Below, piece after piece: positions 1 through 64,000 of a stretch of DNA of 64,000 nt. The position numbers were made by a program, and so were the translations under genes. This DNA comes from an uncultured virus (IMG/VR IMGVR_UViG_3300043425_000347) (Duplodnaviria > Heunggongvirae > Uroviricota > Caudoviricetes). The notes under the pieces were generated by a model, which was not told the DNA's origin, did not search any database, and saw only the letters and a program-made list of their open reading frames with translations. Location of the stretch: IMG/VR virus record IMGVR_UViG_3300043425_000347; one strand, given 5' to 3'. Positions within the stretch are counted from its first letter, which is position 1. Every line of letters begins with the position of its first letter.

Positions 1-125
1 TGACGTTCAAGCCCTATGGCGCAAGTACGGCTGGACTCCACCCTCGGAGAACATGACGCCACCACCTGCGCCAGCGCAAACCTTCACCCCTGTTATCTTT
101 TTCAAATAAACCCAAGGAGAATCTC

Positions 126-662
126 ATGCCTGATATTAAAACTGCATTGGAAAAAGCACTCAACGAGTGGACCGACGACGCTTCGCCCGCTGCGGCCAAG
201 CCCGAGCCTGCCCCTACCAAGCCCTACTTCACAGTGACCAACAACGTGACTCGCGTTACGTTCGACTACGTGCGAGACAACCCCGGCAAGACCCGCAAGG
301 AAATCGCCGTTGCGCTGGAGAAGCAAGGCTACAAGAGCAGCTCTGTAACCTCGCTGCTGGGGCAGATGGCCAAGCAAGGCCTTGTGCGCGATAGCACCGG
401 CCTGCTGTACGTCACGACTAGTGCGTACACCCCGTTGAAAGCATCCAAGAAGATGAAGGCTGTGGCCGAGACGCCGCAAGCACCGCAGCGCAAGAAAGTT
501 GTCCTCATCAACAAGCGCACGGGCGAGATTGTCGCAGCCGCGCCCAAGGTCGAGCCTACCCCGGTGGTTAAAGAGTGGGAGCCCAACGATGTGATCGACA
601 AGCTGACTGTGCATCAAGCCATCGCCCTGTTCAAAGCACTGCGTAACATTTTGGTGGGGTGA
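126..662 (+). CDS. hypothetical protein, probable winged-HTH DNA-binding domain
   Basis: AAGGAG RBS at 114-119; wHTH-like segment DYVRDNPGKTRKEIAVAL...VTSLLGQMAKQGLV. Confidence 0.6.
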   Translation: MPDIKTALEKALNEWTDDASPAAAKPEPAPTKPYFTVTNNVTRVTFDYVRDNPGKTRKEIAVALEKQGYKSSSVTSLLGQMAKQGLVRDSTGLLYVTTSAYTPLKASKKMKAVAETPQAPQRKKVVLINKRTGEIVAAAPKVEPTPVVKEWEPNDVIDKLTVHQAIALFKALRNILVG

Positions 663-664
663 GT

Positions 665-772
665 ATGACGTGGCCCTTCCCACCACCCACTGGCCCTGTG
701 CCGTGGACACCAGAGCAGATCAAACTGTACGAGAAACAACAACGCGACAGCGTAGGAGAAGCATTGGTATGA
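665..772 (+). CDS. small hypothetical protein (MTWPFPPPTGPVPW...)
   Basis: 35-aa ORF read by hand; fills the gap and overlaps the next ATG (ATGA). Confidence 0.45.
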   Translation: MTWPFPPPTGPVPWTPEQIKLYEKQQRDSVGEALV

Positions 773-1095
773 AAAGACTTTTAATCATCGCTGCACTGAT
801 GTGTAGCAGCGCACACGCACAGCCATCCTCCATCCTGTACACGGGGCAGGATTTATACACCCGACTCACAAACGACCGGGCTTTGGTCCTTGGGTACATA
901 GCGGGGGTTGCTGATTCGCAGGCTGGTGTGACGATCTGTATCCCTCCCGGTCAGGTGAGCCTCGGGCAGATGGTGGACATGGTGAAACAAACACTGGAGC
1001 GCGTGCCGTCTGAGCGCCACATGGCCGCTGACATCTACGTGCAAGCTACGCTGTCCAACCGCTGGCCGTGTGCCAAGAGAGGGGGTGGGGTATGA
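769..1095 (+). CDS. Rap1a/Tai-like exported immunity-family protein
   Basis: Signal peptide MKRLLIIAALMCSSAHA; motifs TGQDL, GYIAGVAD, ICIP, WPC match my recollection of the Rap1a family. Confidence 0.7.
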   Translation: MKRLLIIAALMCSSAHAQPSSILYTGQDLYTRLTNDRALVLGYIAGVADSQAGVTICIPPGQVSLGQMVDMVKQTLERVPSERHMAADIYVQATLSNRWPCAKRGGGV

Positions 1096-1469
1096 GCAAG
1101 AAAGACGAGGCGCAGCACCGCGCATGGTTTACGGTAGATGAATTGAATGCGTGGGCTGACAAGAAGCTGGAGGAGAACCCGCAGTGGGCAGAGCAGCCAG
1201 CACAGCAGGAGCCTGTGGCGTGGATGTTTCAGCATGAAGAAACTGGGCGAACCATGTGCGTAGATGCGCAACAAGTCGAATGGGGGTTTGAGAAAGGCAA
1301 CCCCCGCTTGAAAAAGATTGCGCCCCTCTACACATCTCCACCAGCACAGCGCAAGCCGCTGACGGATGAGCAGATTGACGCTATCTGGGATGCAGTTATC
1401 ACCCCAAGCAATCACATTCGTGAGTTTGTCCGAGCCATCGAAGCCACGTTGCGGGAGCAGAACACATGA
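1092..1469 (+). CDS. hypothetical phage protein (QEPVAW...PLYT...RKPLTDE modules)
   Basis: ATGA-coupled; carries common phage early-gene peptide modules. Confidence 0.65.
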   Translation: MSKKDEAQHRAWFTVDELNAWADKKLEENPQWAEQPAQQEPVAWMFQHEETGRTMCVDAQQVEWGFEKGNPRLKKIAPLYTSPPAQRKPLTDEQIDAIWDAVITPSNHIREFVRAIEATLREQNT

Positions 1470-1741
1470 GTGAACTTGAAGAACTCAAGCTGGCCTACGC
1501 AGAGTGCAGCCGACAGCGTAACGAACTGCTCAACAAACTCAAGTCTCAAGCACAGCGCAAGCCGCTGACGGATGAGGAGTTTTTGGAGTTGATTCTGCGC
1601 ACAGGAACACAAGAGCTTGTCGGCGTTGCCGCTTTCGTTGGCGGTTCAATCCAGATGCGAGGCAAGATTGGTCTGCTACGCAGCGCTAAAGTCATCAAGG
1701 AATTTGTCGAAGCCGCCCACGGCATCAAGGAGGACGCATGA
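1466..1741 (+). CDS. hypothetical phage protein (RKPLTDEE module)
   Basis: ATGA-coupled; shares a 28-bp repeat with the previous gene. Confidence 0.6.
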   Translation: MSELEELKLAYAECSRQRNELLNKLKSQAQRKPLTDEEFLELILRTGTQELVGVAAFVGGSIQMRGKIGLLRSAKVIKEFVEAAHGIKEDA

Positions 1742-2022
1742 AGACCGTAATTGAAATGGCGCGGGAGGCTGGGGCTACCCCTTACACCAATCGCCACTAT
1801 CCAGATCGACCAACGCACACCTTCAACCCGGAGCAGCTTGAACGCTTTGCCGCCCTTGTGATCGCCAACCACCCACCGCAGTCATACATGACATGGCAAG
1901 AGGGGTACGAGGCAGGCAAGCAGGCCGAGCGCGAAAGACTTCAGGCATTTATGCGGCAGATGATTGACGCGTACTCACTGCAAAGCGATCCGTCTGGCCT
2001 TAAGGCAAGGAGCAGCACATGA
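1738..2022 (+). CDS. hypothetical phage protein (MKTVIEMAREA...ERFA family)
   Basis: AGGAGG RBS, ATGA-coupled. Confidence 0.65.
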   Translation: MKTVIEMAREAGATPYTNRHYPDRPTHTFNPEQLERFAALVIANHPPQSYMTWQEGYEAGKQAERERLQAFMRQMIDAYSLQSDPSGLKARSST

Positions 2023-2315
2023 AGACCGTAATTGAAATGGCGCGGGAGGCTGATCTTTGGATGACCAGTGACGAGCGAGTGGCTGCTGTTGAACGATTTG
2101 CCGAGCTTGTCCGTGCTGACGAGCGTGAAAAATACAAGTGGGACATTCACTCATGCGGCCCCACTTGCAAACGGTATGCGTGTGTGGCGACCCGTGAAGC
2201 TGTCGAGGCCGAGCGTGAGGCGTGTGCGAAACACGCAGAGGATTTCCTGACCAAAGGACGCAGCCCGCTAGGCCGCGCAGTCGGCGACGCCATCCGAGCA
2301 AGGAGGAACACATGA
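2019..2315 (+). CDS. hypothetical phage protein (MKTVIEMAREA...EREACA...AIRAR family)
   Basis: Same N-terminus as the previous gene; AAGGAG RBS. Confidence 0.65.
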   Translation: MKTVIEMAREADLWMTSDERVAAVERFAELVRADEREKYKWDIHSCGPTCKRYACVATREAVEAEREACAKHAEDFLTKGRSPLGRAVGDAIRARRNT

Positions 2316-2455
2316 CCGCCGCTGACTACTGCAAACGCTGCACCGCGCCCCATTCACCGGCAATCAAAGTGCTGGCAAGGTGCGGAGCGTGCGTTGTCAA
2401 CAACGGCAAACTGCCACCAACAAAGTTCATCGAGAAAGCAAAGGAAACAAAATGA
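2312..2455 (+). CDS. small Cys-rich (CxxC..CxxC) protein
   Basis: AGGAGG RBS; CKRC and CGAC. Confidence 0.45.
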   Translation: MTAADYCKRCTAPHSPAIKVLARCGACVVNNGKLPPTKFIEKAKETK

Positions 2456-2589
2456 GAAAAAGTTTGCACACAACAACCGAATTTTTACCACGCAAGTGGC
2501 CATGCTTTGCTGTTGGCTTTTTTGCCGGTGGCAATGAGTTTGTGTTGCACCTATGGCTTGTGTGCTTCCGTATTCGATGGGGGTATTGA
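2452..2589 (+). CDS. small hydrophobic hypothetical protein
   Basis: ATGA-coupled, AAGGA RBS. Confidence 0.45.
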   Translation: MRKSLHTTTEFLPRKWPCFAVGFFAGGNEFVLHLWLVCFRIRWGY

Positions 2590-2591
2590 TC

Positions 2592-2819
2592 ATGAGCAAA
2601 CTCAAGACAGCAACCATCCCAAACCGCCACAAAGTTAACGCCAAGATTGTGCTGAACGAAGCCATTGATGAAGAGCCAGACACCGCCATAGTGCTGTGCT
2701 TCTGGTACGACAAAGGCCAGTTCACCATCAAGACATCATCAACACCAGACCGGCTTGCACTGATTGGAATGTTGGAAGAAGCCAAGGCCAAAGTTATTTC
2801 GGATGGGTACGCATCATGA
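2592..2819 (+). CDS. hypothetical protein
   Basis: Fits the coupled gene string. Confidence 0.5.
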   Translation: MSKLKTATIPNRHKVNAKIVLNEAIDEEPDTAIVLCFWYDKGQFTIKTSSTPDRLALIGMLEEAKAKVISDGYAS

Positions 2820-2935
2820 ACGATGGAGAAAAAGCTGGATGGTGGGCTATGGCCTACTTATGCATTGCGTTGGTTGGCGTTTGGTTCATCGCGGTCTGCA
2901 TCGCGTGGTATCACATCAAGGAGTGGTTTCTATGA
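2816..2935 (+). CDS. small single-TM membrane protein
   Basis: Hydrophobic stretch WWAMAYLCIALVGVWFIAVCIAW; ATGA-coupled on both sides. Confidence 0.45.
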   Translation: MNDGEKAGWWAMAYLCIALVGVWFIAVCIAWYHIKEWFL

Positions 2936-3156
2936 GCAAAATCAAACCGGAAGATCACCCCGACTTCATCGGTGGGTGGAAGTGGACCAAGCTGGAGCTT
3001 GATTGGATTAACGAGCGCATCGGCACGCTTGAAGCCGCGTTGTTCCAAGCTCAAGAAGCGGCCATCGACTTGGAGAGCAGACTCACCAAAACAGAAGGTT
3101 GGCTGAACGAGGCCGTGTGGAACTACGGCGAACTTAAAAGGAAGATGGGCACATGA
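2932..3156 (+). CDS. hypothetical coiled-coil protein
   Basis: AAGGAG RBS, ATGA-coupled. Confidence 0.5.
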   Translation: MSKIKPEDHPDFIGGWKWTKLELDWINERIGTLEAALFQAQEAAIDLESRLTKTEGWLNEAVWNYGELKRKMGT

Positions 3157-3238
3157 CCTGTAAACACCGCTGGGAACCAGTCCCTGACCAACCAATCTAC
3201 AAGTGCGCCCGATGCGGCGCGTTCATGAGGATCATCAA

Positions 3239-3574
3239 ATGACAGCAACACGGTTCGCACCTGTGCACAACATATTCACAGGCAAAGAGGTTATTGAGTT
3301 CGTGCCCATCCCAAAGGTCAGCGTCAAGCGCAAGGGCACCACGCAGCACGACGACAAGTTCGAGAAGCTGCTTGGTTTCAAGGAGGCGCTGAGTGTGCCT
3401 GAGCGTGACTTTGGCGGTATGCGCAAGGCGCTGCAACGCTTCATCGACAACAAGGGGCTGCGCAGGACAGTGAGCGTCCGCCAACTCAAAGACCACAAGA
3501 CCAAGAGCTTCACCCTGTGGCTGGTCAACGAGCCACCACAGGTAGTTCCACCCAACAAAAAGGCAGACAAATGA
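3239..3574 (+). CDS. hypothetical protein
   Basis: GAGGA RBS, coupled ORF. Confidence 0.55.
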   Translation: MTATRFAPVHNIFTGKEVIEFVPIPKVSVKRKGTTQHDDKFEKLLGFKEALSVPERDFGGMRKALQRFIDNKGLRRTVSVRQLKDHKTKSFTLWLVNEPPQVVPPNKKADK

Positions 3575-3801
3575 GCAACACAAACACAGGCGGACCAGCG
3601 TTTCCATCTAAGAAGCGCGTTTATCGCGCCGGATACGCCACAGCCGAATTTGAGCCTGTTGATGGCATGACCCTGCGCGACTTCTTTGCGGCCGAGGCGA
3701 TGCAGGGGATGATGGTTGACGTTGAACAACCACGTTGCGATTACATTGCAGAAGTAGCTTACAAAATGGCCGATGCCATGCTGAAAGCGAGGCAAGCATG
3801 A
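3571..3801 (+). CDS. conserved phage protein (GGPAFP...GMTLRDFFAA...AYKMADAML)
   Basis: Widespread phage motif pattern. Confidence 0.7.
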   Translation: MSNTNTGGPAFPSKKRVYRAGYATAEFEPVDGMTLRDFFAAEAMQGMMVDVEQPRCDYIAEVAYKMADAMLKARQA

Positions 3802-4100
3802 CCCCTGTACGGCAGAAGAAAATCCGTACCGTTCTGCGGGCACACCCGAACGGGATGACACCGCCTGAGATCGCGGCGGTTACTGGGGTACACGTGGCCA
3901 ATGTCAGGACAGCGCTCAGGGCTATGCCCGATGTGTATGTGGACCGCTGGAGAATGGGCAAGCGTGGGCAGTTCACAAAGGTATGGGTCGCTGTGCCTGT
4001 ACCCGAGGACTGCCCTCACCCCAAAGACCGCGTAAAGTGGGGGGTGAACTACAGGAAACCAAAGACCCAGTGGGTCATTGTTGAAGGAGCAAGAGTGTGA
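3798..4100 (+). CDS. HTH-like protein, paralog of 6075..6323
   Basis: GMTPPEIAAVTG...MPDVYVDRW...VPEDCPHP. Confidence 0.6.
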   Translation: MTPVRQKKIRTVLRAHPNGMTPPEIAAVTGVHVANVRTALRAMPDVYVDRWRMGKRGQFTKVWVAVPVPEDCPHPKDRVKWGVNYRKPKTQWVIVEGARV

Positions 4101-4297
4101 GCGTGCCGTACAACGACGATGCCCGTGAAGCGTATGTCCTGCGTAACAGTGAGAACCACTTGGAAGTTGCCAAGAAGCATCACGCGCTCGGCCATGCCCG
4201 GTCAATGTGGATTCAGCTTTTCGTGTGGGCCATGCGCGAAGAAATCTACGGCGAACACTGGGACCGGATAACGAATCAACCAAGGAGAAAGACATGA
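4097..4297 (+). CDS. hypothetical protein
   Basis: GTG start overlapping the upstream stop, AAGGAG RBS. Confidence 0.5.
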   Translation: MSVPYNDDAREAYVLRNSENHLEVAKKHHALGHARSMWIQLFVWAMREEIYGEHWDRITNQPRRKT

Positions 4298-4653
4298 CAC
4301 CGAAACAAGAGGCAGCACTGCGAGAGTATCTGCAAGAGGCCATCGTGCCACTGATCGAAGATGTGCTGGCCAAGAAATTGGGGCAAGCCATGACGTTTGC
4401 GGCACAAGAACTTATCCAGCCAAAGCGTGAGTGGGTGGGGCTGACGGATGAGGAGCGTGGGCAAGCTATCAACTCAAACTTTGGAACCGGCTTGTGGCAT
4501 ATGGCAAAAGACGTCGAAGCCAAACTCAAAGAAAAAAACGGGTATGCGCGAAAGCACATAACTGACGGGTCGCCCTGCTGGTGCGGCGCTGAAGTGACCT
4601 ACGTCGACCCGGAAACGGGGGTCAAAATTATCAACCACAAGGAGCCACAATGA
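4294..4653 (+). CDS. hypothetical protein (REWVGLTDEE module)
   Basis: CCAAGGAGAAAG RBS; common phage module. Confidence 0.6.
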   Translation: MTPKQEAALREYLQEAIVPLIEDVLAKKLGQAMTFAAQELIQPKREWVGLTDEERGQAINSNFGTGLWHMAKDVEAKLKEKNGYARKHITDGSPCWCGAEVTYVDPETGVKIINHKEPQ

Positions 4654-4977
4654 GCGATAAGCGAGAGTACCTATGGGCTGTTTTCAAAGACGTACCCCAA
4701 AGCGTGCAGCTTGTAGAAGCCGCATTGATTTTTTATCACGCCGAAGTTCCGGTTGAGCAGGCGCGTGAGTATCTGGCAATACTGGAAACAAAAATTAAGG
4801 AGCGCAACGCATGATCGACCCAAACAAACTGCAATACTTCACCATGGCATCATGGATGCGCGGCTATGCCGCCGGGCTGGACGAGTACCAGCACAAGACC
4901 TTGATTCACAAGCTCAACAAAGCAGCTGACATGCTCGACGCTGTGTGGGGTAAGTACACGCAAGAAGAGGAAAACAA

Positions 4978-5208
4978 ATGAACGCAGAAGAAATAAACAA
5001 GGCCTTTGACGAGGAGTACATCAAGTACCGCGCCGCCTTCCCCAAAGACTACCGCTTGCCAAAGCGTGAGTGGGTGGGGCTTGACCTTTCAGAGATGGAC
5101 GCCATCATCGACGGCAACATGACAATCACTGACTCAAAATTACGCGATGCCGTATACGCGGTAGTGATCGACACAATGACAACTTTGATGGAGAAGAACC
5201 ATGGCTAA
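4978..5208 (+). CDS. hypothetical protein (REWVGL module)
   Basis: GAGGA RBS; shares a 24-bp repeat with 4294..4653. Confidence 0.55.
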   Translation: MNAEEINKAFDEEYIKYRAAFPKDYRLPKREWVGLDLSEMDAIIDGNMTITDSKLRDAVYAVVIDTMTTLMEKNHG

Positions 5209-5428
5209 GCTGCCGTATACATTCACGATCTGCCCCGACCAAGACACACCAAAGAGCTTCACTGCAAGCTGCGCTGAGATGGGGCGCTTACTTCAAGACA
5301 GCCCTGACGGCGACCTGACCATCAACCAAAAAAGATTGGGCGCATGGGATGCATGGACAGGTGGCGGGATTGATGCTCCTATTGAAGAAAAGCTCCACGA
5401 CCTTGTGCAGAAAAGGCAAAACACATGA
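5201..5428 (+). CDS. hypothetical protein
   Basis: GGAG RBS, overlapping coupling. Confidence 0.5.
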   Translation: MAKLPYTFTICPDQDTPKSFTASCAEMGRLLQDSPDGDLTINQKRLGAWDAWTGGGIDAPIEEKLHDLVQKRQNT

Positions 5429-5880
5429 GCGACCAAAAAAACTGGGACGCCGCGCTCATTAAAACGTGGCGGTTGTCTGGCACCTACGTGGATGCGTTGC
5501 GTCTTTTCAAAACACTGTCAGGTAAGCGCACAGATGAGTGTGACCCGCCGCTCAAGCGTGTGCCAAAAAAGTTTTTGCCTTTCGGCGTCGGCATTCGGGT
5601 ATACGTTGCAGAATACCTGCCAAAGATCAGCGCACGGTTATGGGATCAGCCGCCAGAGAAAGACATCTTGTTGCTGCGCAAGCTGGAGACAAGCCCGTAC
5701 GACTCGCTGGAAACAAAGATGTACGACGAAGGTCAGGCTGAGCGAGCGTCACTGATAAACAACGTCAAAAGCAACAGAAAACGAATAGCCATGAACGTAC
5801 TGGCTATATCAAACCGCAATCAAGCCACGGACTGGGGTGTGACCAAAGGCCCCTCAACCGTTCGCGTTAAACACAAATAA
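5425..5880 (+). CDS. hypothetical protein
   Basis: 151-aa coupled ORF. Confidence 0.55.
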   Translation: MSDQKNWDAALIKTWRLSGTYVDALRLFKTLSGKRTDECDPPLKRVPKKFLPFGVGIRVYVAEYLPKISARLWDQPPEKDILLLRKLETSPYDSLETKMYDEGQAERASLINNVKSNRKRIAMNVLAISNRNQATDWGVTKGPSTVRVKHK

Positions 5881-5889
5881 GGAAAATAC

Positions 5890-6075
5890 ATGAAATGTAA
5901 ATGCCATCCCAACTCGCCTTTCCACTGGAAGCAAAACCCGAGGCCGAGCATCTTCTTGCAAGACCCACTGTTCCGTGCCAAGGGTGCGGTAGTGAGTACT
6001 GACTACAAACTGTTCGGTATCTTCCTGAGAGCGCAACCCCACATCAAACCACAACTCAACAAGTACGAACTGTAA
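5890..6075 (+). CDS. hypothetical protein (CKCHPNSPFHW)
   Basis: AAGGA RBS; TAATG coupling to the next gene. Confidence 0.5.
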   Translation: MKCKCHPNSPFHWKQNPRPSIFLQDPLFRAKGAVVSTDYKLFGIFLRAQPHIKPQLNKYEL

Positions 6076-6323
6076 TGAGAACTTTCGCAACGCACGCCGT
6101 CCGCAAACTCCTGCGCGACAACCCGGACGGCATGGACGCAGGCACAATAGCCAACAAGCTGGACCGAGAGCCGAAAAACATCCGCAAGCTACTCAACACC
6201 ATGCCTGACGCCTACATCGACAGATGGGTACGCCACAGAGGCACCCCACCAATAGCCATCTGGTGCGTGGTTGTACCCCCAGAGAATTGCCCCCGTCCTG
6301 AAACCAAACCAAGGAGAAAATGA
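6075..6323 (+). CDS. HTH-like protein, paralog of 3798..4100
   Basis: DGMDAGTIANKL...MPDAYIDRW...VPPENCPRP. Confidence 0.6.
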   Translation: MRTFATHAVRKLLRDNPDGMDAGTIANKLDREPKNIRKLLNTMPDAYIDRWVRHRGTPPIAIWCVVVPPENCPRPETKPRRK

Positions 6324-6324
6324 A

Positions 6325-6573
6325 ATGGAAAACAAACTCAACGGCACACGTGCAGACGATCTGCAAGTTGGTGGCCAACACTACAAAGACATGGGCATCC
6401 AGCCTTGGGCTGTGATGGAGGCCGTGCTGACACGCGAAGAGTGGATCGGCTACCTCAAAGGCAACGTCATCAAGTACGGGATGCGCCAAGGCAAGAAGGA
6501 CAGCGACGACGCCAACAAGGCACGTCACTACGCAGTCAAGCTGGCGGAGGTGCAAAATGGCAACAACACCTGA
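6325..6573 (+). CDS. DUF3310 / SaV-like protein (T7 gp1.7-like nucleotide kinase family)
   Basis: QVGGQHY...IQPW...GYLKGNVIKY...KARHY signature. Confidence 0.75.
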   Translation: MENKLNGTRADDLQVGGQHYKDMGIQPWAVMEAVLTREEWIGYLKGNVIKYGMRQGKKDSDDANKARHYAVKLAEVQNGNNT

Positions 6574-6853
6574 AGGCAAGGTAAAAGCCGCAGTGCGCAA
6601 GGTACTGGACCGCTTGGGCATCTACCACTTCATGCCTCCGGGCATGGGGCTTGGGCGCTCGGGTATCCCCGACATCATCGGCTGCTATAACGGGCGGTTC
6701 ATCGCCATCGAGTGCAAGGCGGGCAAGGGCAAGACCACTGCGCTGCAAGAGCGCGAGCTGCAATGGATCAAAGCCGCTGGCGGGTTCACATTCGTGGCCC
6801 GTGAAGACAACTTGGAAGAAATGGAAGGACGGCTACTGTTATGGACAAAGTGA
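6557..6853 (+). CDS. VRR-NUC domain nuclease (PD-(D/E)XK; probable Holliday junction resolvase)
   Basis: TPEGKVK...SGIPDII...FIAIECKA...TALQ. Confidence 0.85.
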   Translation: MATTPEGKVKAAVRKVLDRLGIYHFMPPGMGLGRSGIPDIIGCYNGRFIAIECKAGKGKTTALQERELQWIKAAGGFTFVAREDNLEEMEGRLLLWTK

Positions 6854-7125
6854 CGCAAGCAGCATGGGACGACACGGTCGCCAACTTGAGCAAACGCGAT
6901 GAGAACGTGCGCGATCACTTCGCGCAACTGATCATGACGCTGGCCAAGTGCTACAACATGGACGCGCCCCACAAGGCAGTTGTGCTGGTCGATACTGGAG
7001 AAGCCCTGCTGACCTTCTGCGCTGGCGCGGATGAGATGGACATGGCCAGCATGATCGGCCAAGCAAACGAGATGGCACAAGCACTGACACTGCGCGATGC
7101 CCCACCCAAGGAGATGTTTAATTGA
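6841..7125 (+). CDS. hypothetical protein
   Basis: 94-aa ORF in the replication string. Confidence 0.55.
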   Translation: MDKVTQAAWDDTVANLSKRDENVRDHFAQLIMTLAKCYNMDAPHKAVVLVDTGEALLTFCAGADEMDMASMIGQANEMAQALTLRDAPPKEMFN

Positions 7126-7279
7126 ACTACTCAGGAAACCTGACGCAAGCGTTGGTGGACGAACTGCTTGCAGTCGTGCACAAGTACGACGAAACACTAC
7201 TGCTGCCAACAGCGCTCGGCTGCCTTGAGTTGGCCAAGCAGCAACTTATTCAAGACCACATGGATGAGGAGGACGACGA

Positions 7280-9259
7280 ATGAGCGCACCGTACGACCGC
7301 ATCATTACCGTGGACTTTGAGACGCGGTGGGACAGTAAAGACTACACGTTGTCAAAGATGACAACAGAGGAGTACATCCGTGATATTAGATTCAAAGCAT
7401 TTGGGTGTTGCTTCCACGAGTATGGAAGTGCTGATCCAATCGTGTGGATTGGAGGACGCGACCTACGTGAGTACGTTGCTGGGATCGACTGGAGCCGAAC
7501 AGCCCTTCTCGCCCATAACGCCCAGTTTGACGTATCCATCCTGTGCTGGAGATACGGAATCAAACCCGCCTTCATCTTCGACACGCTATCAATGGGACGC
7601 GCTCTACGAGGCGTGGAAGTGGGCAACTCCTTGGCCAAACTCGCAATGGATTTTGGACTACCTGACAAGGGACGAGCCGTTCATTCGACCAACGGATTGG
7701 AGGTACTCCCGGAACAGATTGAGGTGGAGCTTGCGGAGTACTGCAAGCACGATGTCTTCCTCTGTGAAGAAATCTTTGCCCGACTGATCCCCGGCTACCC
7801 CGCCAAAGAACTGCGCCTCATCGACATGACGCTCAAGATGTACACAAACGCGTGCCTTGAGCTGGACCGGGAGATGCTCATCAAAGCCCTATCAGAAGAA
7901 GGAGAGAAACGTGAAGGACTGTTACAGAGGCTCGGCGTGGAAGAAGCTGCACTTGCGTCGAACGATAAGTTTGCGCAGGTCCTCGTTGCCATGGGCGTCA
8001 CGCCCCCTACAAAAGTCAGCAAGACCACTGGGAAGGAGGCGTTTGCTTTTGCAAAAAATGACGCTCTTTTTCAAGCGCTGCTCAACGGTGAACGTGAAGA
8101 CGTTGCCCTTCTTTGTGAAGCGCGTCTTCGGGTTAAATCAACCACCGAGCGTACACGTGCGCAGCGGTTCCTTGATATATCGGGCAGGGGTCCGCTCCCG
8201 GTTCCGCTTAGCTATTACGGCGCAGCGACAGGCCGTTGGACTGCCGCAAAGGGCAGCGCCATCAACATGCAAAACCTCAAGCGAGGTTCGTTCCTACGCA
8301 AAGCAATCATGGCACCGGTGGGGCACCAGCTTGTCGTTGGGGACCTTTCACAAATTGAACCGAGAGTACTGGCGTGGTTTTCGGATTACGAAGATATGCT
8401 CGACATCTTCCGGTCTGGCAGCGACGCTTATGCCGCTTTCGGCGCTCAGATGTTCAACATACCCGGCCTTTCAAAAGAAAGCCATCCAGACCTTAGACAG
8501 TCTGCAAAGTCGGCACTCCTTGGCTGCGGGTACGGGCTTGGCTGGGCGTCTTTCGCTGCTCAGCTTCTCGTTGGATTCCTTGGCGCACCTCCCGTACGCT
8601 ACGACAAAGCGTTTGCGAAGAAGCTCGGTGTGGACGCCGCCTACATCGACCGTTTCGTTGACTGGGACGAGAATGTTAAAAAGCTCCGGGAGATTCCCCA
8701 CACCTGTACGGAGCGGGAGTTGCTGATCCACTGCGTGGCAGCCAAGAAGATCATCGACATCTACCGCAGCACTGCGCACCCCGTTGTGAGTTTTTGGGAC
8801 ATGTGCAGCAAGCTGATGGAGAAGTCGCTTTACGGCGGCGAAGAGGTGGTGTATAAATGCGTGACATTCAAGAAAGAAACGATAGTCTTGCCCTCGGGCA
8901 TGACGCTCAAATATCCGCATTTAAGACAAGAACGCGACAAAGAAACGAAGCAGTTGAATTGGGTGTACGGAGAGGAAGGCACTAAGCCAACCAAGCTGTA
9001 CGCTGGGAAGATAACGAACAACATCGTGCAGGGAACTGCGCGTGTGGTGATGACAGACGGCATGCTACGGGTGGACAAGAAGTACCCCGTGGTAGGCACA
9101 GTGCATGATGAATTGCTCTGTGTCGTGCCTGACGCTGAGGTCAAGGAAGCCACTGACTGGGTGCTGGAGCAGATGATTGCACAGCCCAAGTACATGCCCG
9201 GCATACCGCTGAACTCAGAGGTCGGTGCGCACCGCCGTTATGGTTTGGCAAAAGGTTAA
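7280..9259 (+). CDS. polA: DNA polymerase family A with N-terminal 3'-5' exonuclease
   Basis: ExoI DFET, ExoII AHNAQFD, ExoIII YCKHD; TGRW; motif A DLSQIEPR; motif B RQSAKSALLGCGYG; motif C VHDE. Confidence 0.95.
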   Translation: MSAPYDRIITVDFETRWDSKDYTLSKMTTEEYIRDIRFKAFGCCFHEYGSADPIVWIGGRDLREYVAGIDWSRTALLAHNAQFDVSILCWRYGIKPAFIFDTLSMGRALRGVEVGNSLAKLAMDFGLPDKGRAVHSTNGLEVLPEQIEVELAEYCKHDVFLCEEIFARLIPGYPAKELRLIDMTLKMYTNACLELDREMLIKALSEEGEKREGLLQRLGVEEAALASNDKFAQVLVAMGVTPPTKVSKTTGKEAFAFAKNDALFQALLNGEREDVALLCEARLRVKSTTERTRAQRFLDISGRGPLPVPLSYYGAATGRWTAAKGSAINMQNLKRGSFLRKAIMAPVGHQLVVGDLSQIEPRVLAWFSDYEDMLDIFRSGSDAYAAFGAQMFNIPGLSKESHPDLRQSAKSALLGCGYGLGWASFAAQLLVGFLGAPPVRYDKAFAKKLGVDAAYIDRFVDWDENVKKLREIPHTCTERELLIHCVAAKKIIDIYRSTAHPVVSFWDMCSKLMEKSLYGGEEVVYKCVTFKKETIVLPSGMTLKYPHLRQERDKETKQLNWVYGEEGTKPTKLYAGKITNNIVQGTARVVMTDGMLRVDKKYPVVGTVHDELLCVVPDAEVKEATDWVLEQMIAQPKYMPGIPLNSEVGAHRRYGLAKG

Positions 9260-9274
9260 CAACAGGAGAAAGCA

Positions 9275-9487
9275 ATGTACATGGTATTTAACATCGGCTG
9301 CATCGAGTGCGGCGTATCGTCCAAGATCGTCGGGCTGTTTGCTGACAAGAGCAAGGCCGAAGAGGTGCGCAAGATGTGTGAAGAGCGCCATCACTGGCGA
9401 GAGAGCGGGCAGAACGCGTTTGAGGTATACGAGCTGCCGCAGCCCGAACACATCGACGAAGAGTACACACAAGGAGAAAGCAAATGA
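9275..9487 (+). CDS. hypothetical protein (NIGCIECG)
   Basis: AGGAGAAAGCA leader. Confidence 0.6.
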   Translation: MYMVFNIGCIECGVSSKIVGLFADKSKAEEVRKMCEERHHWRESGQNAFEVYELPQPEHIDEEYTQGESK

Positions 9488-9792
9488 AGCAACTGACACT
9501 ACCCAAGAAGATCAAAGTGGGGGACAACTGGTACAGCGTGGAGATCGCGGAAGCGATGCGTGAGCGCATGTACATGGGGGAAGTCCACTACGCCAAGCGC
9601 ACCATCACACTGGCGCGTAAGTCCTACCACGGCATACCGCTCAAACTCTCGGCTCTGCAAGAGACGTTCTGGCACGAGCTGACGCACGCCATCCTTGAGA
9701 GCATGGACCGCCCTGACCTGAACAACGACGAGCACTTCGTCGAGGGGTTCAGCAACAGACTCCACAAAGCAATTCAATCTGCGAGGTTTTAA
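9484..9792 (+). CDS. small zincin-like metallopeptidase (HExxH)
   Basis: ETFWHELTHAIL...E.FVE. Confidence 0.7.
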   Translation: MKQLTLPKKIKVGDNWYSVEIAEAMRERMYMGEVHYAKRTITLARKSYHGIPLKLSALQETFWHELTHAILESMDRPDLNNDEHFVEGFSNRLHKAIQSARF

Positions 9793-10457
9793 TGACAGTT
9801 AAATGGTCACACTCAGCGCTCAAGGACTACGAAGGTTGTCCCCGGCGCTACCACGAGGTGAAGGTCCTCAAGAACTTCCCGTTCACGGACACGCAAGCCA
9901 CGCTGTACGGCAAGGAGTTGCACTCCGCAGCTGAGCACTACATCAAGGACGACACGCCGCTGCCACCGCAGTTTGAGTTCATCAAGGACATGCTCGATGC
10001 GCTCAAGGCCAAGCCCGGTCGCAAGCTGTGTGAGCACGAGATGGGTGTGACTGCTGACCTGCAACCCTGCGGGTTCATGGACAAAGATGTGTGGGTGCGC
10101 GGTATTGCCGACTTGCTCATCATCGACGACGAGAACTTGACAGCGCGAGTAGTGGACTATAAAACGGGCAACAACAAGTACCCGGACCGGGAGCAGCTTC
10201 GGCTGATGGCGTTGATGGTGTTCGTTCACTTCCCGCACATCCGCAAAGTCAGCGGCGGTCTGCTGTTCGTGGTCAAGAATGATCTGGTCAAGGCCAGCTT
10301 CTTGCGCGGTGAAGCTGAGGAGTACTGGTGGGATTACCGGGAGCGCGTCGCCCGCATTGAGAAGGCGCATGAGACCGGGGTGTGGAACCCCAAGCCCACA
10401 CCGCTTTGCGGCTGGTGTGTCGTTAAAACCTGTGAGTACAACCGAAAGAAGGATTGA
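9792..10457 (+). CDS. Cas4/RecB-like PD-(D/E)XK exonuclease
   Basis: CPRRY, GKELH, RGIADL, VVDYKTG, QLRLMA, and C-terminal CGWC...C Fe-S cysteines. Confidence 0.88.
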   Translation: MTVKWSHSALKDYEGCPRRYHEVKVLKNFPFTDTQATLYGKELHSAAEHYIKDDTPLPPQFEFIKDMLDALKAKPGRKLCEHEMGVTADLQPCGFMDKDVWVRGIADLLIIDDENLTARVVDYKTGNNKYPDREQLRLMALMVFVHFPHIRKVSGGLLFVVKNDLVKASFLRGEAEEYWWDYRERVARIEKAHETGVWNPKPTPLCGWCVVKTCEYNRKKD

Positions 10458-10458
10458 T

Positions 10459-10692
10459 ATGGCAACCCGTGACTACAAGAAGGAATACAAACGCGATCTG
10501 GAGACCGGCAAGTCCGGCCCAGACTCAGACCAGCATGAGCGCCAACGTGCGCGTCGTGCATACGACAAGAAAGGTATCGACCGTGCAGGCAAAGACATCG
10601 ACCACATCAAGCCCTTGCGGGCTGGCGGCAAGTCAACGCCGGGTAACCTGAGACTGCGTGCCAAGAAAGCCAATCAGGGCGACAACAAATAA
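10459..10692 (+). CDS. small HNH endonuclease
   Basis: DIDHIKPLRAGG...NLR...N. Confidence 0.75.
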   Translation: MATRDYKKEYKRDLETGKSGPDSDQHERQRARRAYDKKGIDRAGKDIDHIKPLRAGGKSTPGNLRLRAKKANQGDNK

Positions 10693-10707
10693 CTACCGGA
10701 GAAAGCA

Positions 10708-12267
10708 TTGGACATCATCGACAACAAAGCCGTTGTCTTCAGAACGCGCAATCCCGACAAGTACAGCATCATTCCCAAGCACAAAGTGTTTGACCGCGAG
10801 GATGGCAGCTACGATGTGGCTGTGTACTGGGGCTTGGACGAGGCGCGTGTCCTGAAGAATCTAGGCGTGAAAGACATCCAGTCGCCGATCACTCGGCGCT
10901 ATGAGTGGCCGGGGCGTTACAAGCCGATGGCTCACCAAGTGGAGACCGCATCGTTTCTGACCATGCACAAGCGTGCGTTTTGTTTCAACGATCCCGGCAC
11001 GGGCAAGACACTTGCCTCGCTATGGGCAGCGGACTACTTGATGAAGCTGGGGTTTGTGCGGCGTGTGTTGATACTGTGCCCACTGTCGATCATGCACTCA
11101 GCGTGGCTCAGTGATTTGAACAACAGCATCATCCACCGCTCGGCTATCGTGGCGCATCACAGCAAGGCATCCCGCCGCATCGAGATGATTCAGCAGGACT
11201 ACGAGTTCGTGATCTGCAACTACGACGGGCTGAACCTGATTGCCGAGGAGATCAAAAACGATGGTCGCTTTGATCTGATCATTGTGGATGAGGCCAACGC
11301 CTACAAGACCGTGACCACCAAGCGCTGGAAGACTCTCAAGTCGATCATCACGCCGAAGACGCACCTGTGGATGATGACCGGTACTCCTGCATCGCAGTCG
11401 CCTGCTGATGCGTACGGGCTGGCCAAGCTGGTCAACCCTGACAACGTGCCGCTGTTCTTCACAGGATGGCGCGACTCGGTGATGAACAAGATCACGCTGT
11501 ACAAGTGGGCACCCAAGCCCGATGCACGCGACCGCGTATTCAATGCGCTGCAACCAGCGATCCGCTTCTCCAAAGACCAGTGCCTTGACTTGCCGCCAGT
11601 GATGACGCTCACCCGCGAGGTGCCGCTGACTCCACAGCAGGTCAAGTACTACAACTTGCTCAAGGACCAGATGCTGGTGCAAGCCGCAGGGGAGGTCATC
11701 ACAGCGGTCAACGCCGCTGCTATGCTGAGCAAGCTGCTGCAAGTCTCGGCTGGTGCTGCGCTCACGGACACCAAAGAGGTGGTGGAGTTTGACGCTGGCC
11801 CACGGCTTGGCGTGCTGGAGGAAATTCTGGAGGAGACATCGCGCAAGGTCATCGTCTTTGCGTTGTTCCGCGCCAGCATCGAGACCATCCAGAAGCACCT
11901 GACATCCAAGGGCATCACCAACGAGTGCATCCACGGCGGCGTGTCTGCGACCAAGCGCGGCGACATCATCCACCGCTTCCAGACCGACCCCGACCCAAGG
12001 GTGCTGGTCATGCAGCCTGCGGCTACAGCGCACGGCATTACGCTGACTGCTGCCGACACCGTGGTGTTCTACGGCCCGTTGATGAGCGTGGAGCAGTACA
12101 TCCAGTGTATTGCCCGTGCCGACCGCAAGGGGCAGAACTCCGACAAGGTGACAGTCTTCCACATCCAGAGCTCCCCGGTGGAGTCCAAGATGTTCAAAGC
12201 CCTCGGAGCGAAAGTGAGCGATAGCTCACTTCTGACTGAGATGTTTACCCTTGAAATAAATTCTTGA
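10708..12267 (+). CDS. SNF2-like superfamily 2 helicase
   Basis: Walker A DPGTGKT, IVDEA, MTGTP, GITLT, Q...RADRKGQ; TTG start after GGAGAAAGCA. Confidence 0.92.
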   Translation: MDIIDNKAVVFRTRNPDKYSIIPKHKVFDREDGSYDVAVYWGLDEARVLKNLGVKDIQSPITRRYEWPGRYKPMAHQVETASFLTMHKRAFCFNDPGTGKTLASLWAADYLMKLGFVRRVLILCPLSIMHSAWLSDLNNSIIHRSAIVAHHSKASRRIEMIQQDYEFVICNYDGLNLIAEEIKNDGRFDLIIVDEANAYKTVTTKRWKTLKSIITPKTHLWMMTGTPASQSPADAYGLAKLVNPDNVPLFFTGWRDSVMNKITLYKWAPKPDARDRVFNALQPAIRFSKDQCLDLPPVMTLTREVPLTPQQVKYYNLLKDQMLVQAAGEVITAVNAAAMLSKLLQVSAGAALTDTKEVVEFDAGPRLGVLEEILEETSRKVIVFALFRASIETIQKHLTSKGITNECIHGGVSATKRGDIIHRFQTDPDPRVLVMQPAATAHGITLTAADTVVFYGPLMSVEQYIQCIARADRKGQNSDKVTVFHIQSSPVESKMFKALGAKVSDSSLLTEMFTLEINS

Positions 12268-12274
12268 AAGGGGG

Positions 12275-12317
12275 TTGCGCCACGAAAAAAGCCATGTAAA
12301 CTGTCCAACGCTTGACA
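12275..12317 (+). promoter_or_regulatory. putative sigma70-like promoter (TTGCGC-16-TAAACT) overlapped by a TGTC-N8-GACA palindrome
   Basis: Intergenic, upstream of 12336; palindrome at 12302-12317. Confidence 0.45.
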
Positions 12318-12335
12318 AAAATATAGGAGAAAGCA

Positions 12336-12752
12336 ATGACTGAAGACATCGAAGAAGCACCGGAAGTTGAAGCAATTCCGCTCGACAAGCTGGTCGCCAT
12401 TCACTCCAAGATCAAGGCCAAGATGGAAGGCCTTGATCGCCAGCTCGCTGAGCTGGAGGAGACGCGCACGCAGGTGCGCCTCGCAATCAAAGACCAGATG
12501 AAGGCCCTCGGCCTGACATCGGTCCAGACCTCCACGGGAACCGTGTCGTTGATGAAGAAGACGCGCTACAACACACAGGACTGGGACTCGTTCAAAGCAT
12601 TCGTGCTTGAGCATCAAGTCGTAGACCTGTTGGAAAAGCGCATCGCCCAAACCAACATGGCACAGTTTCTGGAAGAGAACCCCGGCGTTGTACCGCCGGG
12701 GCTGAACTCAGTCACTGAGTTCGACATTCGTGTAACCAAAGCAAGAAAGTAA
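12336..12752 (+). CDS. conserved phage replication/recombination-region protein (coiled coil, DWD motif)
   Basis: Sits between helicase and SSB; TGTVS...DWDSF...LLEKRI...PPG pattern. Confidence 0.6.
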   Translation: MTEDIEEAPEVEAIPLDKLVAIHSKIKAKMEGLDRQLAELEETRTQVRLAIKDQMKALGLTSVQTSTGTVSLMKKTRYNTQDWDSFKAFVLEHQVVDLLEKRIAQTNMAQFLEENPGVVPPGLNSVTEFDIRVTKARK

Positions 12753-12759
12753 CGCAATC

Positions 12760-13743
12760 ATGAGCAACATTACGCTTTTCAATTCGTCCAACGTCCCCGC
12801 ATTCGCTCGTAACAACGAGTTGTCTGAAACAGCCAAAGCCCTGACGGGCGGCGGTGCTGGTGTATCCACCAAGCGCATCTCCATCAAAGGCGGCGTGTTC
12901 CGTCTGGTGGCAGGTGGCAAGGAAGTAGCCGCCATCGAAGACCGTCACCTTGATGTCATCATCGTCCGTGCTGCCCCCAAGGTCAGCCGCATCTTCTACG
13001 CTGGCGCTTACAACGCTGACGCGATCGTGCGCCCTGACTGCTGGAGCAACGACGGTGAGAAACCTGACGCCAGCATCGCTGCTCCACAGAGCAAGACCTG
13101 CATGGGTTGCCCACAGAACGAAGCCGGTTCCGGTAACGGCAACAGCCGTGCCTGCCGCTTCCAACAGCGCCTTGCTGTTGTGTTGGCCAACAACCCTGAA
13201 GGCGATGTCCTGCAACTGACACTCCCAGCTACCAGCATCTTCGGTAAGGAAGAAGGCGATAAGCGTCCCCTGCAAGCCTACGCCCGCTTCTTGGCAGCGC
13301 AGACACCTCCGGTTAACCCCGAGCAGATCGTCACACGCATGAAGTTCGACACCAAGGCTGAGTCTCCCAAGCTGTTCTTCAACCCTGTGCGTTGGTTGAC
13401 AGACGAAGAGTACCCAATCGCTGTGGCGCAAGGCGACTCTGACGATGCCAAGAAGGCTGTGACCCTGACCGTGGCGCAAGCTGACGGCGTGAAAGCTGCC
13501 CCGATGTCGATCCCCGGTGCTGCGCCCAAGGCCGCTGCTAAGCCCGCGCCTGTGGTTGAGGAGGAAGATGAGGCTCCGGCTCCAGCTCCAGCACCCGCCC
13601 CGAAAGCTGCCAAGGCCAAAGCTGCGCCCGTGGCCGATGCTGACGACGAACCGGAAGTGCGCAAAGAGACAGCCAAGGCTGCCGCCGTGCCAGCCAAGAA
13701 GTCCAAGCTGGCTGACATCGTGTCCGATTGGGACGACGAGTAA
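12760..13743 (+). CDS. putative single-stranded DNA-binding protein
   Basis: RISIKGG, CWS.DG, C..CP.N..GSG...RAC; Ala/Pro/Lys linker; acidic aromatic C-terminus DWDDE. Confidence 0.65.
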   Translation: MSNITLFNSSNVPAFARNNELSETAKALTGGGAGVSTKRISIKGGVFRLVAGGKEVAAIEDRHLDVIIVRAAPKVSRIFYAGAYNADAIVRPDCWSNDGEKPDASIAAPQSKTCMGCPQNEAGSGNGNSRACRFQQRLAVVLANNPEGDVLQLTLPATSIFGKEEGDKRPLQAYARFLAAQTPPVNPEQIVTRMKFDTKAESPKLFFNPVRWLTDEEYPIAVAQGDSDDAKKAVTLTVAQADGVKAAPMSIPGAAPKAAAKPAPVVEEEDEAPAPAPAPAPKAAKAKAAPVADADDEPEVRKETAKAAAVPAKKSKLADIVSDWDDE

Positions 13744-13751
13744 AAAGAATC

Positions 13752-13835
13752 GGGGGGAAAGCGGATGCTGTGCGGGTGTTAGGTCGTGGTGCAACTCCAC
13801 CCCGCTTCATGATCACAGACGCAGCGAGTACCCCC
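13752..13835 (+). ncRNA. candidate structured RNA with a loop-E-like internal loop
   Basis: GGGGG/CCCCC closing stem, GAA opposite AGUA, CUGUG/CACAG stem, inner GCGGG/CCCGC; fills an intergenic gap. Confidence 0.55.
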
Positions 13836-13853
13836 ACCTACAAGGAGAAGCAC

Positions 13854-14123
13854 ATGGCAATCGGAACAATGCAGGGAGGTCTGTACTACGACGCCAACCG
13901 CGACACGTACTACAGCGAGCGCGAACGCTTCGAGCGCGAGATGCAACAGCGCCAGATGTACGCAGCCCAGCAGCAAATGGGGCAAAACCCATACGGCAAA
14001 GCAATCGCTGGCGGAAACCACGCAGAGCAACAACGGCAAGTAGCTGTCGTTGACCCCAAAGACCCGCTGAGTTTTCTCAGCAAAGCAGACAACAAACTTT
14101 TACTCACAGGAGAAGCACCATGA
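13854..14123 (+). CDS. hypothetical Gln-rich protein
   Basis: CAAGGAGAAGCA RBS. Confidence 0.55.
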   Translation: MAIGTMQGGLYYDANRDTYYSERERFEREMQQRQMYAAQQQMGQNPYGKAIAGGNHAEQQRQVAVVDPKDPLSFLSKADNKLLLTGEAP

Positions 14124-14404
14124 AACTCAAACCATTCGCAGAAATCATCGCCATGTCCAAGGAGAAGTTGTCAGAAGCACTGGCACCCATCCGCGCACGC
14201 AAGGTTCGCAGCCAAGCGGAGCTGGAGATGGCCAAGCTGGACGACGAGTTGATTCGTTTGGAAGCGGACATTCAAGAGCAGTGCGCCAAGGAAGACATCA
14301 ACTTCCCAAGCCTTCTTGACAAGCTGGACAAGGTCGCCTTGCTTGAGCGCCGCAAGACCCAGTATGAATCCGTGCTGGCGCAGTTGTTCCCAGCCAAGAC
14401 CTAA
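14120..14404 (+). CDS. hypothetical coiled-coil protein
   Basis: AGGAGAAGCA RBS, coupled. Confidence 0.6.
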   Translation: MKLKPFAEIIAMSKEKLSEALAPIRARKVRSQAELEMAKLDDELIRLEADIQEQCAKEDINFPSLLDKLDKVALLERRKTQYESVLAQLFPAKT

Positions 14405-14409
14405 ACAAC

Positions 14410-14425
14410 AGGGGCTTCGGCCCCT
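14410..14425 (+). other. cUUCGg tetraloop hairpin AGGGGCTTCGGCCCCT (no U-tract)
   Basis: Perfect 6-bp stem; identical copy on the - strand at 48849-48864. Confidence 0.7.
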
Positions 14426-14431
14426 ACTACC

Positions 14432-14710
14432 ATGGCCTACTCACAAAAAATCATTGACGATGTGATGAAGACTCCCAAGTCTCTGGGCAACCAGCTTGGG
14501 CGTTGGGCTATCCACTTGGATTTCCCCGTCACCAAAATCGCCTACGCCCTTGGTGTCACACGCCAGACCGTCTACAACTGGTTCAACGGATCAGAAGTCT
14601 TTGTCGCGTACCGACACCGCGTGGAAACCCTCTTAACAATAATGCAGTCCTCAAACACAGCGGACGAAGCATGGAGAAGAATATGTCACGAGTACAACCT
14701 CAAGCCCTGA
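14432..14710 (+). CDS. Cro/XRE-like HTH transcriptional regulator
   Basis: VTKIAYALGVTRQTVYNWFNG. Confidence 0.8.
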   Translation: MAYSQKIIDDVMKTPKSLGNQLGRWAIHLDFPVTKIAYALGVTRQTVYNWFNGSEVFVAYRHRVETLLTIMQSSNTADEAWRRICHEYNLKP

Positions 14711-14832
14711 CCGACGAAGAGTTGATGAACTATATCTACATACAGAACTACGCTGTACCCGTTGAGTTTGTGCAGGAGTTGTGGAAGCGCTACGCTGCGC
14801 TGCTGGACGCCGCCGAAGACGACCTGAAGTAA
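14683..14832 (+). CDS. small hypothetical protein (LTDEEL)
   Basis: GGAG RBS; fills the gap before the primase. Confidence 0.5.
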   Translation: MSRVQPQALTDEELMNYIYIQNYAVPVEFVQELWKRYAALLDAAEDDLK

Positions 14833-14852
14833 CCCATTCCCGAAGGACCCTC

Positions 14853-17831
14853 ATGACTCCGCTCGATTTGATGGCGGCGGTTTTGCCGTCTCCGGGTAAT
14901 GGCTATTACTGCGCGGTAGAACTTACAAAGAAAAAACAACACGTCTACGGACAAACACTTGAGGAGATCATGCCCACCGTCGAGCAGTGGGCGAAAGCGG
15001 GATACGACACTTACTTTGCACTGGGCACGTTCGGCACGGACAAGGACCGCACCAAGGACAACATGCACGCCAGCCAAGTGCTGGCCGTGGACCTTGACTG
15101 CAACCATCCCAAGGACATACCCCAGCCCGACAAAGAAACGGGCGAGATGGTCATCAAGCCCAAGGCATATCCGAGCGCCAAAGCTGCGGCGCAGGCGCTG
15201 CAAAAGTTCTGTGAGGACACAGGGCTGTCGGCACTTGGCGACCCGTGGCTTGTTCATTCTGGCGGCGGCATCCATGCCTACTGGCCGCTCGACGAGATGC
15301 TGTTCAAAGAGGACTGGTATCCGCTGGCCAAGCGCTTCAAAGAGATGTGCATCAAGCACGGGCTGGCCATCGACACTGCGGTCACAGGCGATGCTTCCCG
15401 AGTCTTGCGCGTACCTGACACCACCAACACCGGCATCAAGAACGGCAAGGCTGTACGCGAAGCCACACGGGTGCGCAGCATGGCCGAGGGCAACAAGTTT
15501 GCCGTGGCCGACATCGAGGCCCTCCTGACAGCACAAGGGTTCGGTCCAGACTTTGTAAAGAAGCCCACCCCCTCCACGCTGGCGCTGCCGGGGCAGCGGC
15601 CAACGGGTGTCAGTAAACCCTCCACGTTGACGGCCATCACGCAAAACAGCGTGACGTTGTTCAAAAAAATTCTGATCAAAACCAAAAACGGTTCAGGCTG
15701 CGCCCAGCTCCAGAACTACGTTGAGAACGCATCCGACGATGGCATGGAGCCGATCTGGCGTGGGATGCTCAGTTGGGCCAAGGTCTGCGTAGATGGGGAG
15801 AAAGCATCCACGTGGCTGAGCGACCTGCACCCCTACCCCCACGAGCGCATGCACCAGAAGCTGGCCGAGATCAAAGGCCCGTACTCATGCGCTGCCATGG
15901 ACGACATTAACCCCGGCGTGTGCCGTGGCTGCGCCCACTGGGGCAAGATCACCAACCCACTCATTTGGGGCAGGGAAATGTCAGTGGTCACTAACGAGAC
16001 CACGATCGAGGTGAAGAACAGTGCAGCTGCCGATGCCGATACTGTGGAGATTGCGCAGCCTGAGCCACCAAAAGGGTACGCCTACGGTGAACGTGGCGGT
16101 GTGTTCTTGGAGCGGGACGAGGAAGACGCTGACGGCAATCCCATCAAGAAGCGCGTGCTGCTGTGCGCCAACACAATTTTCCCTGTGGACATCCTGAACA
16201 ACAACGGCAGCCACGAGGTCCACTTCTGCGTGGTGAAGAACAACCAGATGCACGAAGTGCTGGTGCCACAGAAGTGCATGGCCAGCAAGGACGAGACGAT
16301 CAAACATTTGGCCAACCAGAACGTCATGGCCTCATTCGGTTCGGGCAACGACCAGAACTTCTTTGCCTACATCCGCGCCAGCGTGGAGAAGATCAGCATT
16401 GAGAAGAACCCCATCAAGATGCCTCCCAGCTACGGCTGGCAGGAAGATGACAGCTTTGTGTTTGCAAGCCGCGTGTACAGCGCCAACCGCAAGCCCGTGA
16501 TGGTGCCCATGTCTGAGCTGCAAAACATCGTGGCCAGCACCAAACCCACTGGCTCACTGGACGCTTGGAGAAATGTCATCAACATGATGGTGCGGCGCAA
16601 GATGTGGGATCAGTTGGCCATCGTGCTGGCTGGCGCTGCTGCCCCCTTGATGCGCTTCACAGGGCTGCTGGGCATGACGGTGCACGTGGCCTCCACCGAG
16701 TCCGGTACGGGCAAGTCGCTGTCGCTGGATGCAGCAGCGTCCATCTGGGGCCATCCGATCCACTACCGCACAGGCTCGGGCACATCACCTGTTGCCATGC
16801 AGCAACGCCTTGGGCATCTGCGCAGCCTGCCGCTCATCACGGACGAGATCACCACAAACAACCGCAAGGACTTTGAGTGGTTCCCTGCCTTCCTGTTCAG
16901 TATGAGCGAAGGGCGCGGCAAAGAACGCATGGAGTCGGGCACCAACAAAGAACGCCTGAACCTGTCCACGTGGGCCACGCTGGCGCTGATGTCCTCCAAC
17001 CGCCCTGCCGTTGACTACATGACAGGTGAGCGCAAGCACTCCTCTGAGGGTGAACTGCGCCGCATGATCGAGTTCAACATGGACGTGAAGCTGGAGTGGT
17101 CGCAAGAAGAGATCGAGATCATCAAGTCGCTGCCGTCAAACTTCGGCGTAGCGGGGGAAGTCTTGGCGCAGTATCTGGTGGACAACATCGGCATGTTGCG
17201 TGAACTGGTGCCCGAGTGCGTGCGCCGTATGTACACCGAGTACAAGGCCCCTAACGACGAGCGGTACTGGATGGCAGGTGTGGGCGCTATCGTGGCAGCA
17301 GGTCTGCTCCTGAGCGACAAGCATACAGGTATCGTCAACATCCCCTTGCAGGAGATCATCGAGTCGTACCGCCGCCAGATCGACCACCAGCGCCAGTGCA
17401 TCAAGGGCGGCAAGCGCACAGCCGAGGACGTACTCAACTCGTACACGCAGGAGTTCCAAGGCAAGTTCGTCATCGTCAAGTACGGTGAGAAGGCCAGCCC
17501 TGCTGCCATGTTTGGGGACGGCACAACGGTGGGCAGAACGACAACGCGCCAAGAGATCATGGGTCGGGTCGAGCACGGCGTCAATCCGGGCTACGTGGAC
17601 TACTACATCGAAGAGCGCTTGCTGCGTGCGTACTGCTCCAACATGAGCTTCAGCTATGCGACGTTCAAGAAAGAGATCGCGCAGTCGTTTATCGTGCAGC
17701 AGGTGGCCAAGAAGGATATGACCGCCAAGACGGACGGCCCACCGATGCGCGTTGCGACACTGCGCCTGAGCGCGAATATGAGCACACTCGATGACACGGT
17801 ACTCCAGAGTATTCCCATGGTTACGGGTTAA
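14853..17831 (+). CDS. AEP primase fused to a DUF927-type helicase
   Basis: AVDLD and VHSGGGIHAYW (AEP); C..C Zn site; YGW; Walker A STESGTGKS; LITDE. Confidence 0.85.
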   Translation: MTPLDLMAAVLPSPGNGYYCAVELTKKKQHVYGQTLEEIMPTVEQWAKAGYDTYFALGTFGTDKDRTKDNMHASQVLAVDLDCNHPKDIPQPDKETGEMVIKPKAYPSAKAAAQALQKFCEDTGLSALGDPWLVHSGGGIHAYWPLDEMLFKEDWYPLAKRFKEMCIKHGLAIDTAVTGDASRVLRVPDTTNTGIKNGKAVREATRVRSMAEGNKFAVADIEALLTAQGFGPDFVKKPTPSTLALPGQRPTGVSKPSTLTAITQNSVTLFKKILIKTKNGSGCAQLQNYVENASDDGMEPIWRGMLSWAKVCVDGEKASTWLSDLHPYPHERMHQKLAEIKGPYSCAAMDDINPGVCRGCAHWGKITNPLIWGREMSVVTNETTIEVKNSAAADADTVEIAQPEPPKGYAYGERGGVFLERDEEDADGNPIKKRVLLCANTIFPVDILNNNGSHEVHFCVVKNNQMHEVLVPQKCMASKDETIKHLANQNVMASFGSGNDQNFFAYIRASVEKISIEKNPIKMPPSYGWQEDDSFVFASRVYSANRKPVMVPMSELQNIVASTKPTGSLDAWRNVINMMVRRKMWDQLAIVLAGAAAPLMRFTGLLGMTVHVASTESGTGKSLSLDAAASIWGHPIHYRTGSGTSPVAMQQRLGHLRSLPLITDEITTNNRKDFEWFPAFLFSMSEGRGKERMESGTNKERLNLSTWATLALMSSNRPAVDYMTGERKHSSEGELRRMIEFNMDVKLEWSQEEIEIIKSLPSNFGVAGEVLAQYLVDNIGMLRELVPECVRRMYTEYKAPNDERYWMAGVGAIVAAGLLLSDKHTGIVNIPLQEIIESYRRQIDHQRQCIKGGKRTAEDVLNSYTQEFQGKFVIVKYGEKASPAAMFGDGTTVGRTTTRQEIMGRVEHGVNPGYVDYYIEERLLRAYCSNMSFSYATFKKEIAQSFIVQQVAKKDMTAKTDGPPMRVATLRLSANMSTLDDTVLQSIPMVTG

Positions 17832-17979
17832 GCGGGGGCAGGGGTTTTTCGTCCCCTGCCTCGACACCGAGAAGGTGCGCAGCACCGGCCTCAATGAAGC
17901 GCTGCGCTGCCGTATCTTCGACGCCAAAGCCTACCCCGCCGTCCACAAGGGACTGAGCGGGGTGTGGTTTTATCGCTGA
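17791..17979 (+). CDS. small conserved phage protein (FPW...GQGFFVPC...GVWFYR)
   Basis: Last gene of the + block; converges on the late block. Confidence 0.55.
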   Translation: MTRYSRVFPWLRVKRGQGFFVPCLDTEKVRSTGLNEALRCRIFDAKAYPAVHKGLSGVWFYR

Positions 17980-20900
17980 GCTGTTGTTGCAAGGAACTGC
18001 CGGGCGATTGCGGTTTTGGCTTTGTCCAGACGCTCCAGTTGAGCGTCCTTCTGCTCCGTCGTCAGGTTGGGCGCAGCCTTGATCTGGCGCTCCAGCTTTG
18101 CCAACTCGCCCAACTGTTTTTGCACGCTGCCCGAAATCGACGCAGCCGCCAGCTTGTCGGAGTATTCCTGAGCAAACGCCATCGCTTCAGCACGTTTGCC
18201 TTTCTCCACGAGGTCATTGAATGTGCCCTTGACCTGCCTGATCTCAGTCATGCGGTCGTAGGCCTCATCCAGCGTACCCCGGCCCTGCACAGGCTGGAAC
18301 AAACCGCCAATGAAAGGTGCCTTGCTGATCTTGGTAGTAGGCTCGGCAACCTCTGGCTTGTCGCCGGGAGCCAGTATCGGGTTGGCCAGCTGCACAAGCG
18401 CAATACCCAGACCGCCTGTGTAACCACGGATCAAGTAGTCGATCGTGATCGGGTTGAGTCCGATATTGCCTGTCACAGCGCCAATGGTTTTGGCCAGCTC
18501 GGTGGAGTTATCGCGGTAGCGCTGGGTGGGCAGCACGTCTTTCTCACGAACAGACTCAATGTCACCGCTGTAGAAGGACTTGCCCAGTATCACTTCTGTA
18601 AGCGGTTTAACGGCTTGGGGCAGGCTCAGCGGTACGGTTTGCAACGCAAGTCGGCCCAGACCCTTGATGGCAGCGTCTGCTTTGTCGTCTTGCATGGCCA
18701 TGTTGTAAACAGCCTCTGGCAATGCCTTGAACAAGAAGCCCATTTCAAACGGGATTGGTACACGCACAGGCTCGTCGATACCGGGCACATACACAAACCA
18801 GTTGGCAAGGCGCTCTTCAGGCTTGGCGCGTTTGTACGCCTCATCGTCTTCCATCAACATGGCGTAGGCAATTGTGCCTGCGGCCAAGAGAGCGCCACGA
18901 CGCGCCATCTTTCCGCGAATGTCGAGCTGCTGGCTGTAAGGCATGTCGCCTTTGAATGCGCGGTAGATGACATCCAGACCCTGCACCTGTGCGTTGAAGA
19001 ACGGGATCAGCGTGGACAGAGCTTGCATGCTTGGCGACACGCCACGGCGGCTGAAGTTCATCGACTCCAGCGTGCGCAGCAGCGCCTCTTGCTCAGACAT
19101 ACCCTTGGCCAGCGAGTCCTTGTAGATCACAGCACGGGTAGCGGCATCGCCTTGCAACGCAAAAGCATCGAGCTTACCGACAGCTTTGTCCCAACCAGAC
19201 TTGCCTGCCGACATGTCCTTGAGGAACTTGGACATATCCTGCTCATCGCCGCTGTAGACGTTGCTGCTGATTGCGCCTGTCTCCATGAGTTTTCGCTCGG
19301 CATCACTGCGGCCAGCCACCATTTTGGCCAGCTCTTTCATGGACGAGAGCACAGGCACGGCGTCAGTGCCGGTTGTCAGCCAAGCGTTCAGCGGGTCACG
19401 GATGATCTGGCGTACAGCGTAGGTGGGGTTGCGCACAACGAACGAGCGCAAAATGTTGGCCGGAATCCCCAGCAGCTTAACGATAGCAGGCAGCGTTGTC
19501 TTGATGCCCTCCATACCGCGCACGATCAACTCAGCCGGGATGCCGTAAGCGTCGGTATCAATCAGTGCGTAGTATGGCTCGCCCTTCTTGAAGAAGCGCA
19601 CCACGTTGGCTCCTGTCGGCCCGTTACCCGGCGCTACGCGGCTGGCGATGCCGAGCTTTTGCAGCATAAAGGAGGTCTCCTTCACGGCTTGGTTGCGCAA
19701 GCCCATGCCTGTGAGCATGAACGTGTTCTGCGCTGCGCTGGTAAAGATCGGCAAAATAGCGGTGTTGCCGCCAATCAGCTCTTTAAGCTGCGGCTGGTCC
19801 TTGATGTTGGCGATACGCACAGGGCGCTCTTTGTCCACCATCAACTGCACTTCACCGTTGTTGTTCACCCGGTAGAACGGCACGTAGTTGATTGATTTCA
19901 GTTCCGCCACTTTCTTGTCCGACAAAGCGCCTGTTTGTGCAAGGAAGTCCAGCAAACCTGCGTTGTACTGTTGATACAGCTTGGCCGCTTCTTCAAACGC
20001 TTTCTTGGCTTCTGGGTTGTTGTTCAGACGGGCAATAACGGCGTCGTACTCGGCCTTGGCTTGCGCAGGGCTGGAGAAGTTGAGCTTGTCCCAACCGACT
20101 TGCTGAGCACGCTTGCCTGCCACGTACAACGTGAACATGTTCTCCTGCTCCACGTCGTTAGACAACTTGGCCTTGTTAAGTGCCTGTGCAACGTCCACCA
20201 TCGACACGCCTTTGGTGCTGCGGTACACCGTTTCAGTGCCGCCGTTCTTGCGTGTGATCTCGGCTTTGACCGGACCGTTGGTCAGGAACTGCCCCGCAAA
20301 CTGGCTGCGCTGCTGGCCAAACCGCAGTAAGTAGTTGGCGTTGGTAGCCTCCAGACTGCTGATAACCCCGGCATTCATGCCCTTTTTAGTAGCGGCTTCC
20401 AAAGCTGCGTACTGGTCAATGAACTGCACACGCCCCGCCAAACCCATGATGTTGCCGAGCAAGGTGTCCACAACGCCCGGCTCACGAGCAACTACAGACG
20501 ACGAGTTGACTTGCTTGCGGGCAAACGAGAACACGCCTTTCTTGTCCTCCTGCACGCCCACATCTTTGGGAGCAAAACGGCGCTCTTCAGGAGCTTCAGT
20601 AAAAGGCTGATCGTAAGGCGGGTTGCCAACACGCTTGGGCGCAATCAACTGCCCTTCTGGGTACACAACGTCCGCGCCTGTGGCAGCCTTAATGACTTTT
20701 GCCATTTTGTCGAAGGCTTCGCGTGAGTACTTGTTGGCCTCCAACACTTCAGGTATAGCCTCCTTAAATGCGGTTTTATAATCACCGTCACGGTTGGCGT
20801 CGGCTATATCGGTGTTGTTGAGTAGTTGGTCAATTGTTTCAGAACCAAACTCTTTTTCTAGCGCTTTGTAAAACTTTTCAAGCGCCGGTTTTGTAATGTC

Positions 20901-23900
20901 TTTATACACCGCAGTTTGGGCAGGTGTTCCTTCGCCGCGTCTAACGCGTCGGAGGTCTGCAAAACCAATCCCCTTGGCTTCAAGCGCGTCGTCGATGGCT
21001 TCACTTGCGCTACCGGCATAAGCGCGTGTAATGCCGCGAGTGTCATCCACAGTAGCTACATATTTGGTGTCAGGCAAATCCAACGTCAAACTACCCAGAC
21101 CACGCGAAAGCATTACCAACTCAACGGTTGTGGGGCCTTCAATCACACCAGACGCGTCTTCATAACCGCGCACTTCTTTTACGGTGGCGTTGGGCGGCAG
21201 TACGATTTTTGCAGGTGCGCCACTAAATTCGCGTCTAAAGAATGTCACCTCTTTGACCGTTTTTAGTGAGGGCAGTACCAACTCCCCTTTGAACATGCTC
21301 AGTTCTTGCACGTCTGTAAGGTTTGGAAACGTAACAGCTTCAGCCGGTTTGCTGCCGTAGCTAAACACCGACAAAACAAGTTCCTTAGCTGCTTTCAAGT
21401 TTTCTGTAGTGGCGTTGTACTTCTTGCCCGCAAACTCTACTTCGATACCTTTTTCAGCCGTAGTTTCGTCGACACGAACCTCCGAAAAAACAAACTCGTT
21501 GTTGTCGTACGCACGCGATGCTGCTTCAAGGTACTGTTGGCCAAAAAACTTTACAACGCTATCGACAGGTTTTGGTCGGTTACCGTAACCATCAATCGTG
21601 CGGAACCTCAACAGTTTGTCTACTTCGTAAGCATCCACTTTACCGTCGCTACTGACAACAGAGTCTTCCCCCAACAAGTCTTTGACACCAAGTGTTGTTT
21701 CGCCTTTGGCCAATTTGACAAGCGCTTCACGGCGCTCAAACTCCGAGAGATACTCATCCGCGCTTTGAAAGTTATTTGCACGCAAGAAATTTGCAGCAAT
21801 TTTTTGTTGCTCAGGGTCAAGCGCTTGGTTTGGGTTGTTGCCGCGAACTTCGCCAATACGGTCTTGCCCATTCATACGTACTGCAACTTCAGGACGCCCC
21901 TTGTTGTAGTAGACGTAGAAATCGCCGCCCTCAATTTGATTGCGGGCAGTACCGACGCTTGCGCCTGTACACCACGGCGTGCCTGCGCAGCCTGCGTTCA
22001 ACTCAATCGCTGCTTTTTCAATTTTTTCACCGATATTGCCTCCCCTGAACGGCAAGTAACCGTTTTCAACAAGCGCTTCAATCAAGTCGTCCATGTTGTT
22101 CTGCCCCGTGTCAGGGCCGAACTCAAGTCCGTTCTTTGCTGCTGCCGCTTCGGCGTCAATAACTTCGGCATTGGTATACAGCGTGGCAAGCAAAGGTGTA
22201 TCGCCGCCCGCCTGCTCAAACTTTTTCCAGCCGTTTTTGCGCTCGTTGTTCTTGGCGTTGTCATCAGCGTTTTTCTGCAAGCCGTCCAAGAAGGCTTGTT
22301 TGAGGTTCTTGCCTGCACGCAGCTGCTCAATAATAGCGTCTGCGTCTTCTTTTCCGACCACAGCAATGTTGTGTCGGTTATTGGACGCCAGTTCGGCCAG
22401 ACGCAGCTTACCGTCTTTACCGGACAGCACCGCATACTTGGATGCGGCTTTCATAACCAACGCCGTTTCTGCAAAGGTGTAGTTGTCGTAGTTGTCTACA
22501 AAAAATTGAGCCAGACTTGTAAAGTCGTCTTTGCGTTGCTGTGCAATAGCGGCGGCTTCGCGTCGGCGCAACTGCGGATTGTTCATTGCTTCCAACGCAG
22601 CAAAGGTAGCTGGGGTTGCCTCAACGTAGTGCAGTGGGTTGTTCTCGTCGTACAGCTTTCCGTCCGACATAGTCGCCATTGCTTTGTAGTCCAGCGTATC
22701 TGCAGTGGGAACAGACAAAAGGTTGTCGAGGTCTTCACCCATGTCTTTTAATGCCTGCATGGCGATGCGCTCAACGTCTTCGGGCGTACGGTCTTTCTGC
22801 TTGATGAGTGGGCCGAACTGATCGGCAAACTGCTTCATCGAGTTAGTACCGTCGTGCAACGCAGCAATGTCTTTGGCTGACAGGTTCCGAGTAACGCGTG
22901 TTTCCTTGCGGCCTTTGCCCACCTTCGCGCTTGCCGGGATAAACAACTGATCGACCGCCACAACAGACGCGCCGAACATGGTTTCCACTTTCTGCAGGCC
23001 CAGCATGCGCATGATGATGGACTTGACTCCAGTCCATGCGTCCAGCATTTTCCAACGGCGCTGCGCCAGTTGCTTTTGCAGGTTGCGGTTGGACATCACT
23101 TCGGCCACAAACTCAGACAGGCTGCCCTTGGCGTTTTTGCTGGTGATCCCTTTGTCGTTTTTAACGCGAGCGTGCAGTGCCTTCAGCTCGTTGATAGCCA
23201 GCGTTTGTTCTTTTGTGAGCGCCTTGGGGTTTGTCTCAGATAGCTGCACAACGCGTTCAGCTGCCGCGTGTGTGGCTTCGTGCAGCAGCGTCTCAACCGA
23301 CAGACCGCCGTTGCGGTTCAGTTCAATCAGTTTGCTTGTTGCAGCGCCCAAAACTTCCTTGCCATCAGGGTCACGCAGGTCGTTTTCAATCTTGACTTTG
23401 GTGACATCGAGGAACGGCGCAAGACGCGCAGCCACAGCTTGGCTGAATTTATCCACCGATGGGTCTTTGCTGATAAGGCGCAGAGCACCTTGCACATCAC
23501 CTTTTTCAAGCAGAGAAACCACGTCACGATTCAATGCAACGCTTTCGGTCTCAACACCGCGCAGGTAGTCACGGCCTTCTTTTTCCGCATCAATCGCTTC
23601 TTGGAAGTCCTTGAGCGAACCGCGCTTGAGGCGCACTGCCCGGTCTTCGAGATCAGTCTGCGCACGGCTTTCAGGAGATGACGTTACCAAACGGCTTGGC
23701 GCTGCCGACTGTTTGCGCGTAACGGGGCCAGTGCGTTTGGTTGGGGCTTTCTGTGCGCCAACAACAGCATTTACGTTGGCGAGCGTTTTCTGGAAGTACT
23801 CGATCTGCTCTTTCAGCGTGGCCTTGTACTCAGGCGTGGCCTTGCCCAGCTCCATGGCTTTGTCGTTCAGCTGGTCAACCATACTGATCTGGAACTGATT

Positions 23901-26900
23901 AACAGCGGGGTCGTTCTTGCCGTACTTCTCTTTCAGAGCGGCATAACGCTTGGTCAAGTTGTCGCTTAACTTCTTGTACTCCGCCTCTTCCATACCCAGT
24001 TCACGCGCCAGATCGCGCATCTTCTGAGAGGTTTCGGCTTCTTTGCGCACATCCCCTGCGTTAATTCTTGCAGCAGTGGCGGTAGTGCGGGACTTGGCTT
24101 TTGGTCCCTTGGCAGCTTCGTCCGACTCCCGTGCCCTACGCTCAGCGATAGTGCTGGCTTTTTCCAGTGGCACGGTTTTGTACAGACTGTTGTACAACTT
24201 GGTAATCTGGTCACGGATGGGGGCTACTTGGCCTTCCACCAACTTGTACTTGTTGACCAGCGCGTCAATCTTGCGTTGAAGCTGGTACTTCTCAGCAGCG
24301 TCCATCTGGCGCTGAGCCGGGGCTTCGCCTTTACCCATCTTGGCCTGCAACGCAGCGGTCTTTTCCCGCATGTTGGGCGTGGCCACACCGGCTTCCAGCT
24401 GCGCAACCAATGCGGCGTGCTGCGCGGCCAAATCTACGAGCTGCTCGTACAGGGATTGTTTGGCGTTGCCTTGCTTGGTCGTAACCTTTTTGGACAGTTC
24501 TTCGACGTCCTGCATGACGCGCTCATACTCAACGGCGGCTGGACCGCCTTTGTCGTAAAGGGCTTGCAGTTCCCGGTCAGGGTATGTGCCGTTCTTAAAC
24601 AGTGCCTGCTGCCGAGCGTCGTACAGTTTGGAGAACAAGTCAGCGCGTTCGCGCTTGACGCTTTGCAGAGGTTCGCCTTCGCCTTTCTCGACAGTACGGG
24701 TCTTACCGCCAGCTTCTTCTGGGGCAAACGTAACTCTGGCTGCACGCTCGGAACCACCCAAACCAGCGCGGTTCTCCAACACATTGATCAGCTTCTCGCG
24801 CTCACTGAGGTTTTGGTCGAGGGCTGCACGCAGCGCCATAGTATCGGCGTGGGACGCAATGTCGTTGATTACCTTCGAGTTGCCGTTTTGGATTGCCGTG
24901 TTCAGAATGTTGGCCGGACTGAAAATGTCCAGCACTGCAGGCTTAAGTAGTGGGCGACCCATATCCTCTTGCGCCCGCGCCACTGTGTTTTGCGCTTGGT
25001 TGAGCGCATCCACCGCGCCAAAGATTTGGGTTGTGTCTTTGGTTTTGACCGCTGCATCCAGCGCTTGCTGTGCAGCATCCACGCCGGTCTGCGCAGTCTG
25101 TACTGCCGCCAGTTCTTGAGGTTTGTCAGAGGGCAGCGGTGCAGCTTCTGCAGCCGTTGCTGGGAAAGGCGTGATGGGTTTGCCTGTAGGCGACACATAC
25201 TGTACGCCACCGCCTTCGGGTTGTGCGGGCTCTTCCAGCCCCAGTTCACGGTTCTGGCCAGCTTTTGTACGGAAATCGTTTAGCTCTTGCAGGAAGGGAG
25301 CGCGGGCTTGCAGATCACGCACAACTTCGGCTTGCTTTGCAGCCGCTTCAAAGTCACCAATCTCAAGCAGACGCAAGCGCTCTTTCTCGGCAGCGGCCAG
25401 CTTCTTGGCAAACTCTTTTTCGGTGTCTACGACACCACCGCGCTCATCAATGATCGGGGCCATTTCAGCCATGCGAGCCATGATCTGGCTGCGCTGCTGG
25501 GTCAAAGCCGTCTGGGTATCGAGGTCTGGGCCTGCGGCCAGTTGCTGCTCAACTGCGGCCACTTGGTTGCGCAAGTTGTCGTACTCATTCATCAGACGCG
25601 AGGTGTCTGACAACTGGAAGGGTTGTGCGCCGGGGATGTCAGAAGGCAGTGGCAGCTTTGCTGCGGTCTGGCCGGGTACTGACTGCCCCTCAAGCTGCGC
25701 TTGCTGGTCTTCGTACAGTTTGTCGAGCGCACCCTTGCGTTGCATAAACTCTTGGCGCAGGGGTTTGTAGGCAATCAGCAATTCATCGCGCTTGGCTTTG
25801 AGCGCTTCGTACGCCTGCTTTTGTTCTTCTGTCGCACCCTTCTTGGGCTTGGCAGCGTTGAGCTGTGCGTTCAGGGCTTTGAGTTGCTGATCCGCTGCGC
25901 GGAAGTCAGTGTCAAGCTGGCGCAGGGCTTCGGGCGTATTCTTGGCAGCTTCGGCTGCGGCAGCTGCATCGGCCTGTTCTTGTTGCTGCGCAGCTTCGGC
26001 TTGTTTCTTGGCACCGCTACGCTCAAACGCACGACCAAAAGGCGCTGCCGCCCCGCCAAGCACAGCACCACCAATAAAGCTATCAACGTATTCTTTGCGG
26101 GCCTCGGGGTCGGTGATGCTCAAGCCCGCTTGCAGTCGCTCAAGCGACTGTTGCACAGCTTCCGTCAAGCCTTCACGCGTCATTGCGGTGCCAGTTTTTG
26201 CTGCATAATCCGCAACGGTTTTGCCCAGTGTTTGGGAGGCAATGGCTTTTGCCTGCTCATTTGTGAGTTTGGAACCCACGGAGCCAAACAGCTTGCCCAC
26301 ACCGGGCAGCAACGCCATGGCAGCGGTATCAAGCAGGGCTTGCGGAACCGCAGCGCCAACAGCTTTGCCGAGGCTGGCTTCTTGCAGCGACTTGCCTTCG
26401 TCCATCTGACGGGCAATGTTGGAGCCAGTAAACTGGCCCGTAGACACAGCGCCAGCGCCCAGCAAACCCAAACCTGCAGCGACCGGGGCCGATACTGGAG
26501 CGGCTAACGCCGCAGCGCCTGCGGCAACAGGAGCCACCATGTAGGGCAACGAGCCACCAAGGGTTTCGCGGAACTTTAGGAAGGGGGCTTCGGTCCAGCC
26601 TTTTTCAGTGGGCGTGAAACGCTCGGCTGCTTTGGCTTCTTGCTGCTTTTGATACGCCTCGGCCTCGGCGATGTCTTTGAACCCCAACTTAGCAGCCGTC
26701 AAGGCCGTCTGTCCCTTGAGGCGCTCAAGCCCTGCAGAGGCGGCGGCTTTAAGACCGGAAGTGTCTTGCCGGGGCTTTTCTGCCCCGAAACCAAAAGCGT
26801 CGGGATACAGCCTAATCGCCGCTTGCATTGCATCGGCGGGGGTCTGCCCCTCCTTCATTTCAAACGAAGAACCGTCAGGGAGGGTCAGGTATTTGGCCAT
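17970..26900 (-). CDS. giant internal virion / polyvalent protein with a zincin metallopeptidase and a C-terminal LPD38-like domain
   Basis: 2976 aa; HEATH...EFVAE; GTPWCTG domain; C-terminal NFSRRG...PFFNAQVQG...IPFEMG. Confidence 0.75.
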   Translation of the reverse strand: MAKYLTLPDGSSFEMKEGQTPADAMQAAIRLYPDAFGFGAEKPRQDTSGLKAAASAGLERLKGQTALTAAKLGFKDIAEAEAYQKQQEAKAAERFTPTEKGWTEAPFLKFRETLGGSLPYMVAPVAAGAAALAAPVSAPVAAGLGLLGAGAVSTGQFTGSNIARQMDEGKSLQEASLGKAVGAAVPQALLDTAAMALLPGVGKLFGSVGSKLTNEQAKAIASQTLGKTVADYAAKTGTAMTREGLTEAVQQSLERLQAGLSITDPEARKEYVDSFIGGAVLGGAAAPFGRAFERSGAKKQAEAAQQQEQADAAAAAEAAKNTPEALRQLDTDFRAADQQLKALNAQLNAAKPKKGATEEQKQAYEALKAKRDELLIAYKPLRQEFMQRKGALDKLYEDQQAQLEGQSVPGQTAAKLPLPSDIPGAQPFQLSDTSRLMNEYDNLRNQVAAVEQQLAAGPDLDTQTALTQQRSQIMARMAEMAPIIDERGGVVDTEKEFAKKLAAAEKERLRLLEIGDFEAAAKQAEVVRDLQARAPFLQELNDFRTKAGQNRELGLEEPAQPEGGGVQYVSPTGKPITPFPATAAEAAPLPSDKPQELAAVQTAQTGVDAAQQALDAAVKTKDTTQIFGAVDALNQAQNTVARAQEDMGRPLLKPAVLDIFSPANILNTAIQNGNSKVINDIASHADTMALRAALDQNLSEREKLINVLENRAGLGGSERAARVTFAPEEAGGKTRTVEKGEGEPLQSVKRERADLFSKLYDARQQALFKNGTYPDRELQALYDKGGPAAVEYERVMQDVEELSKKVTTKQGNAKQSLYEQLVDLAAQHAALVAQLEAGVATPNMREKTAALQAKMGKGEAPAQRQMDAAEKYQLQRKIDALVNKYKLVEGQVAPIRDQITKLYNSLYKTVPLEKASTIAERRARESDEAAKGPKAKSRTTATAARINAGDVRKEAETSQKMRDLARELGMEEAEYKKLSDNLTKRYAALKEKYGKNDPAVNQFQISMVDQLNDKAMELGKATPEYKATLKEQIEYFQKTLANVNAVVGAQKAPTKRTGPVTRKQSAAPSRLVTSSPESRAQTDLEDRAVRLKRGSLKDFQEAIDAEKEGRDYLRGVETESVALNRDVVSLLEKGDVQGALRLISKDPSVDKFSQAVAARLAPFLDVTKVKIENDLRDPDGKEVLGAATSKLIELNRNGGLSVETLLHEATHAAAERVVQLSETNPKALTKEQTLAINELKALHARVKNDKGITSKNAKGSLSEFVAEVMSNRNLQKQLAQRRWKMLDAWTGVKSIIMRMLGLQKVETMFGASVVAVDQLFIPASAKVGKGRKETRVTRNLSAKDIAALHDGTNSMKQFADQFGPLIKQKDRTPEDVERIAMQALKDMGEDLDNLLSVPTADTLDYKAMATMSDGKLYDENNPLHYVEATPATFAALEAMNNPQLRRREAAAIAQQRKDDFTSLAQFFVDNYDNYTFAETALVMKAASKYAVLSGKDGKLRLAELASNNRHNIAVVGKEDADAIIEQLRAGKNLKQAFLDGLQKNADDNAKNNERKNGWKKFEQAGGDTPLLATLYTNAEVIDAEAAAAKNGLEFGPDTGQNNMDDLIEALVENGYLPFRGGNIGEKIEKAAIELNAGCAGTPWCTGASVGTARNQIEGGDFYVYYNKGRPEVAVRMNGQDRIGEVRGNNPNQALDPEQQKIAANFLRANNFQSADEYLSEFERREALVKLAKGETTLGVKDLLGEDSVVSSDGKVDAYEVDKLLRFRTIDGYGNRPKPVDSVVKFFGQQYLEAASRAYDNNEFVFSEVRVDETTAEKGIEVEFAGKKYNATTENLKAAKELVLSVFSYGSKPAEAVTFPNLTDVQELSMFKGELVLPSLKTVKEVTFFRREFSGAPAKIVLPPNATVKEVRGYEDASGVIEGPTTVELVMLSRGLGSLTLDLPDTKYVATVDDTRGITRAYAGSASEAIDDALEAKGIGFADLRRVRRGEGTPAQTAVYKDITKPALEKFYKALEKEFGSETIDQLLNNTDIADANRDGDYKTAFKEAIPEVLEANKYSREAFDKMAKVIKAATGADVVYPEGQLIAPKRVGNPPYDQPFTEAPEERRFAPKDVGVQEDKKGVFSFARKQVNSSSVVAREPGVVDTLLGNIMGLAGRVQFIDQYAALEAATKKGMNAGVISSLEATNANYLLRFGQQRSQFAGQFLTNGPVKAEITRKNGGTETVYRSTKGVSMVDVAQALNKAKLSNDVEQENMFTLYVAGKRAQQVGWDKLNFSSPAQAKAEYDAVIARLNNNPEAKKAFEEAAKLYQQYNAGLLDFLAQTGALSDKKVAELKSINYVPFYRVNNNGEVQLMVDKERPVRIANIKDQPQLKELIGGNTAILPIFTSAAQNTFMLTGMGLRNQAVKETSFMLQKLGIASRVAPGNGPTGANVVRFFKKGEPYYALIDTDAYGIPAELIVRGMEGIKTTLPAIVKLLGIPANILRSFVVRNPTYAVRQIIRDPLNAWLTTGTDAVPVLSSMKELAKMVAGRSDAERKLMETGAISSNVYSGDEQDMSKFLKDMSAGKSGWDKAVGKLDAFALQGDAATRAVIYKDSLAKGMSEQEALLRTLESMNFSRRGVSPSMQALSTLIPFFNAQVQGLDVIYRAFKGDMPYSQQLDIRGKMARRGALLAAGTIAYAMLMEDDEAYKRAKPEERLANWFVYVPGIDEPVRVPIPFEMGFLFKALPEAVYNMAMQDDKADAAIKGLGRLALQTVPLSLPQAVKPLTEVILGKSFYSGDIESVREKDVLPTQRYRDNSTELAKTIGAVTGNIGLNPITIDYLIRGYTGGLGIALVQLANPILAPGDKPEVAEPTTKISKAPFIGGLFQPVQGRGTLDEAYDRMTEIRQVKGTFNDLVEKGKRAEAMAFAQEYSDKLAAASISGSVQKQLGELAKLERQIKAAPNLTTEQKDAQLERLDKAKTAIARQFLATTAQR

Positions 26901-26951
26901 GGCAAGTGTTCCGAATTGTGTGCGCCCGTAAGGTGGGCGCGTCCCCGCATT

Positions 26952-28616
26952 TTAAGGCTGTTTGCGAATAGGTCCAGTAGCTTTTTCAGTTACAGGGGCC
27001 GCGCCCAGTTGAGAGAAAACAGACTTACTCATCAAAAACTGCGTCATGGCTTTCTGTGGGTCCATCGCCAGAGTCGGATTTGCTTTCAGGAAGTCGTTGT
27101 ACTGGGCCATAACGTCTTCGTTCTTACCCTGCATTGCCCGATAAGCCGCCATCAAGCGGGGGTCCGCCTCCACCGCTCTCAACACCTCTAGCTGGTTGTT
27201 GCGGTTTCCTGCAGCCGCCCGAACATTCTGGCCCTGCTCTTGCAGTTGTGCAATACCGATACGTGTACGGAGGTCCAGACGCTTGAGCGCTTCCTCTCGG
27301 CTGATCTTGTGCATATCCATGTCGGCTTTGAGCAACAACTCCAGCCCTGCAGCCTCTTCGGTTTTGATCGCGGACATAGCTTTGAGCTTTTCTCGGGCGG
27401 ACATTTCACCGCGCTGGGCGTTAAGGTCGTCCAGACGATCACGCGCATCCGACAGCTTTTCCTTGGCGGCGTTGAGTTTATCCATGCCTGCTGCGTACTG
27501 TTTAGAGCCGACGTCAACACCCCTACCGATAGCCGTGCCCAGACTGCCCGGAGTGGACATGATGGCTGCGCCTGCCTGCAACAGCGCCAGCCCCATGTTC
27601 TGATCCTTCATTTTGCCCAGCTCGCCTTCGCGTTTGGACAGGCGTTCTTCGCGGCCCTTGTAAATATCCGAAAACTTTTTGTGGATGGCGTCCAATCCTT
27701 CCGCCTCTTCCCTACGCGCTTGCACGCGGGCATTTGTCAGGTCCGTAATCTTTTGCGAAAAAACACTATCTGTAGAGGCAGGTGCAGGAGCGCCGTCAAG
27801 AGCTTTAAGCAACGCGTCAAACCCGGTTTCTTTTTTTGCAACGGGCTCTGCCGCAGGGCCTTTCCGGCCAGTATCGGCAGTGGGCGCGGTACCGGAAGTA
27901 ATCAGCGGCTGCGCGGTTGCGGCTACCCCCGGCTTCATACGCGGGTCTTCTTGACGTCGGAAGTTGGGGTCGGTTGGGGACGGCTTGGGCTGCATACTGG
28001 CTTTCAGTGCGTCCAACTGCGCCTGTGCCGCTTGGGCTTGCGGCGCTTTAGCAGCTTTTAAAAAAGCCGTCTGTTGTTCCAATTTAGCCAGCTGCTTGCG
28101 TCTTGCTTCTTCGGCTGCGCGAAGTTCAGCCGCCGCTGCTTGTTCAGGGCTCATTCCGCCAAAGCCACTGAACTCCCCCGTCAAAGAACCAAACTCGCCA
28201 GAGTAACGCTCAACATCACCACCGTCAGCAAACGCAACGATGCCGCCACCTGCGAAGTTCATATCGCCTGCGGGGAGCTGGCCAATACCCATATCTTCAG
28301 GCATCTGCTGGGACTTCTGTCCTGTGAACTCTTTGTACTCGGCTTCTTTCCGCGCATCAAGCATCTGCGCCAGTCTTGCAAGCTGCTCTGGGTTTGCGCC
28401 CTGCATGTCACCCATGCGGGCGATTTCTTGATCAACCACCTTGGGCTGCTCTTGCATCTCACCCTGACCGGCAGCACGCATTTCTTTGCGGCGGTTGGAC
28501 TCCGACATGGCCAGCGCCATGATGTAGGGGTCGTTCTTGTGCATCTGCGCATACTGCTGCAGCTGCTGGTCAGGCAACTTGGCCAGCGTGGAGGTGATTT
28601 TGTTGACGTCGATCAT
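26952..28616 (-). CDS. internal virion (ejection) protein
   Basis: Helical Ala/Gln-rich protein in the ejection cluster; FAGGGIVAFADGG. Confidence 0.6.
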   Translation of the reverse strand: MIDVNKITSTLAKLPDQQLQQYAQMHKNDPYIMALAMSESNRRKEMRAAGQGEMQEQPKVVDQEIARMGDMQGANPEQLARLAQMLDARKEAEYKEFTGQKSQQMPEDMGIGQLPAGDMNFAGGGIVAFADGGDVERYSGEFGSLTGEFSGFGGMSPEQAAAAELRAAEEARRKQLAKLEQQTAFLKAAKAPQAQAAQAQLDALKASMQPKPSPTDPNFRRQEDPRMKPGVAATAQPLITSGTAPTADTGRKGPAAEPVAKKETGFDALLKALDGAPAPASTDSVFSQKITDLTNARVQARREEAEGLDAIHKKFSDIYKGREERLSKREGELGKMKDQNMGLALLQAGAAIMSTPGSLGTAIGRGVDVGSKQYAAGMDKLNAAKEKLSDARDRLDDLNAQRGEMSAREKLKAMSAIKTEEAAGLELLLKADMDMHKISREEALKRLDLRTRIGIAQLQEQGQNVRAAAGNRNNQLEVLRAVEADPRLMAAYRAMQGKNEDVMAQYNDFLKANPTLAMDPQKAMTQFLMSKSVFSQLGAAPVTEKATGPIRKQP

Positions 28617-28624
28617 GGCCTACC

Positions 28625-29740
28625 TCAGATTTTTGACAGGGCCAGCTCAGCCAGACCTGCCGATTTTTTCTTCACCGCACCGCCCTTGGCCAGTTTGCTT
28701 GCGCCGTATAGCGCAGTGCCTGCACCGATTAACTGAGAGCCTACGCTGGGAGGCGCTTGGTACATTGTTTGGGTTGTGCCCATAGGCGTGCCGCGCAGGA
28801 TGTTCGACATGAACTCCAACTGCTGATACGGATACCGCTGTGCTGTGGCAAAGTCCTGCGCGCGGGCATTAAGAATCGCCTGTTGCTGCGCTTGCTGCTG
28901 AGCACCAAACTGGTTTTGCAGGTTGAGGATGTCGCGTTCCTGACCGAACTGTTGCTGCCCCAGAGCACCCAACTGACCTGCGCCCTGCAAGGCCGCCTGC
29001 AAACCCTGAAGGCCCAGACCCGCGCCATACTGACGTGACTGCTCACGGAGCTGCTGCTCAGTGTTGAATTGCTGCTGACCACGAGCAAACGCATCTTGCA
29101 AACCCCGAGCTTGGATGTCGCCTTTTTGGGTTGCCAAGTTACGCGCAGCTTCTGCGTCCATGATGGCTTGGCGGCTACCGCCAAACGCGCCGGACTTAAC
29201 AGCCTGAGCACCGCGCTGTGTGCCTGCAATATCGGCCTGTCGCTGAGCTTCCCGCTGCTGAATGTTCACCACATTCTGCATGTACGGGTCCATGTACTGA
29301 CCGGCTTGTGCGCCAAACTGACCCGTGGCATAGGGGTCATACTGCATACCCAGTCCGCGACTGGCAGCAGTACCTGCAAGCCCCATAGCCGTCCCCAGCT
29401 GTGGAGAAGTCTGCATACCGCCAGCGCGTTGATACGCCTGTTGTTGCATGGGGTCCATGCCAGCAACCACTTTGCTGGCGTCAAACCCAATCTGGTTACC
29501 CGCTTGATCGTACTGCCCAGCAAAACTTTTGAACGGGCGATCCGTAGTCAACGCTTCCGTTTTTGCAAGTGATCTCTCCGCAGCGGGTTTGGCCCAATCG
29601 GGCAGGTCAACAACTTGGGTGCTTGTGCCACCCCCACCCCCACCACCACCACCATAAATGATGCGACCGCCTTCGTTGCGGGTAACGGAGTCGCCCAACG
29701 GCTCGCCAAATGCTTCAAGCTGTCTGCGGGAATAGCTCAT
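28625..29740 (-). CDS. internal virion (DNA transfer/ejection) protein
   Basis: Leader then poly-Gly; YMDPY, GAFGGSR, Gln/Gly-rich. Confidence 0.65.
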   Translation of the reverse strand: MSYSRRQLEAFGEPLGDSVTRNEGGRIIYGGGGGGGGGTSTQVVDLPDWAKPAAERSLAKTEALTTDRPFKSFAGQYDQAGNQIGFDASKVVAGMDPMQQQAYQRAGGMQTSPQLGTAMGLAGTAASRGLGMQYDPYATGQFGAQAGQYMDPYMQNVVNIQQREAQRQADIAGTQRGAQAVKSGAFGGSRQAIMDAEAARNLATQKGDIQARGLQDAFARGQQQFNTEQQLREQSRQYGAGLGLQGLQAALQGAGQLGALGQQQFGQERDILNLQNQFGAQQQAQQQAILNARAQDFATAQRYPYQQLEFMSNILRGTPMGTTQTMYQAPPSVGSQLIGAGTALYGASKLAKGGAVKKKSAGLAELALSKI

Positions 29741-30141
29741 ATCTTCACTCCAACAATTTTGTACTTTTCTTCAAAGCCGTAACGTGACCAGAGCCGGGCG
29801 ATGGCTTCTCTTGCAGCACCTTCAATACAAGTTGCGCCCAAAGAACGCAGCAGCGCTTTGATCTGCTCAAACGTCTCTTCGTTGCTGATCAGCTTGCCGC
29901 CGATTGTCGTGATGAATGCAACGCGGTCATGCGGACGGCTGGTAAACATCACTGTTGCCGCTCCTTGTACACCTTCATCATTCACCGCTACGACCAGCAG
30001 TAGCTGGCCTGTGACCAGCAAAACCTTAACCGACTCCAGCGTGTAATCGCCTTTGGAGTGCTCAAGCGCCGATGCAATATGGGACTCCACCAGAGGCCAG
30101 ACTTGGTGGACATGTCCTACATCAACGCGTTCAATTCTCAT
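29737..30141 (-). CDS. GNAT-like protein of the ejection module
   Basis: Size, position and IEGAARE...RLWSRYGF resemble GNAT motif B. Confidence 0.5.
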   Translation of the reverse strand: MRIERVDVGHVHQVWPLVESHIASALEHSKGDYTLESVKVLLVTGQLLLVVAVNDEGVQGAATVMFTSRPHDRVAFITTIGGKLISNEETFEQIKALLRSLGATCIEGAAREAIARLWSRYGFEEKYKIVGVKI

Positions 30142-31214
30142 GCTGGCAGCAGCCGATCGGCTTTGGAGTTAACGGCTACACGGTCTTTACCCGTGGTCTT
30201 GCCACGAGCTTTTTGAACGCGGTCCATCATGGCGTACAGCTTGCGTGCGCCAGCTTCCGTGGAGCCATTACCTAGTTCAGAAACGATACGAGCAGGGACA
30301 ACGAACTCACCATCAGCAAGACGCGCTGGGCGCTTGTTCGCAATCGTTGCAGGAATGGAGTCAGATACACCATCGCCGGGTCCTTTCAAAAGCCGACCGC
30401 CATCGGAGTAGTCACCGAGGTGGGAGATACCCCCTGCAGCAAACATCTGACCGCCGTTGGCCATCATGGTTTCCATTTCATTGCGGTCGGACAACGCTTC
30501 GATTGGGCCACCTGCTGCGTAGTAGCTCGGGGTTCTGCCCAGCTTGTCTCGCGTACCCACAGGTACTTGCGTATAGCTGCTGGTGTTGGGGTCGTATGTG
30601 TATTCGTAGTTGGGGCCGCTGCCAGCGTAAGGCTTTGCCGCATCGGGCTCCAACGTGGGGGCCAGTGCAGCGAGACCGAATTTAGCTGCTTGTGCTCCGC
30701 CGCCCATGGAGGACAGTGCAGCAGAGCGACCAGCTTCAGTGCCAAGACCCTTAATGCCTGCACTCAATGCGCCTGTGTTGCTCGCCGCGCCGGGCATAGG
30801 CCCCACAAAACCGGGGTTTGCGGCAGACGCCGCCTGACTGGCAGCCGCATTACCCGCGCCCATCAAGCCACCAGTCAACCCAGCGCCGCCGTATGCGCCA
30901 AGCCCTGCCATCAGACCTTTTTCCAAGCTACCTGTACGGACGGTTTCCAGCCCACCCATCCCTAGCCCAATCATCCAAGGGGCGGCAGCGCCGCCTGTGG
31001 CTGCAGTAATGCCAGCACCGATGAGCATGGGCAGCATTCGCTTAAGGAAGTTGGCTTCGGGTAAACCCGTATCTGGGTTGAGCGTCAGGGTGCCGCCTGC
31101 AGCCATGGCGAGCGCTTGGAGGCCCGAGACTTCCTCTGGGGCCATGTGAACCAACATGGTGTCGCCTTTGCGCCCACGGCTGGCAAGGTGTTGTGCAGCA
31201 AGTTCTAGGCTCAT
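30138..31214 (-). CDS. virion protein (GRKGDTMLVH...NPDTGLPE; GPGDGVSDSIPA...LADGEFV)
   Basis: GAGG RBS before MSLELAAQ; motifs common in phage virion/tail proteins. Confidence 0.6.
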   Translation of the reverse strand: MSLELAAQHLASRGRKGDTMLVHMAPEEVSGLQALAMAAGGTLTLNPDTGLPEANFLKRMLPMLIGAGITAATGGAAAPWMIGLGMGGLETVRTGSLEKGLMAGLGAYGGAGLTGGLMGAGNAAASQAASAANPGFVGPMPGAASNTGALSAGIKGLGTEAGRSAALSSMGGGAQAAKFGLAALAPTLEPDAAKPYAGSGPNYEYTYDPNTSSYTQVPVGTRDKLGRTPSYYAAGGPIEALSDRNEMETMMANGGQMFAAGGISHLGDYSDGGRLLKGPGDGVSDSIPATIANKRPARLADGEFVVPARIVSELGNGSTEAGARKLYAMMDRVQKARGKTTGKDRVAVNSKADRLLPA

Positions 31215-31248
31215 TGGGGCCTCACGGAATGGGGGTTGATTGAGTCTA

Positions 31249-31887
31249 TCATGGGAGAACCGAAGAGACAAATGAAAGTGTGGCCACCACAGAGGGGATG
31301 GACGGCATCGGGAAGGGGCTGGTCTGGGCTGCGGTAGCGTCAAAAGTCACGGCTGTATCGCTGGCCGCTGCCCACATTTCAACGGTGTCCCCGGCGGTCA
31401 GTTGCACATAAAAGTTGGCCGCTGCAATGACAAACCCCGGAATACCCCCGTGGCTGGAGATGACGTCAAACTTACTGCCTGTCCCAGTCACGTCGATGTT
31501 GTTGATGCGCAGCCAAATCCACGCAGAGTGAATCTGGCTGTCGGTGTTTTTCAACTGGACACTGAACTGATAGTTGTAAATGCCGGACTGGTTGACCAAG
31601 ATGCCGTCCGTGCCATCGTTGACGCAGCCGTTGATAAAGTCGGTCTCGTCAAACGTGATTTGCGTAGCGGTGTTGACCGTGAAAGTCTTGTCCGTAGTGC
31701 GCTGAATGGCAGCGTACGGGAAATTCAGGTACTGCCCTCCACGAGGACCAACCAACGTGTTGACATTGCCATTAAGCTGGTTGAAATACAGCCGCAGCAC
31801 ATCGCTGTGCTGGTTGTGAAATCGCGTCTCGTACGCTTGCGGAGCAGCGGGCAGTCGTGGCGGTACAACACCGAGAAGCTGGGTCAT
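31249..31887 (-). CDS. tail protein with a C1q/TNF-like C-terminal domain
   Basis: LRLYFNQL; GIYNYQFSVQ...LTAGDTVEM. Confidence 0.6.
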   Translation of the reverse strand: MTQLLGVVPPRLPAAPQAYETRFHNQHSDVLRLYFNQLNGNVNTLVGPRGGQYLNFPYAAIQRTTDKTFTVNTATQITFDETDFINGCVNDGTDGILVNQSGIYNYQFSVQLKNTDSQIHSAWIWLRINNIDVTGTGSKFDVISSHGGIPGFVIAAANFYVQLTAGDTVEMWAAASDTAVTFDATAAQTSPFPMPSIPSVVATLSFVSSVLP

Positions 31888-31889
31888 GC

Positions 31890-33833
31890 TTATCTCCGAC
31901 CATCAGGCCTGATGTCAAGTGACGGAACGCCAAGCTGCCACTGCACACCCAAACCGTCCGAGCTAATACGGAACGCCATCTGGCGACCACGGACCCGGAC
32001 ATACACAATCTCGGTGAACTGTTGCACCGTGTAGTTGCGCTGGCCTTGGTAGTTCTGCGTACTGGTCACTGTGGGAGATGCGGCAGGGCCGTAGTTTGAG
32101 CCGGGGTTTTGCCGTGGGCGCAGCGTCATGGTGACCGACGGGTTGTTGACTGTTGAACCGTCAAAGGTGACGTCCGGGATCATGCGCCATGCAAAGCCGT
32201 AGTTGTGTCCGTCCCCAATGTTCACGTCGGCTGACTGGCAGAACGAAACGATCGGGCTTGGTGGGTTTGTGGTGCCGTCATCCACACCACTTTCGTGGTA
32301 GATCAACTGGCCGTTGTAGCCCGCAGCGGTGGGGCTATCGCGCAGGGGGGTGTCCAGCCATGCAGTGCGTGCAAGGTTGCCGTAAGACCAGATTTTTTCC
32401 ACGTGGTTGTAAATGACATAGCGGTCAACCACTGTGGAGTTGGCCGAGCAGTAGAACCACCAGACTTCGTTGAAGCCTTCATTGGTACCTGCGAAGAATT
32501 GGTACTGCTGCTGCAGGTTGATGTCCCCGAAGATGTACTGGCGCAGGGGGCAGTAGAGCGTTTCCACACGACCGGAGTACATGTAGAACTTGTCGTAGCC
32601 CATCCAGTACACGACGTTGGACGCTGTTGCAGTGACGTTTGGCCCCGCAATCGAAATGTTGTCGCCCAGAATTTGGAAGCCCCAAACAAACGGAGGGCCA
32701 AGGTACTGCATGGAGTACACCGCTGCGTCAGTAAACACCAAAATTTCTTGGCGGGTTTGCTGGTGCGCCACAATGGACGAGCCCGTACTCAGGCGGTAGC
32801 TACCTGCTTGGTTGGTAACTGCCGGAGACCACAAGGCGTAATTTTCCTGATCGGACCACCGAACTAGAAGTGGGTCTAAAACAGCGGAGCCATAGTCGTT
32901 GCAGCCAAAAGCGATCGTGAAGCGCGAAGCATCAGAGATGGCCACTGCATTGGCCACCGTTGGGCAGTCCGTATCTGTTGTGTATGGTGACGGGCTTGCG
33001 GGGGACAGCAGCACGGCGCGGTCATATGTGCTTGGGCTGGGGTTGACTTTCCACAAATACAGCCCGCCCCCGCGAGGATTCAAGATCAAGTCCTGCCCGT
33101 AATTGTCTTGGCTCCATAACCGCAACTGAATGCCCACACCAATACCGGCGGGGGCAGGGGCCCCCCAACCTGTAAGCACACCCGCAGTGTTTCCGCCCCA
33201 ACCACCTGCACCCCAACCTGTGCCAACCGTAAAAATCTCACCGCCAACGGATATTTGGTAGGAGAAGGTAGCCGCCCCTGTAGTGCCGGAAGACGTGGCC
33301 GGGGAAGACACAACAATGCTGTACGTGCTTGAGTCGATGTATGTGATCCTGAACTCGCGGTTTAGTGCGGCTGCAGGGATGCCATTAACTGCGCCAGCTA
33401 CACCGGAGATGGTGACAAAATCGCCTTCTTGACCGCCGTACCCGGCATCGTTGACCACCACTGTAGTGGAGCCGTTTACCGTGGTAAATGCATTGGAAGC
33501 CACGGTGTTGACATCCCGCAAAGGCGTGACGTCGTAAAAAGAACCGCCGCTACTGTCTTGAATGTAGTACTTAAGGTTGGTGCCGATACCCATCAAGTTA
33601 GCGCCGGACAGCGTGATCCAGTTCCACAGAGAGCGGGCTACGCCCCAGTATGACCCTGCCGGTGGCTGCAGTGTCGATGGTGTTGTGCCGGTATCCTTAA
33701 CCCAACCGCCCAGCTTTTCGGGATAGCCCGAGCGAAAACGCACCTTGTCCATCTCGAACCAAGTGCCTTCATTGGCCAGCGTTGTCGATTCACGGTTTAC
33801 ACCGGGGCGCAGTTGGAGTTTCTGTAAGGGCAT
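31890..33833 (-). CDS. tail nozzle / DNA stabilization protein (P22 gp10-like)
   Basis: PGVNRE...VRFRSGYPEKLGGW; VRWSDQE; EVWWFY; RVRGRQ. Confidence 0.7.
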   Translation of the reverse strand: MPLQKLQLRPGVNRESTTLANEGTWFEMDKVRFRSGYPEKLGGWVKDTGTTPSTLQPPAGSYWGVARSLWNWITLSGANLMGIGTNLKYYIQDSSGGSFYDVTPLRDVNTVASNAFTTVNGSTTVVVNDAGYGGQEGDFVTISGVAGAVNGIPAAALNREFRITYIDSSTYSIVVSSPATSSGTTGAATFSYQISVGGEIFTVGTGWGAGGWGGNTAGVLTGWGAPAPAGIGVGIQLRLWSQDNYGQDLILNPRGGGLYLWKVNPSPSTYDRAVLLSPASPSPYTTDTDCPTVANAVAISDASRFTIAFGCNDYGSAVLDPLLVRWSDQENYALWSPAVTNQAGSYRLSTGSSIVAHQQTRQEILVFTDAAVYSMQYLGPPFVWGFQILGDNISIAGPNVTATASNVVYWMGYDKFYMYSGRVETLYCPLRQYIFGDINLQQQYQFFAGTNEGFNEVWWFYCSANSTVVDRYVIYNHVEKIWSYGNLARTAWLDTPLRDSPTAAGYNGQLIYHESGVDDGTTNPPSPIVSFCQSADVNIGDGHNYGFAWRMIPDVTFDGSTVNNPSVTMTLRPRQNPGSNYGPAASPTVTSTQNYQGQRNYTVQQFTEIVYVRVRGRQMAFRISSDGLGVQWQLGVPSLDIRPDGRR

Positions 33834-33864
33834 CGTTTACCTCAGTTTTCCAGCATTTTCGCAC

Positions 33865-34380
33865 TTAACTCAGGAACAGCGCAATCTCAGCCTCACGGCG
33901 TTTGACCAGACCCGGCAAGACTTTCCCACCCCCCTTGGTCCAAACCCGAAACGCCTCTGCTGCGCCTTCCCAATCCCCCCGGTTGGCTTTCATGCGGATG
34001 GTGCTGCGCTGGAGATTGCCTAGCCCAAAGTTAAAGGAAATAGAGACAAGAGCGTCGAAAGAGCCCTGACGCCCAACCACACCGGGAACAAGACGAAGAA
34101 CACCCCGTTCAAAATCTCTGACGTCAACTCGGAATAGTTCGTTGATCTCTTCTTTCGTCCAGACACGGTTGTCCTCCGGCTTCAGCGGAAACTCGCTGCG
34201 GATCATGGGGATGTCGGCTTTGGTCTTGCCCGGTGGCCGAACCATAGGGAGCCTGATCTGCTCTTGGTACAGGACGTGGCCGTAGCCAATCGTCCAGATG
34301 TGGGCCGGGCAAAGGTATGGCTTGTTCCTACACCCCTCAAAGCGGTGCATCAGGTCTTCCCCGGCTTTGCTCAGTTTCAC
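33865..34380 (-). CDS. endolysin, GH24 lysozyme
   Basis: FEG...PYLCPAHIWTIGYGH; FDALVSISFNFG; GGKVLPGLVKRREAE. Confidence 0.92.
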   Translation of the reverse strand: MKLSKAGEDLMHRFEGCRNKPYLCPAHIWTIGYGHVLYQEQIRLPMVRPPGKTKADIPMIRSEFPLKPEDNRVWTKEEINELFRVDVRDFERGVLRLVPGVVGRQGSFDALVSISFNFGLGNLQRSTIRMKANRGDWEGAAEAFRVWTKGGGKVLPGLVKRREAEIALFLS

Positions 34381-34880
34381 TTCTTGCTCCACTGGCGAGA
34401 ACCAAACCAAAATCCGATGATGCCGCCCAGCATGGCCATCTCGTCGCTGGAGAAAATCAGGTCGGAGTAGCGGATTACATCGTCAATGCTGGTGATCAGA
34501 CCCGGCTGCTGGTACAGATACCAAGCCATGAAAGCGTTGATTGCCACCAGCTCCAGCACGAAGATGTAAGTTACTGTTGGGCGCACAGTGCCCACATAGC
34601 TGGACACCCATGAAGCGGCCTTCTCAAGCACCTTGGCATCGTGGGCCAGCGCTGCCTCGGTCATCTTGGCATCGGTCTCCATCGCTACCTGCTCGGTGCG
34701 GATTTCCTCGATCTTGGCCTGTGCGGCAAAGCCAGCAGCGGCCAGTTGCAACTCACGCTCGGTTTGGACTCGGGCCAGCGCCAGCTCGTGTTTCTGATCG
34801 GCCTTGTTTTGGAAGTATTCCAGCAGCTTGGGCAGGCCGGAGATCAGCAGACCCCCGAGAGTTGAAATAAGTGAAAGCAT
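34377..34880 (-). CDS. membrane protein, probable 3TM-type holin
   Basis: Hydrophobic N-terminus, VRP.VTY TM, C-terminal IIGFWFGSR; adjacent to the endolysin. Confidence 0.6.
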   Translation of the reverse strand: MLSLISTLGGLLISGLPKLLEYFQNKADQKHELALARVQTERELQLAAAGFAAQAKIEEIRTEQVAMETDAKMTEAALAHDAKVLEKAASWVSSYVGTVRPTVTYIFVLELVAINAFMAWYLYQQPGLITSIDDVIRYSDLIFSSDEMAMLGGIIGFWFGSRQWSKK

Positions 34881-35497
34881 CAGTTACCCCTTTTGGTTAG
34901 CATGGCGCTGGCAATCTCCAGCATGAATTTTACTTGTTGGATGTCCTGCGGTGGCTCTGCCCAGCCCACTGTGATCTGCCCAACAAACCGATAGCTGTCT
35001 GGCGGAACGCTCACCCGGCAGGTGTACCCAACGCCCTTCTCCAAGTACCACAGGCCCACTTCGGACTGCGCGTAGCGGTACTCCCCGCAAGGAATTTCGT
35101 TGGTCATCAGCTTGACCACATCCGAGTTGTTGGACGAATTCTGGCTGAACAGCCCAACATCAATGTCCTCAATGCTCTTGTCCCTGCCGTCCTTGGTGTA
35201 CGCCCTGTAGACCGTCCGGCTATTGAAAAGTGGGTTGACCTTAAAGACCGCCACCACTGTGGCCCCAGTTTTTTTCATCAGCATCGAGCCTACGTCGTCA
35301 GCTCGGCTGGTGTTGATCTCCGGCAGCTTCTTGGATTCCTTGTAGGCGTCCCGCATGAACTCTTGGTTCTGCCACAGGAAGTACCCGGCAAAAGCCACCA
35401 CGCCCATGATGAGGATGGCAAACAGCTTAAACGGCGAGTCCACATACCCGAGCACCTTGTCGAGCGTTGTGTTGGCGTTTAACTTTTCGTCGCTCAT
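34880..35497 (-). CDS. single-TM membrane protein with a periplasmic domain (T4 T-holin-like architecture)
   Basis: One TM (LFAILIMGVVAFAGYFLW) then a ~160-aa domain with two Cys; lies in the lysis cassette. Confidence 0.45.
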   Translation of the reverse strand: MSDEKLNANTTLDKVLGYVDSPFKLFAILIMGVVAFAGYFLWQNQEFMRDAYKESKKLPEINTSRADDVGSMLMKKTGATVVAVFKVNPLFNSRTVYRAYTKDGRDKSIEDIDVGLFSQNSSNNSDVVKLMTNEIPCGEYRYAQSEVGLWYLEKGVGYTCRVSVPPDSYRFVGQITVGWAEPPQDIQQVKFMLEIASAMLTKRGN

Positions 35498-35940
35498 CGC
35501 AGGTGCAACATGTACAAAATGATGCCGTAAATAATCAACGCAGCCAAGACCAGCGAGGCGATTCCAATGGCAATGTACTCAACCAGTTGCTCCAACCTGA
35601 CCCTGCGTAGCCTTGCTGCTTTTTCTGCGGCTTCTTTGGCTTCCCTGCGCTTACGAGCAGCTTGCGCTTGGAACTTCTGCCAGTCAGTCCACATGCCCGG
35701 ACGGCCAGCGTAGACCATACGCTCACGCAGCTCTTCTTCTTGCTGGCGCAGTTGCTCCAGCGCCATAAACTCTTCAAGGTCAGAGCCGCCGCCTTTTTTG
35801 TTGGCGCTTTCCTGAATCTTTGCCTTGTTGTCAAAGTAATCAAAGACCTTTGAGCCGAGCGCAGACAGCTCTTTGCCGTTGGCGAGAGCCGTTTTAATAA
35901 CCGAAAACGCGGCGTTTGCGGCAGCAATTTCGGCCAACAT
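35494..35940 (-). CDS. membrane-anchored coiled-coil protein of the lysis region
   Basis: AAGGAG RBS; C-terminal TM. Confidence 0.6.
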   Translation of the reverse strand: MLAEIAAANAAFSVIKTALANGKELSALGSKVFDYFDNKAKIQESANKKGGGSDLEEFMALEQLRQQEEELRERMVYAGRPGMWTDWQKFQAQAARKRREAKEAAEKAARLRRVRLEQLVEYIAIGIASLVLAALIIYGIILYMLHLR

Positions 35941-35965
35941 ACCGACTCCTTACTACAACACAGGG

Positions 35966-37075
35966 TTACGCAGTACGCTTCCACATTGCCACAGTGATGT
36001 ACGGCTGGAGGTTGGCGTTAGTGCCGCTGGAGCCCGTGGAATCTGTGGTAAACGAGTGACTATGTGTTCCAGCAGTGGAAGTCAGACCGCCATCAGGAGT
36101 CTGGGAGGTTCCGTTGAGGGTATACAATTCAAATCCACCACCACCCCCAGTAGCCGCCAGAGACTTCGTAGAGCCAACTGTGGGGGAGTATTGTGAACTG
36201 GAATCAGTGCCGCCATTATAGACAGCGAAATGCTGATGTCCGCCAGTAGTATTGGTATTCCCTGTATGGGTGTGCGCAACAACAATAGCATCTTTGCTAC
36301 CGCCAGTCTCTTCTAAAACATCAAACAGTGGATCACCAGCGTTCAGACCCACCATGACTCGGCCAGCGCCAAATGCAACCCATGTGCCAAACCCAAAAAG
36401 AGTGGCGGGGTTAGTGGTTACACCTGCGTTGATGTAGATCGAGCCGACAGGGTACATGCGCTGTATAGCGGCTTGAACAAAGCTCGTGTTCGCAATAGCC
36501 ATTGTTGCATCCCCCAACCCCATTGACGGTGCTGTCGGGGTGCCGGTAAGCGCAGGGCTTGCCGATAATACTGTTGACCCGGTACCAGTGGATGTATTCG
36601 TTCCAGTACCGCCTTGGGCCACAGCAAGAGGAGTGGTAAGCGTCAGACTGGAAAGGTGGTCGTTCTGCACGCGGAAGTTGGTTCCATCCGACCAAACCGT
36701 CATGGTTTTGCCCGCAGGGATAGCCACCCCAGTACCCGCTGCGGTTGTGTTGCCCAGCACCGTGGAGTTGTAAATCGTAGCCGCATACGCGCTGGCGTTG
36801 TAGATGACGTAGGTCTTTTCGGCTGGGGGAGCGTAGACGTTGAACACTGCGGTGGTGGTTGTGGTCAGCGCAATTGACATATTGCGTGACTGGTCAGCAG
36901 CGCCGTTGAGCGCGGTCAGCGCTTGGTTGGCCGAAGTGATCGACACTGAGGTGTAGCCTGCAATCGCAGACTCAATCAGCTCACCAAGGTTGGTGTTGGT
37001 CGTGTTGCCCCACGTACCGGCTTGTGTGCCGGTCGTGATGAGTTCAATCCGAAGACTGGGGGAGTAGGTGCTCAT
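35966..37075 (-). CDS. tail fibre/baseplate-like protein (T4 gp10 C-terminal-like domain)
   Basis: GTWG.TTN.N; YPVGSIY...NPATLFGFGTW...GRVMVG...HTH...NLQPYITV.MWKRTA. Confidence 0.75.
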   Translation of the reverse strand: MSTYSPSLRIELITTGTQAGTWGNTTNTNLGELIESAIAGYTSVSITSANQALTALNGAADQSRNMSIALTTTTTAVFNVYAPPAEKTYVIYNASAYAATIYNSTVLGNTTAAGTGVAIPAGKTMTVWSDGTNFRVQNDHLSSLTLTTPLAVAQGGTGTNTSTGTGSTVLSASPALTGTPTAPSMGLGDATMAIANTSFVQAAIQRMYPVGSIYINAGVTTNPATLFGFGTWVAFGAGRVMVGLNAGDPLFDVLEETGGSKDAIVVAHTHTGNTNTTGGHQHFAVYNGGTDSSSQYSPTVGSTKSLAATGGGGGFELYTLNGTSQTPDGGLTSTAGTHSHSFTTDSTGSSGTNANLQPYITVAMWKRTA

Positions 37076-37084
37076 GGAAAGTCC

Positions 37085-40000
37085 TTACGGTTGAATAGTT
37101 GGCTGCCAGTTTGGGGCATCGTCGGTATTGATCTGCGTCCACCCAGAGCCTTGGGAGTTGGTGATATTTTGCCAGTTTGGTGTCTGGTTGTCATCAATTG
37201 GGTTCCAGAGGTATGCGCCAATCAGGCTGTCAGAAGCCCTCGCTCCTTCTGTCGGGAGGGCGGCGTTGTAAATGCTGCCGGGGGCATTCTGAGAATCAAA
37301 CGCCGCAGCCACCGCCGCAGCCACCGCACTGAACACGGATGGTGCAACACTGGACTCATCCAGCGCCGTGGCTGTTTCGATGATCGGGCCATTGAACACA
37401 GCGATGGAAGCTGCGGAATCCTCTGCGGTGGTGGACTCGGATACTGCGGTGGATGCAACGAAAGCTGTGGCCGAAGAATCTGATCCTGAAGCGCTTTCGG
37501 ACAGACTGGATGACCCCGTGTTGGCCCCTTGGGGGGCATCAAAGGCTACGGCGCTTTCCGCCGAAGCTGCGCTGAATATGCTGGCTACGACGGCAGCAGC
37601 GTCTTGCGCAGTGGCGGATTCCGTCACAAAGCCTGTGAACAAGAAAGTGGCCAAGGCAAACTCTGCGGCGGCGGCGGCTTCGGAGACACTCCCAGAAAAA
37701 AGCAGACCCCCAGCAGCCAAATCTGACACAGTGGCACTGTCAGACACCAGTGAGTTTAGGATGGCCCGCGCCACCACTGACTCCTGGCCTTGGGCACTTT
37801 CGGAGATGATGGCCGCAGCGAGAGTCCGCGCTGCACTGACCACATCCGATGCCGTGGCAGCTTCCACGACCTCTGCGTAGAACGCCCTGACGGCGTCAAT
37901 GGCATCGGCAACCGTCACCGACTCGCTAAGCGTGCCGAGCAACACCGCGTTTGTTGCGCCTGTCTCGCTGCCCGTGGCTAATTCGGATATGGTGGGGTTG
38001 AACGTGCCAAGGCTTGACTCACTGCTGTTAGCGGAGGCGCTTTCAATGATGAACACTGCAATCGGCCCACCGCCACCAGCTTCAAAGTACCAGCCAAGAG
38101 AGCCGTTGTTTGTTGAGTTGTTACCTGCATACCAAGTGGCGTCAAGGCTGTAAGCGCGAACACCTGTGATGGTGAGGTAGTCAATCGCTGGCTGCGCAGC
38201 TTGTCCTGTTCCGGTGTAGACCAGCGTTGCAGGGCTGGATGCGGAAGTTCCCTGAACCGTCAGAACCCGACCAGCTTCGCCTGATGCCGTGAAGTTGCCC
38301 ACCCTTTGGGTTGTTGTGCCCATTGCAATCGTGGTGGCCCCAGTGGCTTTGTAGCTGTTGGTGATGTTGGCAAAGGTGTTGTTGCCTGTGATCGTCAGCG
38401 TACCTGCGCCTCCTTGGTCAAGCGTGATGCCGGAGTAGGAGATGTCACCACCAGCAAAAGTCTTGGCTGACGCAGATGTGAGGCTGATCGTGCCTGTGCC
38501 TGTGACTGTGAGGTTAGTGGAAGTTTGCGCGGCCCATGCGGTAGTCCCTGTTCCAGTGCTAGTCCAAGTCCCTGAACCTATTGCCAAAGTTCTGACATTG
38601 GTCCCCGTGGCACTAAGACCAAGCCCAAGAGTGGCGTTGTACCCTGCCGCATTAAATGTCCCTGAACTTAGTGTAAGTGTACGACTGGTTGCAAAAGCAT
38701 CTTGTAGTGTCACAGAGCCGCTTGGAGTGGCGATTGTGAAATCTTGAGTAAACGTCCTCCCAGCACTCGTAATCGTCTGACTGCCGCGCCCTGCAAACGT
38801 CAACGTGCCTGTACCCGTCAGCGTAGTGCCTGTACCGTTGATCCAGTTGCCGTAGATTGCAGGAGTTTGAGTACCTACGGCCAGCGTCATTGTGTTGCTG
38901 GTACGGGCACTCATGTCGATTGTGCCGATGTTGTAGTTGGCGTTTAAACTAAGAGTTCCGCCTGCTGTGGGGACCGTAGAAGTTACAACAACCGTGTCTT
39001 GTGCCAAGGGAAAAGCCGTAGTCGTTTGTGCGCCGCCTTGTGTAGTGGACCAGATTCCAGAACCCCAGTTTGCGCTTGAAAAAGAGCCTGTTGGATACAC
39101 CGTCTTAGGCGCATCAAACGTAATCCCGCTGTTACCTTTGCAGTCACCCAAGCGAGTACCAGACACAGGAGCGGCAGCACCAGCAATGGTGATGTCACGG
39201 AAGTCGATGTCTGTTAGGGATGCAACAGCAGCACAGGTCAGTGTGCGTGTTGTGCCGAGGGAGTTGGACTGCACGAACGTCCGCACCGTTGCATCGGCCC
39301 CTGCGGAGAGCGTCAAAGTACCTGTGATTGTTTGGTCAGCCCCAAATGATACGACTCTAATACTCGAAGTAGTAAAAGCAGAAAATGATAAATTGCTGAA
39401 TGTGTTGACCCCAAGAATTGATATCGTGGATGTGGTATTGGCCGTAAAACTGACATTATAAAATGTTTGCCCACTACCTCCGCTAATTGACGGGCCTCCA
39501 CCAGATAAAACAATACTGGAAGTTCCAGTATTAAATGTTAAATTTGTTGAGTTTGTGAAAATTATGGCCGAGCCTGCGGAAGTAAAAGTTACCGTGCTAC
39601 TCCCAAAATTAATCGTGCGGTCATTTGTGTTTGACGACGATAATTGCAAAAGTGTCAGATTGTAATTGCCCGTATCAAATGTTCCATTGGTGACAAGAAA
39701 ACTCGCTGTTGCACCGAAATCTGCGGCACTACCTAAACTCCACCCGCAATTAACACCGTTCACCGTGATGTCGGAAGAAAGAGCAACGCCGTTTGTTGTC
39801 AGCGTCCTGCCAGTTGCCGAACCAGACAGCGTAATTGCACCTGTGTACGTCCGAGTTAGCCCCGTAGCTGGAAGCGTCACGTTGCCGTGAACGCCGACAA
39901 TCGCAGTTGAGCCAGCCAGCGTCACGTTGCCAGAAGCAGGGCCAGCAATAGTCAGTGCTTTGCAACGGATGCCGCCTGTAACAGCGTTCACTGTGGCTGT

Positions 40001-43000
40001 GTAGGCTGTTGCGTTGCTGCCAGAATCAAACACCACATCGTCATGGCTGCGGGGCACAGAAGCGCCGCTACCTGTGCCAGACGTTGTAGACCATCGTGCC
40101 GTGTCAGACCAGTTGCCCGAGCCGCCCACCCAGTAGCGTGTGCTGTCTGCGGGTTTGGCTGTCAGGTACAACGGAGCAGTAGCACCGGTAGCTGTGCTGT
40201 TGGCTCCAGCGTAGAACTCACCGGGACTTGTTGCGCTGACTGTGGTTGTACCAAGGGCAAGGTAATCAACACCCGACACTGCGGCGCCAGCAATCGTCAG
40301 CGCGGCTGTGCCAGTAACCGTGACCACGTTACCTGCTGTGCCTGTGACTGTCCAAGCGCCAAAGGTTTGCGTGGTTGTGCCGAGAGCAATGGTATGGGCT
40401 ACGGTTTTGGTCGAGGCAAGTTCGGTGAACTGGTTGTTGCCACTGATGGTCAGGGTTGATGTTCCGGTTGCGCCGCCAATGGTGAGGCGGTTATACGACA
40501 TACTTCCACCAATAAACGAGCGACCAGTTGTGGTGGTATTAGATAAAACAATGTTGGCAGTGCCTTTATTAAAGTTACTTATTCCAGATGACGACAGGTT
40601 CCAAACAGTGCCGGTTCCAGCAAGAGTCCATGTACCAGCGCCCATCTTTAGCGTTGTAAATTGCTGCCCTGTAAATGTTCCAGTTGTCACGTTGTAGGTG
40701 ACAGCATCAAACGTACCGCTGGTCAGGGTCAGGGTTCGGTTAGAGCCAACCGTCAAAGCATCTGCAAGTTGAACAGTACCTGTGGCGCAGGCAATGGTGA
40801 CGGGGCAACCAAAAGTTACACCGTTGCTGGTAATGGTTTGAGTGCCTCGCCCACTAAATGTAAGTGTTCCGCTGTTGTCAAATACGGTTAGCCCTGTTCC
40901 TAATAGCCAGTTACCATACACCACCCCAAGCGCCGAACCACTGGTGTTAAACGTCATTGCGCTTGTACGGGCAGAAGCGTTAAAAGTACCAATGTTCCAC
41001 GCCTGATCTATTGAGATGAGGCCCGTCACGCTGCCTGTGTTGTCAAACACAGCCGTGTCCTGCGCCAATGGGAAGTTATTCAAAGCAGGCGTTCCACCCG
41101 ACCCCGGTGCCCAAGCCGTAGCACTCCAGTTTTGAGTGCCAGCCAAGTTCCAGTACACGGTCTTGGGTGCAGGGAACGTGATGCCTGTGTTGCCACCGCA
41201 GTCTCCTGCGCGTGTGGGCGACGATCCTGCTGCTGCACCTGCAATCGCAATGTCACGGAAGTCGCAGTCCTGTGCAGAAAGGCTGTTGACGGTCAGTGTG
41301 CGGGTTGTGCCAAGGGTGTCAGAGCGCAAGAAAATGCGGCGTACTGCTGTGGCTCCGGCAACGGTGAGCGCCCCTGTGATGGTTTGGTCGCCAGAAACAG
41401 ACACTCCTGTCAATCCCGCACTCGAAGGAGCGGTAAAAGATAAGTTCCTGTATGTAGCCACGCTGCTGAGTTGCCTAAGACCGCCAGCACCAGTAAACGA
41501 AACATCGTAGAAAGTTTGAAAAGCCCCCGTAAAAGATACCGTGCTTGCAGAAGAGCAAACAATACTGGATGTTCCGCAGTTGAAAGTTAGATTGACAACA
41601 CCAAAACTTACCGGAGATGTTCCACTCAACGTCACCGTACTTGACCCAAGACTGATCGCCCTGACGTTTGAGTTGCTGGATGACAAAGAGCCAGCAGTGA
41701 CGTTGTAGTTCTGTGTATTGAACGTGCCGTTGGTGACGGTGAGGGTGTTTGATCCAATGTTCAGCGCATCGGCAAGCTGGACTGTGCCGCCGTAGGAGTC
41801 AACGGTGATGCCGCCAGCAAACGTCTTTCCTGCGCTTGTAATAGTCTGGGTGTTGCGGCCTGAGAAAGTTGAAATACTTGCGCCCGTGATGGTGACACCT
41901 GACCCAAGTTTAAAATCACCGTAATAGGTCGATGTTCCAGTATCTAAAGTAATTGCCGCTGTTCTTAAAGACGCATCAATGGTAGACATGGCCATTGGTG
42001 TAGATGATGCCAGTGTCTGAATTGTTGAACCTGCGCTGCTGTTGTCAATTACCGCAATATCTTGAGCCAAAGGAAAATTGTCTGTGTTGGGTGTTCCGCC
42101 AGACGTAGAGGCCCAAGCATTGGCTGTCCAAGCGTTTGTTCCGGCCAAGTTCCAATACACCGTCTTGGGCGTACTGAACGTGATGCCACGACAGCCGCGC
42201 AAGTCACCAATGCGAGTGCCAGAGATCGGAGCAGCAGTGCCGATGACGTAGATGTCACGGAAGTCAGCATCAGTCAGGCTTGGTGCGCTGTTGATGGTGA
42301 GGGTTTGGGCAATTCCGTAGGTTGCTCCAGAAAACCAAAGCCTTCGGTTACCTGCTGTGCCAGATGTTGAAAGAGTACCGTTAATGGTTTGGCGAGCAGC
42401 AAAAGTAGTTTGAACCACTGCCGCCACTGACGGACCAACAAACGCAAGATTATTAAATATATTTACACCTGTAATACTATTTCCCGGAAGCTGGCTTGTA
42501 GTCCTGATTCCGGTAAAAGCTACGTTATAAAAAGTTATAGGGCTACCTGTTGTTGGGCCGGACAATGTAGCGGTTGTAACAGATGTAAAATTTATTTGCG
42601 AAGTGCCAGCATTAAATGTTAGTCCGGTTGAATCTGATATGTTTAATATAGCCGCACCAGCAGCAGTCAAAGTTATTGTGCTGCTACCCAGATTGATCGT
42701 CCGTGTGTTGCTGTTGCTGGACGACAGGGATGTGGCAGTGACGTTGAAGTTGTTGGTGGTGAAGGTGCCCTGTGTGACTGTAATCTGCCCAGAAGATGTC
42801 AAAGCATCACCCAAAGTCCATGTTGCAGTAGAAAGTGCAAGAGGCGCAAGGGATACACCACCAACTGTTTTCCCCGCTGTTGTGATTGTGTAACTGCCAC
42901 TTGCGGCGGTAAACTGAAAAGTTCCGGTATGCGTAAATGTGACCCCTGCATTTAACGTCAAAGAACCATCTATGCGGATGTTGCTACTACCAGCAAACGT

Positions 43001-43207
43001 ACCCGTAAAGCCTGTTGTTGTTAAGTTTCTGCAAAATACCACTGCGGTAACAGTAACCGTCACCGCACCAGACGCTGCGTTAAAGAACACATCGTCAGCC
43101 GCAGTAGGTTCGCTTGCGCCGCCAGCGCCGCCAGACGTGGCAGACCACTTGGTGCCCGCAGTGCCGTCCCAGTTTGCTGTACCGCCAACCCAAAATCTGT
43201 CGGCCAT
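37085..43207 (-). CDS. large repetitive tail fibre/adhesin, 2040 aa
   Basis: Thr/Gly/Ser-rich beta-solenoid-like repeats; recurring WVGG..NW / PKTVYW...FPLAQD units; C-terminal W..I...Q...W repeats. Confidence 0.75.
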   Translation of the reverse strand: MADRFWVGGTANWDGTAGTKWSATSGGAGGASEPTAADDVFFNAASGAVTVTVTAVVFCRNLTTTGFTGTFAGSSNIRIDGSLTLNAGVTFTHTGTFQFTAASGSYTITTAGKTVGGVSLAPLALSTATWTLGDALTSSGQITVTQGTFTTNNFNVTATSLSSSNSNTRTINLGSSTITLTAAGAAILNISDSTGLTFNAGTSQINFTSVTTATLSGPTTGSPITFYNVAFTGIRTTSQLPGNSITGVNIFNNLAFVGPSVAAVVQTTFAARQTINGTLSTSGTAGNRRLWFSGATYGIAQTLTINSAPSLTDADFRDIYVIGTAAPISGTRIGDLRGCRGITFSTPKTVYWNLAGTNAWTANAWASTSGGTPNTDNFPLAQDIAVIDNSSAGSTIQTLASSTPMAMSTIDASLRTAAITLDTGTSTYYGDFKLGSGVTITGASISTFSGRNTQTITSAGKTFAGGITVDSYGGTVQLADALNIGSNTLTVTNGTFNTQNYNVTAGSLSSSNSNVRAISLGSSTVTLSGTSPVSFGVVNLTFNCGTSSIVCSSASTVSFTGAFQTFYDVSFTGAGGLRQLSSVATYRNLSFTAPSSAGLTGVSVSGDQTITGALTVAGATAVRRIFLRSDTLGTTRTLTVNSLSAQDCDFRDIAIAGAAAGSSPTRAGDCGGNTGITFPAPKTVYWNLAGTQNWSATAWAPGSGGTPALNNFPLAQDTAVFDNTGSVTGLISIDQAWNIGTFNASARTSAMTFNTSGSALGVVYGNWLLGTGLTVFDNSGTLTFSGRGTQTITSNGVTFGCPVTIACATGTVQLADALTVGSNRTLTLTSGTFDAVTYNVTTGTFTGQQFTTLKMGAGTWTLAGTGTVWNLSSSGISNFNKGTANIVLSNTTTTGRSFIGGSMSYNRLTIGGATGTSTLTISGNNQFTELASTKTVAHTIALGTTTQTFGAWTVTGTAGNVVTVTGTAALTIAGAAVSGVDYLALGTTTVSATSPGEFYAGANSTATGATAPLYLTAKPADSTRYWVGGSGNWSDTARWSTTSGTGSGASVPRSHDDVVFDSGSNATAYTATVNAVTGGIRCKALTIAGPASGNVTLAGSTAIVGVHGNVTLPATGLTRTYTGAITLSGSATGRTLTTNGVALSSDITVNGVNCGWSLGSAADFGATASFLVTNGTFDTGNYNLTLLQLSSSNTNDRTINFGSSTVTFTSAGSAIIFTNSTNLTFNTGTSSIVLSGGGPSISGGSGQTFYNVSFTANTTSTISILGVNTFSNLSFSAFTTSSIRVVSFGADQTITGTLTLSAGADATVRTFVQSNSLGTTRTLTCAAVASLTDIDFRDITIAGAAAPVSGTRLGDCKGNSGITFDAPKTVYPTGSFSSANWGSGIWSTTQGGAQTTTAFPLAQDTVVVTSTVPTAGGTLSLNANYNIGTIDMSARTSNTMTLAVGTQTPAIYGNWINGTGTTLTGTGTLTFAGRGSQTITSAGRTFTQDFTIATPSGSVTLQDAFATSRTLTLSSGTFNAAGYNATLGLGLSATGTNVRTLAIGSGTWTSTGTGTTAWAAQTSTNLTVTGTGTISLTSASAKTFAGGDISYSGITLDQGGAGTLTITGNNTFANITNSYKATGATTIAMGTTTQRVGNFTASGEAGRVLTVQGTSASSPATLVYTGTGQAAQPAIDYLTITGVRAYSLDATWYAGNNSTNNGSLGWYFEAGGGGPIAVFIIESASANSSESSLGTFNPTISELATGSETGATNAVLLGTLSESVTVADAIDAVRAFYAEVVEAATASDVVSAARTLAAAIISESAQGQESVVARAILNSLVSDSATVSDLAAGGLLFSGSVSEAAAAAEFALATFLFTGFVTESATAQDAAAVVASIFSAASAESAVAFDAPQGANTGSSSLSESASGSDSSATAFVASTAVSESTTAEDSAASIAVFNGPIIETATALDESSVAPSVFSAVAAAVAAAFDSQNAPGSIYNAALPTEGARASDSLIGAYLWNPIDDNQTPNWQNITNSQGSGWTQINTDDAPNWQPTIQP

Positions 43208-43209
43208 GC

Positions 43210-43398
43210 TTACTCCTCGGCAGGAGTTTCTGGGGCTTCTTCAACGGGAGGCGCTGTAACGATGGCGATCCAGTTGTCCACGCGCTGCTGCTTCATGGCT
43301 TGGATTTCGTCATCGGTGAAAGTGTGGTCGTCCGGCAGATGCAAAGCATCGCGGAACATGCCGTGGGGGGTGTCAAATTCAAAGTCGATTTTCATGCT
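43210..43398 (-). CDS. small protein (fibre chaperone-like; DAL.LPDD...MKQQR.DNW)
   Basis: GGAG RBS; directly upstream of the adhesin; exact start uncertain. Confidence 0.55.
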   Translation of the reverse strand, partial: SMKIDFEFDTPHGMFRDALHLPDDHTFTDDEIQAMKQQRVDNWIAIVTAPPVEEAPETPAEE

Positions 43399-43405
43399 CA
43401 TCTCC

Positions 43406-43432
43406 AAACGAAAACACCCGCCGTAGCGGGTG
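43406..43432 (-). terminator. intrinsic terminator CACCCGC-TACG-GCGGGTG-TTTTCGTTT
   Basis: 7-bp stem, UACG loop, U-tract on the - strand. Confidence 0.6.
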
Positions 43433-43459
43433 CTGCACCAAACTCAAGGTGTCACCCGA

Positions 43460-44032
43460 TCAAGCTGCGTCGAGGCTGAAAGTGTAGGTCACGTTGAGCG
43501 TGTCGCCACTCACCACTACGCGGTCACCAGGGGACTGGAAATCCGAAGCCGAGAACAAAATTCCTGACGTACCTGTTGCCACGCTTGCCAAGAACGCTCC
43601 AGCTACAGTGCCGCCAGCGCCAGTGATGCCAAACGAGGCAGGAGATGCGCTGTTGTCGATCACCGATGGGTCAGCCGTGGTGGCCGTTCCGAACACAGCC
43701 GTCTTGCGGTTGCCGGAGTAGTTGGTGAACTCTGTCCATGCCTTGGAGGCAAGCGTGTCTGTGGCGGCGATTGTGGTGCCGGAGCCGGGACCGGTAATCA
43801 GGCCAAGATACCAAGTGGTAATCTGTGTACCTGCGTCAAGGTACGTGGCAACCATGTCTTGCAGGCCTTGGTTCACGACCAAGTTGTGCATCTCTTCTTC
43901 CCACTTGACTTGGCCGTCAGCGCCAACACACTGAACCTTGTACACGCCGCCAGCGCGGGCGCGGACTTCAGGGCGATTGCCGCACACCATACCCGCTGTA
44001 ACGGTGTCGGTAGATTTTGCAAGGTTGTTCAT
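43460..44032 (-). CDS. virion/tail protein (NLVVNQG...WYLGL...GDTLNVTY)
   Basis: Motifs typical of phage tail-associated proteins. Confidence 0.65.
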   Translation of the reverse strand: MNNLAKSTDTVTAGMVCGNRPEVRARAGGVYKVQCVGADGQVKWEEEMHNLVVNQGLQDMVATYLDAGTQITTWYLGLITGPGSGTTIAATDTLASKAWTEFTNYSGNRKTAVFGTATTADPSVIDNSASPASFGITGAGGTVAGAFLASVATGTSGILFSASDFQSPGDRVVVSGDTLNVTYTFSLDAA

Positions 44033-44041
44033 GGTGGTTCC

Positions 44042-44449
44042 TTATGAAAAGCGGATGAGCGCCGAGGTGGCGGTGTTGGCAGGGGTCTGCACGGTGAAAG
44101 TGGTTATTGCGGTTTTATCCGAACCAAAGTCCAACACTGCCACAGCAAGGTTGCCAAGGTCTGTATTGTAGATGAGGGCCCCGCGTGTTGTAAACGTCGC
44201 CGGGTCCCATGTAACGTCATCGAAATCAAGATACGCCGTTGTGCCTGACGCCTGTACAGTCACGCCAGTTAACACTTGGCCACCCGCCGTGTACCCGGTG
44301 CCGACAACCTCGTTCGCCGTGGTGTAGACCAGCGTGTCAGCACCAAGATCGGCATTGGCAGTGTAAAGCGCCATCTTGAGCGTGCCCGTGGCAATAGCCT
44401 GCAAAGCAACGAGCTTGGCCTGTGTTGTGAGTGTTTGGTCGAACGCCAT
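44042..44449 (-). CDS. virion/tail protein (KMALYT...GYTAGG...GALIYN...VLDFG.DK)
   Basis: Motif pattern and position. Confidence 0.65.
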   Translation of the reverse strand: MAFDQTLTTQAKLVALQAIATGTLKMALYTANADLGADTLVYTTANEVVGTGYTAGGQVLTGVTVQASGTTAYLDFDDVTWDPATFTTRGALIYNTDLGNLAVAVLDFGSDKTAITTFTVQTPANTATSALIRFS

Positions 44450-44450
44450 A

Positions 44451-45107
44451 TCAAGTCACCGCCTGTCGGTACTGCCCGGAACGGTAAGCGTCTTGCCGCT
44501 CCATACCGTCACCCAGACGTTTGGCCAGCGCAAGTGCCTCTTTGTACTTGCCGTCATACAGCGCCACCATATCGGCTTCGCCCTTCATGAATGTGATGGC
44601 CTCAACCAAAGAGCCGTACAGCAGCACGGAATCAAAGTTGTCGCCCAACCATGTCTGCCCTGCGGTCACGATGGACTGGGGGTAGTAATAGTAGTGCAGC
44701 TCAATCCCGTATACGTTGTTGGGTGTAGGGCCGAGGATGAAGGTCAGCTCTTTGGAATCCGCAGATTGGGGGCCAAAAATGGCGTAGTACTTCGGGGTTC
44801 CGGTGGACGTAGGGTTGGGGTACGCCTGCCGAATGAAGTTGACATCTTTGTTCAGCAAGTACTCGTAGTTGCCCAAGGCATCAATCACGGCCATCGAGTA
44901 CACCGCCAAAAAGTCAGCAGGGCACGACAGATACTTGTTTCCCGACGACGTAGAGCCTGTGACGTTGCTGCGCAGAGATGGGAACTGCACCGTGTTGTAA
45001 ATGCGCTGCTCGGCCTGCTCCACGAACACCGGGATGTTCGCAACAAAGTCCTGCTCAAAGTTCTGCGTGTAGTCGCAGATCGCTGCTTGCAGCTCGGTGT
45101 AGTTCAT
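44451..45107 (-). CDS. head-tail adaptor / tail tubular-like protein
   Basis: MNYTEL...AEQRI...G.PKYYA...LLYGSLVEA. Confidence 0.65.
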   Translation of the reverse strand: MNYTELQAAICDYTQNFEQDFVANIPVFVEQAEQRIYNTVQFPSLRSNVTGSTSSGNKYLSCPADFLAVYSMAVIDALGNYEYLLNKDVNFIRQAYPNPTSTGTPKYYAIFGPQSADSKELTFILGPTPNNVYGIELHYYYYPQSIVTAGQTWLGDNFDSVLLYGSLVEAITFMKGEADMVALYDGKYKEALALAKRLGDGMERQDAYRSGQYRQAVT

Positions 45108-45114
45108 GTTCGTG

Positions 45115-45318
45115 TCAGGCCATCGGGCCGCGAGCCATCACGCCTTTTGTCGCCGCGCCAGTGCCACGAATTTTGATGCCCGAGGTCTTGGTTGGCTTGT
45201 ACTCATTGCTGTGGTTGTTGGCCACGGACACGTTGGTGTCCTGCATGTGCTTCACGGCGCTGACTTTGGGCAGCACCGCCTGTTTGGGAGCGGACTTGAT
45301 TTTGGAGGACGTGGCCAT
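45115..45318 (-). CDS. small basic virion protein (IRGTGAATKG)
   Basis: AAGGAG RBS. Confidence 0.55.
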   Translation of the reverse strand: MATSSKIKSAPKQAVLPKVSAVKHMQDTNVSVANNHSNEYKPTKTSGIKIRGTGAATKGVMARGPMA

Positions 45319-45319
45319 C

Positions 45320-45484
45320 TCAGGCTCCTTTGCGACCGGGCGATTTCTGGTTGGCGATCTTGGCCAAGTTACGCCCCATCTTCAGCATGTCGCTGTTGGT
45401 CTTGCCGCCAGCACGCAGCTTGGTAGGCTTTTGACCGGGGTGCATGTTAGCCTCGTGTTTGCGAACTGCTTTCTTTGCGTCCAT
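45320..45484 (-). CDS. small basic virion protein (KHEANMHPG...KLRAGG...GRNLAK)
   Basis: 54-aa ORF read by hand, GGAG RBS. Confidence 0.55.
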   Translation of the reverse strand: MDAKKAVRKHEANMHPGQKPTKLRAGGKTNSDMLKMGRNLAKIANQKSPGRKGA

Positions 45485-45499
45485 GATGGGCTCCAAAAA

Positions 45500-46162
45500 T
45501 TAAGTGGTGTACAGGTACGGCGCATACGCAGCCGGGTTTGCAAGGATGTACGGATTGAGCGTACCCTCAATATACAGGATGGCTGCGGGGTTAGTCAATG
45601 TGCCATTGCTCCACTGAAAGTACACACTGGCGTCGCCTGCGGTAACTGTGCCGCTGTTGTTGATGTCCCCAAGACTGCGACCGTCAATGGTTGTCAGCAC
45701 AAACGCAGTAAGGCCCGGATTTCGACCAGCCGAGCCTTGCAAAATACCCTGCGTCACGGCGGTGTAGTTGACCTGAAACGGGGCAACTGTTACTTGGCCG
45801 ACCTCGCAAAGCGCCACCAAGGTGTTGGGGGTCAGGCCGTCGTCGTACGCCCGGGACCCGCCAACCGGATTCCAGCCCCACTGAATGTCCCGGCTGCCGC
45901 CTGTCGGAAAGCCTGCCACGTTGGGTCCGGCAGTGACGTATGTGGTGTCCCGGCGTGGGTTGCGCACCGCTTGCGGGTCGTCCACCGGGTACATGCCCAA
46001 CTGCAACTGCGGCTGATCGGGGTCCCAGCATGAGTCGCAGACCAAGAGGTTGTAGGTCTTGGTCTTGACGATCTCCTTGCGCAGCGCGGTGAGCTTGAAG
46101 CGGAAACCGCATCGGTCGCACTGCGCAATCGAGTTCTTGGCACTGGCGAAGCGATTACCCAT
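45500..46162 (-). CDS. Zn-ribbon virion-associated protein with a dockerin-like C-terminal segment
   Basis: CDRCG...VCDSCWDPDQPQ; GDINNSGTVTAGD. Confidence 0.6.
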   Translation of the reverse strand: MGNRFASAKNSIAQCDRCGFRFKLTALRKEIVKTKTYNLLVCDSCWDPDQPQLQLGMYPVDDPQAVRNPRRDTTYVTAGPNVAGFPTGGSRDIQWGWNPVGGSRAYDDGLTPNTLVALCEVGQVTVAPFQVNYTAVTQGILQGSAGRNPGLTAFVLTTIDGRSLGDINNSGTVTAGDASVYFQWSNGTLTNPAAILYIEGTLNPYILANPAAYAPYLYTT

Positions 46163-46861
46163 TTAGGTCCCGCCTCCAAGGTATTGGCGGCGAGGCACAA
46201 AGCGCACAGCCGCCTTCTCCCGATCTTCCTCAGACGCCAAGGCCCAAGCCTCGTCGTACTGCTGCTTGAGCACACCGAGGCGCTCAGTGCCGCCGGGCAC
46301 CTTCAGGGCCAGATAGTACGCCAGTCCGGCCACCATGCAGGGGATGAACCGGAACGGCATGTCCATCGTGTTGACGCCGTTGCCAGCGTCTTGGATGCGG
46401 CGCAAGCGCCAGTACACAAACACGTAGGGTTGTGTGTTGTCTGGCACGGGCCAGACGGTGAATCTTGGGGTGTTCAAGCGCTCAATCCAGACCTGAATCG
46501 GGCGGGCTTGCTGCAGCTTGTTGGGGATCGTGGCGTAGGTGGAGACGCTGATCCGGGTGATGGTCAGGTCAGCTTGCGTCGATGCGCTACCTGCGCCAGT
46601 ACGGATCACATGCTCCAGCAGGTCCACGGTGTCCGTTGGGAGTTCGTATGTTGCTTGGCCAGCTACCAGCGGGATAGAACCCTGCTCGTAGGTGAACATG
46701 TTCAGGCCACGGTTGGCCCAGTCAGCAAACATCAGGTTCATTGACCGGCGGGCTGTGCGCAGGTCGTAGCCTGTACGCATCTCCGAGCCCACGCGCTCGA
46801 ACGCTTCCTCAACGATTTCCGTCAGGTCGAGGTTGAACGATGATGTGCCGGAAGTTGTCAT
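46163..46861 (-). CDS. head-tail adaptor (P22 gp4-like position)
   Basis: IVEEAFER...ARRSMNL...WANRG.N...WPVP...PFRF...GLAYYL. Confidence 0.65.
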   Translation of the reverse strand: MTTSGTSSFNLDLTEIVEEAFERVGSEMRTGYDLRTARRSMNLMFADWANRGLNMFTYEQGSIPLVAGQATYELPTDTVDLLEHVIRTGAGSASTQADLTITRISVSTYATIPNKLQQARPIQVWIERLNTPRFTVWPVPDNTQPYVFVYWRLRRIQDAGNGVNTMDMPFRFIPCMVAGLAYYLALKVPGGTERLGVLKQQYDEAWALASEEDREKAAVRFVPRRQYLGGGT

Positions 46862-47091
46862 CTGAAGCTCGCTGTCTTTTTGGCGATGGTCTTGGGCTGG
46901 GCCACAAACTGTTTGCCCGCCGCCTTACCAGCACGCTTGGCTCTTGTGGTGGCCGCATACTCTGCGGGGCTGAGCGATTTTATCGCCTTCTCCGGCAAAT
47001 AACGCTCCCCAGTTTTAGAGGACGGCTTTCCGCTCTTGGTGCGCCATTTCTGGTCGCCCCAGTCTTTGAGGGATTGCTGAGGCGCTTTCAT
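46858..47091 (-). CDS. small basic protein (DUF5872-like)
   Basis: PQQSLKDW...W.TKSGKPS..TGERYLP. Confidence 0.6.
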   Translation of the reverse strand: MKAPQQSLKDWGDQKWRTKSGKPSSKTGERYLPEKAIKSLSPAEYAATTRAKRAGKAAGKQFVAQPKTIAKKTASFR

Positions 47092-47092
47092 G

Positions 47093-47368
47093 TCAGTCTC
47101 GGTAGCCACCGCCAGCGGCTTTGTACTTCTTAGCCACAAGCTGGGCTTTACGGGCTGACCACTGGCCAGCACCGGTGCCGTGCGTTGCAGCAGCTTTGAC
47201 TTGGCTCACGATCCGCTTGCGCAGACCGGGCTTGGTGTAATTGCCAGCCGCATTGACTTTGCCGCCTTCAGCATACTGCGTGAAGTCGGTGTCATCCCGG
47301 CGTGCTTTACGCACACCCTCGGGCATTTTGGATGGGAGGATGGCTCCCATGCCGCGACTGGCTCTCAT
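47093..47368 (-). CDS. small basic protein (NYTKP.LR...GQWSARKAQ...YKAAGGGY)
   Basis: Tightly packed string. Confidence 0.6.
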   Translation of the reverse strand: MRASRGMGAILPSKMPEGVRKARRDDTDFTQYAEGGKVNAAGNYTKPGLRKRIVSQVKAAATHGTGAGQWSARKAQLVAKKYKAAGGGYRD

Positions 47369-47369
47369 G

Positions 47370-47576
47370 TCAGACCATCCTGCCTTTTGTGTGGCCCTTG
47401 GTCACGCAACCATCCGCACGCGTGACACCGCCCTTGGCCATCTTTTTCGCGGGAGCAAACATCTTGTCCGCCATGTTCATGGCTTTTGTGGTGTGCCCCG
47501 CAGACGGACGAGTCGGCTCATTGGCCATGTCCTCGTACATCTGCTTGACGGTTTTCATGCGTGGGGTATCGCTCAT
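47370..47576 (-). CDS. small basic virion protein (MAKGG...RADG...KG.TKG)
   Basis: Paralog of the next gene. Confidence 0.6.
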   Translation of the reverse strand: MSDTPRMKTVKQMYEDMANEPTRPSAGHTTKAMNMADKMFAPAKKMAKGGVTRADGCVTKGHTKGRMV

Positions 47577-47577
47577 G

Positions 47578-47769
47578 TCAAATCATCCGACCTTTTGTGT
47601 GACCCTTGGTCACGCAACCATCAGCACGAGTCACGCCGCCCTTGGCCATCTTCCTTGCGGGGGCTGGCCGGGGTGGGGTAGTGCTGGCAGCGTTGTACGC
47701 CTTTTCGGCGGCTTCGGCGGCCTTCTTGTCCGACATCATCTGGCGGGCTTCTTTTTCTGCGGGGCTCAT
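47578..47769 (-). CDS. small basic virion protein (MAKGG...RADG...KG.TKG)
   Basis: AAGGAG RBS; C-terminus nearly identical to 47370..47576. Confidence 0.6.
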   Translation of the reverse strand: MSPAEKEARQMMSDKKAAEAAEKAYNAASTTPPRPAPARKMAKGGVTRADGCVTKGHTKGRMI

Positions 47770-47779
47770 GTTGCGCTCC

Positions 47780-48121
47780 TTATTTGCAGGCTTTGCCGCC
47801 GTAGGCCATCTTGACCATGGTGCCCTTGGTCTTACCCTTGGACTCGATGCCACCGCCCTTGGCGTAGCCTTTGCCCTTGGCTTCGGCCATTTCGTGTTTG
47901 ATCATGGACTTGGGAGCGCCCTTCTTCTTCATGAAGGACACTTCCTTTTTCACCATTGCTTTGGACTCTTTCATATCGCCACCTTCTTTAAATTTGCGGC
48001 CCTTGTCCGCGTTGATGAACTCTTTGCCCACTGAGGCGGGCACCCCGGCCTTCTTGGCAAACGATGGGTTGTTGGCCACCGCCGCCATGAAATTGTGCTG
48101 TTTCTTACTTGTGCTCGGCAT
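47780..48121 (-). CDS. small basic virion protein (MPSTSKKQ..FM.A)
   Basis: Lys-rich, three xxxGG motifs. Confidence 0.6.
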   Translation of the reverse strand: MPSTSKKQHNFMAAVANNPSFAKKAGVPASVGKEFINADKGRKFKEGGDMKESKAMVKKEVSFMKKKGAPKSMIKHEMAEAKGKGYAKGGGIESKGKTKGTMVKMAYGGKACK

Positions 48122-48308
48122 CGGGTTTCTTTCGACGGATCAACTCCGCAAAAGGCTTGCCCGTCACCATTTCTGCAATACGCATCAACGTCCAGACAGC
48201 ACCAATCAAACCAAACACAGGGGTGAGCATTTCTAAAAAAGCACCAATTGTGGCCGTCACAGACACAATATCCAGCACGTTCTTTGCGGTTTCGTGGTTC
48301 GCACTCAT
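48105..48308 (-). CDS. small membrane protein
   Basis: Hydrophobic core; W...RI.E. Confidence 0.5.
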   Translation of the reverse strand: MSANHETAKNVLDIVSVTATIGAFLEMLTPVFGLIGAVWTLMRIAEMVTGKPFAELIRRKKPDAEHK

Positions 48309-48309
48309 A

Positions 48310-48564
48310 TCAGCACTTCCAAGCCCGCAGGCTTTTGTTGATCCGCGAGTTGGGGTCTTTGGCCGTCTTCTCGCTGGTCAGCTTCTTTTTCATGCCCTCC
48401 ATACGGGCGCAAAAAGAGTCGCGGCGTTTGCCGCCCTCGGGCTGGGGAGCCTTCAGGCCGGGCTTGCCGGGGTTCGCTTTGTTGTACGAGGCTCGCCCCT
48501 TGGCGTTCAAGCCACCCTTTTCGGACTTGCCCTCTTTGCGCTGCCATGCTGGAGTCTTAGGCAT
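48310..48564 (-). CDS. small basic protein (DUF6321-like; GGLNAKGRA...RRDSFCARM...W.C)
   Basis: Conserved phage motif pattern. Confidence 0.65.
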   Translation of the reverse strand: MPKTPAWQRKEGKSEKGGLNAKGRASYNKANPGKPGLKAPQPEGGKRRDSFCARMEGMKKKLTSEKTAKDPNSRINKSLRAWKC

Positions 48565-48829
48565 AGAACACCGTCACTTTGGCGTTGGTCAGAGTAACGT
48601 AGGCGTCAGTCTGAAAAACGATACCGTCGGCTGGGATGACCATTGAAAAAGTCTCGCCGTTGGCCGAAGTGTTGATGGTCATAATGATGGTCCCACTGGC
48701 TCCGCCGTCCCGAAAGACAACAGAACCTGCGCTGGCTCCGGGCTCAATCAACGCGCCGCGAATACGCGTGCGCTGGTTAAACGCAGTACCTGACGCAGCC
48801 AGCGATACGGCTTTAATATCGGTTTGCAT
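48557..48829 (-). CDS. virion protein (MQTDIK...IP.DG..F...VTVFY)
   Basis: AGGAG RBS. Confidence 0.6.
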   Translation of the reverse strand: MQTDIKAVSLAASGTAFNQRTRIRGALIEPGASAGSVVFRDGGASGTIIMTINTSANGETFSMVIPADGIVFQTDAYVTLTNAKVTVFYA

Positions 48830-48848
48830 AATCAATCTCCTGTAAAGC

Positions 48849-48864
48849 AGGGGCCGAAGCCCCT
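48849..48864 (-). other. cUUCGg tetraloop hairpin identical to 14410-14425
   Basis: Reverse complement reads AGGGGCTTCGGCCCCT. Confidence 0.7.
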
Positions 48865-48872
48865 AAGATCAA

Positions 48873-49286
48873 TTAGGCAGTGCGGGTGAACACGTACGCT
48901 GTAGGGCTGGAAAACATGATCGTGTAACGAGCCAAGCCTGTAGCGCCAGCAGCGATTGTCAGGTCACCGAACGAACCTGCGGTGTCTGCAGCAGCCGACG
49001 ACAAAATGGCGTTGGTGTTTACCGCGACGGTCACGGTGTTAGCGCCAGCGGTGTTGTCGATAAACAAGTCCATCGAGGTGCCTTGCGTGGCGTTCAGTGC
49101 AGCGCCCAGAGCAGTGCCTGTTGGCAGTGTGATGGTTGTGGCGGCAGCCGAAGTGGATGTGATGTAGCCAGAAGCAACTTGGGCTGCGGTGGCTGTAGCG
49201 GTGGCGTTGATGGCTTGCGCTGTAACGTGGTCAACGATAAAACCGTTTTGCGATACAACTGGGCCGGAGAAGGTGGTGCGTGCCAT
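48873..49286 (-). CDS. capsid decoration/fibre-like protein (MARTTFSGPV.S.NGF)
   Basis: GAGGA RBS; Ala/Thr-rich. Confidence 0.6.
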   Translation of the reverse strand: MARTTFSGPVVSQNGFIVDHVTAQAINATATATAAQVASGYITSTSAAATTITLPTGTALGAALNATQGTSMDLFIDNTAGANTVTVAVNTNAILSSAAADTAGSFGDLTIAAGATGLARYTIMFSSPTAYVFTRTA

Positions 49287-49291
49287 GATAG

Positions 49292-49370
49292 TTTCCTCAT
49301 GCGGTTGAGGCGTATCTGTCTGCATGACGTCGGCCCGGAGCCGTCAGATACACCGGAAAGTCCGGGGTTG
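49292..49370 (-). ncRNA. candidate structured cis-RNA (possibly Mu-gpT-DE-like) in the leader of 48873..49286
   Basis: 10-bp stem GGUGUAUCUG/CAGAUACGCC, inner CGGC/GCCG hairpin, two pseudoknot-capable pairs (CCCGGA/UCCGGG and UCAUGC/GCAUGA). Confidence 0.55.
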
Positions 49371-49380
49371 GTGCAATATA

Positions 49381-49983
49381 TCATTGCTCTGTGGCGTGGT
49401 CAACGTGCTTGTTGGACTTTTTCAAGTTTTCTTCTTGGGTGATCACGCGCAGGTTCCACGGCACGTGCAGGCCGCAAACCGATTCACCGCGCAACGGCAC
49501 GATGTGATCGACTACGTACTGCTCCCCAGTTGTCTGGGTCATGGTGATGGCGATCTGGTAAAGCTGCCGAATCTCGGACTTCTGTTTGCGCGTAAGCCAC
49601 GGCGGTGTTGCGTCTCTGTGTTTACGGCGGCGGACTTTATTGTCGGCCAGCACCTGTGTTTTATTTGCTTCTTTCCACGCGTTGCGATATTCCCGCAGCA
49701 CGGCGGCGGGTCGCGTAGCTGCAGCCTGAATTACTTGCTCACGGTTGTCCAAGTACCAGCCGTGCTTCTTCTCCCGCACCTCTTCCTTGCGGTTGTACTC
49801 CCTGAAGTATTCCGCTCTGGTTTCTGCGGCTTGCTGCCACTCGACCTTCAGGCACTCGACGCACGCCCCTTTGGTTTTGCGCGGTGCAATGTGGCCATGC
49901 TTGCAAGGCTCGCCCGTGAAATAGTATTTGGCTCCTGCGGCCTTGGCCTCGGCTCGGGTTTTGGGTAGGTTTGTGGTGTCCAT
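49381..49983 (-). CDS. free-standing HNH homing endonuclease
   Basis: YFTGEPCKHGH...CVEC; ATPPWL; VDHIVPL...VCGLHVPWNL...N..KSN. Confidence 0.88.
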   Translation of the reverse strand: MDTTNLPKTRAEAKAAGAKYYFTGEPCKHGHIAPRKTKGACVECLKVEWQQAAETRAEYFREYNRKEEVREKKHGWYLDNREQVIQAAATRPAAVLREYRNAWKEANKTQVLADNKVRRRKHRDATPPWLTRKQKSEIRQLYQIAITMTQTTGEQYVVDHIVPLRGESVCGLHVPWNLRVITQEENLKKSNKHVDHATEQ

Positions 49984-50045
49984 ATTGGCTCCTGTGACTT
50001 AGTAACAGGTAATGTACACGATCTGGCACAAAAAACAAGGGGGCA

Positions 50046-50072
50046 AGAAAAAAGGCCCCGAAGGGCCTTTTT
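50046..50072 (-). terminator. intrinsic terminator after the major capsid gene (GGCCC-TTCG-GGGCC-T6), potentially bidirectional
   Basis: Stem-loop flanked by A- and T-runs. Confidence 0.8.
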
Positions 50073-50093
50073 GGAGTACTTTTAGTACTAGGT

Positions 50094-51026
50094 TCAGTTA
50101 GAACCGGAGCTGCCCCAGATACCCAATGGATCGGACCAGCCGAACGAATAACGCTCGCGGGCCTTGTAGCGGACGTTTCCGGTGTCGAAATCACCGTCCA
50201 TGGAAGTGGCCAGAGCGGAACGCTCGAAGTGCTTCAGGCCGTTTGGAACGTCTGTGGTCAGGAACCAAGCGTTTGTGTCGGTCAAGAAGTGGTTGACGGT
50301 GTAGCCACCGGAGATGGTGCCCATCTGCTTGATAGCGTTGATGTCGTTATCAGCAGTAGCCACGCGCAGCTCGGTGTCAAGCAGACGCTTGGCAACGAAC
50401 ATCAGCGATGGAGGGATCACCAACTTGACTGGCTTGGCAGCGATCAGCAGGCCGCGTTCATCAACCCAAGCAGCGATTTGGATCGTTGCGTTTTCCAGAG
50501 CGGTCTCGTTCAAGTCCACGCCGGTAGTTGGGCTGTTGAAGTTCACGCCGCCGCCCACGAGTGGGTGACCAACGCGAGTGCCGCCAGAGTTGTTGCCGAA
50601 CAGGGAAACGCCGTCGCCGCCGGGGAAAGCGCCAGAGAAGCCGTTGTTCAACACGGAGGCAGCTTTGACCTGCTTGGTGAAGGCCATACCGCGAGCCAGA
50701 GCCTTGGTGTAGCGGGCAGACAGACTGTCATACAGGTTGTCTTCCACAGCTTCTTCAGTGATGGAGAAGCCCAAAGCGATGGTTTCGTGGGTGTAGCGAG
50801 CAGTGAATGCTTCCTGCGCGTTGTCATAAGCAATGGCTGCGCCTTCTTGCTTGACAGGTGCAGCACCAAAGCCGGACAGCTTGGTTTCTTCTTCAAAGCT
50901 ACGCTCCGATTTCTCGGTTTCGTAGATTTCTTTGTGCTCTTCGCCGTAGCGTGCATATTCCAAACCGAACAAAGCGTTCAGACCGGGGAGCAGCTCTTTG
51001 AGCAGTTGTGCGCGTGAAATTGCCAT
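50094..51026 (-). CDS. major capsid protein (Mu gpT-like, HK97 fold)
   Basis: MAISRAQLLKELLPGLNALFGLEY...DG..LF...HP...RYKARERYSFGWSD; strong RBS, followed by a terminator. Confidence 0.85.
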   Translation of the reverse strand: MAISRAQLLKELLPGLNALFGLEYARYGEEHKEIYETEKSERSFEEETKLSGFGAAPVKQEGAAIAYDNAQEAFTARYTHETIALGFSITEEAVEDNLYDSLSARYTKALARGMAFTKQVKAASVLNNGFSGAFPGGDGVSLFGNNSGGTRVGHPLVGGGVNFNSPTTGVDLNETALENATIQIAAWVDERGLLIAAKPVKLVIPPSLMFVAKRLLDTELRVATADNDINAIKQMGTISGGYTVNHFLTDTNAWFLTTDVPNGLKHFERSALATSMDGDFDTGNVRYKARERYSFGWSDPLGIWGSSGSN

Positions 51027-51039
51027 GGTACTTTACTCC

Positions 51040-51642
51040 TTAGATGCCGACGGCGTTGGTGTAGGCGTGAGCGCCGGGGTTGAACTTAACCAGCACGTCA
51101 GGGAAAGCATCAGTCACTGGGGAAGCGAAACCGATGATCTTGAACGCGGCAGCGGTAGTCACAACGGTGTTCTCCAAAGCGCTGGTGGAGTTGCCAGTCT
51201 GGGTAGAACCAGTGCTGGTGCTCTGTGCAGCGGCAAAGAAGGTGTTTGCGCCCAAAGCGGCTTGGGTGGTTGTGCCATCCAGCTGAGCTTGGAATGTGAC
51301 GTTGGGGTCGGTGATCACGTATGCAGTCACCACGCCGGTTGTGCCGGAGGGGTAGTACTGAGCGTAAATCTGTTGACCTTGCGCGTTGATGTACGAGCAG
51401 CCAACAAACACACCCCAAGCACCCAGAGTGTTGCCACCGAGGTTGTTGGTCGTCAAGTCTGCGCCAGTGGCGGTCGACAGGGCGATGTAGCCGTTGGCGT
51501 TAATGATAACGACTTGGCCATTGAAGATGTTGGATGCCAGACCTGCGGGATCAATCAGGAACTGACTTGTAGCGCCAGCATATGCCATGCCGTCGTTACG
51601 GTTTACGGCGCGAAGGCCGTATGGGGACTGAGTTGTTGCCAT
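51040..51642 (-). CDS. capsid cement/minor head protein
   Basis: PYGL...IF.G..V...GVFVGC.Y...DP...F..Q; directly upstream of the capsid gene. Confidence 0.6.
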   Translation of the reverse strand: MATTQSPYGLRAVNRNDGMAYAGATSQFLIDPAGLASNIFNGQVVIINANGYIALSTATGADLTTNNLGGNTLGAWGVFVGCSYINAQGQQIYAQYYPSGTTGVVTAYVITDPNVTFQAQLDGTTTQAALGANTFFAAAQSTSTGSTQTGNSTSALENTVVTTAAAFKIIGFASPVTDAFPDVLVKFNPGAHAYTNAVGI

Positions 51643-51656
51643 TTAAGGACTCCTTG

Positions 51657-52115
51657 TTACTTTGAACCAGAACCAAACCCACCACCACGACTGGTCGATG
51701 ACTTGCGGTCAGCGAACAGAGGCATGCGGGGGTCATTGTTTCGCATGAAACTGTTATCCACAGATTCCATCTGGGCTTGCGCTTGTTTGGCGTAATACTC
51801 GTCACGGGCTTGTGCGCGTTCACGTGGCATCTTGCAGAGCATGAGGCCGCCGAGTTCGACGTTTCCGGTCTTCGCATTACCCTCAAGCATAAGCTCGGGA
51901 TGGTCCACTGCTTTTACCGGCTCCCAACCTTCACGCATCTTGGTAGACACGTTTGTGTTTTGGGGCTGACCAAGAACGTGTGTCGCAATCCAGCGATAAA
52001 CCATTCCGGGTTCAGGTGTCGGGTCGGGCAGTGCGCTCGCAGGTGTATACACGTAGCGAGTAGTTTTATCGCGTGCCTCAAGTGCACGAGGGTTCCGGTT
52101 AGTTGTTTCAGCCAT
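51657..52115 (-). CDS. conserved head-module protein (YRWI...REGWEPV...GGLMLC)
   Basis: Position between scaffold and capsid genes. Confidence 0.6.
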   Translation of the reverse strand: MAETTNRNPRALEARDKTTRYVYTPASALPDPTPEPGMVYRWIATHVLGQPQNTNVSTKMREGWEPVKAVDHPELMLEGNAKTGNVELGGLMLCKMPRERAQARDEYYAKQAQAQMESVDNSFMRNNDPRMPLFADRKSSTSRGGGFGSGSK

Positions 52116-53058
52116 TCGATTTCTCCAGTTTTGCTACTTCAGCAGCGTATTGCTGCGGGGTCAGTCCGTACTTTTTAGCCAACGCAGCTTGCGTAGGCGT
52201 AAGTTGGATTTTTCTTGCTCCAGTCGAACGAGTCGCTGGCGCAACAACCGAGGTAGGTCGTCGGGAGCCATCGCCGGATTTCGGCCGGTCTTCCGCGCCA
52301 CCGAAAACTTCGGGGAACGTAGACTTCATGCGAGCATCAATGCGCTCGAAGTAATCGTCAGAGCGGGGATCAACCCCGGAGTTGACTAGCTTTTGGTGCA
52401 GCCCTAGTGCAAAGCTGGTGACTTCCTCGTACCCCGGTGAACCGAACCACTGGTTTTTTGCCTGCCAGCGAGCAGTCTTTTCGTCCAGCTCTTGACGGGG
52501 TGCTTGGATTTGTTGTGTTTGTACATCAGTTTCATCGACCTGTAAAGGTGCTGGCTTGAAATTTTTTGCAGCCTGCACTTTCATCTTGGCATCCATCAAC
52601 GCATCTTGCGCTGCAATGACGCCGTCGGTGTCAAAAGCCTCTGTCGCTTCCTTGAGTTGACGCTTGGCCTTCTCAACTTCAGTCTCGGCCAGCGACAGCT
52701 GGGAAGCTGCGTACTGCTCCGTGCCGGTATTGACATACTGCTTGAGCTTTTTGTTTTCTTCGGCCATGTGCTGAGCAAGGCGTTCGAGCTCTTGCTTCTC
52801 GCGCAGCAGGGCTTCTTTGGCCCGGCGCTCGTCGTGACGTGCGTGGGTCAGCTCCTTGATGCGCTTTTTAACGCCGTCAGAGTACGACTCAATCTCATCA
52901 TCAGTGGGGTCCGCCACTTCACGGTCCAACGGCTTGCGGCCACGGTCTTTTTCGGGGGTATCGTCAACGATCTCGACTTCGACTTCGTCGTCAGTAGAGA
53001 CTTCCAGATTGACGTTTTTGTCGTCATCCAGTTCGTCCGGGAACTTGTAAGCGTCCAT
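52108..53058 (-). CDS. capsid scaffolding protein
   Basis: Acidic N-terminus, coiled coil, W..KN.WFG, C-terminal LT..Q...AKK.G.T...YA. Confidence 0.7.
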   Translation of the reverse strand: MDAYKFPDELDDDKNVNLEVSTDDEVEVEIVDDTPEKDRGRKPLDREVADPTDDEIESYSDGVKKRIKELTHARHDERRAKEALLREKQELERLAQHMAEENKKLKQYVNTGTEQYAASQLSLAETEVEKAKRQLKEATEAFDTDGVIAAQDALMDAKMKVQAAKNFKPAPLQVDETDVQTQQIQAPRQELDEKTARWQAKNQWFGSPGYEEVTSFALGLHQKLVNSGVDPRSDDYFERIDARMKSTFPEVFGGAEDRPKSGDGSRRPTSVVAPATRSTGARKIQLTPTQAALAKKYGLTPQQYAAEVAKLEKSNG

Positions 53059-53067
53059 TTCTGCTCC

Positions 53068-53502
53068 TTATGCGCGGGTATAACCGCGTGGGTCTTGCAC
53101 AACACACTCAATCTGGTCGTCGTTCAGAACCCTGAACTCCTTACCAAACACCTTGAATCGCGTACCTGTATAGGTGCGCACGAGCACAAAGTCACCCTCT
53201 GTACACCATGCACCCGAGGGGAACTTGGCAGGGTCTTTGTACGCGTCTGGTCCGACCCGAAGCACAAACAGCACGGTTGTCGCGTGTTCTTCAGCTCTCA
53301 TGGTCGCAGCATCTCGAACGAGGTCGAGGGTCGTACCGGCGATTTTTTCATCGACTTCCGGCACAACGCACAGCAGCTTGTATCCCGTGGGTACGGGCAG
53401 TGCCGATGCTTTGGTTTCGTTGTCCGCGTCGGCCTCTGGGGCGTCAAGCGGCTGAATGTGTTTGGGCAGTGTGATGCCCGGAGGCAGAATGATTTCACTC
53501 AT
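53068..53502 (-). CDS. groES: GroES-like co-chaperonin
   Basis: PTGYKLL...VLRVGPDAY...GDFV...YTG......EFRVLNDDQI. Confidence 0.85.
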   Translation of the reverse strand: MSEIILPPGITLPKHIQPLDAPEADADNETKASALPVPTGYKLLCVVPEVDEKIAGTTLDLVRDAATMRAEEHATTVLFVLRVGPDAYKDPAKFPSGAWCTEGDFVLVRTYTGTRFKVFGKEFRVLNDDQIECVVQDPRGYTRA

Positions 53503-53689
53503 CTGATTGCTCTACTTTCTCTACAAGGTCGAGGAGGTGACGCTCTGCAGTCGCTAGGCCTTGAATCACGCCGCAGAGTTTTTGGTAATCGTCAAAAGAG
53601 CGACACATCCCACCCGCCAAGTCATCGGCGTAGTTGTTCATGTCGGTGCGTAATTTCTCGCGCAATACGCGTGCGAAGTCGGAGATCAT
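53495..53689 (-). CDS. small conserved protein between portal and GroES
   Basis: Y..LCG.IQGL pattern. Confidence 0.6.
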   Translation of the reverse strand: MISDFARVLREKLRTDMNNYADDLAGGMCRSFDDYQKLCGVIQGLATAERHLLDLVEKVEQSDE

Positions 53690-56133
53690 TGGTTACCGGG
53701 ACCTTTCCTTTGGTTTTGGGCAGCAGCCTGTTGTCTGCTTCTTGCGATGTCAACGCCCATGCGGACGCCGTCACGTTCTTGGTCAGCTTCCAGCTTGTCG
53801 GCCTTATAGGCAGCGTCAATCTGCAGCGCTTTTTCCTTGAGTTCCAGCTCGTCGGCTTTGGCTGCGGCGTCAATCTGGAGTTTCTTCTCCTTGAGCGCCA
53901 ACTCGCCTTGTTTGATTTGCAACTCCTGCTGTTGCATTTGTACAACAGGGTCTTGCTGTTGCTGCTGCGCTTGCTGTTGAGCCGCTTGCGCTTGGCTTTG
54001 CTGCAACACCTGCTGGGCGGCTTGGGCCATCATGCCGGACAGGGCGATCTCAATCTGAGGTGGCAGCTTCTCGTCTTCGGGAGGCAGGGGCATCCCCAAC
54101 TGCTGCTCGATCTTCTGGCGGTAGCCGAAGCCAACGTGCTCTGCGATGTGGGCCATCATGGCCGCTTGAATCTGCGGTGCGCGGGGGTTTTGGCCCACCA
54201 ACTGCATGATGATCGGGTCCTGCATGGCCGACATGTGCACTTGGATATGCGCCTGATGGTCTTGATACTGGAACGCCTTTAAGGGTTTACCCTTAAGTGC
54301 GTTCATGTTCTCTGACACTGGGTCGGTCGGCTTTTGGTCTTCTTCCAGCGGCACGAGCTTGTCGGCGTTTTTGATGCCCAGCACCTCCAGCATCCCCCGG
54401 TGCAGCTTGGGCAAGTCATAAATGTCAGGCGCAGACTGCGCCAACTGGATCACAGCCTGATACTGCACCACACGCTGGGACAGTGTGGCTGCGTTTGGGT
54501 CGCTCACGGGCAGGATGTCCACGTGGCGGTAGTCGCTCTTCTTGGCCCGTGGGCCTTGTTCGCCGTCCGGCTCGTAGGTGTACTCGTCGTCGGTGTAGTC
54601 GCGGATGATGACTGCCAGCAGCTGGAGTTCTTGCTTCAGTGTGAAGTGCACACGGGCCTGAACAGCCGTCATGACCTTGAGTTGGCGCTCCAGCAAAGCC
54701 AGAGTTGAGCCCACAGGCGCGTTGGCACCCATGTCGCTGATCTTCATGTCAGCGGTCGCGGCGAACCTGCGGCCCTCTTCCACCACGGTGTTGAGCAGCT
54801 GGTACAAAGTCTGTGATGGGTCTTTGTAAGGCAGCGGTAAGATGTTGTCGCGGATATTGCCCGAGCCCACATCCACGTCGCGGAACTCACCCGGAGCGAT
54901 CGGCGTGTCGTCGCCCTTGATCCGCAGACCACGGGACTTCAAACCGCCGGGCAGGTTGGACAGCGTACCTGCGTCGATCAACTGACGCATGAGGGACGTT
55001 GCGGAATTGGCAAACCCACCGATCAGGTGGAACAGACCGAAGCCATACGCCCCGAAGCCGGGGATGTACTGGTAGTGCACGAAGTGCTGACGCTTCAAGT
55101 GCAGGCTGTCGTCCTCGTTCCAGTTGCGGCGGATGGCCAGCACGGTGTTTGAGCCACGGATGTACGTGACCACGTACGGCAGCGCAATCCCAACAGGCTC
55201 ACCGTCATCGTCCTTCTCGCACAGCGGGTCGCCCTTGAGCACCAAGTCCACGTGGCTCTCGCACAGCGTGAAGCGCTCGTCGTTCAGGTCGGCAAAGCCG
55301 GTCTCTTTGTCCTTGGCCTTGTTGATCTCGTCGATCGCCTTGTCGGGGGAGCCGATGTCTACGTCGCGGTAAAAGCCAGCCTGCTGGAGTTTGATGATCT
55401 CGTTTTCGGTCTTGCGCATGACGTGCGTGACGCGGTAGCAAGTCTGGATGTCCGAGGTGCCGTAGGGCAGCAAAATGTCTTCGGCAGGAATAAATACAGA
55501 CGTTTGACGGCCAAAGTTGGGGTCGAAGTAGACCTTTTTGAACGCCGAGCCGGTGGCTGGCAAGCTCCACAGCATGCGCTCGTGCTCTGGGCGGAACTCC
55601 TGCATGACCTCCGTCAGCTGGAAATTCATGTCCTCTTGGACGCGCATGGCGGCGTCTTTCTTCTCAGGCGTCTCTTTGCCGATGATTTTGGTCCGTACGG
55701 GACCCATGGCAGGGAAGGTTTCCGTGATGGTTTCGCTCTGGAAGCGCACCACCGCCTCTGTGATCATCGGGTGGAACACGCCGGACGCGCCATCCCAAGG
55801 CTCTGTGCGCTCCTCGATCTGCAAACCCAAGAGTTTTAAGCCCGTGACGTAGGCTTTCTCCCACTCTTTGCGGGAGTTGCGGTCGTTCTCAATGTCCGAG
55901 ACCAAGTCCGTGATCATGGTCGCCATCTGGTTCTCGGGCAGGTACTCGGCCAAGTTGGCATCGAAGTCGTCGATGCTGGGCTCGCCCTTCTCTATGCTGA
56001 TCTCCACATCACCCATGTCGATGTTCACAGCCTCCGGGTCCACGATCTCAATTTCGATCGGCTCTTCCATGTCGCCTGCGGCGTCGATGCCCATGGGCTG
56101 CTGGTAGAGGGCTTTGTCAATGTTGGTCGCCAT
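53686..56133 (-). CDS. portal protein (P22-like)
   Basis: 815 aa after TerL; SR.EWE, GSAFKKVY.D, YGFGL, Gln-rich C-terminal barrel. Confidence 0.88.
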   Translation of the reverse strand: MATNIDKALYQQPMGIDAAGDMEEPIEIEIVDPEAVNIDMGDVEISIEKGEPSIDDFDANLAEYLPENQMATMITDLVSDIENDRNSRKEWEKAYVTGLKLLGLQIEERTEPWDGASGVFHPMITEAVVRFQSETITETFPAMGPVRTKIIGKETPEKKDAAMRVQEDMNFQLTEVMQEFRPEHERMLWSLPATGSAFKKVYFDPNFGRQTSVFIPAEDILLPYGTSDIQTCYRVTHVMRKTENEIIKLQQAGFYRDVDIGSPDKAIDEINKAKDKETGFADLNDERFTLCESHVDLVLKGDPLCEKDDDGEPVGIALPYVVTYIRGSNTVLAIRRNWNEDDSLHLKRQHFVHYQYIPGFGAYGFGLFHLIGGFANSATSLMRQLIDAGTLSNLPGGLKSRGLRIKGDDTPIAPGEFRDVDVGSGNIRDNILPLPYKDPSQTLYQLLNTVVEEGRRFAATADMKISDMGANAPVGSTLALLERQLKVMTAVQARVHFTLKQELQLLAVIIRDYTDDEYTYEPDGEQGPRAKKSDYRHVDILPVSDPNAATLSQRVVQYQAVIQLAQSAPDIYDLPKLHRGMLEVLGIKNADKLVPLEEDQKPTDPVSENMNALKGKPLKAFQYQDHQAHIQVHMSAMQDPIIMQLVGQNPRAPQIQAAMMAHIAEHVGFGYRQKIEQQLGMPLPPEDEKLPPQIEIALSGMMAQAAQQVLQQSQAQAAQQQAQQQQQDPVVQMQQQELQIKQGELALKEKKLQIDAAAKADELELKEKALQIDAAYKADKLEADQERDGVRMGVDIARSRQQAAAQNQRKGPGNQ

Positions 56134-56141
56134 GTGTGTTC

Positions 56142-57674
56142 CTAGTAGTACGCCGCCCTGCGGCGCATGAATGTGCGGTCTTCCTGCTCGTCAGAGTCAA
56201 GGGGGATAAACCCGCCCCGGCGGAAGCGTAACAGTGCTTGAGATGTGGTGTCAACGTAGTCGTCGTTCTCTCCGTTGGGGAACGATGCAACTTCCTCAAT
56301 CACCTCGCGTGCCCACCGAGTGTCTGGAGCCCAGACCACGCCAGAGGCAAAAAGGTCCGCCACCGCGTTGAGCCGGACAATTTTATCGTTGCCGCGACTG
56401 GGGCTGAACTCCTCGACCGGGATACCCACGGCCCGAAGCTCTTGGATCAGCGGCGCACCAGCGGCTTTCTTCTCAACAATGAACGCATCTGGCGACCACT
56501 CTTTATAGTGTTTGAGCGCAATCGCTTTCAACTCCGGGAACGCCATCCGGTCTTTGAACGCGTCCAGCAGGATCACCTGCGCCTGATCGCGCTCTTCCTC
56601 GTTGTAGAACACCCCCCACGTGGTGCACGCAGAATAGTCAGCCGTGGTCTTGGCTTCAAACGCCGTATCCCAGCTCTGGATGATGTAGTCGCAGCGGGGC
56701 GGCTCATCGCCCTCCCATACCCGCCAAGACGTGCGCGAGATGATCGCTGCGCTGTTGCTGGTGGGCTGCTGCATGTACTGGGCGTTCCAGTACTGGGGGT
56801 CAATGCTGGCTTTTGTCGCCTTGAGGGTGGCCAGTGGCCACTGCTCTGGCCAGAGCGACTTCTCGTTGTCCGTACCCTCGTTGAGAATTGCGGGGAGTTC
56901 GACTATCTCCCACGGCTCAGCGTCAGGATTCTTGGCTTGGTAGTCGATCAGGCGTCCAGTCAGGTCCAGCTTGCCCCAGCGCGTCATCACAATGATGATC
57001 GCACCGCCGGGCATCAGTCGCTGCAGCGGCCCCGTCTGGAACCAAGACCACGCAGTGTCGAACGCCAGCCTTGAGTTGGCCTTAACGTCCTGCTCCGAGT
57101 GAGGATCGTCAATAACGAACAAATCAGCACCACGACCAGCAAGAGCGCCGCCGACACCAGCAGCATAGTACTGACCGCCAGCACTTGTAGACCACTTACC
57201 GGCAGCTTTTTGATCGTCGGCCACCAGTGTTTGTGGAAAAAGACCATGGTAGTCCTCGTCAGCCAGCAAATTTCGCACCCGGCGACCGAAGTCTTCCGAC
57301 AAACCCGCCGTATGGGTGCCCATGATGATCTTCTTCTGGGGGAAGTTGCCCAAGAAGAACGCCGGGAACAGGTATGAGCTGAACTCAGACTTACCCATAC
57401 GTGGCGCGATGTTGATGATCACGCGTTTTTTGGTTCCGGCGATCACTTCGGAGAAGATTTTGGCCAGCTTCCTGTGGTGCGGCCCGATTTTGAAGCCCGG
57501 ATACACGCTCTTGGCGAACTCGATCATGTCGGTTCGCGCCAGATTTCTCTGCTGGTGCTCCTGCGCCTTGTCCAGCAGCTCCAACGCCTCCAGCTTCTCG
57601 GCAGCCGTGAGCTTGCCAAGGTTTTTGAACAGCGCCGAGGCTTGTTCAGGCGTCAGTGGCGGGTTGGTCGTCAT
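56142..57674 (-). CDS. terL: terminase large subunit
   Basis: Walker A APRMGKSE, Walker B LFVIDDPH, MTRW, nuclease SWDTA...DYSA...DDYVD. Confidence 0.95.
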   Translation of the reverse strand: MTTNPPLTPEQASALFKNLGKLTAAEKLEALELLDKAQEHQQRNLARTDMIEFAKSVYPGFKIGPHHRKLAKIFSEVIAGTKKRVIINIAPRMGKSEFSSYLFPAFFLGNFPQKKIIMGTHTAGLSEDFGRRVRNLLADEDYHGLFPQTLVADDQKAAGKWSTSAGGQYYAAGVGGALAGRGADLFVIDDPHSEQDVKANSRLAFDTAWSWFQTGPLQRLMPGGAIIIVMTRWGKLDLTGRLIDYQAKNPDAEPWEIVELPAILNEGTDNEKSLWPEQWPLATLKATKASIDPQYWNAQYMQQPTSNSAAIISRTSWRVWEGDEPPRCDYIIQSWDTAFEAKTTADYSACTTWGVFYNEEERDQAQVILLDAFKDRMAFPELKAIALKHYKEWSPDAFIVEKKAAGAPLIQELRAVGIPVEEFSPSRGNDKIVRLNAVADLFASGVVWAPDTRWAREVIEEVASFPNGENDDYVDTTSQALLRFRRGGFIPLDSDEQEDRTFMRRRAAYY

Positions 57675-58248
57675 CTGCGGGGGTGATTTCGGTGATGTCC
57701 GTGACTTCGGCGTCTGAGACGTTCATGAACTTGGCCAGCTTTTCTTTCAGGCGCTTGTCGATTTCGTCTTCGGTCATGTCGGTCTTCTTGACCTCGATCT
57801 TCTCAGTGAACAGGCCCACCTCTGTGACCTTGCCCAAAAGCCCAAGCGCCTTCAGGCGGATGTTGGCGTTGGGGTTTTCACAGTCTTCCAGCAGTTTGGC
57901 CACGGCGTACCCGCGCAGCTCCTTGGCTTGGTGGACAAATTCCCAGTCGTAGGCCGTCAGCATCCCCACCAGATGGCGCACAGCCGCAGGCGTCTCGATC
58001 TTGGAGACCATTTCATGCTGCGTGGTGATGGGGGAGGCGGTGGTCATGGCCGAGAAAGTTTCCCGCGCCTGCTGCTTTTCCAACTCGGAGACCGCCGTTT
58101 CGGCGTCTGGGACTCCCATTTCCTTGAGCCAGTCATTGGTGCTGATCTTGCCGTTGAGAAGTTCAACGGGCGGTACCTTCTCCGCAGGAGACGGCGCTTG
58201 TGACTTTGGCAAAACTTCGGGATCGAAGTCAAGGAGGTGGTCTAACAT
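57646..58248 (-). CDS. probable terminase small subunit
   Basis: Immediately upstream of TerL; RLKALGLLGK...VGLF. Confidence 0.6.
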   Translation of the reverse strand: MLDHLLDFDPEVLPKSQAPSPAEKVPPVELLNGKISTNDWLKEMGVPDAETAVSELEKQQARETFSAMTTASPITTQHEMVSKIETPAAVRHLVGMLTAYDWEFVHQAKELRGYAVAKLLEDCENPNANIRLKALGLLGKVTEVGLFTEKIEVKKTDMTEDEIDKRLKEKLAKFMNVSDAEVTDITEITPADDDQPATDA

Positions 58249-58280
58249 TTGGTCCTGACGGCTAAGGCCGGAGTTGCGGG

Positions 58281-58329
58281 TTGCTGTCCCGATGGCCGAA
58301 GTATATACTCACATCCGGCACTGGCGCAA
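58281..58329. promoter_or_regulatory. putative bidirectional sigma70 promoter around palindrome AGTATATACT
   Basis: + strand TTGCTG(58281-86)-17-TATACT(58304-09); - strand TTGCGC(58329-24)-18-TATACT(58305-00). Confidence 0.6.
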
Positions 58330-58401
58330 CTTGTTGTTCCTTTGCTTTCTCCTTGGGTCAAGCGACCCTCTTTAGCCCCGGCCAAAAGCCGGGGTTTTTT
58401 T
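58316..58401 (+). ncRNA. candidate trans-acting sRNA antisense to early-gene ribosome-binding sites
   Basis: Promoter upstream; seed TTGTTGTTCCTTTGCTTTCTCCTTG; hairpin GGGTC-AAGC-GACCC; intrinsic terminator; no plausible ORF of its own; 5' end inferred. Confidence 0.6.
58375..58401 (+). terminator. intrinsic terminator GCCCCGGC-CAAAA-GCCGGGGT-T6
   Basis: GC stem plus U-tract on the + strand, with no credible + strand gene upstream. Confidence 0.8.
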
Positions 58402-58720
58402 ATGCTTAGTTTTTTTCAAAAATTTTTAGAAATTTTTTGGGGCGGGCCGTGTTGTCAAAACTTAGACAAAACTGTGGCTGGATTTTTAAAATAATAGTTA
58501 GGTATTACAGAAGTAGTGGGAGCGGGTGAGGAACAGTGTTGTACTACGCGGCTGTGTTCGGCTCCAATAGTGGCCTATGGGGGTATGGTGGGGTCAGGAA
58601 AGTGGCCTTTTTGCATAGGAAATCGGGCTATCGAGGGCTATCAAACGGGGGTTGCCGGAAACTAGGGTTTGTCGAATGGGGACTGGCCCCAAGAGACACT
58701 CAACCCAACGGAGAAATACT

Positions 58721-59131
58721 ATGTCGAAACTGACCATTCAACAATTTGCCTTCAACACTGGCGCAATGAGCCGCAAAGTGCGTGATGCTGCCGACCCCTT
58801 CCATGCGGCCTACCTTGGGGCGACACCTGAGCAACGCAAAGACCTGCGCCATCGCTGGATGCTTGGCCACCTTGAGGGCCAAGGCTTCAAGGGCGTAGAG
58901 AGAATTCTCTCTGAGGGCAAAGGCGCTGGGGCCAAGCCTGAGCACGTCAAGGCTATCGACCGGGCTTCGAGCGACTTCCGCTACATGGTCGTGCGCCCCG
59001 AGACCAAACCCGCCGAGCCAGCCAAGTCCATGCGCCTGAGCCGTGACGTGCGTGCCGCTGCCGAAGCCTACCTTGCCCAGTTCGACAACGTGGCCGATGC
59101 AATCAAGGCTTTGCGTGCCGTGGCCAAGTAA
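58721..59131 (+). CDS. hypothetical protein, first gene of the early block
   Basis: GGAGAAA RBS; Ala/Lys-rich. Confidence 0.65.
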   Translation: MSKLTIQQFAFNTGAMSRKVRDAADPFHAAYLGATPEQRKDLRHRWMLGHLEGQGFKGVERILSEGKGAGAKPEHVKAIDRASSDFRYMVVRPETKPAEPAKSMRLSRDVRAAAEAYLAQFDNVADAIKALRAVAK

Positions 59132-59244
59132 ATGCGAATGATTCTCAGAGAGATTTCTCTCTCGAATTCAACGGGCGGGGCTGGCCCGTTGTTCCTCCCC
59201 ATGTCAAACCACGCCTAGCCAGCGTGCCCTTTGGAGAAACAGCC

Positions 59245-59433
59245 ATGTTCTGCTACGCAGTATTTCACAACAACACCCAAGTCAGGGTGTACCCATACGA
59301 CAGCGTGGGTAACGACTGGCAACGGGCGAGAGCACTCGCCATAGCCCTTGCTGAGAAGGCCGAGACAAACGGCTACCACTACACAGTCGAGCACTTCGGC
59401 GCGACTGATGTTGGCAAAACAATCTGGAAATAA
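59245..59433 (+). CDS. hypothetical protein
   Basis: GGAGAAA RBS. Confidence 0.5.
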   Translation: MFCYAVFHNNTQVRVYPYDSVGNDWQRARALAIALAEKAETNGYHYTVEHFGATDVGKTIWK

Positions 59434-59445
59434 GGAGAAACTTCC

Positions 59446-59673
59446 ATGCGTAACCACAAGCAACCCCACATCGAGACCCTGTGCCAGTGGCGTGACCAAG
59501 CAGGCGCACTCTGGTGCGCTCAGACCTACTACCCCAACGGCAAACGTGACACAACCTACACCATCCACCTCGTGAGCATGGTCGGCACCACCATCAGCAT
59601 CCCCTGCGCCTCAGTCTCCCAGCTGTGGCACGAGGTCAACATCCGCCAGCAACAAGCGTTGCCCGGCTTTTGA
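59446..59673 (+). CDS. hypothetical protein
   Basis: AAGGAGAAA RBS. Confidence 0.55.
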   Translation: MRNHKQPHIETLCQWRDQAGALWCAQTYYPNGKRDTTYTIHLVSMVGTTISIPCASVSQLWHEVNIRQQQALPGF

Positions 59674-59699
59674 GAGAGAATTCTCTCTGGCACAACTTT

Positions 59700-60060
59700 A
59701 GTTCACGCTTTTTGGGACTGTCCGAACCTCCATCGGGCGGACGCCCGAAAAGACAGCGTAAGTCGTTGATTTGTAAAGGCCTTTGTCTTTTCTTGTCCCC
59801 TCTATATATATCTATTAAATAATATAAAGATAAGGAAACTGTTTTTATATGTGTGGAGAAAAGCGTATGTTAAAAAAATTAAGTTCAGTCGTTGAGACCC
59901 CACAAAAAATACAGCTAGGAGGGACAAGAACGTGGCCAGCCCAGTATCCATGCGGGTTTCCAGTGTCCAACACAGCGTCCGCGTGAAGGAGGGTCGGACA
60001 CTTACTGCGTACAACACAGATTACTTCGATGTAATCTCCTATACAATCGACAGGCCAACA
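59700..60060. other. non-coding AT-rich element, candidate replication origin; IHF consensus at 59759-59771
   Basis: AT-rich core about 59800-59885 flanked by inverted TTCTTGTCCC/GGGACAAGAA; AATCAACGACTTA on the - strand fits WATCAANNNNTTR. Confidence 0.5.
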
Positions 60061-60087
60061 ACATCAACCCTCAAAACAGGAGCAATC

Positions 60088-60993
60088 ATGAGCGATCCGT
60101 ACAAGAAATACGCAGGCTACGCCTACCGGGAACTGCGAAGCAAGCTACTGCGTGACGGCGAACCACCCGAAACAGTTGACCTGACCATCGCCAACATCAA
60201 GCTGCAACGCAGTGCCCAGAGCATTGCCAAGCGACAGAAGAAAGAGTCCGACAGGCAGTGGGGCGAAGTGATCGAAGCCCTGCAACATGAGCGCCGGATT
60301 GTGCGAAGCATGGTGCGCTACAAGACCAAGACCCCAGCGCCTGAGCGTGACGAGTTCGTGCAGGCCTACTTCACTGTGCTTACCAAGCTGTACGAGAAGC
60401 TGGAAAAGCTGCGGCGCGTTGACCGGGAACTGCCCGAGCACTCGCACTGGACAGACTTTGTGCCCGAGCGCACCAAAGAAACCTTCCGCATAGCCGCTGA
60501 CGAAGTGCCGCCCCGTGACCGGGCCAAGTTCAAGCAACCCTTCCAACGCACAAGCCCCATCGACCTGTGCAACAGACGAAGGGCACGACTCCTGCGCTAC
60601 ACACGGGCCACCTTGGAGACAACCATCGTGCGGCAGGACGAAGACCCGGGCAACCCGAAGTTACCCCGCAAGGAGATGCTGTTGCGCGAAGCCATTAAAA
60701 GAGTGAACGCTTTGCCGGACAACGCCCACATACCCAACCATTGGGCGCAACTTGTGCCTGACCTGATGCGCTCGGATGATGACGACTCGATGCAGTCCGT
60801 GGTCAAGGCCAAGCCACCAAAGAGACGCGGCACGTTGACGCCTACCCCGATCAATGCAATGCCGATTGTGCAGAAGCTGACCGCAGACCTAGCGGAACAG
60901 CGCAAACAGCGGGCGCAGTTCATGGACCGCCAGTCTTTGGGCACAACGATCAAGCAACTGCTGGCCGTAACAGAAAAGCGCAATGACTCTTAA
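60088..60993 (+). CDS. hypothetical basic helical protein
   Basis: AGGAG RBS before MSDPYKK; 301 aa. Confidence 0.65.
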   Translation: MSDPYKKYAGYAYRELRSKLLRDGEPPETVDLTIANIKLQRSAQSIAKRQKKESDRQWGEVIEALQHERRIVRSMVRYKTKTPAPERDEFVQAYFTVLTKLYEKLEKLRRVDRELPEHSHWTDFVPERTKETFRIAADEVPPRDRAKFKQPFQRTSPIDLCNRRRARLLRYTRATLETTIVRQDEDPGNPKLPRKEMLLREAIKRVNALPDNAHIPNHWAQLVPDLMRSDDDDSMQSVVKAKPPKRRGTLTPTPINAMPIVQKLTADLAEQRKQRAQFMDRQSLGTTIKQLLAVTEKRNDS

Positions 60994-61083
60994 CGAGAGA
61001 GACTTTCTCTCTGACTTGGCTGTGCTATGCCGCCCACACAGCCGAGCCTACCCCAACGGGCGGCAACCCAAGGAGAAACATCC

Positions 61084-61302
61084 ATGACAACACTGACCGG
61101 ATCACAAATCGAGGCGGCTCGCCTCTTGACCCTACGCCAGATGCTGAAGCTGGAGCTCAAAGGACTGAGCAAGTCCCGTGGGCCAACGGCCTACTCAACG
61201 CTCAAGATGATGGGATGGAAAGGCACGAGAGAGAAAGTTCTCTCTGACCTTGACGCATGGCGTGATGACTTATTGACAACCAAAGGAGAAAGCAATGCTT
61301 GA
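61084..61302 (+). CDS. hypothetical protein (LKLE.KG..KSRG.TAY)
   Basis: ACCCAAGGAGAAA RBS. Confidence 0.6.
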   Translation: MTTLTGSQIEAARLLTLRQMLKLELKGLSKSRGPTAYSTLKMMGWKGTREKVLSDLDAWRDDLLTTKGESNA

Positions 61303-61504
61303 TTACACACCACACATGACAGAGAAACAACTCTACGAGGCAGCGTACAAGATGCGCCAAGGCGGCAGCTTTGCCTGCGCCATATCCGACGCGTTCTTTG
61401 TAGCAGACAAGAACAACCGCAAGAAACTGCTCTATGCGTTCGGCGATTTGTTCGTCGAGTTCGCACACACCCCATTCACACCAACCCAAGGAGAGCCAGC
61501 ATGA
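61295..61504 (+). CDS. conserved phage protein (GGSF...I..A...AD..N...L..AF)
   Basis: AAGGAGAAAGCAATG leader. Confidence 0.65.
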   Translation: MLDYTPHMTEKQLYEAAYKMRQGGSFACAISDAFFVADKNNRKKLLYAFGDLFVEFAHTPFTPTQGEPA

Positions 61505-61740
61505 ACGAAACACAACAACACTTCTTCGCCGCAAGCGTAATGCAATGGGTGACAACCAACGAGACGCGAGACTTACCCGCACTGCTCGACCTCATGAACA
61601 AGGACGGGTACACCTACAACCTGTTCCGTGTGCCCGGTAAGCACGACGCCACGTACAGCATCAAGATGTACCAGCCCCAAGTGGCGGGCACTGAGTGGCT
61701 CGGCACATTCACAGTACCAAAGAAGAAAGGACGCAAATGA
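61501..61740 (+). CDS. hypothetical protein
   Basis: AAGGAG RBS, coupled. Confidence 0.55.
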   Translation: MNETQQHFFAASVMQWVTTNETRDLPALLDLMNKDGYTYNLFRVPGKHDATYSIKMYQPQVAGTEWLGTFTVPKKKGRK

Positions 61741-61964
61741 ACTACGACCTCAATACCAAGGACGGCATGAACAACGCCGTTAAGTGGACGCAAGCCATGT
61801 TCGACACTGTCAACGATGGCGGTGTGTGGGTGGTGCCGCGTTCAATGACGATGGTACGCATCAACAAGAAAGACCGCATCGCAACGATCGTCGTTGGCTT
61901 TGCCCCCGACCCATCCCTACGCCAAGTCATCGAGGCTATGGGCTGGACTGTTGTCGTTGAGTGA
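61737..61964 (+). CDS. hypothetical protein (GGVW.VPRS)
   Basis: AAGGA RBS, coupled. Confidence 0.55.
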   Translation: MNYDLNTKDGMNNAVKWTQAMFDTVNDGGVWVVPRSMTMVRINKKDRIATIVVGFAPDPSLRQVIEAMGWTVVVE

Positions 61965-62056
61965 GATCAAGAGAGAGTTTCTCTCTGACGCCTTGATGGG
62001 TGGCGGCCATACCGGTATACCCATCATTCCAAACTTGAAACTAAGGAGAAAGCAAA

Positions 62057-63460
62057 ATGCCTACATGGAAAAATCTACGTGAAGCACACCAGTTTATGGA
62101 CTACGTGTTCTTGAAAGCCGCACGCATCGTGTCCGATGGCGTGCATGAGCGCGTCCGCTACGGCGAGTACCGCACTGTTGTGCCGGGCCGTCCGTGGTTC
62201 AACCAGCAACGCACACGTCATGCACTGCACCCTGCTGTGCACGAGATCATGACCGAGTACAAGTACCGCCCGCATAACTGGCATCAACTGTTGCTTGAGT
62301 GGCCACACAAGTCCATCACGGACCCCAACAGGCTGGCCTACACACGTGATGAGAAGTCAGCTATGCATGGCGGTGACAGCGACATCAAAGCGCAGGTGAC
62401 TACCATCGGTAAGTATCTGACGCGTCACTTCCCTGACGCACCATCCAATCTTATCCGTGACGTTGCGGCCAAGTTCACATACGGCGGCTCGACCAGCATC
62501 ACCAACGACATGGACAAGATGGTGTACGCAGTCATCAACGGCCCTCGCTCGTGTATGAGTAGCCACTTCGACATCAGGTGCGATGACGGCAAAACACGCC
62601 ATCCCTACGAGGTGTATGACCCATCGCTTGGCTGGGGTATGGCTGTGCGCTCCGAGGAGGGTGAGGTGCTGGGCCGTTGCCTTGTGCATGAGAGCGATGA
62701 GGGCAAGGGGTTTGTGCGCTCATACAAACGTGAGCGTGATGCGCGTTCGCACTCTGGTGCTGACGAGGCCATCGAGGTGTACCTGCAAAGTCTCGGCTAT
62801 GCCAAGTGGCGTGGCTGGCCTGAGCACGTGCGTATCATGCGCTATCCCCTGCGCCGTAACGGATTATTGATGCCATACATTGACGGCGGCAATCAGCACG
62901 TTGAGGAGGACGACGATGTGTTGCGTATCAGTAGCTACGATGGGTGGGAGGCGTGCAGTACCAGCGGCATGATCAACGGCAACGAGCATACGTGTGAGGA
63001 CTGCGGCGCTGGGTTCGACGATGACGATGGCGGCTGGACTGGTATCCATGAGGAGCACCATGTGTGCCAGCACTGTCTCGACAACGACTACACCTATGCG
63101 TACAGCCGCAGGGGTAACGAGTACTACATCCGCAACGACGATGTGGTCGAAGTCAATGGCTCGTGGTATGACATCAACCATCTGTCTGACAACAACATCG
63201 TCGAGTTGCACGATGGTGAGTACGAGGACCTTGACAACGCGGTGTACATCGAGTCAGAGGGTGCGTACTACCACGTTGACGATGACGACATCTGCCACGC
63301 CGAGGACACTGGCCGGTACGAGTTGAAACATGACTGCTGGCAGTGTGAGGAGTCACGCAACTGGTACACCGAGGACACCGACTACGTTGAAGTAGATGGT
63401 GACAAGTACCACCCTGACCATGCGCCTGAGCAAGAGACCAACGACACTGAAACAAACTGA
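62057..63460 (+). CDS. hypothetical protein with an SCM/GRCLV domain and a very acidic CxxC-containing C-terminus
   Basis: AAGGAGAAAGCAAAATG leader; CEDC, CQHC, CWQC; Asp/Glu/Tyr-rich repeats. Confidence 0.7.
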   Translation: MPTWKNLREAHQFMDYVFLKAARIVSDGVHERVRYGEYRTVVPGRPWFNQQRTRHALHPAVHEIMTEYKYRPHNWHQLLLEWPHKSITDPNRLAYTRDEKSAMHGGDSDIKAQVTTIGKYLTRHFPDAPSNLIRDVAAKFTYGGSTSITNDMDKMVYAVINGPRSCMSSHFDIRCDDGKTRHPYEVYDPSLGWGMAVRSEEGEVLGRCLVHESDEGKGFVRSYKRERDARSHSGADEAIEVYLQSLGYAKWRGWPEHVRIMRYPLRRNGLLMPYIDGGNQHVEEDDDVLRISSYDGWEACSTSGMINGNEHTCEDCGAGFDDDDGGWTGIHEEHHVCQHCLDNDYTYAYSRRGNEYYIRNDDVVEVNGSWYDINHLSDNNIVELHDGEYEDLDNAVYIESEGAYYHVDDDDICHAEDTGRYELKHDCWQCEESRNWYTEDTDYVEVDGDKYHPDHAPEQETNDTETN

Positions 63461-63473
63461 AGGAGAAACATCC

Positions 63474-64000
63474 ATGACAACACTCAACAAACAATCCATC
63501 CTGTACAAAACCTTGGCACGTGCGCTGTCCATGATGCGCCCACACAACAGCGAGGGTACACGCCGCCTGACTGACTGGCTCGAACAGCGTGCCCCTGCTC
63601 ATGCACGCACACATCGTGATGGTGCGGGTAACCTGCACGTGGACACACGCATCAGCCCTACCAACCGGACGCTGTTCGTTGCACACGTTGACACTGTGCA
63701 CCGCAAGGAAGGCCCCAACAAGATCAAGCAGACCAACACGCACTGGTACGCTGACGGGGCAGCTCTCGGTGCCGATGATGGCGCTGGCGTTGCGATGCTC
63801 ATGCACCTGCTACACGCTGGCGTTGATGCTTACTATGTGTTCACGCAAGGCGAGGAGTGTGGCGGCATCGGTGCTACGCATCTTGCCAAGACCCAGAGAG
63901 AACTTCTCTCTGAGTTCGACCGCGCCATTGCCTTTGACCGCAGGGGTATCGACAGCGTCATCACGCACCAAGGCCGGGGTCGCTGCTGCTCTGATGCGTT
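63474..64000 (+). CDS. M20/M28-family zinc peptidase (truncated by the window edge)
   Basis: Hand translation: ...FVAHVDTVH...LGADDGAGV...FTQGEECGGIG...AIAFDRRG. Confidence 0.85.
   Translation, partial: MTTLNKQSILYKTLARALSMMRPHNSEGTRRLTDWLEQRAPAHARTHRDGAGNLHVDTRISPTNRTLFVAHVDTVHRKEGPNKIKQTNTHWYADGAALGADDGAGVAMLMHLLHAGVDAYYVFTQGEECGGIGATHLAKTQRELLSEFDRAIAFDRRGIDSVITHQGRGRCCSDA

Follow-up and report, generated by a model that had tools for sequence, protein, structure and literature searches.

The unit at positions 58281-58402 on the plus strand of the window (the whole stretch of DNA analysed, 64,000 nucleotides in length) appears, with somewhat better than even confidence, to encode a trans-acting small RNA (sRNA) directed against the ribosome binding sites (RBSs) of a phage-private early regulon. 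The reverse complement of a CU-rich stretch within the unit, GACCCAAGGAGAAAGCAAAGGAA, corresponds to sequences around the starts of plus strand early and replication genes, and the sRNA, as read from its sequence, probably switches off the translation of many of the phage's own early genes.

Organization of the sRNA unit

The unit comprises a promoter-like sequence (TTGCTG-17-TATACT), the CU-rich stretch, a GGGTC/GACCC hairpin and a strong intrinsic terminator (Table 1). All of these parts, from which the preliminary description had proposed a self-contained plus strand unit, are present in the sequence. The terminator scan places a stem of 9 pairs, 7 of them G-C, at 58374-58396 (+), followed by a T-run. 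The RNA from 58316 to 58402 is predicted to fold, in order, into a 5' stem-loop, an unpaired UUCUCCUU, the GGGUC/GACCC hairpin and the terminator, with an MFE of -34.5 kcal/mol (z = -3.5); none of 200 shuffles folds equally well. The predicted single-stranded stretch is, by its letters, an anti-Shine-Dalgarno (anti-SD) sequence.

Two properties of the unit count against the sRNA reading. The -35 hexamer is weak; the candidate promoter is absent from the output of the consensus promoter scan, which needs 4/6 matches per hexamer, because TTGCTG scores just 3/6. In addition, a portion of the seed, UUUGC, is paired inside the 5' stem in the modelled fold.

Table 1. Features of the sRNA unit, its neighbourhood and its predicted targets
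Feature	Position	Strand	Basis or remark
sRNA promoter, -35-like hexamer TTGCTG	58281..58286	+	Sequence; followed by 17-nt spacer
sRNA promoter, -10 hexamer TATACT	58304..58309	+	Sequence
Predicted sRNA, ~85 nt	58317..58402	+	5' end inferred from -10 position; fold and 47 aligned distinct relatives
5' stem-loop; stem base pairs 5' end with UUUGCU of the anti-start-site stretch	58317..58346	+	MFE structures, window and relatives
Single-stranded UUCUCCUU, anti-SD core	58347..58354	+	Unpaired in MFE
Full stretch; complement GACCCAAGGAGAAAGCAAAGGAA is the early-gene start-site motif	58338..58360	+	Sequence matches
Hairpin 2, GGGUC AAGC GACCC	58355..58368	+	MFE fold
Intrinsic terminator, one-directional	58374..58402	+	Terminator scan; T-run on plus strand only
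Putative late (terS) promoter, -10-like hexamer TATACT	58300..58305	-	Overlaps sRNA -10 by 2 bp, other strand
Putative late promoter, -35-like hexamer TTGCGC	58324..58329	-	TTGC conserved in relatives
First late gene, 200 aa, terS position	57646..58248	-	No family hit; overlaps terL (56142-57674)
Early promoter TAGACA-18-TAAAAT, palindrome TGTC-N8-GACA over -35	58453..58492	+	Directly downstream of sRNA terminator
Best predicted target, 102-aa gene at 9484	9470..9486	+	15 nt contiguous, net -23.0 kcal/mol
Predicted target, 467-aa gene start	62043..62059	+	14 nt
Predicted target, 72-aa gene start	61066..61086	+	13 nt, ACCCAAGGAGAAA
Predicted target, 69-aa gene start	61283..61297	+	13 nt
Predicted target, SNF2-type helicase start	10698..10710	+	10 nt, net -18.1 kcal/mol
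Predicted target, 138-aa gene start	12325..12338	+	12 nt
Predicted target, 70-aa gene start	9264..9277	+	12 nt
Predicted target, 178-aa gene start	110..128	+	12 nt
Predicted target, 119-aa gene start	4280..4296	+	12 nt

Complementarity to early-gene start sites

The gene map made for this analysis contains 50 plus strand (early) and 41 minus strand (late) genes. Contiguous complementarity of at least 9 nt to the unit is found at 15 of the 50 early starts and at none of the 41 late starts, where the maximum is 8 nt. At a threshold of at least 11 nt, 11 of the 50 early starts match, against a mean of 0.75 for pseudo-seeds in which AAGGAG was kept and the flanks were shuffled; none of 1000 such controls reaches 11 starts. 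Net co-folding energies point the same way, with medians of -8.15 kcal/mol for early and -4.2 kcal/mol for late starts (Mann-Whitney p = 5e-6). Energies of -8 kcal/mol or lower occur at 28/50 early and 6/41 late starts, and the best 11 are all early. Thus, the complementarity to start sites is above background, reaches beyond the SD sequence and is specific to early genes.

The sites themselves share a recognizable tag. The sequence UUUGCUUUCUCCUUGGGU, extended by CAU in most relatives, is exactly complementary to (ACCC)AAGGAGAA(A)GCAA(AUG), which is found on roughly 10-15 early and replication genes of the plus strand. With up to 1 mismatch, AAGGAGAAAGCAA occurs 6 times in total, against a shuffle expectation of 0.10; five occurrences are on the plus strand, every one at a gene start, and the sixth is on the minus strand at 58342-58354. 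The 15-mer at 2432-2446 is exact; an ATG follows it after 5 nt, at 2452, and shares bases with the stop codon of the ORF upstream. The sites previously listed as one-nucleotide-bulge variants (754, 13843 and 14108) read AGGAGAAGCA. The preliminary description had reported reverse complements of the unit at plus strand start codons, and all of the sites that it listed are confirmed in the sequence. Its further suggestions, that the matches exceed plain anti-SD complementarity and that early genes would rank highest in an IntaRNA-type test, are borne out by the flank-shuffled controls, which keep the SD core and do not reproduce the matches, and by the ranking of early over late starts in both seed matches and co-folding.

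Conservation in related phages

Among the relatives (at least 600 matching stretches), the unit is present beside terS in 70 of 80 related loci, in 56 distinct versions, so that the terS-proximal candidate sRNA anticipated in related phages is indeed found, with promoter geometry, terminator and fold all conserved. For the TTG of the -35 element, the spacing to the -10 is 17 nt in 53 of the 56 versions and 18 nt in the remaining 3. The -10 element is TAnACT in all 56 (TACACT, TATACT or TAAACT), and the promoter, written as TTGnnn-17-TAYACT, is of the sigma-70 type. The core TTGCTT(T)CTCCT is near-invariant across 47 aligned distinct sequences, and UUCUCCU(U) is unpaired in the MFE structures of nearly all of them. 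Nearly all relatives have a hairpin at the place of hairpin 2, built from many different stem sequences. The terminator always follows within about 70-130 nt; its stem sequences also vary among relatives, and its T-run is always on the same side, on the plus strand only.

The conservation of the fold was judged from per-sequence folds and a strand-asymmetry test rather than from RNAalifold, which recovered only 4 pairs because MAFFT had misaligned the length-variable hairpins. The MFE of the sense strand is below that of the antisense strand in 46 of the 47 sequences, with a mean difference of -7.7 kcal/mol. Relative to dinucleotide shuffles, z is -3.8 for sense and -2.2 for antisense, and sense is lower in 44/47 (p = 4e-13). 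This asymmetry suggests that an RNA structure is selected on the plus strand.

The source phage is from freshwater, and dozens of relatives carry the conserved, predicted RNA gene. A megablast search of 56000-60000 gave no match to GenBank phages, the nearest of which are only 47-54% identical in terL. In the nearest by this measure, DSL-LC04, the genes upstream of terL are on the same strand as terL. The nearest record among the related genomes compared, G001, does not include this region.

Co-occurrence of the seed and the start-site motif

Genomes with canonical seeds carry 1-11 early start sites with the motif each. Of the degenerate-seed genomes, G007 has the motif at 0/46 and G008 at 2/36 early start sites, and eight loci with degenerate seeds have no motif start site in 12.2 kb. 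Two loci, L008 and L010, are without the unit: the sRNA -35 and -10 are lost (the former -10 reads TACACC in L008), the late promoter-like site is retained, and the early genes use TGGAG-type sites. In G010, identical 16-mers, AAGGAGAAAGCAAATG, are found on many unrelated early genes and match exactly the genome's own unit.

The earlier proposal that the seed covaries with the early leader motif therefore stands in part: a degenerate or missing unit goes with lack of the motif, but the finer covariation is statistical and not strict. With respect to the two forms GGAGAAAGCA and GGAGAAGCA, many genomes have the shorter form in the seed although the longer one predominates at their targets. Comparison of orthologous start sites with the A3/A2 state of the seed gives 31 agreements and 8 disagreements. 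A2-type sites number 10 in A2-seed loci and 0 in A3-seed loci (Fisher p = 0.018, not corrected for phylogeny); in G002, L022 and L033, the seeds are A2 and most targets A3. Strict A2/A3 covariation of seed and target was thus rejected in favor of a loose association. Covariation of this kind fits an anti-RBS and another RBS copy following the same consensus alike. The co-occurrence signal, moreover, rests on few independent lineages, and the degenerate and lost units appear, from their similar terS starts, to form one related group.

Specificity of the start-site tag

The 12-mer AGGAGAAAGCAA occurs 3 times (a control pattern, 2 times) among 41 genomes from the genus to which a Limnohabitans-titled MAG belongs, a candidate host genus that was taken from the titles of MAG bins holding short phage-like contigs and may not be the true host; one of the 3 occurrences is the phage contig itself. 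The idea that the motif is the optimal RBS of the host is not supported by these counts. Being almost absent from the candidate host genomes, the start-site tag appears to be phage-private.

In Rfam, no family is matched at its gathering score. There are sub-threshold matches to anti-hemB (RF02837; 27.0 versus 49.5 bits) and to the Betaproteobacteria toxic sRNA (RF02278; 24.1 versus 50 bits), in which most of the aligned positions fall on the terminator and a C/U-rich CUCC motif. The sRNA is not a member of either family, since its scores are far below gathering.

These observations bear on a different role for the same predicted transcript, which we regard as unlikely: the RNA would be real but would act mainly on host mRNAs (shutting off host translation either generally or selectively) or titrate an RNA-binding protein, and the early matches would be a side effect of SD sequences and A-rich spacers. 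Such a role would suit an RNA in which only UUCUCCU(U) is single-stranded and the flanks are paired, and the sub-threshold Rfam matches to sRNA families of Betaproteobacteria are also in its favor. It is further consistent with the degenerate-flank units (G007/L075 and L080), which retain promoter, hairpins and terminator and show no early preference, with matches of at least 9 nt at 4/46 early and 3/44 late starts. Against this role stand the failure of all 1000 flank shuffles to reach 11 starts, the exact correspondence of the G010 unit with the 16-mers on unrelated early genes, and the near absence of the 12-mer from the 41 candidate host genomes.

The putative late promoter and the opposite strand

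The sRNA unit stands back-to-back with a conserved promoter-like site of the terS operon. The -10 element of this late site, TAnnnT, is found in all 56 versions and is also retained in L008, which lacks the sRNA unit; the -35 element, TTGC, is at a distance of 18 nt in 47/56 and 17 nt in 8/56 versions. In every one of the 56 versions the -10 hexamers of the sRNA and late promoters, which face opposite ways, have 2 bp in common, an arrangement absent from the preliminary description. The palindrome of the early promoter downstream of the terminator, TGTC-N8-GACA, also recurs in relatives.

Read on the minus strand, the element repeats the early-gene start-site motif in sense orientation and points towards terS. 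This copy, which had been missed before, provides the main rival reading of the locus: at the head of the terS operon, the minus strand motif would serve ribosomes either as the RBS of a short leader ORF or as a standby site, and the plus strand features would be incidental or would insulate the early promoter. A start codon does lie 3-10 nt behind the SD on the minus strand in 45/56 versions (ATG in 36, 5-7 nt behind the motif), and the stop of the resulting ORF overlaps the terS ATG in 8 versions; in 3 versions the ORF is joined in frame with terS. One subgroup has a Cys-rich ORF of 22-27 codons with a common peptide, M-x-C-(G/D)-N-C...IGKQG, the stop of which overlaps the terS ATG in 4 of its 6 versions, and in this subgroup the motif may serve a leader ORF.

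For the family as a whole we consider a leader ORF rather improbable. In the window there is neither a minus strand start codon behind the motif nor an ORF, and a start is likewise lacking in 10 further versions; these 11 of 56 versions nevertheless keep both the motif and the core. Where ORFs are present behind the motif they are erratic, ranging from 8 to 147 codons in differing frames and with differing ends, and no peptide common to the whole family was found among the 56 versions examined. The unit lies upstream of the terS-direction promoter-like site (TTGC-17/18-TAnnnT, 55/56), and therefore the motif would not be on the late mRNA; no conserved promoter is seen farther upstream in the terS direction. 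Also contrary to this reading, the T-run is conserved on the plus strand only, the strand on which folding appears to be selected.

Finally, it is improbable that the unit is mainly a transcriptional device, in which firing of the plus strand promoter occludes the late promoter in a switch driven by competition between the two, the terminator shields the early promoter and the RNA has no function, for although the invariable overlap of the -10 hexamers and the strong terminator always present within about 70-130 nt would fit, this leaves unexplained the near-invariant CU core, its single-stranded presentation, the strand-specific fold and the exact match to early starts, and L008 and L010 manage without the unit yet keep the late promoter.

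Comparison with known regulators

RsaE/RoxS of Firmicutes is a multi-target bacterial sRNA with a C/U-rich anti-SD seed. The phage RNA resembles RsaE/RoxS, RF02837 and RF02278 in having an exposed pyrimidine-rich anti-SD motif followed by a Rho-independent terminator and, as predicted here, many targets. Those RNAs are host-encoded, whereas the phage RNA would pair with a phage-specific tag across its spacer and, in relatives, over its AUG as well. Joint silencing by a phage of its own early genes through a common start-site feature, as proposed here, is known from T4, where RegA is a translational repressor of many early mRNAs and RegB is an endonuclease that cleaves the GGAG of early SD sequences. 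In T4 the recognizers are proteins; in this phage the recognizer would be an RNA, and the feature a 13-17-nt tag. To our knowledge, lytic-phage sRNAs of known function are few. With regard to the carrier or lysogen-like state suggested in the preliminary description, a PHROGs search of 48 early proteins of this phage (E <= 1e-5) gave no integrase or repressor family, which does not prove a lytic lifestyle, and a 76-aa protein (3571-3801) has a weak hit to a PHROGs 'transcriptional regulator' family.

Phage antisense RNAs that cover an RBS include sar of P22, which acts on ant, and c4 of P1/P7, which acts on icd-ant (PMC12197685). Like these, the RNA of the window would be a small, phage-encoded and untranslated RNA; theirs block translation by pairing over the RBS. 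Each of sar and c4 controls a single target, lies at or beside it and has a role in immunity, whereas here 10-15 dispersed, tagged early genes are the predicted targets. Unlike sar and c4, the sRNA of the window overlaps no gene on the other strand, and neither a minus strand gene nor a start codon, of the kind that cis-antisense action would involve, is found opposite the unit in the window.

There is also a likeness in gene organization to VpdS of vibriophage VP882 and PreS of lambda, trans-acting, Hfq-binding sRNAs that act on host and phage mRNAs (PMC12197685). In both cases the sRNA gene stands alone in the phage genome, has a promoter and a terminator to itself and acts in trans, as is predicted here. 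The reported targets of VpdS and PreS are mainly host genes or single phage mRNAs, and the accessible part of PMC12197685 describes no early-regulon start-site tag; in general, the phage sRNAs that this part of the 2025 review covers act on single targets or on host genes. Our full-text literature search revealed no anti-RBS sRNA with multiple targets in a phage. A possible precedent, an sRNA of Pseudomonas phage PAK_P3 complementary to many phage RBSs, was dropped, as it has no support in the parts of PMC10914365 and PMC12197685 that were available.

Proposed mechanism and implications

In the mechanism that we propose, the exposed anti-SD sequence would nucleate pairing with the tagged start sites, and the duplex would then spread into the flanks to give 9-17 bp over the SD, the spacer and often the AUG. 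Such a duplex would bar 30S subunits, and the translation of the tagged subset of early genes would be lowered jointly. Because the -10 hexamers overlap, RNA polymerase probably occupies just one of the sRNA and late promoters at a time, and production of the sRNA would hence be tied to what happens at the late promoter. The timing of expression counts against the sRNA reading, in that an sRNA made in early infection from a host-type promoter would repress the early genes when they are needed. The fullest form of the proposal is that of a phage-private regulon run by an RNA, in which the sRNA reads a 13-17-nt tag (SD, spacer and AUG) and silences about a dozen early and replication genes jointly, and the shared 10 bp constitute a bistable switch. 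Such a regulon would be the counterpart, built on RNA, of T4 RegA/RegB. We put this model forward tentatively, as a model with a real chance of being right that we hold at somewhat less than even.

Even if the RNA is inactive on these sites, an explanation is needed for why early genes that are unrelated keep a 16-nt tag so strictly, and why the mirror image of the tag stands beside the late promoter. The family offers 56 naturally occurring, distinct variants, in which promoter, fold and terminator are clear, and a short, explicit list of predicted targets, as well as natural loss-of-function relatives in L008, L010 and the degenerate seeds. Reporters and compensatory mutations would thus allow a direct test of whether one RNA silences an early regulon. 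If the proposal is true, the tag and the sRNA together would form a compact orthogonal translation switch, and the shared 10 bp at the -10 region would link late transcription to the silencing of early genes. The RNA could then silence co-infecting relatives too, since these share the tag.

Genomic setting

The window spans 64 kb, has a G+C content of 55.9% and represents all or most of the genome of an environmental phage. No close DNA-level relative was found for it among GenBank phages. The large terminase shares 54% identity with its counterpart in Phage DSL-LC04 and 47-51% with the counterparts in three HTVC023P-type pelagiphages. Our own ORF-based calling places the genes in two blocks, which we call 'early' (+ strand) and 'late' (- strand) from their gene content and orientation. 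Integrase and repressor families were absent from the 48 early proteins scanned. An LPD38 'large polyvalent protein' domain close to the C-terminus is the only Pfam family match of the larger giant late protein.

A predicted small RNA gene (hereafter the unit) lies in the 470-bp control region that separates the first late gene from the first early gene. The same region contains a palindrome, TGTC-N8-GACA, that overlaps the -35 of the early promoter-like site and has the look of an operator bound by a dimeric regulator of early transcription; most relatives have similar palindromes in this position (such as TGTCCAACGTTGGACA and TGTCTAATGTTAGACA). Between the terminator of the unit and the early promoter is an A/T-tract block (TTTTTTTCAAAAATTTTTAGAAATTTTTT), possibly bent DNA or an UP element, and close relatives have similar AAAAATTTTTTAAAAAATTTT blocks. 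The early 5' leader is long, at about 230 nt up to the first early ATG, and no other piece of the intergenic region is as widely conserved as its beginning: most of the relatives that match this beginning do so at 80-91% identity, and its flanks cannot be aligned in them.

Features of the window and their coordinates
Feature	Position	Strand	Remarks
Early block	58721-64000 and 1-17831	+	50 genes, among them family A DNA polymerase, SNF2-type helicase, exonuclease, DUF927 primase-like protein
Late block	17821-58248	-	41 genes, among them terL, portal, major head protein, two giant proteins
Uncalled ORF	2452-2580	+	About 42 codons
Giant late protein	17970-26900	-	2976 aa
Giant late protein	37085-43207	-	2040 aa
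First late gene	57646-58248	-	terS position; no family hit
-35 of unit, TTGCTG	58281-58286	+	Followed by 17-nt spacer
-10 of unit, TATACT	58304-58309	+
Predicted RNA, as folded	58316-58402	+
A/T-tract block	58403-58440
Palindrome	58453-58468
Early promoter-like site, TAGACA-18-TAAAAT	58463-58492	+
Start of early leader	58498-58540
First early gene	start 58721	+

A candidate RNA gene and its conservation

Every part that the preliminary description had listed for the unit is present in the sequence: the promoter elements are followed on the + strand by a pyrimidine-rich stretch, a GGGTC/GACCC hairpin and a terminator. The promoter was not reported by a promoter scan, since its -35 matches the consensus at only three of six positions. 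The predicted RNA folds into a 5' stem-loop, eight unpaired bases (UUCUCCUU), a second hairpin and the terminator (z = -3.5 versus shuffles). Read on the - strand, towards terS, the unit reproduces without mismatch the start-site motif of the early genes, GACCCAAGGAGAAAGCAAAGG.

The unit also lies near terS in related phages, where the preliminary description had suggested looking for such an RNA. When IMG/VR was searched with terL, the matches listed comprised 80 loci (79-97% identity), and 70 of these contain the unit, in 56 distinct versions; most loci without it are too short upstream of terL. The layout is constant and, in terS orientation, consists of an A-run (a T-run on the RNA strand), a G+C-rich hairpin, a variable second hairpin, the core (A/G)AGGAGAA(A)GCAA, a TTGC-containing stretch, the 10-mer AGTRTAYAnT and a stretch ending in CAA before the terS start. 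On the RNA strand, all 56 versions have a -10 of TACACT, TATACT or TAAACT, with TTG located 17 nt before it in 53 and 18 nt before it in the other three. On the terS strand, a promoter-like site has TAnnnT in 56/56 versions, with TTGC 18 nt before it in 47 and 17 nt before it in 8. The -10 hexamers of the two sites lie on opposite strands with 2 bp in common, and the shared 10-mer varies (AGTATATACT, AGTGTACACT, AGTGTACATT, AGTGTATAGT and others) while always keeping T-A-n-n-n-T both ways. Both the hairpins and the core are missing from two loci, L008 and L010. L008 has lost the -35 and -10 of the RNA (GTGTAA, TACACC) and retains TTGCCC-18-TACATT for terS, so that the late promoter-like site is independent of the unit, and the RNA promoter goes with the RNA body.

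Several relatives show further features around the unit. In L053, L056 and L059 the 5' region of the predicted RNA has gained about 40 nt, which form an additional hairpin (GCCAGTTGGCC...GGCCAA...), and in L064 (about 3190-3228) and L013 (about 1885-1922) an apparent tRNA gene 3' end (GGTTCGAnCCC...CCA) adjoins its terminator. The 68.3-kb contig G010 (L109-L112) repeats about 1.5-2 kb at both ends (same genes at 405-1460 and 66896-67951), which suggests a circular or terminally redundant genome; contig G009 is classed by IMG/VR as having direct terminal repeats.

Which strand is read

RNAalifold on a MAFFT alignment gave almost nothing because the length-variable hairpins were misaligned, and 47 aligned sequences were therefore folded separately. 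Nearly all share one plan (5' stem-loop, unpaired CU core, hairpin 2 and terminator); in the last two elements the stems keep their position but take many different sequences. In 46 of the 47, folding is better for the sense strand than for its reverse complement. As G+U-rich strands fold better anyway, each strand was also scored against dinucleotide shuffles, giving z = -3.8 for sense and -2.2 for antisense, with sense lower in 44/47 (p = 4e-13). All relatives carry the T-run of the terminator on the + strand side, and none carries it on the terS side.

An alternative is that the motif owes its presence to its - strand copy, which would be a present or former ribosome-binding site for the terS direction. 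A start codon does follow the Shine-Dalgarno (SD) sequence by 3-10 nt on the terS strand in 45 of the 56 versions (ATG 36, GTG 4, TTG 5). The frequent ATG has a simple explanation if the + strand encodes a small RNA, which would carry CAU and pair through the target AUG. The other 11 versions, including that of the window, have no start codon there, and the motif is unchanged. The leader ORFs are erratic: their lengths range from 8 to 147 codons, their frames differ, and they stop at various points, some of them 79 nt short of terS and others overlapping its ATG, with three fused to terS in frame. No peptide is common to the whole family. The motif also lies upstream of the conserved terS-direction promoter-like site and would therefore be absent from late mRNA, and no conserved promoter was seen further upstream in that direction. 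A small gene is possible in one subgroup (L024, L027, L032, L049, L057 and L060), which has a common Cys-rich ORF of 22-27 codons that may encode a real micro-protein. This ORF (M-x-C-G/D-N-C...C-I-V/L..IGKQG) spans both promoter-like sites and in four of the six (L024, L027, L032, L049) ends on the terS ATG (ATGCTTGA overlap). For the family, the unchanged motif in versions that lack a start codon and its place upstream of the terS-direction site speak against a sense role, as do the strand-specific fold and the terminator orientation, which point to the + strand. Together with the promoter, fold and terminator make a + strand RNA gene the best reading of the unit, and a likely one.

Complementarity to early start sites

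The complementary start-codon sites reported in the preliminary description are real, and its expectation that early genes would rank highest is borne out. With at most one mismatch, the 13-mer AAGGAGAAAGCAA occurs five times on the + strand, each at a gene start, and once on the - strand, within the unit (shuffle expectation 0.1). When the start regions of the 50 early and 41 late genes were compared with the complement of 58331-58362, 15 early regions and no late region shared at least 9 contiguous nt (late maximum 8), and 11 early regions shared at least 11. Pseudo-seeds that keep the AAGGAG core and have shuffled flanks gave a mean of 0.75 early starts with at least 11 nt and never reached 11 such starts in 1000 trials; the match thus exceeds plain anti-SD complementarity. 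Co-folding that charges the opening cost of both RNAs gives a median net energy of -8.15 kcal/mol for early and -4.2 kcal/mol for late starts (p = 5e-6), with the top 11 all early. The uncalled early-strand ORF, whose ATG overlaps the previous gene's stop, encodes a hydrophobic peptide and has a 15-nt match, GAGAAAGCAAAGGAA, upstream.

Seed and tag in related genomes

Ten related contigs were assembled and the same gene caller applied. Compared with its own unit, each genome has its long matches at early start sites, with hardly any at late ones. In G009 and G010, numerous small early genes unrelated to one another carry matches of 16-17 nt, (C)AAGGAGAAAGCAAATG; directly outside this tag, on either side, their sequences diverge.

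Units with degenerate cores (G007, G008, L071, L074, L075, L077, L079, L080) are accompanied by almost no tagged start sites: 0/46 early starts in G007, 2/36 in G008 and none in 12.2 kb from eight loci with degenerate seeds. In the two loci that lack the hairpins and core, L008 and L010, the early start sites are of the TGGAG type. These lineages seem to be related to one another, and hence to represent few independent events. The predicted RNA of G007/L075 has a degenerate main core (CUUUCCUUG) and a second CUCCUCCUUG upstream, and its early genes are without the GGAGAAAGCAA tag; the seed may have turned over.

At finer scale, genomes with an GGAGAAAGCA unit ('A3') have 30 A3 and 4 A2 early start sites, and those with an GGAGAAGCA unit ('A2') have 11 of each; orthologous start sites agree with the seed state in 31 cases and disagree in 8. 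Among partial early regions from 55 distinct loci, A2 sites occur only beside A2 seeds (10 versus 0; Fisher p = 0.018, not phylogeny-corrected), but A2 seeds face A3 sites 19 times, and a one-base bulge may be tolerated. The predicted covariation of seed and leader motif is thus loose between A2 and A3 and is clearer as coarse co-occurrence. Covariation alone cannot separate an anti-RBS from one more RBS copy.

Possible mode of action and relation to known systems

The small RNA interpretation is plausible and passed the computational tests that were run, and on sequence grounds we lean slightly towards the RNA acting on the tagged early start sites. Some of the early genes, and none of the late ones, have complementarity of 9-17 nt that takes in the SD, the spacer and, in relatives, the AUG; pairing over the SD and AUG is the established way in which RBS-targeting small RNAs block initiation. 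If transcribed from the unit, the RNA would nucleate on the SD through its exposed UUCUCCU, and the duplex would grow into UUUGC, opening the 5' stem base, and into the 5' arm of hairpin 2. Blocked 30S binding would then turn down a dozen early genes together, and this might serve as an early damper or as a late shut-off. Occupancy of the shared -10 region would couple RNA synthesis to late-promoter activity.

No Rfam family matches the unit at threshold. The best matches, to two Betaproteobacterial small RNA families at about half their gathering scores, align mainly a C/U-rich CUCC motif and the terminator. The unit resembles RsaE/RoxS, a base-pairing small RNA with an anti-SD seed, and would parallel in function T4 RegA and RegB, which are proteins. 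In mode of working it would also be similar to the phage antisense RNAs sar and c4, as described in the 2025 review PMC12197685. What sets it apart from such RNAs is a phage origin combined with many predicted targets scattered over the genome that encodes it. A phage small RNA with a multi-gene anti-RBS regulon was found neither by full-text searches of literature outside subscription journals nor in the consulted passages of that review.

Relatives by terL lie on short contigs in MAG bins with the titles Limnohabitans and Burkholderiaceae, which hints at a freshwater Burkholderiales host but does not prove one. The 12-mer AGGAGAAAGCAA occurs three times in 41 genomes of the candidate host genus, one of these on the phage contig itself, and a control pattern occurs twice. 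Since the phage carries 5-11 copies of the tag in approximately 64 kb, it looks phage-private rather than the host's best RBS, and a phage-private tag favours a phage-encoded reader of that tag.
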